A stretch of DNA of 64,000 bases from Callorhinchus milii. Its lineage: Eukaryota. Below, one piece after another: positions 1 to 64,000 of the stretch. The notes beneath the pieces were generated by a model. That model was not told where the DNA came from. It was given only the letters and a program-made list of their open reading frames with translations, and did no database searches. A program made the translations under genes and the position numbers. The stretch is taken from positions 12,214,001-12,278,000 of the forward strand of contig NW_024704745.1 of the NCBI RefSeq assembly GCF_018977255.1, given 5' to 3'. The first letter of the stretch is position 1; each line of letters opens with the position of its first letter.

Positions 1-306
1 TGCAATGTTGATATTGATCCTGTCAATTCATACCTATGCTGCCTGTGTGGATAATAGTGATGAAACATCACTTCTAGAGCTGCAGTGCTTGATCTGTACG
101 TAGCTTGTGCAACTTCACTGCTCTATTAAGCCTAATCAATTTCTTGATTATTACTTTGTTATTGGAAATGGTTGTGAGGAAATCCCGATACAAGTCACAC
201 GATTAGTTTCTGTTCTGTCAGATGTGGAATGAATGTTTATTATAGCATAAATTTCAGACTTGTTAGTTTTATCAAAGTGTTCACGAGCACCTTCCTCTTT
301 TTTCAG

Positions 307-3300
307 GTCTCCTTGCCTCAACGATTTAGCCAGTCTCATAAATTAAAACTGTCGGAAAACGAGCAAGCTGTTTACAATGTCCTGTTTGCTCGTTCCAGGT
401 AAAAGATATTTGAGGATTTATGTGATTTTTTTGTTGGTGATATTTGTTCACTGCACTTGACAGTAAAATCCTGTGATATGCTTTATAACTTAACGTTTCC
501 TTGACATGTTATAATCTGTATTAAATGTAAGTATTATTATTTTAAAGGCAGGATACCTTTCCTGCACTAACTCGAATGTGATTGTTTGGATAATCTCTTT
601 CATTCGAAAGAAGCACTGTTTTAATTTTTAAATATGCTATCTTTTGATAGACAGTGTGTGCCTGTTTAAACAAAGATTGGATAACTCAAGTGGATCAGAT
701 CTTTACTCGTGTCCAGACAACTCAATCCTAGGTTATCTTCTTGTCACGCTCTATTATCTGAAGAAATTTATATCAATCAGTCAGGGTACCATTTGCCAAT
801 GAGCCAGTCAGACTCTGGAGAGGGGTAAAAAGGTCCTGGTTGGATCTGTTTGATCACATGTTGAATGATATCAATACATGGAGATTCTCAGAGCTAGAAT
901 GTTTCATCCTATTGTTTGGTACAGAGCTCCAATAATAATAAACTAGCAGTAGCAGGATATGTTGTGCATTGATACAATCCAAAGCTACTATTGGGGGTAA
1001 GTTAGGTTATGCATTGACATGAAATGCATGTGCAGGAAGCTCACTGAGGGTCCACAGGATACCTGCCTTAGAAGCGAAACAGCCTGAGAATGAAGATTGT
1101 TTTAGTGGAACTGCTCTATCGTACAATTTGTGCAAAGTGAGCTTTCTGTTTCTGAAAAGACCTGTAGGTCCCAGGAAAAGAAGATGGCAGGCGTCTCAAA
1201 ACCTTTTTAGAAAGAAGATTTTTCTGAGATTTCTGTGGAATATTTAGTGGAAAATTTAATTTATTATCTTTCTTTTGGCCCTTAGATCAACTTTGCAGTC
1301 CTATCTAAAGAGACACGAGGGCAAGAATTACAAAACGAGTTCCTCATCAGGTTCTGACAATCCCTTCCACAGAGGTACAGAAAAACTCTTAAGTTTTCAC
1401 CCTTTCACCGGATTGAGTTTATGGAAAAGTGTTCATTGCTTTTGTTGCGTTTTTTTTAAGATAGATGTTAGCTTTCACTTGTTTGGATTGGGAGGGAATT
1501 AAAAAAAAACTATTTACCCTATCCTATGCTTATATGACCTTCTATAAACCGCGATGATAGGAATGGTCTGAGACCTTGAGTAATTGTCATTTAATTAGAA
1601 ATCTTATTTATTTTTAAATTGAGTGAATTTCTTTTGGCCCAATTGAGGAGATCAGTGCCTCACTTCTAACCATCAATACCGTCGCCAAACATGCTCAGGT
1701 TGTATGTAGCACAGCATTGAGTCTAAATGTAGAGTTAAAACTCAGCCCTGACAGTTGTACCTCCACCACATTTTTTTAAAATTTCCTGCACAAGCCACCT
1801 GTTTGTTGTCGCTGTGACACTGACAATTGAAGTCAAATTAAATTAACTTTTTGCAGTGGCTGTGTGAGTGGTAGCCACTAGTTTGAAGTTGCCCACTCAA
1901 ATATCGTACAGGATCCTTACACTTGACCAAGGGAGATTGCATCCCGGGTATCTGGACTGAATTCAGACAAAGAAAGACAGAGATAGAGGGACAATCGATT
2001 AGCCGCAACACAATTAGTCTCCAATTTTAAGCACGATACTTTATATACGCGGTGGCATTAATTGTGCATGTTTTAAGAATGCCCAGTTAATTTCACTGTA
2101 GCTGAGCATGTGCACTAGTACAGAGGTTTTATATGTAACCATTATTTCCCTTGTTTGAATCAGTGGCCCAGGAGTTTGGAGTTGAGCCGACTGCCGCTGG
2201 TCATTTTGTAAGCCAGAAGGCTTCTCACAGCTCGAGCACTGTCCATATCCTTTCCTTACTGCTGAGGCTTCGGCAGTGCTGTTGTCATCTCTCCCTGCTG
2301 AAGATGGTTAGAAATCATTATGCTCTTGATAGCCTGAACACAACATTAAAAACACTCAGAATTAATAACATTTCTTACACAAACGCCAATTTCAATGAAA
2401 ATATTTAATGGTTTGGTTCACGAACAATTGAGGGAAAGAATAAAATTAAAAGACAAGCATTTCTCAGATTACAGTACTTTGTGACCACATATGGCCTTTG
2501 CTCCAGGAGTTACAGTAGAGGACTTAATGCTGTTTTTGCTGATCACCCACAGTAATAAAGCTCAGGTGGCTTTGGTAACAACAAGATTACATTTGTATAG
2601 CTCCTTTCACGACTTCCCAAGGCGCTGGACAGCGTACAACATTTCAGACCTGAGCTGGAGTCAGGGGGAGAAAGGAGGGGAGGGGGAGGGCGGTGGCCGA
2701 TGGCATGGTCGAAGAGGAAGGTCTTGAGGCGGGACTTGAAGGAGGCTAAGGAGGGGGTTAGGTGGAGTGATTAGGGGATGGAATTCCAGAGGTTGGGGGC
2801 AGAGTGGCTAAAGGCCAATGGTGGGACGGGTGGTTCGGGGGAAGTGGAGCAGGCCAGAGCCGGCTGAGTGGAGGGAGCGGGCGGGTTGGTAGGGGGTTAG
2901 GAGGTCACAGAGGTAGGGTGGGGCGAGGCCATGGAGGGCTTTGTAGGTGAGGACCAGGATCTTGAACTGGATCCTCTGAAGTATAGGGAGCCAATGGAGT
3001 CGGGCGAGAATGGGGCAGATGGGGTCACGGAGTTTGGTGCGGGAGAGGACACGGGCTGCAGAGTTCTGGATTATCTGCAGCCTGTGGAGGGAGGAGTTGG
3101 GAAGGCCGACAAGCAGGACGTTTGCATAGTCGAGCCTGGAAGTGATCAAGGCATGAACAAGAGTTTCCGTGGCCTGAGGGGTGAGGTAGTGGCGGAGTCG
3201 GGCGATGTTATGGAGGTGAGGGAAGGCAGAGCGGGTCATGGCTTGGGTGTGGGGAAGAAAAGACAGTTGAGTGTCGAATAAGACACCCAGGTTCCTGACT

Positions 3301-6300
3301 GGTTTGGTGAGTTGTAGTGTGCAACCATGGAGGTTGATGCTGCCAGAGCCTGAGGTGCTGAGGCGCTGGCGCGAGCCAATCAGGAGGGCCTCAGTCTTGT
3401 TCACATTCAACTAGGAAATTTGCTCTCATCCAGAACTTGATGTCCAACAGGCAGTCGTGTGTCAGTGGTCCTGGAGTTGAGGGTGGAGGCAGAAAGATAG
3501 AGTTAGGTGTCATACATATGGAAGTTGACTCCATGTCTGCGGATGATGTCACCAAGGGGGAGCATGTAGATATTAAAGAGGAGAGGGCCAAGGACAGAGC
3601 CCTGGGGGATGCCAGACGTGACAGACGGGGGCTGGAGTAGAAACCATTAGAGGCAACAAAGTGGAGAGCGAGAGAGATAGGAATCGAACCAGGCAAGGGC
3701 GGGTCCGCAAAGATTAAGTAAAGAGGAGAGGCGGTGAATGAGGATAGAGCGATCGACAATGTTGAAGGCGGCAGAGAGGTCGAGAAGGACAAGGAGGCAG
3801 AGGGAGCCCTGATCACAGATGTTCAGAATGTCATTAGTGCCTTTGACCAGGGCCGTTTCCGTGCTGTGGGCACCGGATTGGAAGGGTAGGAACGATTCTT
3901 GGTATCAGTGACTTGAGAATAAACCCTTTATGGTGATAGTAAGAGAATGGTTTATCTTCTTTGTAGCTTAATGTTAATATTTGCAGATCCTGAAAATTGA
4001 ACTCAGGCTACTAACTTGCCACCTTGTTACCCGCTACATTATCTGCCGCTAACCCCCAAGAGTTCAGGTCTGGGTGGGGGGGAAGGACAGAGTTCCGAAA
4101 CTCAGTGGATAATGAGTTTGTCACATTTTGTCACCACTGATGTGGAAAATCACATTTTAGGCTCTGTTACAACCGCACCTAACAATTTATATCTGATGTT
4201 TTCAGTGTTTTGTTCTTATCAATAGTGTTTTTCATGAATTTCAGACTCTCGAGCAAACAGAAATGGAATCTGAGGGTATCAGCCTGTCCCTGGAGGAACA
4301 GATGAATGCAATGTCATTGACAGAGGTCACAACTTCCGAGCCCAAATCAATGGTCCTTTTGAATGGTACTAGCTTCGAAGCTGAACTTTTTGAACAAACC
4401 AGGGAGAGCACAAAGGTATGGAGTTCAGTTTTATTTTACACCAGAACCTCCATTGAAACAGCAGTTTGCATGTGTTCCTGGACCTGATAAGTAATCCTCA
4501 AATTGTAATTTGTACCACTTTTAATTTTGATAGCAACTTTGCTTAAATTTTTGTTGGACATGTAAAAGGTCAGTCTAAGAAGGCATTTAAATAAGGGGAA
4601 AAGTTACAATACGTACAAAAAATTGCAAAAATAAAGACCGATTTTATATGCAGGGAAATTTACTCTGAAATAGTTGTACAATTTGAGCATAAAATCTTAA
4701 AGGATACTTACAGATTGATTCAATCAATAAAATAAAACTATCAATTCCAGTTCAAGTTAATGGTACTAGATTCGAAGCTGAACTTTTTGAACAAACCAGT
4801 GAGAGAACAAAGGTATAGAGTTCAGATTTGTTTTACTGAACTCCATACTTTTGTGCTCCAATGTCCAAATGCAGAGTGCTAGTTGGAATAATTTTATTTG
4901 TGGTATTTGAAATAATTAAGTCTGTATTTGACCTTCTGTTCTGGCTGTTGACAGATCACCGCACTGTTGACAAAGCTAAAGGCAATCAGCAGCAGCCGAG
5001 AGCCACAGAAAAGGTAAATAGTCGAGACAACATCATGTTAGGTTTAAATACTCAGATGATTTCTAATACAATAAATGATATATGGATTCAGAATTTATAT
5101 ATTCCTCATCTGTCAGTGTGATTGTAGAGGTGTTGATCTGCAATCTGTAACTATATTGTATTGCCTTGTGCTGCCTGACTGAGCTTTGCCTCAGTCCCTT
5201 CATTATTGAGGCTTCTTTGTGTCCTAACAAGTTGAATGAGTCTGTACTTACCAATCTGTATGTTTTCCTTTCCCAGTGTGGTGGTCTCTCAATGGACCAG
5301 CATGCTGCGTGTAGTGGCAGAACACTTGGATCGGATCAAGCTGAGCTATGTAACCATAGATGGCTCTGTGACTCCTAAACGGCGCATGGATTTTGTGGAG
5401 GAATTCAACACTAACCCGAAAACTATTCAGGTGCAATACTGACCTTGTTTTTGTTCAGAAAAGTGTGAGGGGTTAGGCACGTTGAATGTACTAGGTTGGG
5501 CAATGGTTAATGTGAAGCAGAGAGTGGAAGGGCTCAACTGCTGTCGGTGATTCTTATTAAAAACGTATATTGTAGGTTCACAGTTAAATCAGTGTTGTTT
5601 ATGTGTCTGGTGCTTGGTTACATGGAGGAGAGGTGTCCTTTATTTATGTGGTACCAAGTAATAGGATGTTTTGAAGACTTGACCTGAAAGAGGCTCCATG
5701 ATGATCGCTTTGTCTCTCTTACTCCATAGGTCATGCTGGTCTCTCTGTGTGCTGGGGGTGTGGGTTTGAATTTGATTGGAGGAAACCACCTCTTCTTATT
5801 AGACATGCACTGGTAAGGTTAAAGATCAGCAAGAGCAATGATCATCATTATTGCAGACTGTTTTACAATCTGACATTGGAGAGAAGGACGCTAAATTGTG
5901 GATTGTTACATACTGCTATCTATAAATTGTTACCTTATTCAAATGGTTTAATTTCTAGGATTATTTGAGATGAACAAAATAATCCCACATCGTGTCATGT
6001 CACCTAATTATCTTTTCAGGAACCCAGCGCTGGAGGAGCAGGCCTCCGATCGAATTTACCGCGTAGGGCAACAAAAGAACGTCACCGTGCACAGGTACTA
6101 GATGAACAAATGAGAAAATATTTGATTAAAGGTGCTATAATTTTTCTCCTCATGGATTAACTTTGCAGACCAGAGATCAAACCATGCTTTCTTTTATTTC
6201 ATGAAACTATCAGTAACATCCTGGATAGCACATACACTTTATATTGTTGCACTACGCAGTTACTACTAATATCAAACCGTCGGGTTCACTTTTGTGTCTT

Positions 6301-6562
6301 GATCGAGTGAAACACCTAATGCAATAAAACCATGGAAAGTGGCAAAAGGTATTTTCCTATGAGTGTCTTTGCTCCCAATAAAAAATGGCCAATCATTTTA
6401 ATTTTCTTTCTCCCCAGGTTTGTGTGCGAGGGAACTGTCGAAGACAAAATTTTTGAACTGCAAGAGAAGAAAAAAGAACTGGCAAAGAAGGTGTTATCAG
6501 GGACTGGAGAATCCTTCACTAAGCTCACACTGGCGGACCTCCGGATTCTTTTTGGTGTCTGA
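307..6562 (+). CDS. TTF2: Transcription termination factor 2 (SNF2-family helicase), last 9 coding exons; 5' part lies outside the window
   Basis: Phase-consistent AG/GT exons: 307-398, 1286-1374, 2164-2306, 4245-4415, 4955-5013, 5277-5430, 5730-5812, 6020-6094, 6418-6562(stop). Translation has [21 protein letters not shown]...[46 protein letters not shown] and the C-terminus [13 protein letters not shown], matching remembered vertebrate TTF2. Adjacent to TRIM45 as in human. Confidence 0.95.
2577..3880 (-). mobile_element. L2-clade LINE, 5'-truncated (RT C-terminus plus 3' tail), in a TTF2 intron
   Basis: ORF 2808-3410 has [10 protein letters not shown]...LHWLPI...[11 protein letters not shown]; ends in the stem-loop tail plus (TTG)n. 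Boundaries approximate. Confidence 0.9.
4759..4825 (+). repeat. Intronic 67-bp duplicate of the 3' end and donor site of TTF2 exon 4245-4415
   Basis: 4759-4825 aligns gap-free with 4362-4428 with a handful of substitutions, including ACAAAG|GTAT. Confidence 0.85.
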
Positions 6563-8250
6563 GTTTTAGAGGAAGGATGTTCAGCAAATCTAATTGTTGA
6601 TCAACAGAGCACTCTTAACAGTTCTCATTAAAGAGAATCCTAGAGTCTGTCAATCTACAGAAAAGAGCCCAGTTGAAAATACTGGAAGTCCTGAACATTT
6701 TTTGCCAAATATATATACTGTAATAGTTAATTTGAAATCTTATGATCGCAACTTACAATAATTACATTGCTTTTTGACCTATTTCCATCTATCAAGAGTG
6801 CCTCACTTCCTTTCCCAGCGCTCAACTCAAACTCTTCTGGAGGCATGGGGAAGAGTACCACTTGGTTCATATACCTGATACAGTTAGATCATAAAGAGCC
6901 TGATGAGAGATTTCTTTTGACAAAAGTGCAACAATGCTTTCAAATGTCTTATCACAAAACCTAAAGGTTTCAATTTTATTTTAAAAACTTGATGTTTGCT
7001 ATTATCTGAAGGCAGGGGCCCAATGCATCACTAACAATAAATTATTTTAGTTAATGAACTATTAATGACTCTTTTCTGTAAACCATTTTGGACGAAATAG
7101 TTTGATTAGGCTTCTTTTATTTAGTTGCAGTTTGTTTAAGGTACAAGAAACACACAGAATTTTAGAAAAATCCAGAACGTTAATGTATTGAAGATGCGAG
7201 CATCAATGTGATGCATATAGAGAACAAGCTGCTTTGAAGGTATGAGACACTTTGGTTCTGGCCCTGAGGTTTAGTTGGACAATAGACCTTAAAGAATTAA
7301 AGAATAACAATAATTCTTGCATTTGATAGAAATGCTTAGAAATCATGTTGAACATCTATTTCATAATGCTTCACACCGTGAGCTACTCTAAAGTGTATTA
7401 ACATCTTTTGAAAGCAAATCTGGCATCTAATTTGTTCCACAGACAACAATGAAATGAATAACGTCATTATGTGGTTTTGGTGAATTTGGGTGAGTGATAA
7501 ATAATAATAATAATAGAAGACATGAAAAGTGCTATATCAAATGCAATGATTATTATAATAATCCTTACATTTGATATAGCGCCTTATCACGTCATGGAGA
7601 CGTCTCAAAGAGCTTCACAGGATACACTGTAACATATAGTGACTTTTGTGGGCGAAACAGATTGGACTAGGAGCATGTACTGCTCTTTGAAATAGGAGCA
7701 CATGGTCTTTAAAGTCCATCTTATCTGAACCATCAGATGATTTTAAAATCTTGGTGTAAAGTCTTCCAAAGGATAGCACATTCAACAATGTAGGGCTCCC
7801 TTTTGTGCTGTACTACAATGGAGTTTCAGCCTAGATTATGAGTTACTGTCCCGGCTTCAGGTTTTAAACCCCATCATTTTAATGAAAGGTAAGAGTACTA
7901 CCAGTTAAGCCAAACTGAACCCCATTTGGAGTCACATCAAGTAGAACAGTTCAACATTTTTTCCCTTTCGCGTGTTAGTATGTTTTCTTTCCCATCCTAA
8001 ATTTGGCTGTGCGTTAATCTCCATGAAGGGCCAGCCATGTTAATTACTTTCCCAGTCCCTGGACGCATCCCTGCTCTCAAACTACTACCCCATCTCCAAC
8101 CTCCCTTTTCTTTCCAGGGTCCTGGAATGAGTCGTTGCTTCTCAGTTTCGCTCCTTCCTCTCCTGCCTCTCCCTTCACGAACCCCTCCGATTGGGTTTCT
8201 CACCTCAACCTTCATGGTTGTGTCCTTGAATGGTTCAGATCCTAGCTGTA

Positions 8251-8350
8251 GAGTCCTGTAGCTCTGTGGTTAGAGCACTTGCCTTGCAAGCGAGAGACCT
8301 GGGTTTGATTCCCAGAAGGGTGAAACGTTGGGAAAGTTTCCTTACTCCAC
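8251..8350 (+). mobile_element. tRNA-derived SINE head fragment
   Basis: gagtcctgtagctctgtggttagagcac...gggtttgattccc, same head as the full-length copies. Confidence 0.75.
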
Positions 8351-8364
8351 AATTCTGATGATAA

Positions 8365-8823
8365 TCCCTTGACCTTATCTCCCTATCCTTGCCCAACTCC
8401 ACTGGTTTCCCATCAGTTCATAGAGTTCAAGATCCTGGTCCTCACCTTCAAAGACCTCCATAGCCTTACTCCCCAACCTTTGTGACCTCCTAACCCCCTA
8501 CCAACCTACCTGCTCAGCGGGATCGAGCCTTGCCTGGCCCACCCTTGGTGGACGAGCCTTCAGCCACTCTACCCCCATCCTCTGGAACTCCATCCTGCAA
8601 TCCTTCCACCTCTCCCCCTCCCTTGCCTCCTTCCAAGACCCATTTCAAGACCTACCTCTAGACCCTCTTCGACTGTGCCTTCGATCATCCTCCTTCCCCC
8701 ACTGCCCTCCACCCTCCCCGATCCCGACCCCCAGCTTGGGTCCGAAACACTGACTGTCCAGTGCCTTGGAACGTCCTCCCGATGTGACAGGCACTGTACA
8801 AATGTAATTTTGTTGTTGTTGTA
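8365..8823 (+). mobile_element. L2 LINE 3' fragment
   Basis: ctccactggtttcccatc...ttcaagatcctggtcctcacc; tail gccttggaacgtcctcccgatgtg...(TTG)n. Confidence 0.8.
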
Positions 8824-11800
8824 ACTGATTTCAACTAATCCATTCCCACATGTTTGTATGTTTGTTGCAAGGAGGGTTACATTCCTACCATATTGGGCAA
8901 TAACATTCATGCAGCTAATGCTAAGCCAATTGGTTGGCCTATCAAACATGATCTGCACAAACCTCAGTGCTAATGTGAAAACCACAAGGACCCATAGCTG
9001 TGATCTGAATCAGCAGTGCGGTTCTGCATGTACAGCTCTTGCTCCAGCAAGCATCTAACAAGTGAAGTTTGGGCAGAGTAAAGTAGCTTTAGTGACTTTC
9101 ATCTGCACTCTAGCCTGAATTCAAACGCTTGCCTCAGAGATGAAAAACATTTGAAAACACAACCAGATAAACTAAGTGGAGTTAACCTACTTAATGGTTG
9201 TATCCTTTTGAAGTTAATTCTCAAGCAAATTCATTGCTTGTGAGGGCTGAAGAAAAGTGACATGAATTGAGAGAGTATTTGAACAGGATTAGTTGGTGCA
9301 GTGGGTAGGTCTGAGTGATTCCCAACACCAAGACAAAGGTCTTGTGCCCGTAAGACGTACATGAAATAGATTTAGGCAGTTTCAGCAATTGGAATTGCCT
9401 CCAATTCAGCAGAGTTTCAATAATTTTGTATTCACCACATAAAGGTGGCAGTTATCTTGCTGGAGCAAACCAAAGGGAGTTTTACTTTGCATCTGAGAGC
9501 TAGAAAGTCTTGGTGCTGAAAATTGTTGCTCAAAATGGAAAGTGTTTCACTCCCCACTGGCCTTTCCCATGAAGATAATAACCCAGTGTTGTGTACAAAA
9601 TAGCTAATTTAAATCCACTATCTCTTTAAATGATTGCATACAGGGCAGGTAATTTTTCACTAAAAATAAGTGTAAACAATGGTATGTGTACAAATCACTG
9701 GAGGCACAGGTTAGCAAAATGAAACTTTCATATATGCACATAAAGGGCATGGTTGTTCTAGTGTAGTTGATATTTTAACAAGCGGTAATAATCTCCCAAT
9801 ACTGAGACAATCTTTTCCACTAATCGCCTTTTGTGAAGCAGTCTTTAAAAACAATTGGTAACTTGACAGTGACAAGAAAAAAGCAGAAATAATGTAAAAC
9901 TACATTTACACTATTTTATAAACTTTCCCTTCATTGTAAGAAATAAGTGAAGTAAACAAGGAATAAAAAGAACAGAAAATGCTGGCATTTCACAACATGT
10001 CAGCCAGCACTGGAAAGCGAAAGTTTAAAGTTTTATCAGATCTTTCTTGGGTCACACCATAATCTATTGTTTTATTTCAGATGCTGATCGACCTTCTGTG
10101 CATGTTGTTCATATACAAATGCATCTTCTTTTTATTGAATGGATCCATATATTCTTTCCATCATAATGTAAGTTGAGAGCTAGCCACAATTTTACACCAG
10201 CCCAGTGTGAGGCAAGGGGGAGAAAAATAATGCTCACTTATGTAGTGCCTAGTTTGCAGCCATGTCTATTGAATGCAGTGGCTTTTGTTTTTAAGGGGTA
10301 TTTGAAAACAAATTAGACAAACAGGTTCAAGGAACAATATTGGAAGGGATAGGGAAAAATGATATTTGGGATTAGGATGACTGGCTTCTAAGAAGCAAAC
10401 GCCAATGTGGAAAACACATGTGTTGAATGGATTCTGACTGTCTTACAATTCTCTGGGTCTCCTTTAATTGGACCAAGTTAATGTTTTCTTTTTCTTTTAA
10501 ATAACAAGTTTCATGCAAACTGTAAAATGTGGTGCTGAATTTAACAACAGTTTACAAAAGATAACTGACACAAAGCTGAAATATGGTAGAAACTCACTAA
10601 TAAGGCCAACAAACAAACTGAGGGATTGACCTCATCAGTGAGATTGTGTTACTGTACTATGCAATATATGTTGAAGTGGACAAGAGCTCAAACAACTGAC
10701 CAAATTAATTAGTTGTTCATATCAGTGGGGTAACGTAGGTGATTTCCATTGTAAATACACGATGTTAATGTAATGAAGCCAATAAATAAGAATTAGCTGT
10801 GCCGCAAGTCACAGACCATCACATCGCCCCTCTATAAACTCAGCACTCTTATCACCGCTAGTATTGTTTGCTAGAAAAAGTTCCCCTTATTTATGCAGAG
10901 ATCTTCACAGCAGGCAACTATTATAGCTGAACTTTGAAAACAATATTTTACTCAGCTGCACACATCTGACAAGACACACTGCTGTCTGTACAGAATTTTC
11001 CAGTGCCATAGCATATGGTCCATTCAAAAGACACAGCGGGCGAGTTTCAAGCAAAAGAAGGTAAAACCATAGCTTTAACCATTTAATAGTTCCTATAAAA
11101 TTAATCCTGACAGTTCATAGTACAAATATAATCTCAGCAAAATTAAGGTAACCCAGAAAAGTAGCATTGGGATTTCAAATAAAGCACAATGCAAGCATGA
11201 CAAACAATAGATCCAAGAGCCACTGGTGCTAGAGATGTATATTGTTTGAATCTTATCACTGGCATTCAAACCTAACACGTAGCTCAATTGGTGAGACACT
11301 TTGAGTCGGCTTTTAGACCTCTGAGTTGGCTAACATAAACAGAATCTTATATTTATAACCTCACTTTACCCCAGGCTGTGTTTAAGCGTACATCAAATCC
11401 CTTCCAATTGCTTGGTTGTCACTTGATTATATCATGATGCTGTTTTTTTAAGAAAGTTGAATTAATGACCGTATAATAATCTTTGCATTTAATATAGCAC
11501 CTTATCACATTGTGGAGATTATATTGTGTGAGCAAAACTTTTTTTACTGACCAAGAGACAACGAAAAATGTTGCTTGATTAAAAATTCACATATGCACAC
11601 ACTTTTAAAATAAAAAGCCAGCAATTATTTGCATTTTTTAAATTACTGGTTCAGCTTACATATTGATGTGGTATACTTTCTGTGTAATAATAATAATCCT
11701 TGAATTTGATATAGGTCCTTATCACATCGTTGAGATGTCTCAAAGCGCTTCACAGAATATACTGTAAAGTAAATTGACCATATAATTTGTGTATGTGTCA

Positions 11801-12188
11801 TACGGTTTGGTGCTTATGTGCGCTAACACTTTAAGAACAACCTACATATTCTGTAGAGAGTGAATTTGAGACCTGATGCTATAGGCAGTTTGACGGTCAT
11901 GTTATGCTTACAAATAGTCAATAGTATCACAACGTGTTGTTTTTCATTGGAAGTTATTATACATAGAAAATCTGAATAAGCCATTTGTAAAAGCCTTTAA
12001 ATGTAAGTTGCAAGCGGATCATAAAGTGAAGTGCGAAACTCACTACAAATCTTTAAGGAATCAACAACAACAAAAGCTTGCCTTTATAGTACTCTTCACG
12101 CGGGGTATTGTCCCGAATCGCCATCGGAAAAAGCTAAGCAATTAATATAAAACGTCTATGGTTTGCTTGGTTTTTGTCTTCTTGTTGA

Positions 12189-14348
12189 TTAATTGCTGCC
12201 ATTTGGGCATGTGAGTTTGGGCCAGATCTAAGAAGTAAAATAGAATCCATTTTAGCAATCATGTCAATGATTAGTACATAGAAACCTGCTGAATGTGTTC
12301 AGTCACTTACCATCCAACCACATATCACTGCCGTCAATAACATACTCATAAGCACAAAGTAGATGGTGAGGCGTATGATGAGAAGCACATAACTCTTAAC
12401 TAGGGTGAAATGTGAAACACATAGACAATTAGAAACCTGACCTGGCACAACAATCTTCGCAAATATTTAGTCTGCACATCATCCAATTGATCTATCTGTA
12501 CACATCAACACCTCCCCACAAAAACATGATTAGACACAGGAAAATAAAACACTGGACCCTGTGATCCAGGAATATGTTATCTACAGCATTCGCCCTTCAT
12601 TTCAAAAGGGTAAGGATTTAAGTTCTGGTCAGTTTGAACTGCCTATTTTTCTGCGATCTGGTAAAAAGTTTTACCAAATTCAAATATCGTGTCTTTTAAC
12701 GCGTTTTTGAAATGTGGTGGTGTTTCCAGCTGAGCTATCCACATACTTTATGAAACGCTTTATTAAAATTCGCTACCAATATTTGTGGTGAGTTGAAACA
12801 CGATATGTCACCTGCTTTGTATCGCATTGGACTTCATTGTATGAGAGAGAGAGAGCTGATAAATATGTATTTATATAAATAGACATTTAGGACAGCAGAT
12901 TTGGTCCATTGTAGAACCATGAACATACATTATGTCAGCTTCCTTCATAGTCATAGCAATTCGGGACAGAATGGAGCACAGTAGAATGCAATCCCTTTAA
13001 TGTAAAGCGAAATGACTTACCGGGGGGGAAGCTGATCCTCTCTGTACCTGGTGGGATGAGGGTGATGTGCTGAATCTGACAGGTGACAGCAGAGCCCAGG
13101 TGCCAGTCAGGGATTTGGAGGCTCAGCCGTGAGCTCATGGTGAAGGTCCCGTCGCTGTTCACTGTGAGAGATGCGGACTCTGTCTCATGCGGTACATCTC
13201 CCGCTACCATCCAGGAAACATTCAGATCTCTTGGGAAAAATCCCGCAGCCACACAGGTCAGAGTCTGAATTCCAGAGGTCCCATTCTCTGGATCAGCTGA
13301 GACACTGATTTGGGGTTTCGCTAAATAAATCATACATTGGAAATCAATCGCCCAACTGCCTGTTGAAAGTTTATATTTGCGCAAATGTGAGATGGAATGA
13401 AGAAAAAAAATGCAGAATCAATAAACCTCCAAAGCACAAACAAATACTAACTGATGTTATGTTTTTTTTGAAAGAAAAGCTAAAGCTTGTTTGTGTTCCA
13501 TTTTTTCACCCACGTCTACAAAGAAATTGAAATAAAACAAGAATTCATTCCTGCAAAAAAAAAAAAAATCCTCAATGTAGAGTTTTGTGCAGTTTTTCGT
13601 GTTTCTCGCATCCTATTCTGGTGCCAGACTTCTGCAGTTTTACATTTTGTCTATTTTTCCGCTGTCTGCAAACACATTTTACCAAATATAAGCATTGGCT
13701 CTTTAATGGTTATTGTTAGTAAAACTTGGTGGTCTCAATAGCTAACAAATAACATATCTATCTACAAGCATTGGTCCTTGGCTTATAATTACCTTGGATC
13801 CTCAGGCCTGTTCCATTCCCGGTGAAGTTTCTACGGGGCGAAGGTTCCTCTACAAGGATCCAGCAGTAATATGTGTCTGAATCATTCACTATCACCTCGC
13901 TAAACACAAGCGAACTCTCAGATTTAGATATACGAGAGGGTTCATCGATGAAAGTTGGCAATCTATTATTCTGAACAGCAATATTGTCTCTTGTTCTATA
14001 CCAATAGTATCTGACAAATGTCAGCTCCTCTCTGGATTCCACAGTGCAGTTGAGCTGAGCTGGCTGCCCCCTGAGAAGGGTCAATGAGGGGACCTGAAGC
14101 ACTTTGACACCGACAGCACTCCCTGTAAATCAAAATAACAATGCAGAAATAATAATCCTTGCATTTGATATAGGCAATATCACGCCTGAGATGTCTCAAT
14201 AAACATCTAAAATAAACGTCAAGATTAACCTGTAATCATTCAATTGGTCTGAGTGGGGAAAAAAATTACAACAAATTTGGAGTGAACGTTGTTGCTTACC
14301 TTGGCTTAAGAAACAGAAAATAAAAACCATCTTACTAAAGTCACGCAT
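12189..14348 (-). CDS. NKp30/NCR3-like non-rearranging antigen-receptor-like gene, copy A1: leader, V with germline J-like motif, C1, TM with Arg, short tail; apparently intact
   Basis: Minus-strand exons, all AG/GT and phase-compatible. Leader 14348-14300 (MRDFSKMVFIFCFLSQ). V 14122-13793 (LNC, YYWYR, DSDTYYC, FTGNGTGLRIQ). C1 13320-13021 (LTCVAAGFFPRDLNVSW, NSDGTF, WHLGSAVTCQIQH). TM 12399-12311 (VKSYVLLIIRLTIYFVLMSMLLTAVICGWM). Probable last exon 12227-12189 (IWPKLTCPNGSN*), less certain. Confidence 0.85.
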
Positions 14349-15584
14349 GATGTTGAAATAAAAGTGTTGGCTTGGTTGCTGACCAGAAATGTATCTCCTT
14401 TAGAAGAGATCAATGAGAGACATGAAGGTGGTCAAATGCAAACTGTCAGATTATATTAATAAGGCGTGTTCCCAATTGAATGGAGACAGGTATGCACATA
14501 CCCACAACTAAACTTGGCGGTTTCTTAACTACAGATTTTACATGAAACCTTTCATCCTCTGTGCCTTCTTTCAGGTTAATCTCTGTATAAGAAAGCTAGT
14601 ATTATTAGTAACCCTGGTATTACTCTCTATGTTGTCTATGCTTATATCTGTATTGCTAATGTGCCTGCAATGTGTTATTACAGTATACCCACCAGAGTTA
14701 CAGTATTCAACTGATTGTTTCAACATGTAATTCACAAGGCACGAATATTAACAGTGATTCTTATATCTGGGAAATTTTGGGTTATGGTCTAGATTGAGAT
14801 CTAGTCAAAATCTCACAATAGAAATAGTAAGCATTATTGTCTGGTTGCTAAGATGAGGAGGGTATCTGATCACTTTTCATCAATGTCTTGGAGCAGAATA
14901 CTATTATGAATATTATACAATGCGCAGCTTGACTGCACAATTTAGAAATTTTAACTTGTTTATCTCACTGTAACATTTTGGTAGATTTTTATGCCAAAAG
15001 TGTAATTTCAGTGATTGTTTATTATTGTTATATTTATGGCAATCTTTAGTGAGTGAAACTAATAGCGATTTGAATTGTTATAACGCCTTCCTTTTGAAAA
15101 TAAACATCTTGTGGTACTTTACAAAATAGAACTGTTGAGAAATGTTGTTGTTACATAGACAAATTGAGAATATGCAAAAAAAGATATTTTTCATGAGAAC
15201 ATTTTGTCAATTAGCATTTAATAATAATGTGCTGTATTACTGTAGTATTGCAGCACACCAGTTCTCATATTTGTTGGTAATTTACATGTTTTCTGTGAAG
15301 CCATAATTCAAGATATGTCTGCAGCAATAATGTAAAACATAAAAAAAGGCTGAAAAACAGGAAGTCATTGTATAGAAATAAAGACGAGTAGCTGTTTTGA
15401 ATTGTGGTTGCTTTTCTTTAATGATGTTTTTAAAAGCTTAGACGCGCAACAAAATATGATCCACAAGATCTTCATGCTGATTTTAACCATTTAGAAGTCT
15501 GCCAGTGTGGCATAAGCTTTCAGAACTAACTATGGCTGGTGGCTTATGATCTTTGCTATTGTCGAATTTAACAATTTGCAAGAA

Positions 15585-15674
15585 TGCGAATATATACAAC
15601 TATTTTTCTAAATGGTAACTGCAATGTTTTGCGAATATATACAACTACTTTTCTAAATGGTAACTGCAATGTTT
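15585..15674. repeat. Tandem duplication of a 45-bp unit (2 copies)
   Basis: tgcgaatatatacaacta(t/c)ttttctaaatggtaactgcaatgttt at 15585 and 15630. Confidence 0.85.
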
Positions 15675-16469
15675 CACTTCTAAGAGGTGTGATTATACCA
15701 CCATTAAACAAAGTTATAAAGTGCATCGATGATAGCATTTGTGCATAGTAGGCATATGATGTGATATTAGCAATCTGTACTTTTCTGAAAGACATTGTCA
15801 TCTAGTAAAGTGTCTTACAAGATCACTTAACCTGTTTTAAAACAAAATTATCTGCACGAATGGAAAAGTTGTTCCTCATGTCACCAATCTTTCAAAGGAG
15901 GAAGATGGCTTGTGTGGAAGGGGAATAGTGTTGGTTGGAGAAATAAGGAAAATTTACAAACATTCAGTGTTTCTGAATTATTTTTCAATAATAAATAACA
16001 ATAATAAATTGGTCATTTTCAATCCACGACTGCTGTGGAAGACTGCTGTGCGCAATTGGCTGCCGCGTTTTGCCCACAACTATACAGTCAATTCACTTTA
16101 CAGTATATTCTGTGAAGCGCTTTGAGATGTCTAGAAGACGTGAAAAACGCTACATCAAATGGAAGGATTATTATTATCTTTTATTATTATTTTCACAACA
16201 TTAAAATGATTTGATTGATTCCTATATTAAACAATGTTATGTATATCATTTATACAGATTATTCAGAACTGTGCATCTCATGTCCTCTCCCACACCAAGC
16301 TCTGTGAGTTTCACCCGGGTTCACTGGCTCCCCAACCTCCAGAAGATTGGGTTTAAGATCCTCGTCCTCTCAAAGACCTCCGAGGTCTTGCTCCTCTATA
16401 CAGGGAGTTCGATCTACTACCACCTTACCAACCTTCCTGCTCCCTACAATCATTGGGCAAGTTGGGAGG

Positions 16470-17230
16470 GAGAGGCTTTTAAGAGCTAACAGTGAGGGGA
16501 GGGGGGAGGCAGGGCAAGGAAGACAAAGGAGAAAATGGGGTAGAGGACAGGGGATGATGGGTTAAAGAGGTGTTAATGATGCTGAACAAAGGGGGGATTG
16601 CAACAAAGAGGGGGAATAGAGGTGTGAATACTGCAGGACAGAAGTGGGGGGAAAAAAGAACTTGCAACAAAACAGGCAGGTGAGGGCGAGAAAAGGTGTG
16701 TTTGGGACTTAGATGATGTGGTAATGGTCACAGAAGAGGGGGAGTGGGAAGGTGAGCTGTTATGGTCTGAAATTGTTGAAATCAATATTGAGGCCAGAGG
16801 GCTGTAAGGTCCCTAGCAGATAAATGAGGTGCTGTTACTCAAACTTGCGCTGTGGCTTTTTGAAACAACGTAGAAGACGGTGGATGGAAAGGTCAGAGTG
16901 CAAGTGGGAGGGAAAGTTGAAATGGCAAGAAACCGGAAGCTCAGGGTTGTGCTTGCGGACAGAACGGAGGAGTTCGGCAAATCGGTCACCCAATCTGTGT
17001 TTCATCTCCCCATTGTAGAGGAGACACATCGTGAGCAGCGAATGCAGTAAACTACATTGGTGGTAGTAAATCACTGTCTCACTTGAACTCTGTGTTTGGG
17101 GTCCTGGACAGTGGTACGTCAGCGCTTTGGGACGTCCTCCCGACCTGGAAGCTGCTCTATAAATGTAATTTTGTTGTTGTTGTATGGGAGGAGGTGAAAG
17201 GGCAGGCATTGCATCTCCTGCGCTGACATA
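16470..17230 (-). mobile_element. Penelope-like element fragment (GIY-YIG endonuclease region), interrupted by an L2 tail at about 17119-17183
   Basis: ORF 16835-17209 LYNGEMKHRLGDRFAELLRSVRKHNPELPVSCHFN; closely similar to the + copy at 58-59 kb. Confidence 0.8.
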
Positions 17231-17239
17231 CCACTTGTT

Positions 17240-17560
17240 GAGTCCTGCAGCTCAGTGGTTAGAGCACTCGCTTTGCAAGTGAGAGTCCTGAGTTCAATTC
17301 CAGGCAGAGGGCGATACCTTGGGCAAGTTTCCTTACTCCACACAGAGCCTAATAATAATCCCTCCAAAACCCAAAACAATAGTAAATTGGTCATTTTCAA
17401 TCTACGACTGTTTGTGGGACATTGCTGTGTGCAATTGGCCGCCGCGTTCGCCCACAAATATACAGTCAATTCACTTTACAGTGTGTTCTGTGAAGCGCTT
17501 TGGGACGTCCTCCCGACGTGAAAAGCGCTATATCAAATGCAAGGATTATTATTATTATTA
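17240..17560 (+). mobile_element. tRNA-derived SINE, short (young) subfamily, full length
   Basis: A/B-box head, conserved core, L2-type stem-loop tail, (ATT)n. Confidence 0.9.
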
Positions 17561-17730
17561 TATGGGTAAAGCGAGTCGACTGCATGTTTGCGGGCGAAAG
17601 CGGAATCGTTCGTTCTAACGCGAGAGGAATATCTCAAAGAGCTTCACAAAGCTGTCTGGGCGCGAGTCCCTGCCTCGGGTGTGGGTTGAAGAAGAGAAAA
17701 GAACAGTGGAGTGGAGTGGGCATCATTGGT

Positions 17731-18057
17731 GGAGTCCTGTAGCTCAGTGGTTAGAGCACTCGCTTTGAAGCGAGAGACCTGAGTTCAATTCCAGGCAGAG
17801 GGTGAAACCTTGGGCAAGTTTCCTTACTCCACACAGAGCCTAATAATAATCCCTCCAAAACCCAAAACAATAATAAATTGGTCATTTTCAATCTACGACT
17901 GTTTGTGGGACATTGCTGTGCACAATTGGCCGCCGCGTTCGCCCACAAATATACAGTCAATTCACTTTACAGTGTGTTCCGTGAAGCGCTTTGGGACGTC
18001 CTCCCGACGTGAAAAGCGCTATATCAAATGCAAGGATTATTATTATTATTATTATTA
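17731..18057 (+). mobile_element. tRNA-derived SINE, short subfamily, full length (tandem with the previous copy)
   Basis: ggagtcctgtagctcagtgg head to (ATT)n tail; nearly identical to 17240-17560. Confidence 0.9.
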
Positions 18058-18059
18058 CT

Positions 18060-18400
18060 ATTAATGCCACCGGTCCTCCAGGGCTCTGGGGGCAGCAGGT
18101 GCTCCCCCGCGCCGCACTGCTCTTCGGGCTCAGTTCGGATCCTCTCGGCTCCGCTCGGCTTTCCTCCCCCCCCCCCCCCCCCCCACCCACCCACGTGCCC
18201 TCCCCCCATGGTCCCGCCTACCGGCGCCCGATTGGTTGGAGCGGTGTGAGTGCGCGGCCGCCGATTGGGCGGCCGGGCCGTCCATCAGGGGAGCGGCTAC
18301 ATTGTGGCCAGGACTGGGAGTGGCAGTGGGGAGTGTTACAAGTGGTTTGGTCTCTGCAGCTGTTCACAGGGGCACTGAGGGTCTGCAGTCTCTGATGCAC
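18060..18400 (+). promoter_or_regulatory. CpG/GC-rich island, probable TRIM45 promoter
   Basis: High GC and CpG, two ATTGG (inverted CCAAT) motifs and GGGCGG boxes about 1 kb upstream of the TRIM45 ATG. Function is inferred. Confidence 0.6.
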
Positions 18401-18455
18401 ATTCACACTCACTCACTCACACACACACACACACTCACTGACTCTCACACACACA

Positions 18456-18625
18456 NNNNNNNNNNNNNNNNNNNNNNNNNNNNNNNNNNNNNNNNNNNNN
18501 NNNNNNNNNNNNNNNNNNNNNNNNNNNNNNNNNNNNNNNNNNNNNNNNNNNNNNNNNNNNNNNNNNNNNNNNNNNNNNNNNNNNNNNNNNNNNNNNNNNN
18601 NNNNNNNNNNNNNNNNNNNNNNNNN
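18456..18625. other. Assembly gap (170 N) next to a (CA)n repeat
   Basis: Run of N. Confidence 0.99.
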
Positions 18626-19019
18626 CTAAAATATGTTTCTGCAGCTGAACTCTGGAGCAATCACTCCCTCAGGGAGAGGCGAGTGGGACATTTTTTGCTG
18701 TGAATATTTTGGGAAAACAATTGACTGGGGTGTGGTTTGAAAGTCTCTCTCATGTCTCTGTTGTGTGAGATTTCAGGGGAGTTGAAAGATATCTTCAAAG
18801 GCGATTTGGGTTGCAAATTCCACGCATTTTTGGAGTCCGGGGGTAGGGGATTTTTTTTTTAAAAAAAATGAAATGAAGAAGGATTCAGATGCAACATCTT
18901 TAATTTTTTTTTAAGAGGGACGAAGCAGACTGAAGGAACGCGTCTGGAAGGGGGAAAAAAAAACACGTATTAAGGGAATTTGTAAACGGTTACAATTGAG
19001 CAAACTGAATCTGCTCAAA

Positions 19020-19213
19020 CTTAAGTTTTTGACCGTGCCTTCGGCTCCCCTCTCGACTCTCTACCCCCTCCTCGCTCCCTCCCTTCCCTCCCCTCACCCT
19101 GACCATTTCCCCCCCAATGCTCGGGTCCTGACCCAACTGTCCAGCGCCTTGGGACGTCCTCCCGACGTGAAAGGCTCTCTCAATGGAATCTTGTTGTTGT
19201 TGTTGTTGTTGTT
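19020..19213 (+). mobile_element. L2 3'UTR/tail fragment just upstream of the TRIM45 start codon
   Basis: gcgccttgggacgtcctcccgacgtgaaaggc...(TTG)n. Confidence 0.85.
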
Positions 19214-19242
19214 AGTGGCATTGTGAGGTGGAGGTTTCCAAA

Positions 19243-22200
19243 ATGTCAGGAACTGAGGACAAGTCACAAACTGCCTCTGGTAAGACATTTCCACTCTCTT
19301 CCAATGTTGAAGAAGCTTCAGGCAGCTGTGGGACCAAGTGTTCAGTTTGTAATCATCTCTACAGAGATCCGAGGATCTTACCCTGTCTTCACACACTGTG
19401 CCTGGAGTGTGTCAGGGGCTTGAAGCAGTTCTCTATTCCCAGGGCTCAGAGGGAGGATGATCGTGGACCTGGTGTCTCAGTGGACCATTGTGGACCTGAA
19501 GCTGTCATCCTGTGCCCAGTCTGTGATTGTGAAGTGGATTTACCAGTTGCTGGAGTGGAAGCATTGACCAGCAACCAGTTGATTCTCAATGAGGTCTTAC
19601 TGGAACGCATACAGAGAGCTGATTCTGGGCTGGTCTGTGATCTGTGTAATGATGGGGATGCTGAAAGAAGATGTGACATGTGTTGTGTAAATCTCTGTGA
19701 CTTCTGTTCCAAAGCACACAGGTAAGGTACTGTTTGGAAGGGGCATCAGATTGCATTTCCCCTTTTTTTTTGCAACTGCAAAGTAAATTAAGTCGTGACG
19801 GGCAGTGAAACACGATGATTGGACTAATACTTTTAGCCTGTCTTTATACTTTTGCTCAATAACTTTCTCTAATTGGTTTTTATGGTGTTTGTTTGATTTA
19901 CACACAGATTAATGATTGTAGTGTAGTATACGTATTAGGAAAGTGATCTCATCCATGTTGTCATCACCTGTGCTGCTGGTACTGCACATCTTTAGGTTCA
20001 GAGGCTGGATGAAGGGTCAAGGTCCATTAACACAACAACCAGCAATATAGAAAGCAGAAACTCAGTGAGTGAAGTAGTTGGTTTTTGTCACGTTTGGAAT
20101 TTAGTAATCTGTAAATTATATAAAAAAGTGAAAGGTGAGGGAGCTGAGAGGCATTTCACAGTGGTGAAGTTGAATAAATTTGAGACGAGACAGTGAATTA
20201 AGTTTTGATTTCAACAACATGACCATGGAGAGCGCGGGAGAGGGAACGGCCAATAATAGTCAGGCTGACATACCTTGTGCACCACTTTGAAATCAGCACT
20301 ACTATGGTCAACTTTGCGATTTTATTGTTAATATTCTCATTATGTTATAGTTTAAAGGAGATTGATATTTTGTTCACCGAGTATTTTGTCAAGCCATTTT
20401 TGAATAGTCTTAATCCCAATTGCACTGATGACTATAGGAACTATGTTTGTTTTACATTGCCACATAAGTGCACATTCAATTTATAGATTGATATGTTTCC
20501 TGATTTTCTCTAGTTCCTTGCATTTTGCATTATCACTTGGGATAGCCAAATCGATAGTACTACATAACATAACATGTAGGAGCAGGAGTAGGTCATTGGG
20601 CCCTTCAAGCCTGCCCCGCTATTCAATCATGGCTGATCTTCTAATCTAACTCCAGCTAATAACCTGACCCTGCCTTATCCCCATATCCCTTAATTCCTTT
20701 TGCAATAAGAAATCTTATCTATCTCAGTCTTGGATTTGTTCAAGGACTAAGCATCAACAGCCCTTTGGGGCAGTGAGTTCCATACATTCACCGCCCTTTG
20801 AGTGAAGAAGTTCTTCCTCAACTCAGTGCGAAAGTGCTGGCCTCTGATTTTAAGGTTGTGACCTCTGGTTTTAGTTTCTCCAACCAGGGGAAACAATCTC
20901 CCACTATCTACTCTATCACACCCTTTGATGATCTTATAGGTTTCTATAAGATCCCCTCTAATTCTTCTATATTCTAGAGAATATAGGACCAAGTTGGTCA
21001 GCCTATCCTCGCAACTCAACCCCTTCGTCCTTGGTACTAACCTAGTAAATCTACGCTGCACCCCCTCCAAAGCAAGTACGTCCTTCCTTAAATGAGGAGA
21101 CCAAAACTGGACACAGTATTCCAGGTGTGGTCTCACCAGGGCCCTATACAGTTGCAGCAAGACTTCCCTACTCTTATACTCTAATCCTTTCATAATGAAT
21201 GCTAACATACCGTTCGCCTTCCTAATTCCTTGCTGCACCTGCAGACTAACTTTCTGTGATTGGTGTACAAGGACACCCAAGTCCCTCTGGACGCTAACAC
21301 ATTCGCTAACTACATGTACAATCTATTTGATTTTTTTTATGATAGTGTATGATCTGTTCTAGCAGATTGTCCTGTTCTGTAATCTGAATCCCAGATTATT
21401 GTGATGTTGTTTCTCGATGTAACTTTTGCTAGTTGATGTTTACAAATTGTCCAGTGAATATTATTATTATGTTGTTGTGAGGGTCAGCCAGAACAAAAAT
21501 ACTGCCATGTTACACTTGAATAACTGTTACTTTTCTTAGTAATTGAACTTTCTGCAGGAAGTGCACATTTTGTGCACTGGGTATCTGTCAAGCTATTTCT
21601 GAATTGTCTTATTAACGGTCCCAGTTGCACCAATAATTATAGGAACTATGCTTGTCTTGTACTGCCATGATTATGAATATATTAACCTTTTCTTGTTATG
21701 TATTCCTCCTCCAGAAGGCAGAGAAAAACTGCTTCCCATGTTACAGTGGCCCTGAGGGATCTGAAATGTGGCAAGGGAAGGATTTCTAAGCCCGTGCTTT
21801 GCCCATTTCACCCAGCAGAGGAACTACGGCTGTTTTGCGAGACGTGCGATCGTCTGGTGTGCCGGGATTGTTGTATGGTGGAACATCGTGACCACCGCTG
21901 TGATTTCATTGCTAACGTTATCAACAAGCATGGCGATTTTATTCGAGAGTTGCTCAAACAAACACAACCGCACGTCAGGCAACTGCAGGAGACGTTACGT
22001 GACATCGGCAGAGCCAAGCTGCAAGTGCGAGAGCGGACCAAAGTAATAGCCGAAGAAATTAAAACGTTCACAGAGTATTACATCAAGGCTTTGGAGGCGC
22101 ATCAAGGTAGACTTTTGAAAGAGTTGGAAGAGCTGAAAATTCACAAGGAGAATTCCCTGCATTTGCAGCAGATCCAGTTGGAGCAGATGTTCTCGGATGT

Positions 22201-25200
22201 GAAGACTGGTGTGGATTTCACAGAGCACCTGCTGACCAGTGGCTCCCACGTGGAGATCCTACTGACCAAGCATGTGGTGGTGAAACGGCTGAAGCAGCTA
22301 CACCAGATCAGTTACAGTACTCGCCCAGGAGAGGACGATGCAATACGATTCGAACCTCAGGAGAGGGCAGCACAGTGCAACGGGCTTGAAGTGTTTGGAG
22401 TTATTGTCACAAAGGCAGTTGATCCAAACAAGTGTGTTCTTCAGGGGGAAGGTGAGCTAAAAAGACCAGAATGAGTCTTCAAGTGCAGAATAGTTTGATA
22501 ACGTGCTGAGAAGGTCTCTAAGCTCTTTCAAAGTTAGCTAGAAAGTGTAATGACTGTGTATTTGTAGGCAGATATGGGAGCCGATTTGTGCACAGCAATG
22601 TCCCACAAACAACCATGAGGTGAAAAATACATTTATCTGGAGCATTGTTGGCCAGGGCACTGGGAGCAACTCCCTTCTCTTTTCAAAGAGTGCCAAGGGA
22701 TCTTTAAAGTCCATCTGGTTTAATATACATTGGAATATACAGCACAGAAACGGGTCGTTCGGCCCAACTGGTCTATGCCGGTGTTTATGCTCCACATGAG
22801 CCTCCTCCTGCCCTTCCTCAACTAAGCCTTCAAGCATAACCTTCTATTCCTTTCTCCCTCATGTACCTATACAGCTTTCTCTTAATTACATCTATGCTAT
22901 TTGCCTCAACAATTCCTTGTAGCATGTTCCACATTCCCACACTTGTTTTGAAGAAATTTCTTCTAACTTCCCTATTTGATCTATTTGTGACTATTTTATA
23001 TTGATAGCCCCGGGGTTTGGTATCCCTCACAAGTGGGAGCATCTTCCCTATGTCTACCCTATCAAAACCTTTCATCATTTTAAAGACCTCTATCAGGTCA
23101 CCCCTTACCCTCTTTTCAAGAGTCCAAGTATGTTCAGCCTTTCCTGATAGGTATAACTTCTCAGTTCTGGGATCATCCTTGCAAATCTCCTTTGCACCCT
23201 CTCCAGTACCTCTACAACCCTTCTATAATGTGGGGACCAGAACTGCACACAATATCCTAAGTGTGGTCTAACCGAGGTTCTATAGAGGTTTATTGTAACT
23301 TCCCTGGTTTTCATTTCTATCCCTCCAGAAATGAGCCCCAATAATAATAATAATCCTTGCATTTGATATAGCGTTTTTCACGTCGGGAGGACGTCCCAAA
23401 GCGCTTCACAGAACACACTGTAAAGTGAATTGACTGTATATTTGTAGCGAACCCGGCAGCCAATTGCGCACAGCAATGTCCCACGAACAGTCGTAGATTG
23501 AAAATGACCAATTTATTATTGTTTTTGGTTTTGGAGGGATTATTATTAGGCTCTGTGTGGAGTAAGGAAACTTGCCCAAGGTTTCGCCCTCTGCCTGGAA
23601 TTGAACTCAGGTCTCTCGCTTGTAAAGTGAGTGCTCTAACCACTGAGCTACAGGACTCCACAAATATCTGGTTTGCTTTTTTTATGGCCTTATTAAGCTG
23701 CGTTGCTACTTTTAGTGAATTGTGTATGTGTACCCCTAGATCCCTTTGCTCCTCATTTAGGTTTTTATTTTCCAGGATGTATGTGACTTCCGTATTCCTT
23801 CTACCAAAATGTAACTTCACACTTTTCTACATGGAAATGCATTTGCCATTTAAATGCCCACTCAGCAAGTTTATTAATGTCTTGCTGTAATTTGTTGCAT
23901 TCCTCCTCTGGTATTAACTATTCCACCCAATTTGGTGTCATCCGCAAATTTTGAAATTGTACTGCTGATTCCCGAATCCAAATCATTAATGTATATTATG
24001 AACAACAGTGGTCCCAATACCGATCCTTGTACCCTACCCTTTACCCCTGCTCTCTGTTTTCAGTTTTGCAGCCAGTTTCCTATCCATTCTGTTATTTTTC
24101 CACATGCTCTTTCCTTAACAGCGCCTTGGGATGCCCTCCCGACATGAAAGGCGCTATACAAATGTAATCTTGTTGTTGTTGTATTCATTAGTCTATTTTG
24201 TGGTTCCTTATTGAGCCTTATACTTAGCTGGAAATTCATCTCGTGGTGTAAAATTATACTTCTTTATGCTGTATTCTTTTCAGCTAGGGAAAATTGATAT
24301 ACTAAAACACCGGCTAGCCGGACAAGACAGCCCAGCAAGAATATTACTGCTCAGATTGTTGTTTACATTCCAACCTTCATCTGTTGCCTGTGAATTATTA
24401 ACCTGGCCGAACAACAACAAAATTGCAATTATATTGTGTCTTTCATGTCCCAAGGCATGAGACAATGAGGGTTTTGCACCCAAGCTATAGGTTGGGATCA
24501 GAGAAGGGTGGAGGGCATGGAGTGGAAGAGGGAAGATGACCAAAGGCATGGTTGAAACGGAATATCTTTAGATGGGCCTTGAAGGAGGGACTCTGAGACA
24601 CAATTCCAGAGGCTGGGGGCAGAAAGACTGAAGGCCTGACCCTAAAAAAATGTTAAACAAGACACCAAGGTTCGTACTGGTTCAGCAAGGCGGAGAATGC
24701 ATTCATGAACAGTTATGTTGTCAGCGCCTGAGGTGGGGAGATGCTGATGGGAGCCAAGCAAGAGAGCATCAGTCTTTTTGATGTCAGCCGAGAGTGACCA
24801 CTATGGTTTTACTTCACACTTATGTCAAACTGCCTGGTTTTATTTCTCACACTAGTGACAGACTGGATGAATAAAGTGGTCAACAGTGTCAAAGGCAACA
24901 GAGCGATAAAGAAGGACAAGGAAACAGAGAGAGCCCCAGTCATAGATAGACAGAATGTCATTTGTAACTGACTAAGGCTGTCTCCGAGACACCGTCTGGC
25001 GTGAAGGGTGCTATATAAATACTCGTTGTTCTTGTGTCTGTTCTATGGGCAGAAACCAGATTAGAGAGGTTCAAACAGGAAGTGGTGGGAGAGGAAAGAG
25101 AGAAGCTGAGAAGCAACAACTCGTTCGTAGATCTTGGAAAGGAAAGGTTGGAGATCGGTCAGTAGTTTGAGAAGAGAGACTTGTCTTCTGTCTTTAAGGA

Positions 25201-28200
25201 GATTGGAATGGTGCCAGTAAACACAAAGAGGTTCACGATGTCTGTAAATGATGAGGAAAGGAGGTGGAGCTGGGAGATATTAGCGGAGTAGGGATGGATC
25301 AAGGGAGCAGGTGGTGGGTTTCATTTGGTAATTGATGGAGGTGAGAGAACATTGGGTGACTGGGTCAAAAGGGTGGAGGAAGGGATAGGTGGGAACCGGA
25401 GGGGACCTAGGGAGGGGTTGGTGGTTCAAAGGGCTGAGGCAGCAGAGTGGATCCCCTCATTTTTGGACTTGAAGATGTCCATCATCTCATATTTGGAATT
25501 GGAGGAGAGGATAGGCAATGATGCATTGGAGTATATAAATTGGTCATTCACCTCCTGGCTGTTTGTGGGACATTATTGTATCCAAATTAGCTGCCAGATT
25601 TGTCTACAAATGCACAGTCGCAGCACTACAGTTATATTTGTGAAATGTTTTGACATTATAGTTGCTATATTAAATAAAATAATAATTATAAATTTTAAAT
25701 TATTATTATTTTACAGTGTTTGTGGAGTATTTCTCGAAACACCACCTTGCCTTATATATAGTTTAATATTATGCTACTTTCATTTGTTAACATCCAGGCC
25801 TCCATGTTGGCCGACAAGACAGGCTGACTGCGTTCACACTGGTCTGTAATGATCAATCAGGACAGCAGATGGGCAGAGGAGGAGAATCTGTTCGGGTTAG
25901 CATCTTCAACAAGAGCAGCAAAGACCGGTGGGTTACTTGTGTAAGAGTTAATGGAACGATTGCTCTTGACAATTGCTAGCTGCATTATTAGCTATGAAAA
26001 ATTTATTATCGTACAACCCTTTCACTTCAGGAGGACCTCTCAAAGCTCATATATAATTTTACCCCGCTGACAGGGTACCCGAACTGGGTGGCAAGGGAAG
26101 ATTGGGACCTGAGAGAGTCAGGAGTGGAAAGACGACCCTTAATTATAAATAATAATCCTTACATATGATGTAGGGCCATATGTCAAAAGGTCTCAAAGTG
26201 CCTCACAGGATTTACTGTGAAATGAAGCGACTGTATTTGTAAGCGAATGCAAAAGCACAATTGAGCATAGCAATGTCCCACAAATAGCCAGTCAGGATCT
26301 TGGTTTAACGTCTCATCCTTACTTGTGATGTAAATTACCGGTATACTATTGTAGGATCTCATTGTTACAAACCCAAGTTTTTAGTCACTCTCAGAAATTT
26401 TATTTTTTTGAAGTTCAGTTTTTCACAAAGCTGCAAAGAATGGAACAGCCAGTTAGCAAATATTTGGTTGTGAGAATTCTCTGTTCTTTTGAATCCATGC
26501 AGCCTGTTTTGTTCATGTGTTTTGATCTTTGCCATTCAAACAAATACTTTGAATGGGGTGCCAAGTACAGTCAATATGAAAAAGTAAACCTACATCTTGT
26601 TATTAGAGGGTGTTTGTAAACATAGAGAATTGATTCCCTTTAATGCCGCTGTTGTATTAAAAGTACCAGTTTTTTTGATTGGGAATAAAACTGACTTATT
26701 GAGCATTTTCATTGTTTCTCTGGTTTTGTTGAGGCTAAAACTGTACTTTTATCTTTGACATTCTATCCAAAATTCACAGTTCCTACTGACTTCTCACCAT
26801 TGGTTACTCATCTAGCCTAATATCCTGTAGAACTATAGAAACTTTTGGTTCATATAAATGTGTTCAGTTCTTAGTTAGTTTGGTTTTGCTGCCATGAGCT
26901 ATTGCAATTTGTAAAGGCTTATTATTTCCCACAGTGTTGTCAAGCCAACGGTGGAAGATAATCATGATGGGACTTACTGCATCACTTACACTCCCCAGGA
27001 GCCAGGACCACACACGGTGTGGGTCCATGTAAAAGGGCAGCATGTGGAGGTGAGTCTGGCAGACAAGTGTTTGGTTTGTGAAAAAAAAAGGGGCTCAAAA
27101 GGGTGAACCAGTTTGTTGCTTGAAGTTTCACGGCATAAATTATTAAACCACATGCGATCAAGGGTACATGGTCATTTCTGATGAGATAAGATTAAAAAGC
27201 CTTGTCTCTGTATTTAACCTAAAATGTAATTTGTATTTTGACCATTTTGCATGGATGTGCCGAGAGTGAATTAGTATCATCGACACGTGAAAAGTATTGC
27301 TGACGATGCAGACAACCAGCATAGACATTTATCCCTCCCAATCAGTGTTTGTCTGCTATTTTCACTTCTCCACTATGTTTTGTGCTTTCACCCTCAGTTC
27401 TTTAGTACTGAGAAATCAAGAGGAAGTTTATAAATTGTGTATTTTGTTGAAATAGAGCCAAGGAGTCAATGACTAATTTGTTTTATTTGAGGCATTGTCT
27501 TCTCGGAACTGAGCTGACTCAAGTAGGTGTGCTTGACGACAGATGTCAAAACCAAGCCAGTCCTTTGTGGCGGTCTCAGTAGTCCAGTTCATGAATCAGC
27601 TGGGTATGCAGTACTCCAGGGCAAGGCTGATGACAGACCACCTAGCTGACTTATAATAAGCCTTCTTCAGAGCAGATCGGTCACTGGAGCCCGGAGGATT
27701 GTTCCTACTCAGCTCTTGTTAAACCCGCAAGCCCAAACCCTAATGGATAGGGTAGTCCTAGCTGGACAAGCAGTGGGATACTTCCCTTACATGACTTTCA
27801 ATGGTAAGCTTTGCTTTAACGGATTTAATCCTAGCAGTGCTCCAGCGCACACTCTGGCATCCACAAACTTTGGCTCTTGCCAACCTGGGCCCAATACTCT
27901 CTGGAATTAGGTAAGAGGGGATGGTGTTCCTTCCATTTCAGACATGGGAATTCTCGTGTGTGGGTGACATATATGGAACTCTCAATTTGGTTTGGATACT
28001 CTGAAGCATGGTGATGGTTTTCTGCATGTGTTGGACTCCCAGCTGAATTAAACCAAAATAATGTTAATAGCTCACTGTTGTTTTCCAGGGATCTCCATTC
28101 AACCTGACAGTAAAAAGTAAATTCCGTAAGCACACTGGGGCCTTTCACTGCTGCACATTCTGTTCCAGCGGTGGGCAAAAGGATGTTCGTTGTGGCTGTG

Positions 28201-28912
28201 GGGGCACAATGTTAGGTGAGCAGAACAGAAGGATTTATTTTGTTAGAAACTCAACAACAACTTGCATTTATGGAGCTCCCTTCAAGCGAGGTACTGTCCC
28301 GGAGCGCTTGACAGTCGTGGAGTCTGACCCTGAGCCAGGGGGAGAGGGAGGGGGGAGGTGACCGTAACCACATTCAAAAAAGGTAGATGAGCATAATAAT
28401 AATAACCCTTGCATTTGATATAGCGCTTTTCAAGTCTTCTAGACGTCTCAAAGCGCTTCACAGAATATACTGTAAAGTGAATTGACTGTACATTTGTGGG
28501 CGAACTCGGCAGCCAATTGCGCACAGCAGTGTCCCACAAACAGGCGTAGATTGAAAATGACCAATTTATTATTGTTTTGTTTTGGAGGGATTATTATTAG
28601 GCTCTATGTGGAGGAAGGAAACTTGCCCAAGGTTTCGCCCTCTGCCTGGAATTGAACTCGGGTCTCTCGCTTGCAAAGCGAGTGCTCTAACCACTGAGCT
28701 ACAGGACTCCAATGCTTCATCTCTAGCACACTGTGAAATTCTCTCTTATTTTTTTATTGTCAGGTGGGTATCAAGGCTGCGGACATGGTCACAAAGGTCA
28801 CCCTGGACGGCCACACTGGTCCTGCTGCGGGAAGCTGTCTGAAAATTCAGAATGTGCTGGACCCGTAAATGGCAGTTTATACCGTAGCCTGGTCACGACT
28901 GTGGCTCTCTAA
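19243..28912 (+). CDS. TRIM45: Tripartite motif-containing 45 (RING, 2 B-boxes, coiled coil, filamin domain), 6 coding exons
   Basis: Exons 19243-19721, 21715-22451, 25798-25927, 26935-27049, 28089-28215, 28764-28912(TAA), all phase-consistent. RING CSVC...CLHTLCLEC, B-box CPFHPAEELRLFCETC, filamin DNHDGTYCITYTP, C-terminus GCGHGHKGHPGRPHWSCCG...TVAL* match remembered TRIM45. Confidence 0.95.
20570..21300 (-). mobile_element. CR1-clade LINE 3' fragment in TRIM45 intron 1
   Basis: ORF 20747-21280 [20 protein letters not shown]...GVQRRFTRL, plus CR1-type tail. Confidence 0.9.
22725..24030 (-). mobile_element. CR1-clade LINE fragment split by a SINE
   Basis: [28 protein letters not shown]; SINE inserted at 23340-23659. 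Confidence 0.85.
23340..23659 (-). mobile_element. tRNA-derived SINE, short subfamily
   Basis: Full reverse-complement copy. Confidence 0.9.
24480..25480 (-). mobile_element. Degraded L2 fragments
   Basis: Purine-rich + strand with antisense L2 motifs (ggaaaggaaaggttggagat, ggaggtggagctggga). Boundaries approximate. Confidence 0.6.
28393..28710 (-). mobile_element. tRNA-derived SINE in the last TRIM45 intron
   Basis: Full reverse-complement copy with an intermediate-type tail. Confidence 0.9.
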
Positions 28913-29189
28913 CAATTTGAAAAAGCTGCGGGTGGCGTGGTGGGGGGAAGTAACTGCAAGCCTCACATTGTTTCTGAAAAGTCAGCCTTGCTGCAAAATG
29001 GTAATTGTAATTTGCAGTAACTGGTTGTTCAGTCAGCGTGGATAGTGGAACTTTACACAGGCTGATGCTGTTGTGAACTTCCTTTTAATTATATGACATT
29101 GGAATTGGAGAAGCCGGAAAATTTCTTGAGTCGGTCAATGCTGATTATTTTGAGAACGTGTTCCAAGGGACTCTTTGTACTGGGAGGTG

Positions 29190-30285
29190 AAGAAAAAGAA
29201 CAGGAGGATTGTATCCTGCTCTACTTCTGTGACTTTTCCTCCCTTATCTCCTCCCTCAATCTCTCCCTCCGCATCCACTCCGCCACCCACGTCCCCGGTC
29301 ACCCCCTCGACCTGATGATCGCTCGGGGCCTCACCGTCTCGGACCTCACCATCATCGACAAAGTGATCTCGGACCATCACTTCATCTCCCTTAACTCCTC
29401 AATCCCTCCCCCCTCCGCCACCCAACCCACCTACATCTCATACTGCCCCTGGAATAAAAAAATCCCACCCCCCCCCACCTCGGCTGTCTTGGAGTCATCT
29501 GAACGCCTTCCCCTCTGGACGTCCTCCCGCAATGACCTAACCTCCTTGGTCACCCTTCTCCAATCTCGATTCCCTCGCTCCCCTCTCTTCCCGAACCGTC
29601 TTCTACTCATGCAAATCACCTTGGTACACCAGCCAGCTCTGCTCCCCTAAAGCCCAGGCAGTTCCGCTGAGTGCACCTGGCTTAAATCAAACCTAACTGT
29701 CCACCGGCAGATTTGGCTGGACCATGTCAAATCCTACCATTCTGCCCTCACCTTCGCCAAATCGTCATTCTACTCCCAAGACAATCTTGGAGGCTAAGGA
29801 CGACCCCTGGCTCCTCTTCTCCATCACAAACTGACTCCTCTGCCCAACCTCTCACACCTCACCCATCCTCACCTCAAATGCCAACTGCGAGGCAATGCTG
29901 GACTTCCTCGCATCCAAAGTCGAGGGAATCCGTTCAGCTGCCTCTGCCACTGTATCTGCTAATCTGGCCCCATGTCCTCCCCCACCTCAGCCCCTACCCA
30001 CCCCTCCCTCTACACCTTTGAACCCATCTCCTCCGCTCTCATCACCACCACCTGCTCCCTCGACCCCATCCCTAACCCTCTCCTTACCTCCCAGCTCCAC
30101 CTCCTTGCCCCTCTACTCACTGATGTTGTTAACCTCTCCCCGTCCTCTGGTACTGTTCCCACCAATTTAAAAACCGCAGTCATCACTCCTATCCTTAAAA
30201 AAAACTCTCCCTGGGCCCTTCTCTTATCCCTAACTACCACCGCATCTCCAACCTCCCTTTCCTCTCCAAGGTCCTGGAACGAGTT
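29190..30285 (+). mobile_element. L2 ORF2 fragment (endonuclease end and linker), frameshifted
   Basis: ATHVPGHPLDLMIARGL...ISDHHFI; SLDPIP...KTAVITPILKK. Confidence 0.85.
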
Positions 30286-30341
30286 GTTGTTTCAAAAATT
30301 TCCCAGATACAAGAATCACTGTTAATATTAGTGCCTTGTAG

Positions 30342-30660
30342 TAATAATAATCCTTGCATTTGAAATAGCGCTTTTCACGTCGGGAGGACGTCCCAAAGCG
30401 CTTCACAGAACACACTGTAAAGTGAATTGACTGTATATTTGTGGGTGAACGCAGCAGCCAATTGCGCACAGCAATGTCCCACAAACAGTTGGAGATTGAA
30501 AATGACCAATTTTTATCATTGTTTTTGGTTTTTGGAGGGATTATTATTAGGCTCTGTGTGGAGTAAGGAAACTTGCCCAAGGTTTCGCCCTCTGCCTGGA
30601 ATTGAACTCAGGTCTCTCGCTCGCAAAGCGAGTGCTCTAACCACTGAGCTACAGGACTCC
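30342..30660 (-). mobile_element. tRNA-derived SINE, short subfamily
   Basis: Full reverse-complement copy. Confidence 0.9.
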
Positions 30661-30699
30661 ACAGAATTATAAATTGAGACAATCTGTTGAATTAATACT

Positions 30700-31255
30700 G
30701 TAACTTGAAGGTCTCTGTGGGGTCGCCCGGCTCTGACATTGTCTCACACTGCAGGCCGCTGATACCCTTATACGCCTTCATTATACCGAGGCTCGACTGT
30801 GCAAACTCACTGCTTGTCGGCCTCCCCAACTCCTCCCTCCACAGGCTGCAGATCATCCAGAACTCTGCAGCTCATGTCCTCTCCCGCACCAGGCTCCGCG
30901 ACCCTATCAACCCCATCCTTGCCCAACTCCACTGGCTTCCCATCACACAGAGGGTACAGTTCAAGATCCTGGTCCTCACCTTCAAAACCCTCCATGGTCT
31001 TGCTCCCCCCCTACCTCGCCGACCTCCTAAACCCCTACCACCCTGTTCGCTCCCTCCGCCCCCTCACTCGCCACCTTGAAGACCCACCTCAAAACCCTCC
31101 TCTTCAACCGTGCTTACGATCTTCCTGCTTCCCCCCCTGCCCTCCCCCTTCCTCCACCCTGACCCTCAGCTTGGGTCCGTAACTCTGTCTTTCCAGCACC
31201 TTGGGACATCCTCCCAACGTGAAAAGCGCTATACAAATGTAATATTATTGTTGTA
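30700..31255 (+). mobile_element. L2 3' fragment
   Basis: RLDCANSLLVGLP...LHWLPITQRVQFKIL, then tail. Confidence 0.85.
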
Positions 31256-33139
31256 TTGGGAGTGAATACTTACCCGAATAAGATTGCACCTCAAGAAACT
31301 TTGACTTCAACTCTTGTGCAGACGTTGCATTTTAGTGGATCTGAGGGGAGATTCACAACAAAACTCCGATCCCACATGTCAGAGTATTTACTGCTTAAGG
31401 ATACTGGTATTGGGAGGTAAAGCTGATTTTTTTTCTACTTTGTGTTTAATATTTTTTGTGCTTATCGTAATTTTGTAGTCGCTTGGTACTGATTAGATTC
31501 CCACTGGTCAATGAAGCCTTCATAATAAAGACCTCTGTCAGGTCAACGCTTTAACCTTCTCTGTTCAGTTGATGGGGAATCAGGTTTCACATTGTTAACC
31601 CTATAAGCAGTCAAATTAAATGAGATTGAACAGCACAGTGGAAAGTTTGTGAAATTGTGTTTTTCTTCGTTATTTCAACATTAATAACTACTTGCATTTG
31701 AAGAGTGCCCTTTACACAAGATAACATCTCAAAGCACTAAACAAAGATGGTGTCGCACATCGAGAAAAGGAGGTAAAGGGAAGTGAATGCGTTGTGGGAA
31801 ACAGAAGGGAGAATGAAAGGGGTAATTCAGAGAATTAAATCTCATTCCATATAGTTTTAAGTAATTGTGTCCTGCAGTAAATGAGCAATTATTTTTTTGC
31901 TGAAGGCACAAAAAGAGAAAATCGGATGAAGTCAACTTTTTTTTTGTATTGGTTAAAAGGAAGGAAGTGGTGCAAGTAAAAATATTCTACAGGAACTCTC
32001 ACCACCAGTTTGGCCCCAATGTTGGACATCTAGGGCGTTGTTTGGTGCAGTTGAGGAATCCTAATGATGATTTCTATGTTGATAATGTTTTCACTCAGTT
32101 ACAAATCGTGCAGAATTCAACTTTTCACCAGTACAGATATGGAGCATTTAACAACATTATTATTACATTTCAAACGTTTGCTATAAATAGTCACTGTACT
32201 CCAGATTAAATTGTGAGATGTTTTGACAACGATTATGTTTCAAGGATTATTATTATAATAATATATATTAATAACCATAGTCCTGTATGTTAATACACTT
32301 GAAATGTATGCAAGATTTACAATTTGATCAAAGATCTGTGTCTGAATGGAACTCTTTTCTAGTAGGTGGTGCAGCTGGATTAAGGCTTCTGCAATTTCCC
32401 TCCGAGGTTTATGCACACAGCCACCTGACGATTGAGCTTAACTGCAATCTCCAACTCGATGGTTCCAAAATAATAGAAAAGCCCAGTTTTTATTGGTACA
32501 TTATTAAAGATGAAGATGCTGTACTACAGAAATGAATTAATATTACTGAAACACCAGGGGGTCGATTCTCTGTGTTTAGTAGCAATGGATCCGATTTCCA
32601 CAGCTTGTTAAAGATCCAAGACCTTGAAGTTACTGACATGGGAGTGTATCACTGCGGTGTTATCTACCATCCTTCACTTACAGAGGTCAAAAGCCGTGGA
32701 ACTCGACTTTTTGTTACAGGTAAGGTTTTTGGAATGCAGATGTACATTTTGCAAAACAAAACCAGATTTTAAAAAGCTTTCCAACAAACAAGTTGCGGTA
32801 TTACATAGCGTATTACAGCACGGAAACAGGCTTTTCGTGTCATTGCATTTCCCACGATTTAGGATCGAGTCTATTTCAGGATGATCCAACCTTTTTGGCT
32901 GCTGAGGGCTGGATGCCGGATTTGAGAATCGCCCGCGGGCCATATTTGTGTTTCCCTTTCAAAAAACAATCAATCATTAAGAATCGTATACAAATCCTGT
33001 TTTAAATTGTGTAATTGTATCACTTAATTTCACTATATTTTAGTTACAGTGCAAACTTTAAATGGTCGATGTAAATGTTCATACCATTTTTTTTCAAAAC
33101 TACAGCCAGTGACGAGGTATCTGTTTCTGTGCGTCTCTG

Positions 33140-33890
33140 AATCTGTCTGTGTGTGTGTGTGTGTGTGTGTGCGTATGTTGCTGCCTCTGCATGTGTATTT
33201 CCCTACACTCTATGCCTGTGAAATGCACTGACATGTCTGCATGTGTCTCTGTATCCCCCTCTCTCTGTCTGAGTGTGCCGCTGTATTTGTCTGTCTGCTT
33301 CTGTTTGTTTCTGTATCTATATTGTAAAATATATATGCATTATTTTATATGGGCCGCTGTTTACCTAGCAGTAAGTAGGAACCTGGTCGTTCGTCGATTG
33401 GTGGATCGCTTCCCGGGGTTAATGATCCTTCCAGATGTTTTTTAAAAAAATTGGTTACTCAATCCACAACGGTTTGTGGGACAGATAATAATGTGCGCCA
33501 TTAGATTATTATTATAATCTGTCTCTGTCTGAGTGTAACTGTCTCTGCCTGTGTGTGGATCTGTCTCTCTGTCTGAGTGTAACTTTCTCTGTCTGTGTGT
33601 CTCCGTATCTCTATCTTTCAGTGACTCTGTATTTCTCTCTCTGTATCTGTGCATGTGTATGTGTGTGTATCTTTCTCTCTCCCTTTGCATGTCTCTGAAT
33701 CTCTCTCTCTGTATGTGTGCTTCACTCTGTCTGTCTGTCTGTGTGTGTGTGTATGTGTGAGTATCTCTCTGTGTCTTTTTGTTTGTGCCCTCTCTGTGTC
33801 TCTGCATCTCCTTCTGTCTGTGTCTCTCTTTTTGTCTGAATGTGTTTGTTTCTATCCGTCTCTCTCTGACTGTGTGTCTCTCTCTCATGT
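33140..33890. repeat. (TG)n/(TC)n degenerate microsatellite tract
   Basis: Low-complexity TG/TC repeats, interrupted by a SINE remnant. Confidence 0.9.
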
Positions 33891-35344
33891 TAGCAGTTTG
33901 AAAGTGATTGACAGGTCCTACTGCTAACTAGCACCTCGCGCCATAATTTTCCCGCTGGATTAGGCCAAGCCTGGGCTATGGACACACAGTGCAACTGTGT
34001 TCGTGGCCTGGATGAAATCATCCACTGGGCTGGATAGCACGGGTGTACTTTGTGGATGGGACAGAAGTTGAAAGAGTTCTAGGAATGTTAGTTGACCCAT
34101 TGCTCAACACATCAAAACAATGTGTGAGGCAGCAATGAATGACGCAAACAGGATGTTGAGTTGTATTAAATTGAGGTCCTACCTGCCTGTTCAGGTGAAC
34201 ATTAAAGAACCATGGCACTATTTGGAAAGAGAAGGGAGCTTCTCAACTTAAATTTATGTAGGTTTTAAATTTAGAAGGTTGAATGCTGAGCTTTTGAATG
34301 GTGAACCAAGGAGCAAGGAGTGCTTTGAAGTCTAAATGTAAAGAAGGCATCAGTGCGTATTTCAATGACATTGGCCGAAATGATCCCCCAGATAAAATTG
34401 GGCATTCACTTCATGGCTGTTTGCGAGACATTGTTGTGCACAAATTGGTTGTTACGTTTGCCGACAAATAAGCGGTCATGACAATTTGCAGTAAACCAGT
34501 TGAAGGGCTTTGAAACATTTTGATGACGTGAGAAGGTACTGTGTCAAATGCAAGGATTATTATTAAGTATTTTCATCTTTAAAAACAAGCATTTTCATCA
34601 CCCATTTTTTCTTTTAGTGTCTTTTGTGATGGAAAACGCCTAATTCCTGCAGAACAAAACTGTTTACAATCATATAGAATGACTTTTTCTTGTACATTTT
34701 ATTTATGACTATTTTCCGCCTTTGTGAGTTAAATATTAGAGCGCTTACTTCAACAATAACTTGCCTTTATATTTATACTGGAGTATCAGTCTTACCTTTG
34801 AGTTCAAGTCCTGATGTGAGACTCGAATCCTTCTGAGCTAGAGTTGAGAATGCTGCCAACTGAGTCTAGCTTATTTAAGCAACAACAGTATTTGAAAAGG
34901 AAAAACTCTGAACAAACCAGTTTGTCTTCTCATGTTGTAGATTTATTGGAAGTATAAAATTTCACCTGCTTATGAAGCTAACATCACACACTTAGAGATG
35001 GGATTGGTTTACTAATCTGATTGTCATGATATTGCTGCTGAAATATTGTATATGAATAACTTACTATTAAGTCTGTTTACATACAGCAATGAACAAACCA
35101 CAATGGGACAAAACTTCACTCTGTAAGCCCTTTCATTACGTTTCTTATTTAGATTTGTATTTAATAGTTTAATTAATGGAGTGCATGTGCTGTGTGCATG
35201 CAGGTCTGATGAAGATTGTATGCATATATGTGTAAGAGAAGGAGGCAGATTGGTGTGTGTTTCATTGTGATAGGGAATATGCCTGTGATTGTGCAATGGA
35301 GTTGTTGGAGAGAATGTGTATAAGAGAGATTGTGTGCTGGGTAA

Positions 35345-35700
35345 TGTGTGTGTATGTGTGTGTGTAGGGTGGGGGGAGCATGTGTGTGTGTGGTGAGGAG
35401 TGGCTAGGGGTGGGGAGGAGAGCGAGTGTGAGGGTGGGGAAATGGGGAGCATGTGTATGTGTAGGGGGTGGGGAGAGTGTGTATGTGTGTGTGGGGTGGG
35501 GAGCGTGTGTGTGTGGGGGGGAGGGGGAGGAGAGTGTGTGTAGGTGGGGACCGTGTGCGTGTGAGAGTGGGGACTGTGTGAGGGTGGGGAGTGGGGAGTG
35601 GGAAGTGTTTGTGTGTGGGGGGGGGTGGAATGGGGGACGTGTGTGCTTGTGGGGTAGCGAGTGTCTGTGAGGGGGGGGGTGGTGGTGCAGAGTGTGCGCA
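35345..35700. repeat. TG/G-rich low-complexity tract
   Basis: gtgtgtgt/gggggg motifs. Confidence 0.9.
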
Positions 35701-36263
35701 TATGGGTGTCAGTGCGATTGTGGGAGAGAGAGTAATGAGGAGGAAAATGTTGCACCTGAATTGATAAATCTGATATCTAATTTGCTCTTTTTCTTCTGCA
35801 GATTTTGTCAAAAATTTCTACAGTTTCCTATCAGTTTTACGTTATTTTCTGTTTTTTCTGCTACTGTGCTACTTCACCTTGGTCCTGAAGTTCTATTAAA
35901 TTTGGAATTGAGGTATGCCGTGCTTTCAGCCACTATACCCTGAGGCTCTGGAACTCCCTTCCTCGCTCCCTTTGCCTCGTGCCCTCTCTTCCTATTTTCA
36001 GGTCTCAGGCGAAGACCTTTCTTTTCGAGCGCACCTTGGGTCACCTTCCTCCCCCTCCCCCTGGCTCGGCGCCGGGATCCGTTACTGTGAAGCGCTCTGA
36101 GACGCCGTCCGGCGTGGAGGGCGCTATATAAATCCAAGTTGTTGTTGTTGTAACACTGTCCAGAATTAGGTAAGCAGGATGCATCCCTTGATCAAGTGAG
36201 GGTGCATTCCATTCCAGCAATCTATCTCAGGAATTTCCATGTGTAGGTGAAATGCATGGAATT

Positions 36264-36610
36264 GGAGTCCTGTAGCTTAGTGGTTAGAGCACTCGCCTTG
36301 CAAGTGATTCAATTCCCAGTTAGGGCGAAACGTTGGGCAAGTTTCCTTACTTCGCACACCTCTGTTCACCTAGTAGTAAGTAGGAATCTGGTTGTTAGTC
36401 AATTGGCCGGTCACTTTCTGGGGATAACAGTTCCTCAACAAAATGTGGTCACTCATTCCCCAACTGTTTGTGAGACACTGCTGTGCGCAATTGGCTGCCG
36501 TGTTTTGCCTACAAAACACACGGTCAGTTCACTTTACAGTATATTTTGCGCTTTGAGACGTCTCAAAGACATGATAAGGCACTATCTCAAATGCAAGGAT
36601 TATTATTATA
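36264..36610 (+). mobile_element. tRNA-derived SINE, long (older) subfamily
   Basis: Has the extra internal segment cctctgttcacctagtagtaagtaggaa...gttagtc and a gagacgtctc-type tail. Confidence 0.85.
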
Positions 36611-37004
36611 ATTCTCAGTTTGGTTTGGATACTCTTAAGCATGGTGATGGCTTACCACATGTGTTAGACACCCAGCTGGCAAAAAAAATTGCAATACTAT
36701 GCTTGGATTTTTTTTACTGCTGTCTATTACTTTAGTCACTTAGCAGCTCACTAGTGTAATCCCTGACTGCGTTTCACAGAATCTGTGACCTTGATTTTAC
36801 ATGGGTCATTCATACACATAATCTCCACCACACATCATAACCATAGAATTCAATTGTTCCCTCAATAAAATGCACTCTGTAGAATTATTTGAAACAATTG
36901 AGTACTTTTATAATACATTTTCATATATGTTTCATTTGTTTTTATTTTGCAGATTGTTTTTTATCTTGCAGAAACCAAACACAATGACAGACGTTAAGAA
37001 CATA

Positions 37005-37490
37005 AGAATTAACTTGGTGAAGGAAGACCAAGGTCCATCTAGTTCGTCTTTCACCATCCTGGCAGTCGCTTGATATGTCGTGTCCCAAAGTATGAACTGT
37101 ATCCCAAGATATTATTTTCTAGCAGAAATCTATCTAATTTATTCTTGAAACAAATGACACTTGCTGCTTCCACCATCTCTCCAGGGAGCCTGTTCCATAA
37201 GTTTACTTCTCGCTTATTAAAGGTAGTGTTTCCGCAGATTTGTTCTGAATTTACCTCCATCTTCAATCGGAGGCCGTGTTCTCTGGTTCTACTGTTCAGT
37301 ACAAGATAAAGCAGCTTATCATGGTTTACATTATCTATTCCCTTCCGAATCTTAAAAACCATAATCACATGGCCCCTCAGACTTCTCTTCTCCAGTGTGC
37401 ACATGCTCAGTTTATTTAATCGCTCCTCATAGTCCAGGTCTTCATCCCCTCAATCATTTTGGTTCCCCTCTTCTGTATCTTCTCAATTGT
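37005..37490 (-). mobile_element. CR1 3' fragment
   Basis: LEKRSLRGHVIMVFKI...NLWNRLP...FKNKLD. Confidence 0.85.
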
Positions 37491-38359
37491 TGAAGGATCA
37501 TTGACTTGCACAGCAGACCAATGACAAAGATGACGCCCATTACACCAACACAGATAATGATGATACAAATATAATTGCAAACAAAAGTAGAAGTCCCCTG
37601 TTGTTCCGCAGAAAAAGATCCTAGTAAAGAAGACTTTTGTTAAAATTGAAAAATAAAACGATAGCAGTCCAAATTAAACTAAAAATCACATACTGAGAAA
37701 ATAAGATGAGATGTTAGTTATTTTCTTCCACTGGTACTGAACACTGCACTTGTAGTATAAACAGAACAGTGAATGCAGATATCATCGTATTTGAGTGATA
37801 AATGCAGGTATGTACTCCGCCCTGTTTGTGGAATAAATTACATTTTAAGATGGCTATCAAGTGAACCCCAATATATTGTATGATTTCACTGGATTAGAAA
37901 GTAACTTAAACTCATTGCAGATCATCGTCGCATTCAATATATAGTACACCCATAAACCATGTTGAGAATCAGGTACTTTATCAGATACTTGTCCTTTCAA
38001 CAATATCCTATCTGTTTGTTTGTGATGCCTCACTGAAAGTGAATAATTTATAGACTGTGGAATCCTCTATCTCAGTTTCCTTACTCCACACGCCTCTGTT
38101 CACCTTGCAGTAAATCAGAACCTGGTTGCTAGTCAGTTGGTGGATCGCTTTTCCCGGAGTACTAATACTTTCAAAAAAATTAATAATTTGGTCACTCAAT
38201 CCATGACTGTTTGTGGGGCACTGCTGTGGGCAATTGGCTGCCACTTTTCGCCCACAAAATATACAGTAAATTCACTTTACAGTATATTCTGTAAAGTCCT
38301 TTAAGACATCTCGAAGACGTGATAGGTGCTATATCAAATGCAAGGATTATTATTATTAC

Positions 38360-40151
38360 AAGGTAGATATAATTATTGTAGTCATCAAGATTGATTGTAA
38401 GTTTTGAAATAATAATGCCCCTTTGAACTCCTCCCCCTCTGAACTCCTCAACCTCCCTGGACTGTTCCTCAGACTCTCCGAACCCATGCGCAATTTAGGT
38501 ATCAGGTTCAATCCCCAGCTTTCCTTTCTACCACACATCCATTCCCTGACCAGGACCGCTTTTTTCCACCACTGCAACATTGCCCGCCTCTGGCTTTACC
38601 TCACAAGCGACGCAGCTGGAACCCTCGTCCAAGCCTTTATCACTTCCCGGCTGGACTATTCTAATGCCTCCCCAGCTCCACCATACACAAAATCCAGTTA
38701 ATTCAAAACTCGCAAAACTGCCGTCTGAATACTCACCCGCATGAAACTCTATACCCCCATCACACCAGTCTTAGCCTGGCTCCCAATCACCGAAGAGATC
38801 GATTTCAAGATCCTTTCACTCGTTTTCAAATCCCTTCATGCCCTCGCACCTCCCTACCTACCTGACCGGCTGCCTCCGGCCTCCTGTTTGTCCCTCGTGC
38901 CCTCTGTGCCCACTATTCTGGAACTCTCTCCCTCAATCCCCCTGCCTTGTACTCTCCCTACCTTCAAATGTTATTATTGTTGTAAAGGCCTTCCTTTTTG
39001 ATAGTTCTTACGCTCACCTCGCCCCTTCCTCTTCCCCTTGGCTTGTCTAGACTCCGCCACTGTGAAGTGCTCTGGAATGCTACCTCGTATGAAGGGCGCT
39101 ATATAAATGCAAGTTGTTATTGTTGGTACTTGAATTCTTCACCGTTTTTTCGAACAGTTTTTCCACAAAAGGATGGGATTTGGGTACCATCCTGAGGAGC
39201 GGTAAATTAGTATGGACTTACCATTTTCATTGCTGGGTTTCAGCAATGAATCGAGATTGGTCCCAGAATCTATAAAAGAGACACGTAGATTAGATTGGTG
39301 GATTGAGCAGAATAATGGCAAATTAAATTTAATGCACAAATGTACATTTAGAGAGAAAACATATAATGTAAGGCAAGCCTCCTATTAACAAATTATGAAC
39401 TGGCGAAATCAAGTTAATCAAGTTACAGATTCATCCCTGATTATGAGAGCCTCTATGAAATATAAAATGTGGTAAGTTAACTAAGTACTGATGTTATATA
39501 TGTTATGCTGTATTCTATTGTGCGCAATTCATAATATTGAGGCATATAAAATAACATAATAAGTTGGTCATTTTCAATCCACAACTCTTTGTGGGACACT
39601 GCTGTGCGCAATTGGCTGCTGCATTTTGCCCACAAGATATGCAGTCAATTCACTTTACAGTATGTTCTGTAAAGCACTTTGAGATGTCTAAAAGACATGA
39701 AAAGCGCTATATCAAATGCAAGGATTATTATTATAAAAAGCACAGAGTGGGATGCATTCAACATTACTTTTCTTCCTTCATCCTCTAGTAATTACAAAAT
39801 GTACTTTGACAGAGAGATTAGTTATAACTTTCGCTTGACGTTCTAAAGTGGAAAAGCTACATATGTAGATTCCTTCATCATGGAAAAATGCATTCTGCAG
39901 GTTAAGGGATGCTTGCAGTGTACCATTATTTATACTTGGCGAAACCTCAGTTCTGTTTGCATAGGTTGGATCCTGCTCTTCTTGTAGATGTTTATTATTT
40001 CTGATACGATACACAAAACCTTTGGATCCCATTTTGTTCCATGTAATCGTAAGGTGTTCTGGGTTGTCATCGATGGTAAAGCTACCGTTCAACGTAATAT
40101 CTTCCCCAATAGTTGCTTTAATAGAAATAATCCGAGGATCATTGCTTACAT
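38360..40151 (-). pseudogene. B7-family (HHLA2/VTCN1-like) V-C pseudogene
   Basis: V exon 40151 to about 39805 (QDPTYANRT, DEGIYIC) ends in phase 0 whereas the next acceptor (exon start 39269) is phase 1. The C exon has IYRSSGWYPNPILLW (no Cys), stops at about 39139 and is cut by an L2 insertion. A probable remnant (SKLTINLDDYNNYIY) resumes at about 38420-38360. No leader found. Confidence 0.7.
38420..39125 (+). mobile_element. L2 3' fragment inserted into the B7-pseudogene C exon
   Basis: MRNLGIRFNPQLSF...FITSRLDYSN; tail gcgctatataaatgcaagttgttattgtt. Confidence 0.8.
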
Positions 40152-41769
40152 CTAGAAATAAAATAAAATACAGAATTACAGTTTGAAACAATGAATTATC
40201 TTTTAATAATGTCTACAACAATAGAATATTACATTATTCCTCATAATACTAAGAATCATAGAATTTTACAGCACAGAAGGAAGCTATTCATCCCCACCGT
40301 GGCTGAAGAGCTACCAACCGGTCACACTCCCTCGCTCTTACCCTATAGCACTGCAAATTTATAGAATCATAGAATTAAGATTGAATGTTTCACCAGATGG
40401 CTTGTTACAGTCTATTATATTGTACAGTCTTTTTGATGCCACATTAACCCCTTGTTAGGAAAACGGTGCTTGTTTCTTTTATTGTCCATAAAATATCAGT
40501 TGTAGAGATCACTAGTGGAGAGACGCATCTCAGCAAAATCAACCGAGGGGTTCTACTAGTGAATACGGTACAGTAACACTCATAAGTCTGATCTGTCTAA
40601 ATCATATAAACAACAACTTGCATTTATATGGTGTCCCTCACGCAGGGTCGCATACCGGAGCACTTGACAGTGGCAGAGTCTGACTCCGAGCCAGGGGAAG
40701 GGGTGGGGGGGAGGTGGTCGTAAGCACGATCAAAAGGGAAGGTCTTTAGGTGGGGTTTGAAGGTGGGTATGGAGGGAGCGAGGTGGAGGGATTGAGGGTG
40801 AAAGTAGAGTAGAGGGCCCAGAGAACATGAGGGACAAACAGGAGGCTGGAGCCAACTGGGGGGAGGCAGCGGGTGGTGGAGTGGGGGGCAAGCAGGTCAG
40901 ATAGGTATGGGTTCTGAGGGAGCGCCCGGGGAGGTTGATCACCTAAGTCATACTTAGGTGTATTTCTTATACATGTGCTGTTGTAGTTGGTATAGGTTAT
41001 GCAGGTTTCACATAACTCATACTTTGCATAAGTCATATTAAATGTATTGTTGCAAATGATACGACTTATGTGAGGATTACTGTTAGCTGACATTAGCTGA
41101 GCCACAGAGACACAAATATTCAAGATTCAATCCCTACCCGGTCTCTACTTATTTTAGTTGAGCACCACTAGGAGGCGCTGTTATTGGCTTCAGGATCTCC
41201 AGGTTAGGAAGAGAAAGCTAACAAGTTTTACTCCTTATAATCTTCACCTCACACCTCACAACAACAAAAAAAAACCAATGCAACGAAGGTATTTATTTGA
41301 TCGTCTGGCTTTTTTTCCCCCATTCCTTGGCAGGGATAGATGTTTGTCCAGCTCAGAGAACCCCAGGTCTCTCTCTGCGCCGATGGGACCCTGGAACGAA
41401 CTCTGGGGGTTGACTACTAACACCTCCTGCCCCTGCCCTCCATAAGGTCTCTGCCACCTCCACCCCAACCCCCCCACCCCCACTCAAGTGCCAACCGCGA
41501 AGAAATTGAGTGCTGATTCTCAGAGGGTTACTTTCGACACTGACTGATGTTTCCACTTTCTTTCTCGCTGGAAACCTCAGCGACGCTGACTTCCAAACCA
41601 CAGAGGATCTGGGTCGCGTTTGCTCGTTCGGGGGGCGGAGGAGGAGACGTTGTCTGTCGCCTGTGGTGTGTTTTGATTTGCAGGGGATTTGGGTGTATTT
41701 TTTTCTCTCTCTCTCGCTCAGTCTTTTTATTTTGCAGGAGAGAAGGGGTAAACAGGAGGTGTCAGTAAC

Positions 41770-42087
41770 AATAATAATAATAATAATCCTTGCATTTGAT
41801 ATAGCGCTTTTCACGTCTTCTAGTCGTCCCAATGCACTTCACAGAATAGACTGTAAAGTGAATTGCAGGTATATTTGTGGGCAAACGCGGCAGCCAATTG
41901 CGCACAGCAATGTCCCACAAACAGTCATGGATTGAAAATGACCAATTTATTATTGTTTTGTTTTGGAGCGATTATTATTAGGCTCTGTGTGGAGTAAGGA
42001 AACTTGCCCAAGGTTTCGCCCTCTGCCTGGAATTGAACTCGGGTGTCTCACTTGCAAAGCAAGCGCTCTAACCACTGAGCTGCAGGA
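41770..42087 (-). mobile_element. tRNA-derived SINE, short subfamily
   Basis: Full reverse-complement copy. Confidence 0.9.
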
Positions 42088-43222
42088 TGCAACGTACCTT
42101 TCCTTTGCTCGATGGCGTGTTTGATCTCCCCCAGCAACAGCACAAGCCACAGAGAAACCACAGCCAGGCAGCGAAGAAGAAAGATTGCAAAGGCATCCGT
42201 TTGCTATTGAGTGAAGGACAACAACAACATGCTCTCATCATACAACGCCCTTTCAACTTCGGGAGGCTGTCTGTCTCCCACAAGCGCTTCACACAACTCA
42301 GGACCACCTTCCTTCCCCCTGTTAGGGCTTTGGCTCTCGAAATTCCACCCACCTATTTATTCTCAGTCTGTTTGTCTTAAAATGTTTAATTGTACAATGG
42401 TGTGTGCTGGGGGTGGGGGTGGTGGTCAGTTATAATTTGGAAGCCATTTGTTTTCAAGTATTGTGGAAAAACAATTTCCAAATAATGACTTAACTGTTTT
42501 TATTTTTCACCATTCTGCCATAGCTTCAATTTGATGGCAGAAAGGTCTGATAGGCTAAGAAAGGGTCATATTTCTATATAACGTTTTATATAAAGTATCT
42601 GCAATATAATATTTCTTGTATTGCCCAAATGTTACAGAGGAGCCTAAACAATAGTCAATACACTTGACAGTATATCCCATAAATATAAAAGAAAATATAT
42701 TTTATGTTTTACAAAATATGAAAGAAAATACATTATTTTATCTGACATAAAAGCAGCTATATAAAATGCAAAGATTATTTATTACTATAGATGCTGAGCG
42801 CGTTTGATGTTATGCTTGGAATCAGAGACTGCATATTTATTATTTTACACGTTTGCTACAATTCGCACCTTTTTCAATCCGAATATCCCACTTTGCATTT
42901 TATAGATCCGTCGATGTACAATTTAGAATGTAAATTGTATTATATTGTTATAGATCCGCTGACCTAGCGCAATTGCCTGCCACCTTTTGCTCACCAAATA
43001 TAGCCAATTCATTTTACAATATATTCTGTGAAGCGCTTTGAGACATCTCAATGACGTGATGAGGCGCTGAATCAAATGCAAGGATTATTATTATTTAACA
43101 CGAATAATTAGTAATACTAATATTGCAGTTATTGTTTAAGAAAAATCTGTTTGATTTGTGTTGGATAATCAGAGGCAACAAGTCGTAGAATTTAGCCGCT
43201 TCTTTATTACAAAATGACTTAC

Positions 43223-45441
43223 TCGGGGTGAAGCTGATCCTCTCTGTACCCGGTGGGATGAGGGTGATGTGCTGAACCTGACAGGTGACAGCAGAGCCCA
43301 GGTGCCAGTCAGGGGTTTGGAGGCTCAGCCGTGAGCTCAGGGTGAAGGTCCCGTCGCTGTTCACTGTGAGAGATGCGGACTCTGTCTCATGCGGTACATC
43401 TCCCGTTACCATCCAGGAAACATTCAGATCTCTTGGGAGAAATCCCGCAGCCACACAGGTCAGAGTCTGAATTCCAGAGGTCCCACTCTCTGGTTCAGCT
43501 GAGAGCTGGACTTGGGGTTTGACTGTAAGATAAATAATTATCTTAAGATACATAATTAACATTGGACGCAAAAAGGACAGTGTTTATAACTACCTGCACT
43601 TATCAAGCAGTGACACTGGCCCATTTCAATCCCTAATTTCCACACACCTACTTGCATCGAAAGCCAGATTGCAAAGGCAGTGAGTGGTTGGTTCCAACAC
43701 TTGTTAAAAAAAAAAATTGCGTTAAAAAAATGGCGCACGAAAGAGACCCCAGAAATCTCAACATCAACCGAACCAACACTCCCGCTCCAGCACATGCAGC
43801 GCCACTTGAGAGGAACGAGTGAACCACAGTAACAGCACTGAATCTGTGACTGATATATGTGTGCCTTTGCCATACCCCACCAGCATCGGTAACTGTTGTT
43901 GGCATTGCCGAGGCAATGTGCCACACGGCTGGACCTGGGCGTAAAGGAGGCTCACATTTGATGCCACTTTGTGTCTTTGAACATGTGCCCCCCCCGCCAC
44001 TCCCTCCCTCCCTGGATAAAGATCCCAGCCCGAGGCTAATTTCCTCCCTCACTAAATAGTAAAATACCCTCTTATTCCTAATGCGGCTCCAGCAAACTCT
44101 GCACAGACCAGGGATCATAGCTGGAAGATATTAGGTTTCATTTAAACAGATAGACAAGATACTGTGCCTCGGAATGTCAAACTGGTTTCATTCCCTGTGA
44201 ATTCTCTTCTGAGCAGAGGGTCCTCCACTACAATCAGTAGTTATTGGCGGTAGTTATAATACTCGCCGATGTCAATCGCAGCAATGACATCGATCACAAG
44301 CAGGCTGAAAGGCAAGTTTAAGCCTTTAGACACGGCTGTACGATGGTTAGACTGAATTGCTTTCATGCCTTGTGTCGGATTGCGGCTTCGGTCTCTTCGA
44401 TACCAGTAATAAATGAAGTATTTGATCTCTCCCCTGGTATGCGCAGAGCAGTTGAACCGAGCTGTGTCTCCAGGTTTCAGTGACAGAGGACGGAGACTGG
44501 TGGACTTGAAGACTGGTAATCACAGCTGTAAATGAGAGACTTGGTGTAGCCGTTACATTTGCGGTTACATACTATATTGCATAGTATTATGGTTAAGCCC
44601 TAAACCTATTCCAGTTATTAAAATTACTGCTATAATCTAATATCTCCATGTGGTGAGAGAGTTGCCATCGCACGATACGTCTTTAAACGAGCATTGAAGG
44701 ATTCTCAAAGAAATCAGCAATTGATGATTTTTACTTTGCAAACTTATATAAAATTAGCTATTGCATTTGTGTCTGTTATGCATCGATTGGTCGAAGTGTG
44801 TTACAGTAAGTTGAATTTTCATTTCATGCTCGATAAAAGTTCTTAGCGCAACCTTCCAAAAATGTCCAAAACAACAATCCATAAATGCTCATAACATCAC
44901 AGACGTTAGTCAAAATGAATTGATCCATAAAGGGCTGAAATACTCTAGATTGTGGAACCATGTTTAACAGCAAAAAAAGCTGATTTATTGGATCGAATGT
45001 CATCAAATGCAGATAAGAAAAACAACGTGGCAGAAAACTCTATAGTGATGTATCCAAAGGTAGAACGGGTCTTAAGATTATCAGATCTGTAGGTTTGAAA
45101 TCCAGAGGAAACATATTTCTAAACGGACGCCTTATTAGATAACTAATAATTGTATCAATCATTTAAAAAAAGAATGCAAATGAAATCATAGAAATGGACA
45201 ATAAAATGAACCGGATAAACGACTATACAAAAAGGTACTTTATAGATGGCATCTGGAATTTCTATGTATAAGTGGGATGGCATGGAATTCTCAGTTTGGT
45301 TTGGCTATCCTTAAGCATGGTAATGGGTTTCCACATGTGTTAGACATCTGCTTGATCAAATAAAAATAGAGATAACGTCTAAACTTACGCAGACTTACCT
45401 GAGCTGCATAAAATAAGAAGCACTTCTCGCCAGTCAGCCAT
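43223..45441 (-). pseudogene. NKp30-like V(J)-C1 receptor pseudogene, copy A2: intact leader and C1, disrupted divergent V
   Basis: Leader 45441-45399 (MADWREVLLILCSS, G|GTAAGT). V 44525-44168 (358 nt, not a multiple of 3): frameshift before LKPGDTARFNC, then YYWYR, an in-frame TAA, no second Cys, EFTGNETSL and a GC donor. C1 43522-43223 is open and about 96% identical to the A1 C1 after its first 22 nt. No TM exon identified. Confidence 0.8.
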
Positions 45442-45889
45442 TTATGTATTAAATGTGAGGCTACCTTTTAGAGATAACTGTGCAGAAATGTCACAGAGCA
45501 GCGATCTGCTCAATAGAGTTGAGTTTTATTGAATGACTGGAGCACTGACTGCACTTGTCCAGCCCTTCTTTCATATCTCACTCAGCAAGATTTCATGACT
45601 ACCCACCGTGACACAGCTGACCACTGCATTTCAGGATATTTAACATCAGATCAGTGATAATTGGTACAATCAAAAAATATTCTTCTTCTTGGCCTGCTCC
45701 CCACTAATTCAGATTAATAGATGAATTCCTCATGTTTGATTAACCCGTTTCTTCTCCTACGACCCATTAAAACATCATCAATACTAATACATTTTAACAG
45801 TGGATTAATCGGTGTTAATGATTAGTGATTAGGACAGAATGTCTCATTGCACAGTTGCGGTGACCACTGCTGCTTTACAGTCCTACAGA

Positions 45890-46035
45890 GATTGTCTGAC
45901 AAAATGCAAAATACTGCAGTTGCTGGAAATCTGAAACAAAAACAGAAGTCGCTGGGAACACTCAGCAGCTCAAAGTTGACTCACTTTCCTTTCTCCAAAG
46001 ATGCTGCCTGACCTGCTGAGTGTTCCCAGAGATTG
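45890..46035. repeat. Short palindromic repeat with a perfect 17-bp inverted repeat (probably a Penelope-terminus derivative)
   Basis: ctgggaacactcagcag (45952-45968) and ctgctgagtgttcccag (46013-46029); a degraded relative at about 9970-10110. Family assignment is inference. Confidence 0.6.
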
Positions 46036-46380
46036 TCTGACCTCTGTTACCTAACCTGCCAGTTGTTATATGTGACCCGAGGCATTGAGCATCAAGATGG
46101 TATTCAACCATTGGGGTGGCGCCTATGCAGTCACTATCCAGTAAAATCTTTTGAGACATTTCAACAATGTGATAAGGTGTTATATCAGATACGAGGTTTA
46201 TTATTATGCAATGGAAAGGAATGCATCCTGCTTATCTAATTCCGGAAAGTATTAGGTGCAGGTTGGCAAGAGCCAAGGCTTGGGGACCCCAACATGTGCA
46301 TTGGGGTACTGCTGGAGTCTAATCAGCTGTCTGGCAAGCTTTCCAACTAGAACTACTGAGCAAGGCTAGAGCCATGCGGA

Positions 46381-46757
46381 GGTCTGTAGCTCAGTGGTTA
46401 GAGCATTCCCCTCGCAAGTGACAGGACCTGGGTGCGATTCCTGGCAGGGCGAAACGCTGGGCAAATTTCCTTACTCCACATGCCTCTGTTTATCTAGCAG
46501 AAAGCAGGAACCCGGTTGTTAGTCGATCGGCGGATCGCTTCTCCGGGGGTAATCATTCCTTCAAAAAATGTAATAATAATTTGGTCACTCGATCCAACAC
46601 TGTTTGTGGGACACTGCTGTGCGCAATTGGCTGCCACGTTTTGCCCACAAAACATACAGTCAATTCAATGCACAGTATATTCTCAGAATCGCTTTGAGAC
46701 GTCTCGAAGATATGATAAGGCACTATATTAAATACAAGGATTATTATTATTATTATC
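46381..46757 (+). mobile_element. tRNA-derived SINE, long subfamily
   Basis: Head, internal extra segment, (ATT)n tail. Confidence 0.85.
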
Positions 46758-46786
46758 ATCAGTGCCCTGGGTCACCTCCCACACTT

Positions 46787-48750
46787 ACAACAACAACAAG
46801 ATTCCATTTATAAAGCACCTTTCACGTCAGGAGGACGTCCCAAGGCGCTGCACAGTTGGGTCATGACCCGAGCAGGGGGGAAATGGTCAGGGTGAGGGGA
46901 GGGAAGGGAGGGAGAGAGGAGGGGGGAAATGGTCAGGGTGAGAGGAGGGAAAGGAGGAGCGAGAAGGGGGAAGAGAGTCGAGAGGGGAGCTGAAGGCACG
47001 GTCAAAGAGAAAGGTTTTGAGACCGGCCTTGAAGGAGGAAAGGGAGGAAGCGGCGAAGGCACTGGGGGATAGAGTTCCAGAGCCTCGGGGCTGAGAGGCT
47101 GAAGGCCCGACCACCGATGGTAGGGCGATTGGGGCGGGGGACGTGGAGCAGGCCGGAGGAACGGAGGGTACGGGCAGGTAGGTTGGGGGATAGTAGGTTG
47201 GAGAGGTAGGAGGGAGCAAGGCCGTGAATGGCCTTGTAGGTGAGGATGAGGATCTTGAAATCAATCCTCTGGGGGATGGGGAGCCAGTGGAGGCGAGCGA
47301 GGGTGGGAGTGATGTGGTCCCGAAGCCTGGTGCGGGACAGTACACGAGCTGCAGAGTTCTGAATGACCTGCAGCTTGTGGAGGGAGGTGGCGGGAAGGCC
47401 GGCGAGGAGAGAGTTCCCATAGTCCAGCCTTGAGGTGACAAAGGCGTGAACCAGGGTTTCAGCAGCGTGAGGGGTGAGGTAGTGCCGTAGTCTGGCGATG
47501 TTCCGGAGGTGATGGAAGGCGGTGCCAGTTGTGGTGCGGATGTGAGGGAGAAAGGACAGCTCAGGGTCGAACAAAACGCCGAGGTTCCTGACTGGCTTTG
47601 AGAGGTGGAGAGTGCAGCCTTGGATGCTGATGGTGTCGGCGCCTGAGGTGCGGAGGCGCTGACGTGAGCCAATCAGGAGGGCCTCGGTTTTTCGCACGTT
47701 GAGCTGAAGAAAGTTGTCTCTCGTCCAGGACTCGATGTCGGACAGGCAGGCTGTCAGGACATCGGTGGTCGTGGAGTTGAGAGTAGAGGAGGAAAGGTAG
47801 AGTTGGGTGTCATCCGCATACATGTGGAAGTTAACCCCATGTCTGCGGATGATGTCACCAAGGGGGAGCATATAGAGGGTGAAGAGGAGGGGACCGAGGA
47901 CAGAGCCCTGAGGGACACCACATGAGACAGTACGGGGGGTGGAGGAGAAGCCATTCGTCGAGACAAAGTGAAGACGGTGAGAAAGGTACGACCTAAACCA
48001 CTCAAGGACAGTGCCTTGAAGGTTGAGGTGGGAGGACAAGCGGTGGAGTAGGATAGCGTGGTCGACCGTATCGAATGCTGCCGATAGGTCGAGGAGGACG
48101 AGGAGGCAGAGGGAGCCCTGGTCACAGATGGTCAGGATATCATTGGTGACCTTGACCAGGGCAGTTTCTGTGCTATGGGCAGCACGGAAACCTGACTGAA
48201 GGGGTTCGAAAAGAGAATGGGTGGAAAGGAAAGAGCGCAGTTGGGAGGCGACAACTCTTTCCAGGACCTTGGAGAGAAAGGGGAGGTTGGAGATGGGCCG
48301 GTAGCTTGATAGCTGCGACGCATCAAGGGAGGGTTTTTTCAGGGTGGGCGTGATGGTGGCAGTTTTTAAGGGAATGGGACAGAGCCAGAGGAGAGGGACA
48401 GGTTGATGATGTCGGTGATATGTGGGGCAAGAAAGTGGAGCTGGGAGATAAGGAGTGGAGTGGGGATGGGGTCAAGGGAGCAGGTGGTTGGTTTTAGGGA
48501 TAGGATGAGTTTGTGACAGAGGGTGGGGAAACGGGTACAAAAGTGAGTAGGGGAGGATGGGTAGCAGTCGGAGTGTGGGAGTGAGGGGGTGGGGGGTTGG
48601 TGGATGTTGGAGGGGAAGTGACCGCGGAGCGAATTCCCTTGATCTTGGATTCAAGGAAATCCAGCATCTCCTCGCAGTGAAGGTTGGAGGAGATGACCTG
48701 CGTGGGGTGGCGGGGGGGACGGAGGAGTCGGGTTGTGGTGGAAAACAAGT
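46787..48750 (-). mobile_element. L2 LINE, about 2 kb, 5'-truncated and relatively young (RT domain largely open)
   Basis: ORF 47002-48039 [13 protein letters not shown]...[10 protein letters not shown]; intact stem-loop tail and (TTG)n. Confidence 0.95.
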
Positions 48751-49130
48751 ATAATTCATGTGATAAATATTGGATGTACAGCTAAATTCACCCTAATTAA
48801 CGTTTTTTTAAAAAAAACAAAAGTTAACGTTAATTATTTTTTTAAAAATAGCTGATCGGACTCTTCGTAAAATCTGCCTCCAGTGCAATACTCAGTTTCA
48901 CTCTGTTTCATGAATTGTATTTTGCTTTCAGTTTCGTTTCTCTATTCCTTCTTATGTGAAAACAGGTTGGAAGTTAACTCGAAACTGCAGCGAGAAAAGT
49001 AGGTATGTTTATTTCTCCCTCAGTTCTTGTAAATGAGAATGGACCAATTTCATTTAATATTAAATCTACTGCTTGTGTCTTGAGTAATGGCTTATTGACA
49101 CTATCCTGTGAGTTGCCAGGGACAGATAAA

Positions 49131-49455
49131 AATAATAATAATAATAATCCTTACATTTGATATAGCACTTTTCACGTCGGGAGGACGTCCCAAAGCGCTT
49201 CACAGAACACACTGTAAAGTGAATTGACTGTGTATTTGTGGGCGAATGTGGCAGCCAATTGCGCACAGCAATGTCCCACAAACAGTCGTAGATTGAAAAT
49301 GACCAATTTATTATTGTTTTTGGTTTTTGGAGGGATTATTATTAGGCTCTGTGTGGGGTAAGGAAACTTGCCCAAGGTTTCGCCCTCTGCCTGGAATTGA
49401 ACTCAGGTCTCTCACTTACAAAGCGAGTGCTCTAACCACTGAGCTACAGGACTCC
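49131..49455 (-). mobile_element. tRNA-derived SINE, short subfamily
   Basis: Full reverse-complement copy. Confidence 0.9.
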
Positions 49456-50175
49456 AGATTGTGTTAAATGATCACTTGCCTTATGTTGTGCTCTAGTCTA
49501 GGTGTCTGCCTTGGCCGCTCGACTATTCAGAGAAAGAACAGCCAGAAAACCTCTTCGAGAAGGCAACAGTCAAGCAGTCAACTGCACTCTCGCCTGTGTT
49601 TGGGCTGTTTTCAGGGAGAGACAAGGTTCAGGGAGACAACGCTGACCACAACTGAGGTGGGGGTGGGGTGGAGAGATCAGCAGAATGGCGCAATAGGGCA
49701 CATATAGGTCAATGTCCTCAAAAGGCAGCTCTCAGTCACAAGCTTGGTCCATCAGTCTGTGTGTGTGTCTGTGTGTGTATCGTATTGTGTTTTGCATTTT
49801 ACATCTACAAATCTTTACTTGTATCCCTGCATTTAACAGACATGTGTGTTTGATCATTCCAACACTTAGAATCTGAATGATAGGAACACAGTTTGCTTTG
49901 GTGCTTTGACCCTTTTTATACACTTAATCTTTGTTTTATATATATATTGGTTAATATCACAGGACTATGCCCTTATGGATATTGTTACCATTGAATTATT
50001 TACAATATTTGAAAGTTACACTGTATAATTTATAACAAATGCATTGAGACATGTGTATGATACTCATTTGTAACCTTAAAAATTTTGATCTGCCGGGATA
50101 CCAGTGATGAGGTCAGAAGGAGATGTGCAATAGGCTCAGTAAACAAGGAAGTAACTCAGGGTTTGGCATTACTTT

Positions 50176-50470
50176 GTCCTGTAGCTCAGTGGTTAGAGAA
50201 CTCACCTCGCAAGAGGACAATCGCGTTGGAAACCTGATGAAATTTTAGGCAAGTTTCTTTAATCCGCACGCCTCTGTTTACCTAGCAGTAAGTAGGAACC
50301 CGGTTGTTAGTTGATTGGCGGATCGCTTTTCCAGGGGTAATGATCCCTTCAAAAGAATAATAATTTAGTCACTCGATCCATGACTGTTTGTGGGAGGCTA
50401 CTGTGCGCAATTGGCTTTAAGTCATCTCGAAGACGTGACAAGGAGCTGTATCAAATGGAAGGGCTATTAT
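50176..50470 (+). mobile_element. tRNA-derived SINE, long subfamily, internally deleted
   Basis: Head and extra segment present, core partly missing. Confidence 0.8.
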
Positions 50471-50741
50471 TGTTACTTGATACCAAAATCAAACGATTGA
50501 TCTATAATGTACGGAGAAGCTGAGTGGGTATACGGTGCTGAGTGCTGTATATTCAAGTCTGTGTACTTGACGTGTTGAAATGTGAAAGTGTACTCTGTGT
50601 ACAGATGCCAGAATGTGCAAATATTTTTATATTAATGGATAATGTGTAGTATCAAAGGGTGCAGGTTATTTTAGTGGTGTTGGTGCTAACTTTAGCACTA
50701 GTCTAACTGGAAGTTATATTAGTTTACGAACCTATATTGAT

Positions 50742-51095
50742 GGAGTCCTATAGCGTTTTGGTTAGAGCACAGGCCCCACTAGCGAGAGGATCCGGGTTTG
50801 ACTCCCGAGCAGGACGAAATCTTAGGCAAATTTGCTTGCTCCACATATCTCTGTTTACTTATAGTAAGTAGGAACGCGGATGTTATTCGATTGGCAGTTC
50901 ATTTTTCAGGGATAATAATCCTTTAAAAAATTATAACTTGGTCACTCAATCCAAGACTGTTTGTGGGATACTTGGCTGCTGCGTTTCACCCACAAAATAT
51001 ACAATCGATTCACTTCACAGTATATTCTGTGAAGTGCTTTGATACATCTCAATAACGTGATCAGGTGCTATATCAACTGGAAGAATTATTATTAT
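50742..51095 (+). mobile_element. tRNA-derived SINE, long subfamily
   Basis: Diverged full-length copy. Confidence 0.8.
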
Positions 51096-51437
51096 AAATC
51101 TGAGCCATAGTTACTAGCTATTAAGGATAGGTTTTTCATCACTGTAAAAGATTGCCTTGTAATGGAAGGACTTTCGGGGTGATATTTCTAAACCTGCCAC
51201 AACTTGTCTCTCCTGGATACTTGTGACCAATGTAGAACAGGCTTTTGCATTGGCAGATCAGACAGAGTTCTATTTATGGCAAAAAACCTGACACGAGAAA
51301 ACGTTCAGCATTAACTGCTTTTATTCCTCATTCTGTGATTTCTAAAGTGTTGAAAAGTTTACAATAATAATAATAATAATAGTAGAGCTTGTGTTTGAAA
51401 TCATGCCTTATCACGTCATGGAGGCCTTTAAAAAAAA

Positions 51438-52162
51438 GTAGCATATTGGTTAGAGCATTCACCTCACAAGCGAGAGGACTTGGGTTTGATTCCCAGGCAG
51501 GGCGAAACGTTAGGCAAGTTTCCTGCCTCTACACTCTTCCCTACGTACCTGTCCGTACCTTCCGTTCCTCTGGCTCCGGTCTGCTCCACATCCCCCGCCC
51601 CAACCGCCCTACCATCGGTGGCCGGGCCTTCAGCCTCTCAGCCCCGAGGCTCTGGAACTCTATCCCCCAGTGCCTTCGCCGCCTCCTCCCTTTCCTCCTT
51701 CAAGGCCGGTCTCAAGACCTTTCTCTTTGACCGCGCCTTCAGCTCCCCTCTCGACTCTCTACCCCCTCCTCGCTCCCTCCCTTCCCTCCCCTCCCCTGAC
51801 CATTTCCCCCCCTGCTCGGGTCCTGACCCAACTGTACAGCGCCTTGGGACGTCCTCCCGACGTGAAAGGCGCTCTATAAATGGAATCTTGTTGTTGTTGT
51901 TATTCTGTTAACAAGCAGTGAGTAGGAACCCGGGTTGTTAGTCGATTGGCGGGTCGTTTTCTGGGGGTAGTAATCCTTTCAAAAAAATAATAATTTGGTC
52001 ACTCAATCCACAACTGTTTGTAGGACACTGCTGTGCGCAATTGGCATTTCGCCCACAAAAAAAAAGTCAATTCACTTCACAGTATATTCCTTGAAGCGCT
52101 TTGAAATGTCTCGAAGACATGATAGGGCACTTTATCAAATGCAAGGATTATTATTATTATTA
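51438..52162 (+). mobile_element. Long-subfamily SINE split by an L2 3' fragment (about 51535-51904)
   Basis: SINE head stops at about 51534; the L2 3'UTR and tail follow; the SINE resumes at ctgttaacaagcagtgagtagg. Confidence 0.85.
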
Positions 52163-52673
52163 CAGTAACAGTCTTAAAACCTACGTCCCCTTTCATACAA
52201 AGTCAGCGACCAGAACACACTAAAAAACAAATTATTAAACCACAGAAAGTGAAGACCGGGTTCGATTCCCCAGCAGGGCGAAACCTGAGGCAAGTTGCTG
52301 ACTCCACACACCCAAATACCTTGAAAAAAANTTAGTCACTCAATCCAGTATGTTCGGTGAAGCAGTTTGAGACATATCAAACAACATGAATCAGACGCTA
52401 TATCAAATGCAAGGATTACTATTGCTAAGAATCTGAAAATATGCCTGGGATTTTGCTCTTCATCACTGTTCATTGATATCAACAAGAGTTGCAAAGTGTG
52501 TGGCTGTCAGATGAGAACAGGATCAGGCTCAGTTGGGAACCCTTTCCCCCCTCCTAAACAGCTTTGTGAAAGAGGAGGAGGAAAATATTGTAACTTAACA
52601 GGAACATCTTGTTAACTATTAATAGAATAATATAAAGAGTTTGAAATGTAAATGTACAATTTTATTTTTCAGG

Positions 52674-55600
52674 ATGGCTTTCCTCAGCTGTGTTGTACTT
52701 TCACTGATTATTCTGATTGCTGGTAAGGATTTGTTTTCTTTCACAGGATAGAAGTTGTGCTTTTATTCCTTTAATAAATGAGCAGATTTAAGATGAAAAG
52801 CAGTTATCAATATGAAGAACAATAGATTGTCAAGTAATGGGAAATGTGGTGTCACATCTCCAAAGTTAAATTAATATTCAGAAATTTACATGTCTATCTT
52901 TGTCCTAGGCTGGGGGAATACTGCATGATATATAAAATTTATGTGACTAATAGAGCCCAAGAATTTTCTAACAACTGTTTTAGCCTTTTTCAGCACAGCT
53001 CCATTAAATAAGAGAGCAACAATCCACTTCCAAATGTAAAACCACACCACTTAAGCTCCATCCAAAATTGATCTTTGGAATAGGTCACAGCAAAAAATTC
53101 CAATTTTTTAAAATATTTTTTTTCTTTTCATACCTGTGAAATGCAGTAATTGTGTAAAATGGCTGATAAATATTGAGCAAAATACTGAAAAAATACTTAT
53201 AAGGCGTCCTATTGTGTTTCTCTTATTTAGATGGATTCAACCTTCACTGTGAACAAGAAATCAAAGCCGAGGTTGGCAAAGATGTTTTGATCACGTGTGA
53301 ATTTGGCGGAGATATTGGAGGTGATCATTTCGTGATCTGGCAAAGAAGTGATGATTTAATAGTACACAAGATCAAGCATGGTAAAGACCAAATCAATGAT
53401 CAACATGCCAACTACACCGAGAGAACTGAAATTTCAATCAACAAAGAAGGTATCACTCTTACACTGAAGAAAGTTCGTGTTTGGGATGATGGAATCTACA
53501 AGCTCAGCATTAGCACTGACAAAGGTCTCGGAGACACGAGTGTGACACTGCTTGTTTGGGGTATGAAAATTATCCTGCTTTTTATCTGAATTGAGGGATA
53601 ACTGTTGCTGATCTTCATTTTGCAAATTGCTGCATACATTTTCTGTGGTATTAGAAGACAGTAGTTTTAATGTCATATAACTTTCATAGCACAACAAAGT
53701 TGACCAGTTACAGCCAGAGGCTTCTCACATAGAATAAGAATCTATTTGGAGGTGCAGCACAGTCTTTCAATGATGTGAATGTCACCCACATTGTTTTTTA
53801 AATCAGTTTCAATGCTGCCATTCCGTTTATTGCCTCTTGAAAATGTGGCAGAGAAGCCAACGTATAACACCGACATCAATCACTGACGTTAAAACGGGAA
53901 TCATTAAACAGAACATCGGTTAGGTTTTACCACGTTTGCCCATAAAACACACACCATCACTCCACTTTACAATATAACCTGTGAAGCTCTTTGAGATGTG
54001 CTCCTGATGTTAAAGGCTCTATACCAGTGCAAGGATTATTATTATCACCATCATTATCCAAGGAAATCTCCTAAGAGCAGCATTTCAAATGCGCAGATCA
54101 GAAAACCGACTGAATAAAGTCAGTTTTTTTTATTTGAATGTTTATCTGCCCTAATGATAGATGGTGGCCACTGACCTCGGGTGACCTCAGGCAAGCTGCG
54201 ATGATGGGACGCTACCCTGTGTGACTGGTGCCATATAAATACAAGTTGTTGTTGTCAGGTCTTCTGATCTTAACCAACAAAATTTGTGGCGTTCAATAAC
54301 ATGTTCCGCATCATAGTTACCAAGTTATCAAACGTTCCAAGTGTTACCCTGAAGTCCTAAATAGTAAATAAAAGAATAAAATCTATCTAGATATTTCCTA
54401 ACATCCCCCTGTCAACAGAAAAATACCAAGAGATTTATAATAATCTAAATATAAATTGAAAATGTTCAAAACAAGAAAAGCAGAAAAATAATAACTCCAT
54501 GAACCAGAATGAAATTCTTTATCCAGAGCCAGGTATTAATATCATGATGTAATAAGTGTTATAAGGATCTTGCACAGAGTAAAGACTTCATCTTTCTCCT
54601 TTTGATACAGTTAGTTTAATTACATTGTAAAGTATACATTGTTAGATTAATCTATTTTATAGAGTGTGGTGTTCTGTACTTCAGTGGTTAGAGCACTTGC
54701 CTTGCAAATGAGAAATGTGGGTTTTATTCCCAGGAGGGCGAAACATTCAGCAAGTTTCATTACTCCACACGCTTCTGTTTACCTAGCAGTAAGTAAGATC
54801 CCTGTTGTTAGTCGATTGGCGGATCGCTTTTCTGGGGGGGAATAACTCCTTCCAAAAAAAAAATACTAAGTTGGTCACTCAATCCACGACTGTTTGTGGG
54901 ACACTGCTGTGTGCAATTGGCTGCCGCATTTCGCCCACAAAATATAGTCAATTCACTTTACAGTATATTCTGTGAAGCACTTTGAGACGTCTCAAAGACA
55001 ATGACAAGGCCCTATATCAAATGGAAGGATTATTATTATTCATTGTAGTTTTATTACAACGTTTCTAACAACGTGTTGTGTTTTGCTTACTCAATTGGAT
55101 TTCTAAAAACATTCTTAGCCATAGGGAGCACTCACTGTACAAATACATCTCATGGTAAAGAGTTCTGATTATAGTTTCTTATTTTGCTTTACAGCCATCC
55201 CAACCAAAGATCTTGTGATCACACTGAACCCCGATAAAAGTGATGGTTTGAAGCTTACTTGCAGCTCTCAAGGGTGGTATCCAGAACCCATTGTTTTTTG
55301 GGAAGACAAATTTGGTAATGACCTGAAAGATTCTGAAATCAAGACCCTGGAACAAGACAGCGAAGGCCTCTATAGAGTGGAACATAATGTGAAAACAGTT
55401 CCTGACTACAAGGTTCACTATATCTGCCACTTTAAATCTGAAGTGATGAAAAGGCGTGTTTCTATGAGTGGAGTGATCTCAGGTGAGTTTAACTGCAAGT
55501 GTTATGCATACCTTAAAGGCAACGTAAATTACTAAAGGAACCTTACACCGAATAATTCTCTGACAGACTCATTAATGAAGTCACGTTTAAAATAGTATGG

Positions 55601-56417
55601 ACAATTTCTAGATTAATGGGAAGTGATGGGACGAAGAGAGTTCAGAGAAGAGTGACAAGTGAAACTAATTTAGTGATGTACAATGTGAGAAGAGATTTGT
55701 ACAACTGAATGTCTTGCTTGAAAAAAAATTGAATGAAAGGGAACACAATTTAGTGGTCTAAACTGCTGAGAAGTTTGTATGATATGGATCTGAATACTGG
55801 TGATAATTATCAGGTCACATATCATATTATCCCATCCACCCCACATTGAAGGATTTGAGGGAAAGAAATAGGCCAGCTATTCCAAACTGAACAGCCTGGG
55901 TTTAAGCTTCCAATAATATCCTGGACATTTGCTTCCCTAACTTACCGATGGGAATTGGGAGGAAATTTCAGAAAGCGACATTGGAGGTGTTACCTATGGT
56001 ATACTTTGCTTCTCTCAAGATGTTGAAAGGATGTTATGTCCACGATACACATGTTTAACTTGATCTATACAATTAGAGCAGGTTTGAAGGTCTGGACAGT
56101 CTTTTCTAGTTCTAGACTTTGTTGTTTCTGTTAGCATGAGAGTGAATGGGTTCAGGCACAATAACGACCGCATAGTTATGTTTATAACATATGAAATCTT
56201 ACCTGAATCTCTTTAGAGCAACCTATCTTAAACAATTGTGGGGCTACAATGTTGTTATGATATTTGTTTTTGTTTCTACATGTTTACTCTTTATTTTTTG
56301 ATGTTATACAGAAGACACTGATAGATTTTTCTGATAGAGTGATACACTGATCAATTGCTTTCTATGTTTTCAGATGGAAGGACCATTTTCCTTGAAGACA
56401 AAAGGGCAGATTTGTAA
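52674..56417 (+). CDS. B7-family IgV-IgC protein (VTCN1/B7-H4-like, also HHLA2-like); 3' end uncertain
   Basis: Leader 52674-52722 (MAFLSCVVLSLIILIA). V 53231-53560 (VLITCEF, VHKIKHGKDQINDQ, RTEI, DDGIYKL, TDKGLG). C 55195-55482 (CSSQGWYPEPIVFW, DSEGLY, YIC). All phase 1 and open. The strongest next acceptor gives 56374-56417 (DGRTIFLEDKRADL*). Possible 5'UTR exon 48966-49002. VTCN1 neighbours TRIM45 in human. Confidence 0.8.
54672..55041 (+). mobile_element. tRNA-derived SINE, long subfamily, in the B7 V-C intron
   Basis: Full-length diverged copy. Confidence 0.85.
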
Positions 56418-56860
56418 ACCAGAAGCTGTACTGCTCAATCTCTTACAGCCACTTTGTGTGTTAAAAGTTTTTTGTACGGCTGATCTCAGCCCTCTTCTTT
56501 TCCTCATCTACATGCTCCTGTGGAAAGTGTGGGAATGTTGTTCATCTTTGGGCAATCGCAAAAGTTACAGAATAAGCAAAGGCAATGAGACAAAACATGT
56601 TTTCGCATTTGGTGTAAGCTCAGCTTTGTTTTGGTTTGCAACTATCAATGTATATATGTTATTGTGATAAGGAACCCGGGACCCATATCTCTTTTTATGA
56701 AAGAAACAGACATCCAATTATGGGAAAATGGAACATATATAAAAGTCAGATGTTGTTTTTATCTGGTGTGCAGTGTGGGGAGCAGTATCTTGAGAGAGTT
56801 GTTGCTACCGCTCTGCACCTCATATATGAAATAAAGCGTTTTTGGATGTATACCGCACTA

Positions 56861-57193
56861 TAATAATAATAATAATAATAATAATCCTTGCATTTGATAT
56901 AGCGCTTTTCACGTCAGGAGGACGTCCCAAAGCGCTTTACAGCACACACTGTAAAGTGAATTGACTGTATATTTGTGGGCAAACGCGGCAGCCAATTGCG
57001 CACAGCAATGTCCCACAAACAGTCGTAGATTGAAAATGACCAATTTAATTATTGTTTTTGGTTTTTTGGAGGGATTATTATTAGGCTCTGTGTGGAGTAA
57101 GGAAACTTGCCCAAGGTTTCGCCCTCTGCCTGGAATTGAACTCAGGTCTCTCACTTGCAAAGCGAGTGCTCTAACCACTGAGCTACAGGACTC
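56861..57193 (-). mobile_element. tRNA-derived SINE, short subfamily
   Basis: Full reverse-complement copy. Confidence 0.9.
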
Positions 57194-57974
57194 AGCACTG
57201 ACTCTGTGTTGAGTTTTTCAGGTCTTTAAGAGCAATCGCACATCGAAATCTGGATTTAACACTCCCTCTGCTCTAGGGACCTGGTTCTGACGTGAAAGGT
57301 GCTGCCTTGCTGTGCTTCTTTTACTCATTAGTATCACTTCCATTCTGCATTAACTAAAACAGGTTATAATCAATTTTCTTGATAGTACTAGTGGAGTGGC
57401 TTGTGTTGCTTATGAACAGCCAGTATATGTAATTCTTTACATTATTATTTCCTTGCATAACCTTGTATTGATTCTTTTCTAGTTCAGTCCTAAAAGCCCC
57501 AAATTTAGCTCAGCTAAACATTCATTCAACAATATTTTTAACCTTGTCCTCAATATTTTTATCCTTGTGCTTGAACTTAATATAAAATGTAACTTCACAA
57601 AATGTTAAATTCACCTTTAAATTGTGGATCAATTCTATGAAATAGCTTAAAGCTTGTGGTCTATCATCCTGATTCATATTTGCTGAATAAAATAAATGTT
57701 TTTTGGTTATACAGTGTGACCAAACTGTTTAATTTGGTGAATGTTCGCCCAGAAACCACACACAGTCATTCCACTTTACAGATTATCCTGTGAAGCACTT
57801 TGGGACAACCTCCTGACATGAAAGCTGCTGTATCAAATATAAGGACTGTTATTATTACTATTTGATATTATGTCACATTATCGCCAATTGTACCTAAATT
57901 ATCTGCACGTGTCATTTTGCAAATTTCACTAGAAAATATGTCTTTCATGGTCAGTCATGTGTTTATGTGTTTAT

Positions 57975-59025
57975 GTACAATGCCACCTTTCACACCAGAG
58001 CAGCTGAAATGTCTTCCTTTTTCCTCAGCCGAGGATTCCCATCTACTGTGGTGGACAGGGCCCTTGACTGTGTCCACCCTATTTCCTGCAATTCTGCCCT
58101 CACCCCTTCCCCCTCTTCCCAGAACTGTGATAGGGTCCCCCTGGTCCTCACTATCCACCCCACCAGCCTCAACATCCAAAAAATAATTCTCTGTCATTTC
58201 CGGCACCTCCAGCATGATCCAACCACTAAACATATCTTTCCCTCCCCTCCCCACTCAGCATTCCAAAGGGACCATTCCCTCCAATACCCCCTGGTTCATT
58301 CCTCCATCACCACCAACAGTTACTCTCCTCCCCCAGGCACCTTCCCATGTCAGCGCAAGAGATGCAATACCTGCCCTTTCACCTCCTCCCATACCACTGT
58401 CCCGGGCCCCAAACACAGAGTTCAAGTGAGACAGTGATTTACGTGTACTACCACCAATGTAGTTTACTGCATTCGCTGCTCACGATGTGTCTCCTCTACA
58501 TTGGGGAGATGAAACACAGATTGGGTGATCAATTTGCCGAGCACCTCCATTCTGTCCGCAAGCACAACCCTGAGCTTCCGGTTTCTTGCCAGTTCAACTC
58601 TTCCTCCCACTCACACTCTGACCTGTCCATCCATGGTCTCCTACGCTGTTCCAATGAGTCATAACGCAAGCTCGAGGAACAGCACCTCACCTTACAGCCC
58701 ACTGGCCTCAATATAGATTTCAACAATTTCAGACCATAACAGCTCATCTCCCCCTCTCCCTCTTCTGTGACCATTACCACATCATCTAAGTCCCAAACAC
58801 ACCTTTTCTCTCTCTGGTCTGCCTATTTTGTTGCAATTTCCCCCCCCTTTGGTTTGTATTATTAACACCTCCATTCCCCTGTTTTGTTGCAATCCTCCTT
58901 TGTTTTGCATCATTAACACCTTTTTAACCCACCATCCCCTGTCTTCGGCCCCATTTTCTCTTTTGTCTTCCTTGCCCTGCCTCCTCTGTTAGCTCTTAAA
59001 AGCCTCTGCCTCCCAACAGAGAGAG
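57975..59025 (+). mobile_element. Penelope-like element fragment (RT C-terminus, Cys linker, GIY-YIG endonuclease), disrupted
   Basis: MSSFFLSRGFPSTVVDRAL...GTFPCQRKRCNTCPF...VVYCIRCSRC..LYIGEMKHRLGDQFAEHL. Confidence 0.85.
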
Positions 59026-59280
59026 GAGTTGTGGAGGCCGACAAGCAGTGAATTTGCATAGTCGAGCCTCGATGTAATGAAAGCATGTATGAGGGTTTCG
59101 CCGGCCTGCGGTGTGAGACAGTGTCATTGCGGAGGTTGGGGAAGGCAGAGCGGGTCATGGCACAGATGTGGGGTAGAAAGGATAGTTGAGGGTCAAATAA
59201 GACCCCAAGTTTCCGGATTGGCTTAGCATGTGCAACCATGGATGGTGATGCTGTCAGTGCCTGAGGTGAAGAGATGCTGA

Positions 59281-60535
59281 CAACAACAACAAGATTACAT
59301 TTGTATAGCGCCTTTCACGTCGGGAGGACGTCCCAAGGTGATGGACAGAGTACAGCATTTCAGACCCGAGTGGGGTCAGGGGGGGAGAAGGGAGGGGAGG
59401 GGAAGGGGGGTGACTGATGGCATGGTCGAAGAGGAGAGTCTTGAGGCGGGACTTGAAGGAGGCTAAGGAGGGGGCGAGGCGGAGTGACTGGGGAATGGAA
59501 TTCCAGAGGTTAGGGGCAGAGTGGCTGAAGGCTCTCCCACCAATGATGGGGTGGGTGGGTCGGGGGATGTGGAGCAGGCCGGAGCCGGTTGATTGGAGGG
59601 AGCGGATGGGTTGATAGGGGTTTAGGAGGTCACAGAGATAGGGTGGGGTGAAGCCATGGAGGGCTTTTTAGGTGAGGACCAGGATCTTGAACTGGATCCT
59701 CTGAAGAATAGGGAGCCAATGGAGTCGGGCGAGAATGGGGGAGATGGGGTCACGGAGATTGGTGGGGGAGAGGACATGGGCTGCAGAGCTCTGGATTATC
59801 TGACCGGAGCCAATCAGGAGAGCCTCGGTCTTGTTGACGTTCAACTGAAGAAAATTAGCTCTCATCCAGGACTTGGTCTGACAGACATTCTGTCAGCACA
59901 GCTGTGGTCCTTGAGTCAAGGGTGGAGGCAGAGCGGTAGAGTTGGGTATCTTCCTCATACATATGGAAGTTAACCCCATTTCTGTGGATGATGTCACCAA
60001 GAGGGAGCATATAATTATTGAAGAGAAGGGGACCAAGGACAGAGCCCTGAGGAATGCCATACACGATGGTCCGGGGGCTAGATGAGAAGCTGTTTGAGGA
60101 GATGAAGTGCAGGCGGTGTGAGAGGTACGATCAGAACCAATCAAGGACAGCACCATGTAGGTTGAGATGAGAGGAGAGGCGGTGGATGAGGATAGAGTGG
60201 TCGATGGTGTCAAAAGCAGCAGAGAGGTCAAGAACGACGAGGAGGCAGAGGGAGCCCTGGTCGCAGGTGGACAGAATGTCATTTGTCACTTTGACCAGGG
60301 CTATTTCTGTTCTGTGAGCAGCACGGAAACCCAATTGGAGGGGTTCGAGAAGGGAATAGTGGGAGAGGAAGGAGCAAAGCTGAGCAGCAACAACTCATTC
60401 CAGGACCTTGGAGAGGAAGGGGAGGTTGAGATGGGGCAGTAGTTAAGGAGTATAGAAGGGTCCAGGGAGGGTTTTTTAAGGATAGGATTGATGACAGCGG
60501 TTTTTAATGGGGTGCAAACGGTCCCAGAGGACAGG
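59281..60535 (-). mobile_element. L2 LINE fragment with an internal deletion
   Basis: MGFRAAHRTEIAL...[12 protein letters not shown]; [13 protein letters not shown]; tail at 59281. Confidence 0.9.
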
Positions 60536-61270
60536 GAGAATAAATAGCTCTGGTTGGAGAACTAGTAGCAGCAACATGATGTGTGCAATAGCGTCCTTAT
60601 ATAAATTTCTATGATTCTACATCAAATGAAGTGGGATTAAACTATAATTTTACACTGGAATGTCTCTTCCAATTTTTTTATATAGTAATACAGGACAGCA
60701 TTGGATCAAATTACATTGTGTTAAGTAACCCACTAATTTGGAATTTCCTTTTTGAGTTTGTTTTGTGGAGCTTTCCTCCCATTTTTGTGGAAAACAATGA
60801 ATGGCAGATTCTTCCAAAGGAATCCTATAATTTGAGGAAATGTAATCAGAAGACCTGATGTAACTGCAATGATAAATAACGTAGGAAAAGCTGGACAAAA
60901 GAAGACCAAGGAACCCCAAGGAACTTCCACCATCCTGGCAGTCCCATACACATGTCATGTCCCAAACTATATATGGCATCCCAAGATATTAATTCCTAAA
61001 ATAAATCTGCAGATGGTTTTTGAAATTAACTCCCTTCAATCCATGCAGTTATTTTACCAGATGTCATAGAGAAAGATCATGCCTTGCATTTCTGATGAAG
61101 TAAATAGGAGAGCAACGTGCAGTTTCTTCAGTTGCTCACTGACTCTGCAAGACACCACCAGAGCAGAGTGACACCCTACGGGTTGGTTGTCACACCAGCA
61201 ATCTCCTGGAGATCTTAAACCTCACAGCTTCAGATCTTGAAGATTTCTGTTGACTTTTCTTAACGAAAAG

Positions 61271-62769
61271 ATGTTTCACAATTTCTGGTTCTTCGTCCTA
61301 GGTAAGCATCAACGTTCACTCCAAACCGTTAACATTTATTATAACAAGACTCGGACCATTTTTGATTAAATACAGGTTACCTTTGTTATTTCTGCATTGT
61401 TATTTTGATTTACAGGGAGTGCTGTCGGTGTCAAAGTGCTTCAGGTCCCCTCATTGACCCTTCTCAGGGGGCAGCCAGCTCAGCTCAACTGCACTGTGGA
61501 ATCCAGAGAGGAGCTGACATTTGTCAGATACTATTGGTATAGAACAAGAGACAATATTGCTGTTCAGAATAATAGATTTCCAACGTTCATCGATGAAACC
61601 TCTCGTATATCTAAATCTGGGAGTTCGCTTGTGTTTAGCGAGGTGATAGTGAATGATTCAGACACATATTACTGCTGGATACTTGTAGAGGAACCTTTGC
61701 CCCGTAGAAACTTCACCGGGAATGGAACAGACCTGAGGATCCAAGGTAATTATAATAATAATAATCCTTGCATTTGATATAGTGCTTTTCATGTCTTCTC
61801 GACATCTCAAAGCGCTTCACAGAATATATTGTAAAGTGAATTGACCGTATATTTGTGGGCGAAATTCACACTGACCAGAGCTGAAATCCTTGTATATTTG
61901 AAGCCAAGGACCAACGCTTGTAGATAGATATGTTATTTGTTAGCTATTGAGACCACCAAGTTTTACTAACAATAACCATTAAAGAGCCAATGCTTATATT
62001 TGGTAAAACGTGTTTGCAGACAGCGGAAAAATAGACAAAATGTAAAACTGCAGAAGTTCTGGCACCAGAATAGGAGGCGAGAAACACGAAAAACTGCACA
62101 AAACTCAACAGTGAGGATTTTGTGTTGTGGTTTTTTTTTGCAGGAACGAATCCTTGTTTTATTTCAATTTCTTTGTAGACGTGGGTGCAAAGATGGAACA
62201 CAGACGAGCTTTAGCTTTTCTTTCAAAATATAAAAAAAAGACATAACATCAGTTAGTATTTGTTTGTGCTTTTTGGAGGTTTCTGGATTCTGCATTTTTT
62301 TTCTTCTTCATTCCATCTCTCACATTTGCGCAAATATAAACTTTCAACGCGCAGTTGGTGCGCGAATGATTTCCAAATGTATGATTTATTTTAAGCGAAA
62401 CCCCAAATCAGTGTCTCAGCTGATCCGGAGAGTGGGACCTCTGGAGTTCAGACTCTGACCTGTGTGGCTGCGGGATTTTTCCCGAGAGATCTGAATGTTT
62501 CCTGGACGGTTGCGGGAGATGTACCGCACGAGACAGAGTCCGCATCTCTCACAGTGAACGACGACGGGACCTTCACTCTGAGCTCACGGCTGAGCCTCCA
62601 AACCCCTGACTGGCGCCTGGGCTCTGCTGTCACCTGTCAGGTTCAGCACATCACCCTCATCCCACCGGGTACAGAGAGGATCAGCTTCACTGCGGGTGAG
62701 TCACGTTTCGCTTTGCGTCAAAAAGGGATCGCGTTCTATCGGGTGCGACTGGAAACGATAGTCACATAA
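61271..62769 (+). CDS. NKp30-like V(J)-C1 gene, copy A3 (inverted paralogue of A1): intact leader-V-C1; membrane exon not identified, read-through stop at 62767-62769
   Basis: Leader 61271-61301 (MFHNFWFFVL), V 61416-61745, C1 62396-62695, canonical splice sites, no stops. V differs from A1 at 7/330 nt and C1 at 19/300 nt (manual count). Confidence 0.8.
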
Positions 62770-62903
62770 AAATAAAAATCAAAATCAAAATAAAAATCAA
62801 AATCAAAATCAAAATTAAAATTAAAATTAAAATTAAAATTAAAATTAAAATTAAAATTAAAATTAAAATTAAAATTAAAATCAAAATCAAAATTAAAATC
62901 AAA
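62767..62903. repeat. (AAAAT[T/C])n hexamer tandem repeat
   Basis: Directly visible; followed by (GTT)n at about 62940, (CT)n at about 63120 and (AG)n at about 63575. Confidence 0.95.
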
Positions 62904-62942
62904 CCCCCGACTTTATGTTCACGGTTTTGCAGTGGAGCTGTT

Positions 62943-62982
<40 letters not shown>

Positions 62983-63116
62983 CGTCCTCCTGATACAGAT
63001 ACTCTTTGCATCACCGGTTATCACACGTTTGCAACTCACCGTCAATAACCTCTTTTCCAGCAAATTGCAACCAAGTCCCCCCCCAACAACGGGCGACGTT
63101 GCAAAACGGGGGGGTC

Positions 63117-63178
<62 letters not shown>

Positions 63179-63572
63179 GAGAAATTTTCCCGAGGAACGT
63201 GTCCACACGAAATTGCTGCGGATTTCAGCCTCTCATCCATCCCCTCGTGATATCAGAACCGGTGATGATAATAATTCTCAGTGTTGCACACGACGCACAG
63301 TAAAACCAACTCATAGCCCCCCAACAGCCTCTCTCTCTGCAGGGACTGGGAAAGTCCTTCTTGTCATTCTCAGAGCCCAAATGACAGCAATTTCAACAGT
63401 GAAGTGGGGGGTTTCGTCTCTGGAAGCGATGGATTTGGAGGTGAAGTCTCAACGACAAAGTGCATTGCTTTCCTCTGATCGCGATCTAAGGGTTTTGCGC
63501 TTTTCGTTGAGTAAAATAAGCCTCGACCGTGTGGGGAAGGCGAAGAGCTTATCGTCGGCTCAGTCGTCAGCA

Positions 63573-63611
<39 letters not shown>

Positions 63612-63760
63612 AAGACACCGAAGGCGAGAGATCGCAGCGTGCGTTTGCTGTGATGTATTTAGTGTAAGTTGTGAACGTGCTTTGCAACTTCATTTCCCAA
63701 TATTCGCCTTTTTCGATGTGTTCCCGTAGAGAGGTCTCATTGACGCTTTAAAAAGGAGCA
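62900..63760. promoter_or_regulatory. CpG-rich region, probable promoter or 5'UTR of an unidentified neighbouring transcript
   Basis: Dense CpG relative to the CpG-depleted window, with microsatellites typical of 5'UTRs; no convincing CDS. Confidence 0.4.
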
Positions 63761-63783
63761 GTGGATGTGCCTTTTGCAATCGT

Positions 63784-64000
63784 GTCCTGGAGCTCAGTGG
63801 TGAGAGCACTCGACTTTGCAAGCGAGAGACCTGGGTTTAATTCCAGGCAGAGGGCGAAACCTTGGGCAAGTTTCCTTACTCCACACAGAGCCTAATAATA
63901 ATCCCTCCAAAAACCCAAAACAATAATTAAATTGGTCATTTTCAATCCGCGACTGTTTGCGGGACATTGCTGCGCGCAATTGGCCGCCGCGTTCGCCCAC
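63784..64000 (+). mobile_element. tRNA-derived SINE, short subfamily, cut by the window edge
   Basis: Head and core. Confidence 0.9.

What the first reader, a model, noticed from the sequence alone, without database searches (positions are those of the whole stretch)
12189..14348. Gene A1 has TCR-chain architecture fixed in the germline: L-VJ-C1-TM(Arg)-short tail
Seen: the V exon ends RNFTGNGTGLRIQ, a J-like GxGTxL motif resembling human NKp30 TGNGTRL. A canonical C1-set exon follows, then a TM exon missed by the ORF track (12399-12311) reading VLLIIRLTIYF, like NKp30 VLLLRAGFY, and a tail with no Tyr motif. Established: mammalian NKp30 has no C1 domain, and a TM Arg recruits CD3zeta/FcRgamma. 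Inference: an activating, adaptor-coupled innate receptor intermediate between NKp30 and a TCR chain.
Basis: partly seen in the sequence, partly recalled or inferred. Interest (0 to 1): 0.85.

Follow-up and report, generated by a model that had tools for sequence, protein, structure and literature searches.

The report
Activating partner of shark SIRP-like receptors
An intact but unannotated elephant-shark gene encodes a cell-surface receptor with a V-J domain, a C1 domain, a membrane arginine and a short tail. It is best read as the activating twin of a SIRP-like inhibitory receptor family found in sharks, rays and chimaeras, not as a link between NKp30 and T-cell receptors.

Summary
On the minus strand, five exons with canonical AG/GT sites and matching phases give a 268-aa protein: leader, germline-joined VJ domain, C1-set domain, a transmembrane segment with Arg236, and a 12-residue tail without tyrosine.

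A1 belongs to a multigene family found in chimaera, sharks and rays, with looser homologues in paddlefish and amphibians. NCBI auto-names its members "SIRP beta-1-like" or "SIRP alpha-like". Most members are inhibitory, with a long tail carrying four collinear ITIM/ITSM-like tyrosine motifs. Rays and the chimaera also have V-C1-TM(Arg)-short-tail forms.

The window holds a second copy (A2) whose V domain is 95% identical to A1's, and a decayed copy. A1 lies tail-to-tail with a TTF2-like helicase gene, as the ray activating genes do. It also lies next to TRIM45-like and B7-H3/H4-like genes, which matches human 1p13.1.

No test showed specific NKp30 kinship. TCR hallmarks (rearrangement, a stalk cysteine) are absent.

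Most likely A1 is an adaptor-coupled activating counterpart in a paired-receptor system. Expression and adaptor binding are untested.

The parts
14300..14348 (-). A1 exon 1: start codon and leader (MRDFSKMVFIFCFLSQ + 1 nt), phase-1 donor GTAAGC
   Evidence: Same length and position as the leader of the shark homologues. 81% nt identity to the A2 leader region.
13793..14122 (-). A1 exon 2: germline-joined VJ domain (V-set) ending FTGNGTGLRIQ
   Evidence: Pfam V-set E=4.7e-9. J-like G-x-G-T conserved in 12 family members. 97.9% nt identity to the A2 V exon and its flanks.
13021..13320 (-). A1 exon 3: C1-set domain
   Evidence: Pfam C1-set E=9.5e-17. Matches to Ig, SIRP and UrIg2 C1 domains.
12311..12399 (-). 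A1 exon 4: short stalk and transmembrane helix with Arg236 (VKSYVLLIIRLTIYFVLMSMLLTAVICGWM)
   Evidence: Hydropathy maximum at residues 230-250, and the only non-repeat TM-like exon candidate in the window. AF2 helix at 228-261 with block pLDDT 76-92 across 231-260.
12189..12227 (-). A1 exon 5: 12-residue cytoplasmic tail IWPKLTCPNGSN and the stop codon (12191-12189)
   Evidence: No tyrosine. The nearest poly(A)-like signal is ATTAAA at 11493.
61271..62695 (+). A2, the paralogue. Leader 61271-61301, VJ exon 61416-61745, C1 exon 62396-62695. TM and tail exons were not found in the remaining 1.3 kb of the window. Closest to the inhibitory long-tail protein P0001.
   Evidence: V is 95% aa identical to A1. 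94-96% identical to P0001. Homology with A1 stops about 40 bp past the C1 donor.
43223..44525 (-). Decayed family copy. The V exon (44525-44168) has in-frame stops, has lost the second Cys and has a GC donor. The C1 exon (43522-43223) is intact.
6416..6565 (+). Last coding exon of a TTF2-like (GRF zinc finger + SNF2) helicase gene, tail-to-tail with A1. Positional anchor.
   Evidence: tblastx gives 48/50 identical residues to the helicase gene that abuts the Mobula activating gene. Pfam content of that gene.

Best explanation
A1 is the activating member of a paired-receptor family of germline-joined VJ-C1 immunoglobulin-superfamily receptors. The family occurs in chimaeras, sharks and rays. 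Its closest well-studied counterpart is the SIRP family.

Shown:
- The gene is intact and encodes leader, VJ, C1, TM(Arg236) and a 12-aa tail.
- Its ectodomain is nearly identical to that of a neighbouring paralogue, A2.
- Family members elsewhere carry an uncharged TM and a long tail with four ITIM/ITSM-like tyrosine motifs.
- Rays have the same V-C1-TM(Arg)-short-tail form at the same genomic position, abutting TTF2.

Inferred:
- A1 and the inhibitory members see the same or similar ligand through the V domain.
- The inhibitory members recruit SHP-type phosphatases.
- A1 has no signalling motif of its own. It would pair its membrane arginine with the membrane aspartate of an ITAM adaptor dimer and deliver an activating signal. 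The adaptor would be FcR-gamma/CD3-zeta-like given the outer-leaflet position of the Arg, or possibly DAP12-like.
- The ectodomains are kept alike by recent duplication or gene conversion, while the membrane and tail exons differ.
For: - Gene model. Domains.
- Non-random TM exon. AF2 places a confident helix at 228-261.
- Family and names: searches give 20 proteins from 11 chondrichthyan species, auto-named SIRP beta-1-like, SIRP alpha-like and similar.
- Activating-type members in rays (P0009, P0017) have a TM Arg and a short tail.
- Inhibitory tails carry four collinear motifs (LHYASV, TEYAVL, VxYSTV, TIYASL). These are collinear with those of the caecilian homologue (the frog and paddlefish tails align at three and two of the four) and with my remembered human SIRP-alpha tail.
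- A1 and A2 are homologous from the leader to about 40 bp past the C1 exon, and unrelated after that.
- dN/dS for V+C1 is 0.49.
- Position: the window holds the TTF2-like last exon 5.6 kb from the A1 stop, tail-to-tail. This is the arrangement at the Mobula and Hemitrygon activating genes.
- TM similarity of A1 to the ray activating TM is z=2.3 with the Arg aligned. To the chimaera inhibitory TM it is z=2.8, with a shared C-x-W-[IM]-I end.
- SIRP-alpha d1-d2 is the best contiguous V-C1 match in the PDB (50.3 bits, i-Evalue 2.5e-12).
- The V-C1 tree joins the family, its bony-vertebrate homologues and SIRP-alpha (support 92/92), apart from UrIg2 and Ig lambda.
- Recurrent birth of activating receptors from inhibitory ones is established for KIR and Ly49 (PMC2213150, title and abstract seen).
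Against: - There is no transcript evidence. The exact 268-aa product is absent from a 15-billion-protein collection, and the only public models of this locus are mis-spliced fragments (P0004).
- Adaptor binding is untested.
- Mammalian SIRP-beta uses Lys and DAP12, whereas A1 has Arg.
- A1 has one C1 domain and SIRPs have two.
- SIRP kinship is not robust. Human SIRP-alpha sits on a very long branch and is basal in the V-only tree.
- The locus corresponds to human 1p13.1, not to the SIRP cluster, which I recall at 20p13.
- dN/dS of 0.74 in the V exon rests on only 7 differences, so constraint on A1 itself is not demonstrated.
Confidence: 0.6

Rival explanations
1. One reading: A1 is an evolutionary intermediate between NKp30 (NCR3) and a TCR chain. 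On this view it is an NKp30-type V domain that has kept a C1 domain and couples to CD3-zeta/FcR-gamma through an NKp30-like TM arginine.
For: - The J-like TGNGTxL motif with an N-glycosylation sequon is shared with NKp30.
- hhalign of the family V profile against human NKp30 gives 94% probability, E 1.3e-7 and 28% identity.
- The TM Arg sits at a similar depth, with R-x-x-hydrophobic-Y in both.
- B7-family genes lie in the same window, recalling the NKp30-B7H6 pairing.
- A joint A-family + NKp30 clade is not rejected (AU p=0.14).
Against: - BLASTP of the A1 V domain against NKp30 finds nothing.
- SIRP-alpha D1 scores the same as NKp30 in hhalign, so the match reflects the V-set fold.
- NKp30 is absent from the top 60 PDB hits of the V profile, which are VNAR, TCR V-alpha/delta and IgL.
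- None of the 19 nearest out-of-family V hits I looked up is named NCR3. Several are SIRP-like.
- The V tree puts NKp30 outside the A-family clade.
- TM similarity to NKp30 is at chance level (z 0.9-1.3).
- The neighbouring B7 gene is nearest to B7-H3/B7-H4, and B7-H6 is not among its PDB hits.
- TCR features are absent: no split V exon and no stalk cysteine.
Confidence: 0.1
2. A1 is a young duplicate that lost the inhibitory membrane and tail exons and does not function as a receptor. It would be unexpressed, or expressed only as a secreted or read-through product, and the 12.3-kb exon would not be used.
For: - There is no transcript or correct gene model in public protein sets. The public model reads through the C1 donor (P0004).
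- A sister copy in the same window is clearly decaying.
- V-exon dN/dS is 0.74 on 7 changes.
- The only poly(A)-like signals downstream are ATTAAA, about 700 nt away.
Against: - All five exons are open, with consensus splice sites and correct phases.
- The TM exon has a perfect GTAAGT donor and is the only such candidate in 128 kb scanned.
- V+C1 dN/dS is 0.49.
- The same architecture at the same position next to TTF2 is annotated in two ray species. That argues for long-term retention of an activating gene at this site.
Confidence: 0.15
3. A1 is one chain of a TCR-like heterodimer. It would pair through its V and C1 domains with a partner chain, and its TM arginine would assemble with CD3-type modules.
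For: - L-VJ-C1-TM(basic)-short tail is the outline of a TCR chain.
- The V profile's best PDB matches include TCR V-alpha and V-delta.
- Foldseek's best matches to the AF2 model are antibody light chains, which are V-C1.
Against: - There is no cysteine between the C1 domain and the membrane for an interchain disulfide. The cysteines are at 12, 42, 103, 149, 207, 253 and 263.
- No distinct partner-type gene is seen in the window. The other copies are the same type.
- The family has ITIM-tailed members, which fits paired innate receptors and not antigen-receptor chains.
- The AF2 model is of low confidence (mean pLDDT 64.7), so structure gives no support.
Confidence: 0.05

Closest known systems
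SIRP family (SIRP-alpha inhibitory, SIRP-beta activating); human structures 2wng and 4i2x
   Same: - N-terminal V domain with a J-like G strand, followed by a C1-set domain.
- Paired inhibitory members (four tyrosine motifs in the same order: ITIM-like, TEYA-type, ITIM-like, xxYAS[VL]) and activating members (basic TM residue, very short tail) with near-identical ectodomains.
- Best contiguous V-C1 match in the PDB.
- Grouped with the A family in the V-C1 tree.
- NCBI names the shark and ray orthologues SIRP-like.
   Different: - One C1 domain instead of two. Ray inhibitory forms have two, through a lineage-specific duplication.
- TM Arg instead of the Lys of SIRP-beta.
- The locus corresponds to human 1p13.1 (TTF2-TRIM45-VTCN1), not to the SIRP cluster.
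- In the V-only tree, SIRP-alpha does not group with the family.
- BLAST finds no significant tail similarity to my remembered human SIRP-alpha tail.
NKp30 / NCR3
   Same: - Non-rearranging VJ-type V domain with a G-N-G-T-x-L motif.
- TM Arg in the outer third of the membrane, and a short tail.
- B7-family genes are relevant as ligands for NKp30, and B7-family genes neighbour A1.
   Different: - NKp30 has no C1 domain.
- There is no BLAST-level V similarity.
- TM similarity is at chance level.
- Mammalian NCR3 is a single MHC gene, as stated in PMC12227049, whereas A1 lies at a 1p13.1-like locus.
- The shark NCR3 paper (Kinlein et al. 2021, PMC8273117) could not be read here.
UrIg and UrIg2, the non-rearranging VJ-C1 genes of elasmobranchs (PMC12227049; PDB 9dmx)
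   Same: - Single-exon VJ domain with a split leader, followed by C1-set domain(s).
- UrIg2 has a TM form.
- Highest summed score in the PDB search (1.4e-28).
- They lie in the MHC or an MHC-paralogous region, and A1 may lie in another.
   Different: - UrIg2 has 9-11 C domains and forms disulfide-linked dimers with an Fc-like part. A1 has one C1 and no stalk cysteine.
- The UrIg2 score is the sum of three C-domain matches. Its V-C1 stretch scores below SIRP-alpha (37 against 50 bits).
- The tree puts UrIg2 outside the A family + SIRP group.
TCR chains
   Same: Leader, V(J), C1-type constant domain, TM with a basic residue and a very short tail. The V profile matches TCR V-alpha and V-delta well.
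   Different: - No rearrangement: V and J are in one exon.
- No connecting-peptide cysteine.
- A single basic TM residue.
- The family has ITIM-bearing members.

Membership tests
SIRP family | N-terminal V-set domain with a J-like G strand, followed directly by a C1-set domain | tested here: met
   Pfam V-set and C1-set. J-like motif conserved. SIRP-alpha d1-d2 aligns over A1 residues 28-215 at i-Evalue 2.5e-12.
SIRP family | Three-domain ectodomain V-C1-C1 | tested here: not met
   A1 and the shark members have one C1. Only the ray inhibitory members (P0010, P0011) have two, as near-identical tandem copies.
SIRP family | Paired members: an inhibitory form with four cytoplasmic tyrosine motifs, and an activating form with a basic TM residue and a minimal tail | tested here: met
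   A1, P0009 and P0017 are the activating type.
SIRP family | Phylogenetic grouping with bona fide SIRPs | tested here: inconclusive
   The V-C1 tree groups them (92/92), but SIRP-alpha is a long branch of 2.98. The V-only tree does not group them.
SIRP family | Conserved synteny with the tetrapod SIRP locus | tested here: not met
   The window holds a TTF2-like last exon, a TRIM45-like gene and a B7-H3/H4-like gene. That is the human PTGFRN-CD101-TTF2-TRIM45-VTCN1 block on chromosome 1 (PMC11565109). The location of the human SIRP cluster (20p13) comes from my own knowledge.
SIRP family | CD47 binding; DAP12 coupling of the activating member through a TM Lys | not testable with these tools
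   The sequence shows Arg, not Lys, at the TM position. Binding needs experiments.
NKp30 / NCR3 | Ectodomain made of a single V domain plus stalk, with no C domain | tested here: not met
   A1 has a C1-set domain. The mammalian NCR3 proteins returned carry V-set or general Ig-domain Pfam hits and no C1-set hit.
NKp30 / NCR3 | V-domain sequence kinship with NKp30 | tested here: inconclusive
   BLASTP finds none. hhalign gives E 1.3e-7, against 3.4e-7 for SIRP-alpha. The tree places NKp30 outside, but AU p=0.14. Shark NCR3 sequences could not be obtained.
NKp30 / NCR3 | TM arginine for CD3-zeta/FcR-gamma coupling | tested here: met
   Arg236 is residue 8 of the hydrophobic segment. Overall TM similarity to NKp30 is not above shuffles.
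NKp30 / NCR3 | MHC linkage | tested here: not met
   The window shows TTF2-like, TRIM45-like and B7-H3/H4-like neighbours, with no MHC genes seen. Only 64 kb could be examined.
TCR chain | V exon separated from J (and D) segments by recombination signals, and assembled somatically | tested here: not met
   V and the J-like strand are contiguous in one 330-nt exon. Recombination signal sequences were not searched for.
TCR chain | Cysteine in the connecting peptide for the interchain disulfide | tested here: not met
   There is no Cys between Cys207 of C1 and the TM.
TCR chain | C1-type constant domain, TM with basic residue(s), very short tail | tested here: met
UrIg / UrIg2 | VJ exon followed by several C1-type domains that form Fc-like disulfide-linked dimers | tested here: not met
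   A1 has a single C1 and no hinge or stalk Cys. UrIg2 falls outside the A family + SIRP group. The family description is from PMC12227049.

The most novel reading that the evidence does not exclude
The A family may be a third surviving non-rearranging VJ-C1 'relic' of the antigen-receptor precursor, sitting on the chromosome-1-type MHC paralogon (TTF2-TRIM45-VTCN1, near NOTCH2 in human). It would be an ohnologue of the MHC-linked UrIg/NCR3 genes and of UrIg2 in the Ig/TCR complex.

On this reading the ancestral gene already had the membrane-bound, adaptor-coupled V-C1-TM(+) form now seen in A1. SIRPs, and perhaps NKp30 by loss of C1, descend from it. Its conserved linkage to B7-family genes in shark and chimaera would reflect a co-evolving receptor-ligand pair.
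Probability: 0.15. Interest if true: 0.75.

Novelty: new member of a known kind. Interest (0 to 1): 0.42.

Why it matters
C1-set domains and VJ-type V domains are the building blocks of antibodies, T-cell receptors and MHC molecules. Non-rearranging genes that join them are the main clues to how antigen receptors arose.

If the reading here holds, paired activating and inhibitory VJ-C1 receptors were already in place before chimaeras split from sharks and rays. The inhibitory members carry a SIRP-alpha-like four-tyrosine tail. The family sits at a conserved locus (TTF2-TRIM45-B7-H4 type) that I recall as part of an MHC paralogous region.

That would give comparative immunologists three things:
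- a dated, positionally anchored family to set beside UrIg, UrIg2, NKp30 and SIRP;
- a testable receptor-ligand candidate pair, the neighbouring B7-like genes;
- a correction to the elephant-shark annotation, which lacks this gene.

It does not change how innate paired receptors are understood to work.

Tried and rejected
- **Possible inhibitory-type TM remnant downstream of A1 (10367-10314, tblastn E 0.12).** The translation has Pro and Glu inside the segment and no splice donor. Rejected as chance.
- **Inhibitory tail exons in the window.** None found, even at E up to 50.
- **AlphaFold2 model from a 12-sequence alignment.** Mean pLDDT 64.7, with only C1 and the TM helix reasonably confident. 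Foldseek returned antibody light chains at TM-score about 0.3. This confirms a V-C1 two-domain layout and nothing finer.
- **Homologue search with human NKp30.** The 120 hits listed were mammalian NCR3 or unnamed, so shark NCR3 could not be compared directly.
- **Papers that would say whether shark NKp30 has a C1 domain.** PMC8273117, PMC3709836, PMC4594805 and PMC10530332 are not held.
- **Errors of mine, to be ignored.** In one search the pseudogene C1 rows were misregistered. In one search the row labelled SIRPB1 used a wrongly remembered sequence.
- **Orthology of the Heptranchias upstream B7-like gene with the window's B7 gene.** The fetched flank holds only its last exons, so this could not be checked.
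- **Context look-ups for paddlefish P0149 and stingray P0011.** No record was found.
- **TTF2 exon candidate at 2151-2408.** No Pfam hit. Left unassigned.
- **Literature search on ITAM adaptors in elephant shark.** Nothing specific was found.
Full report
**1. What is in the sequence**

The window is elephant shark (Callorhinchus milii). UniProt fragments from that species match it at 100% (P0004).

On the minus strand between 14348 and 12189, five exons join in frame with AG acceptors and GT donors throughout:
- Leader, 14348-14300, followed by a phase-1 intron.
- V exon, 14122-13793.
- C1 exon, 13320-13021.
- Exon 12399-12311, encoding VKSYVLLIIRLTIYFVLMSMLLTAVICGWM.
- Terminal exon 12227-12189, encoding IWPKLTCPNGSN followed by the stop codon.

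The product is 268 aa. Pfam finds C1-set (E 9.5e-17) and V-set (E 4.7e-9). The V exon ends FTGNGTGLRIQ, so V and a J-like strand are joined in the germline.

The hydropathy maximum covers residues 230-250, with Arg236 eight residues into the segment. The cysteines are the two Ig pairs (42/103 and 149/207), one in the leader, one at the inner end of the TM, and one in the tail. None lies in the stalk.

I scanned both strands of the window for open AG...GTRAGT segments that encode a 21-residue hydrophobic stretch. The scan returned only this exon and one microsatellite artefact. The TM exon is therefore not a chance ORF.

**2. A1 is one member of a family**

The window holds three more related pieces.

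*A2, plus strand.* Leader 61271-61301, VJ exon 61416-61745, C1 exon 62396-62695.
- Its V domain is 95% identical to A1's at the protein level.
- The two loci align from the leader (81%), through the V exon and flanks (97.9% over 373 bp), to intron 2 plus C1 (90.7% over 838 bp). Homology stops about 40 bp past the C1 donor.
- dN/dS over V+C1 is 0.49.

*A decayed copy, minus strand.* The V exon (44525-44168) has stop codons, a lost second cysteine and a GC donor. The C1 exon (43522-43223) is intact.

*A degenerate V exon* at 32356-32724, with an in-frame stop.

**3. Relatives elsewhere**

Word-seeded protein searches recovered 20 relatives, all from cartilaginous fishes: Callorhinchus, Heptranchias, Heterodontus, Stegostoma, Hemiscyllium, Scyliorhinus, Pristis, Mobula, Hypanus, Hemitrygon and Narcine.

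NCBI's automatic names are inconsistent: SIRP beta-1-like, tyrosine-protein phosphatase non-receptor type substrate 1-like (that is, SIRP-alpha-like), Ig kappa-like and TCR beta-like.

Their sequences fall into two kinds:
- **Inhibitory type.** Most shark members, and a Callorhinchus-like protein 92% identical to A1 over V-C1 (P0001), have an uncharged TM (GFSKYYYFSLLSLILIVPFCLWII) and a tail of about 140 residues. Ray inhibitory members carry a duplicated C1.
- **Activating type.** Two ray proteins (Mobula P0009, Hemitrygon P0017) are V-C1-TM(Arg)-short tail, like A1.

The long tails carry four collinear tyrosine motifs: LHYASV, TEYAVL, VxYSTV and TIYASL. The caecilian homologue aligns at all four, while the frog tail aligns at three and the paddlefish tail at two. 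The four motifs also parallel the four tyrosines of human SIRP-alpha as I remember that sequence (ITYADL, TEYASI, LTYADL, SEYASV). BLAST itself finds no significant similarity to the human tail.

This is the classic paired-receptor picture: near-identical ectodomains with opposite signalling ends.

**4. How far the family reaches**

I searched 1.84 billion representative proteins exhaustively with a V-domain profile. Only four representative clusters scored below 1e-30, all of them the chondrichthyan family. After that there is a gap.

The best single-domain outsiders are other non-rearranging VJ-C1 or VJ-VJ receptors:
- a second elephant-shark V-C1 gene, LOC103180135, and its elasmobranch orthologues;
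- a caecilian 'SIRP-alpha-like' protein;
- a paddlefish V-C1 protein whose TM (HYYYFLIVGLIVFVPVLIWIL) resembles the shark inhibitory TM;
- a frog protein with a TEYAAVKV tail motif;
- lizard 'SIRP beta-2' and bamboo-shark 'SIRP beta-1-like'.

None of the 19 I looked up is named NCR3.

The exact A1 protein is absent from a 15-billion-protein collection. The public models of the locus are mis-spliced fragments. The correct gene model therefore appears to be unannotated.

**5. NKp30, SIRP, TCR or UrIg?**

I checked my remembered human NKp30 ectodomain against PDB 3pv6 and it is identical.

*NKp30 tests.*
- BLASTP of the A1 V domain against it finds nothing.
- Profile-profile comparison gives E 1.3e-7 and 28% identity for NKp30, and E 3.4e-7 and 23% for SIRP-alpha D1. 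That does not discriminate between them.
- The V profile's best PDB hits are shark VNAR, TCR V-alpha/delta and Ig light chains. NKp30 is not in the top 60.
- In a V-only tree, A1 and its family form a clade with the paddlefish and amphibian homologues (86/95). Mammalian NKp30 falls outside. Forcing A family + NKp30 together costs 9.8 log-likelihood units, AU p=0.14, so it is not rejected.

*SIRP tests.*
- With the whole protein, the best contiguous V-C1 match in the PDB is SIRP-alpha (50.3 bits, residues 28-215), then SIRP-gamma. UrIg2 tops the list only by summing three C-domain matches.
- A V-C1 tree groups the A family, the bony-vertebrate homologues and SIRP-alpha d1-d2 (92/92), apart from LOC103180135, UrIg2 and Ig lambda. 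SIRP-alpha is a very long branch in that tree.

*TCR tests.* The defining features are absent. The V exon is not split, and I did not look for recombination signals. There is no connecting-peptide cysteine.

*Conclusion.* A1 works like, and is most economically filed beside, the SIRP family. Strict membership is unproven: it has one C1 instead of two, Arg instead of Lys, a different locus and unstable tree placement. Specific NKp30 kinship has no positive support.

**6. Genomic position**

Window 6416-6565 (plus strand) encodes [48 protein letters not shown] followed by a stop. This is 48/50 identical to the last exon of the GRF-zinc-finger/SNF2 helicase gene that abuts the Mobula activating gene tail-to-tail. 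The Hemitrygon activating gene has the same neighbour. That domain architecture is TTF2's (my knowledge).

The window also holds:
- A TRIM gene (RING, B-box, coiled coil; 19228-19725 and 21698-22474). Per residue, its strongest PDB match is the TRIM45 coiled-coil (E 5e-16 against an 85-residue chain), although TRIM3 has the lowest E-value overall.
- B7-family exons: V at 53212-53589, butyrophilin-type IgC at 55152-55535, and another V at 39778-40191. The 53-kb V is nearest to CD276/B7-H3 and VTCN1/B7-H4. B7-H6 is not among its hits.

In Heptranchias, a V + IgC B7-like gene lies 8 kb upstream of the inhibitory family member.

In human, PTGFRN-CD101-TTF2-TRIM45-VTCN1 lie within 200 kb on chromosome 1 (PMC11565109).

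The family therefore sits in a conserved TTF2-TRIM45-B7 neighbourhood. The gene abutting TTF2 is the activating form in both chimaera and rays. A1's TM is weakly similar to the ray activating TM with the Arg aligned (z 2.3), and to the chimaera inhibitory TM (z 2.8, shared C-x-W-[IM]-I end).

I read this as positional orthology of an old activating gene whose ectodomain has been homogenised with its inhibitory neighbours. An independent origin of the Arg-bearing TM in each lineage is not excluded.

**7. Mechanism**

*Shown:* the architecture, the family, the pairing, and the position.

*Inferred from established receptor biology:* a TM arginine in the outer third of the helix, with a signalling-inert tail, marks receptors that need an ITAM adaptor dimer for surface expression and signalling. 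FcR-gamma and CD3-zeta serve NKp30, NKp46 and Fc-alpha-RI. DAP12 usually pairs with a mid-membrane lysine. ITIM/ITSM tails recruit SHP-1/2.

A1 would therefore convert recognition of the ligand seen by the inhibitory members into activation. Such activating members may arise as a counter-measure to pathogens that exploit the inhibitory receptor, as argued for KIR and Ly49 (PMC2213150).

*Not shown:* expression, adaptor identity, ligand and oligomeric state. The AF2 model (mean pLDDT 64.7) supports only the C1 fold and a TM helix at 228-261.

**8. Novelty and verdict**

The kind of system is well known: paired Ig-superfamily receptors, an activating member with a charged TM, and non-rearranging VJ-C1 genes. 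Orthologues in sharks and rays are already in RefSeq under SIRP-like names.

What is new here:
- the correct, unannotated elephant-shark gene;
- the recognition that activating and inhibitory forms coexist in holocephalans as well as batoids;
- the anchoring of the family to the TTF2-TRIM45-B7-H4-type locus.

The most novel reading still open is that this is a third non-rearranging VJ-C1 relic on the chromosome-1-type MHC paralogon, related by genome duplication to UrIg/NCR3 (MHC) and UrIg2 (the Ig/TCR complex), in the framework of PMC12227049 and PMC10751288. I give that about 0.15.

Overall interest is moderate. This is a solid, well-formed gene in an evolutionarily informative family, not the NKp30-TCR intermediate that was proposed.

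Noticed in passing
window 6416-6565 (+): Last coding exon of a TTF2-like GRF/SNF2 helicase. It is 96% identical at the protein level to the Mobula orthologue. An ORF at 2151-2408 (+) containing [14 protein letters not shown] may be another exon, but it has no Pfam hit.
   Followed up: partly
window 19228-19725 and 21698-22474 (+): TRIM gene exons: RING, B-box, coiled coil, and what looks to me like the start of a filamin-type repeat (not confirmed by Pfam). TRIM3 has the lowest E-value in the PDB, but the TRIM45 coiled-coil is the strongest match per residue. With TTF2 and a B7-H4-like gene, this matches the human 1p13.1 gene block.
   Followed up: partly
window 53212-53589 and 55152-55535 (+); 39778-40191 (-): B7-family exons interspersed with the receptor genes: V domains and a butyrophilin-type IgC domain. 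The 53-kb V is nearest to CD276/B7-H3 and VTCN1/B7-H4, not B7-H6. A B7-like gene also lies 8 kb upstream of the Heptranchias family member. These may be ligand candidates.
   Followed up: partly
window 32356-32724 (+): Isolated V-type exon with a J-like ...SRGTRLFVTG end and a GT donor. It carries one in-frame stop and is only 28-34% identical to the A family. Its second half shows weak similarity to NKp30 (31% over 36 aa). Probably a pseudo-exon of another VJ-type receptor.
   Followed up: partly
window 44525-43223 (-): Family pseudogene. The V exon is disabled (stops, YYC cysteine lost, GC donor) while the C1 exon stays open and 83-95% identical to the other copies. UniProt models A0A4W3GFJ5 and A0A4W3GW69 are built on it.
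   Followed up: yes
L001 (Mobula hypostoma) 10001-33649: The ray activating locus is complex. It has two C1 exons, a second V exon, and two copies of the Arg-bearing TM exon (about 21962-22066 and 29422-29607) before the terminal exon that abuts TTF2. This points to local tandem duplication.
   Followed up: no
window 62770-63160 and 63560-63600: Long microsatellite tracts begin right after the point where A1/A2 homology ends, downstream of the A2 C1 exon: (AAAAT/AAAATC)n, (GTT)n and (CT)n.
   Followed up: no
window 2808-3410 (-), 47002-48039 (-), 20747-21280 (-); 17255-17521, 23498-23890, 28582-28842, 56909-57178: ORFs that look like retroelement reverse-transcriptase fragments, and many copies of a repeat I take to be a SINE (translating as ...PGIELRSLACKASALTTELQ...). 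They fill the space between genes. One such insertion distinguishes A2 intron 2 from A1 intron 2. None of these was checked with a tool.
   Followed up: no
Callorhinchus milii LOC103180135 (P0089, not in the window): A second, cDNA-supported elephant-shark V-C1-TM gene with orthologues in Pristis, Amblyraja and Pristiophorus. Its tail ends in an IYxLLGQ motif. It is the nearest out-of-family V relative and seems uncharacterised.
   Followed up: no
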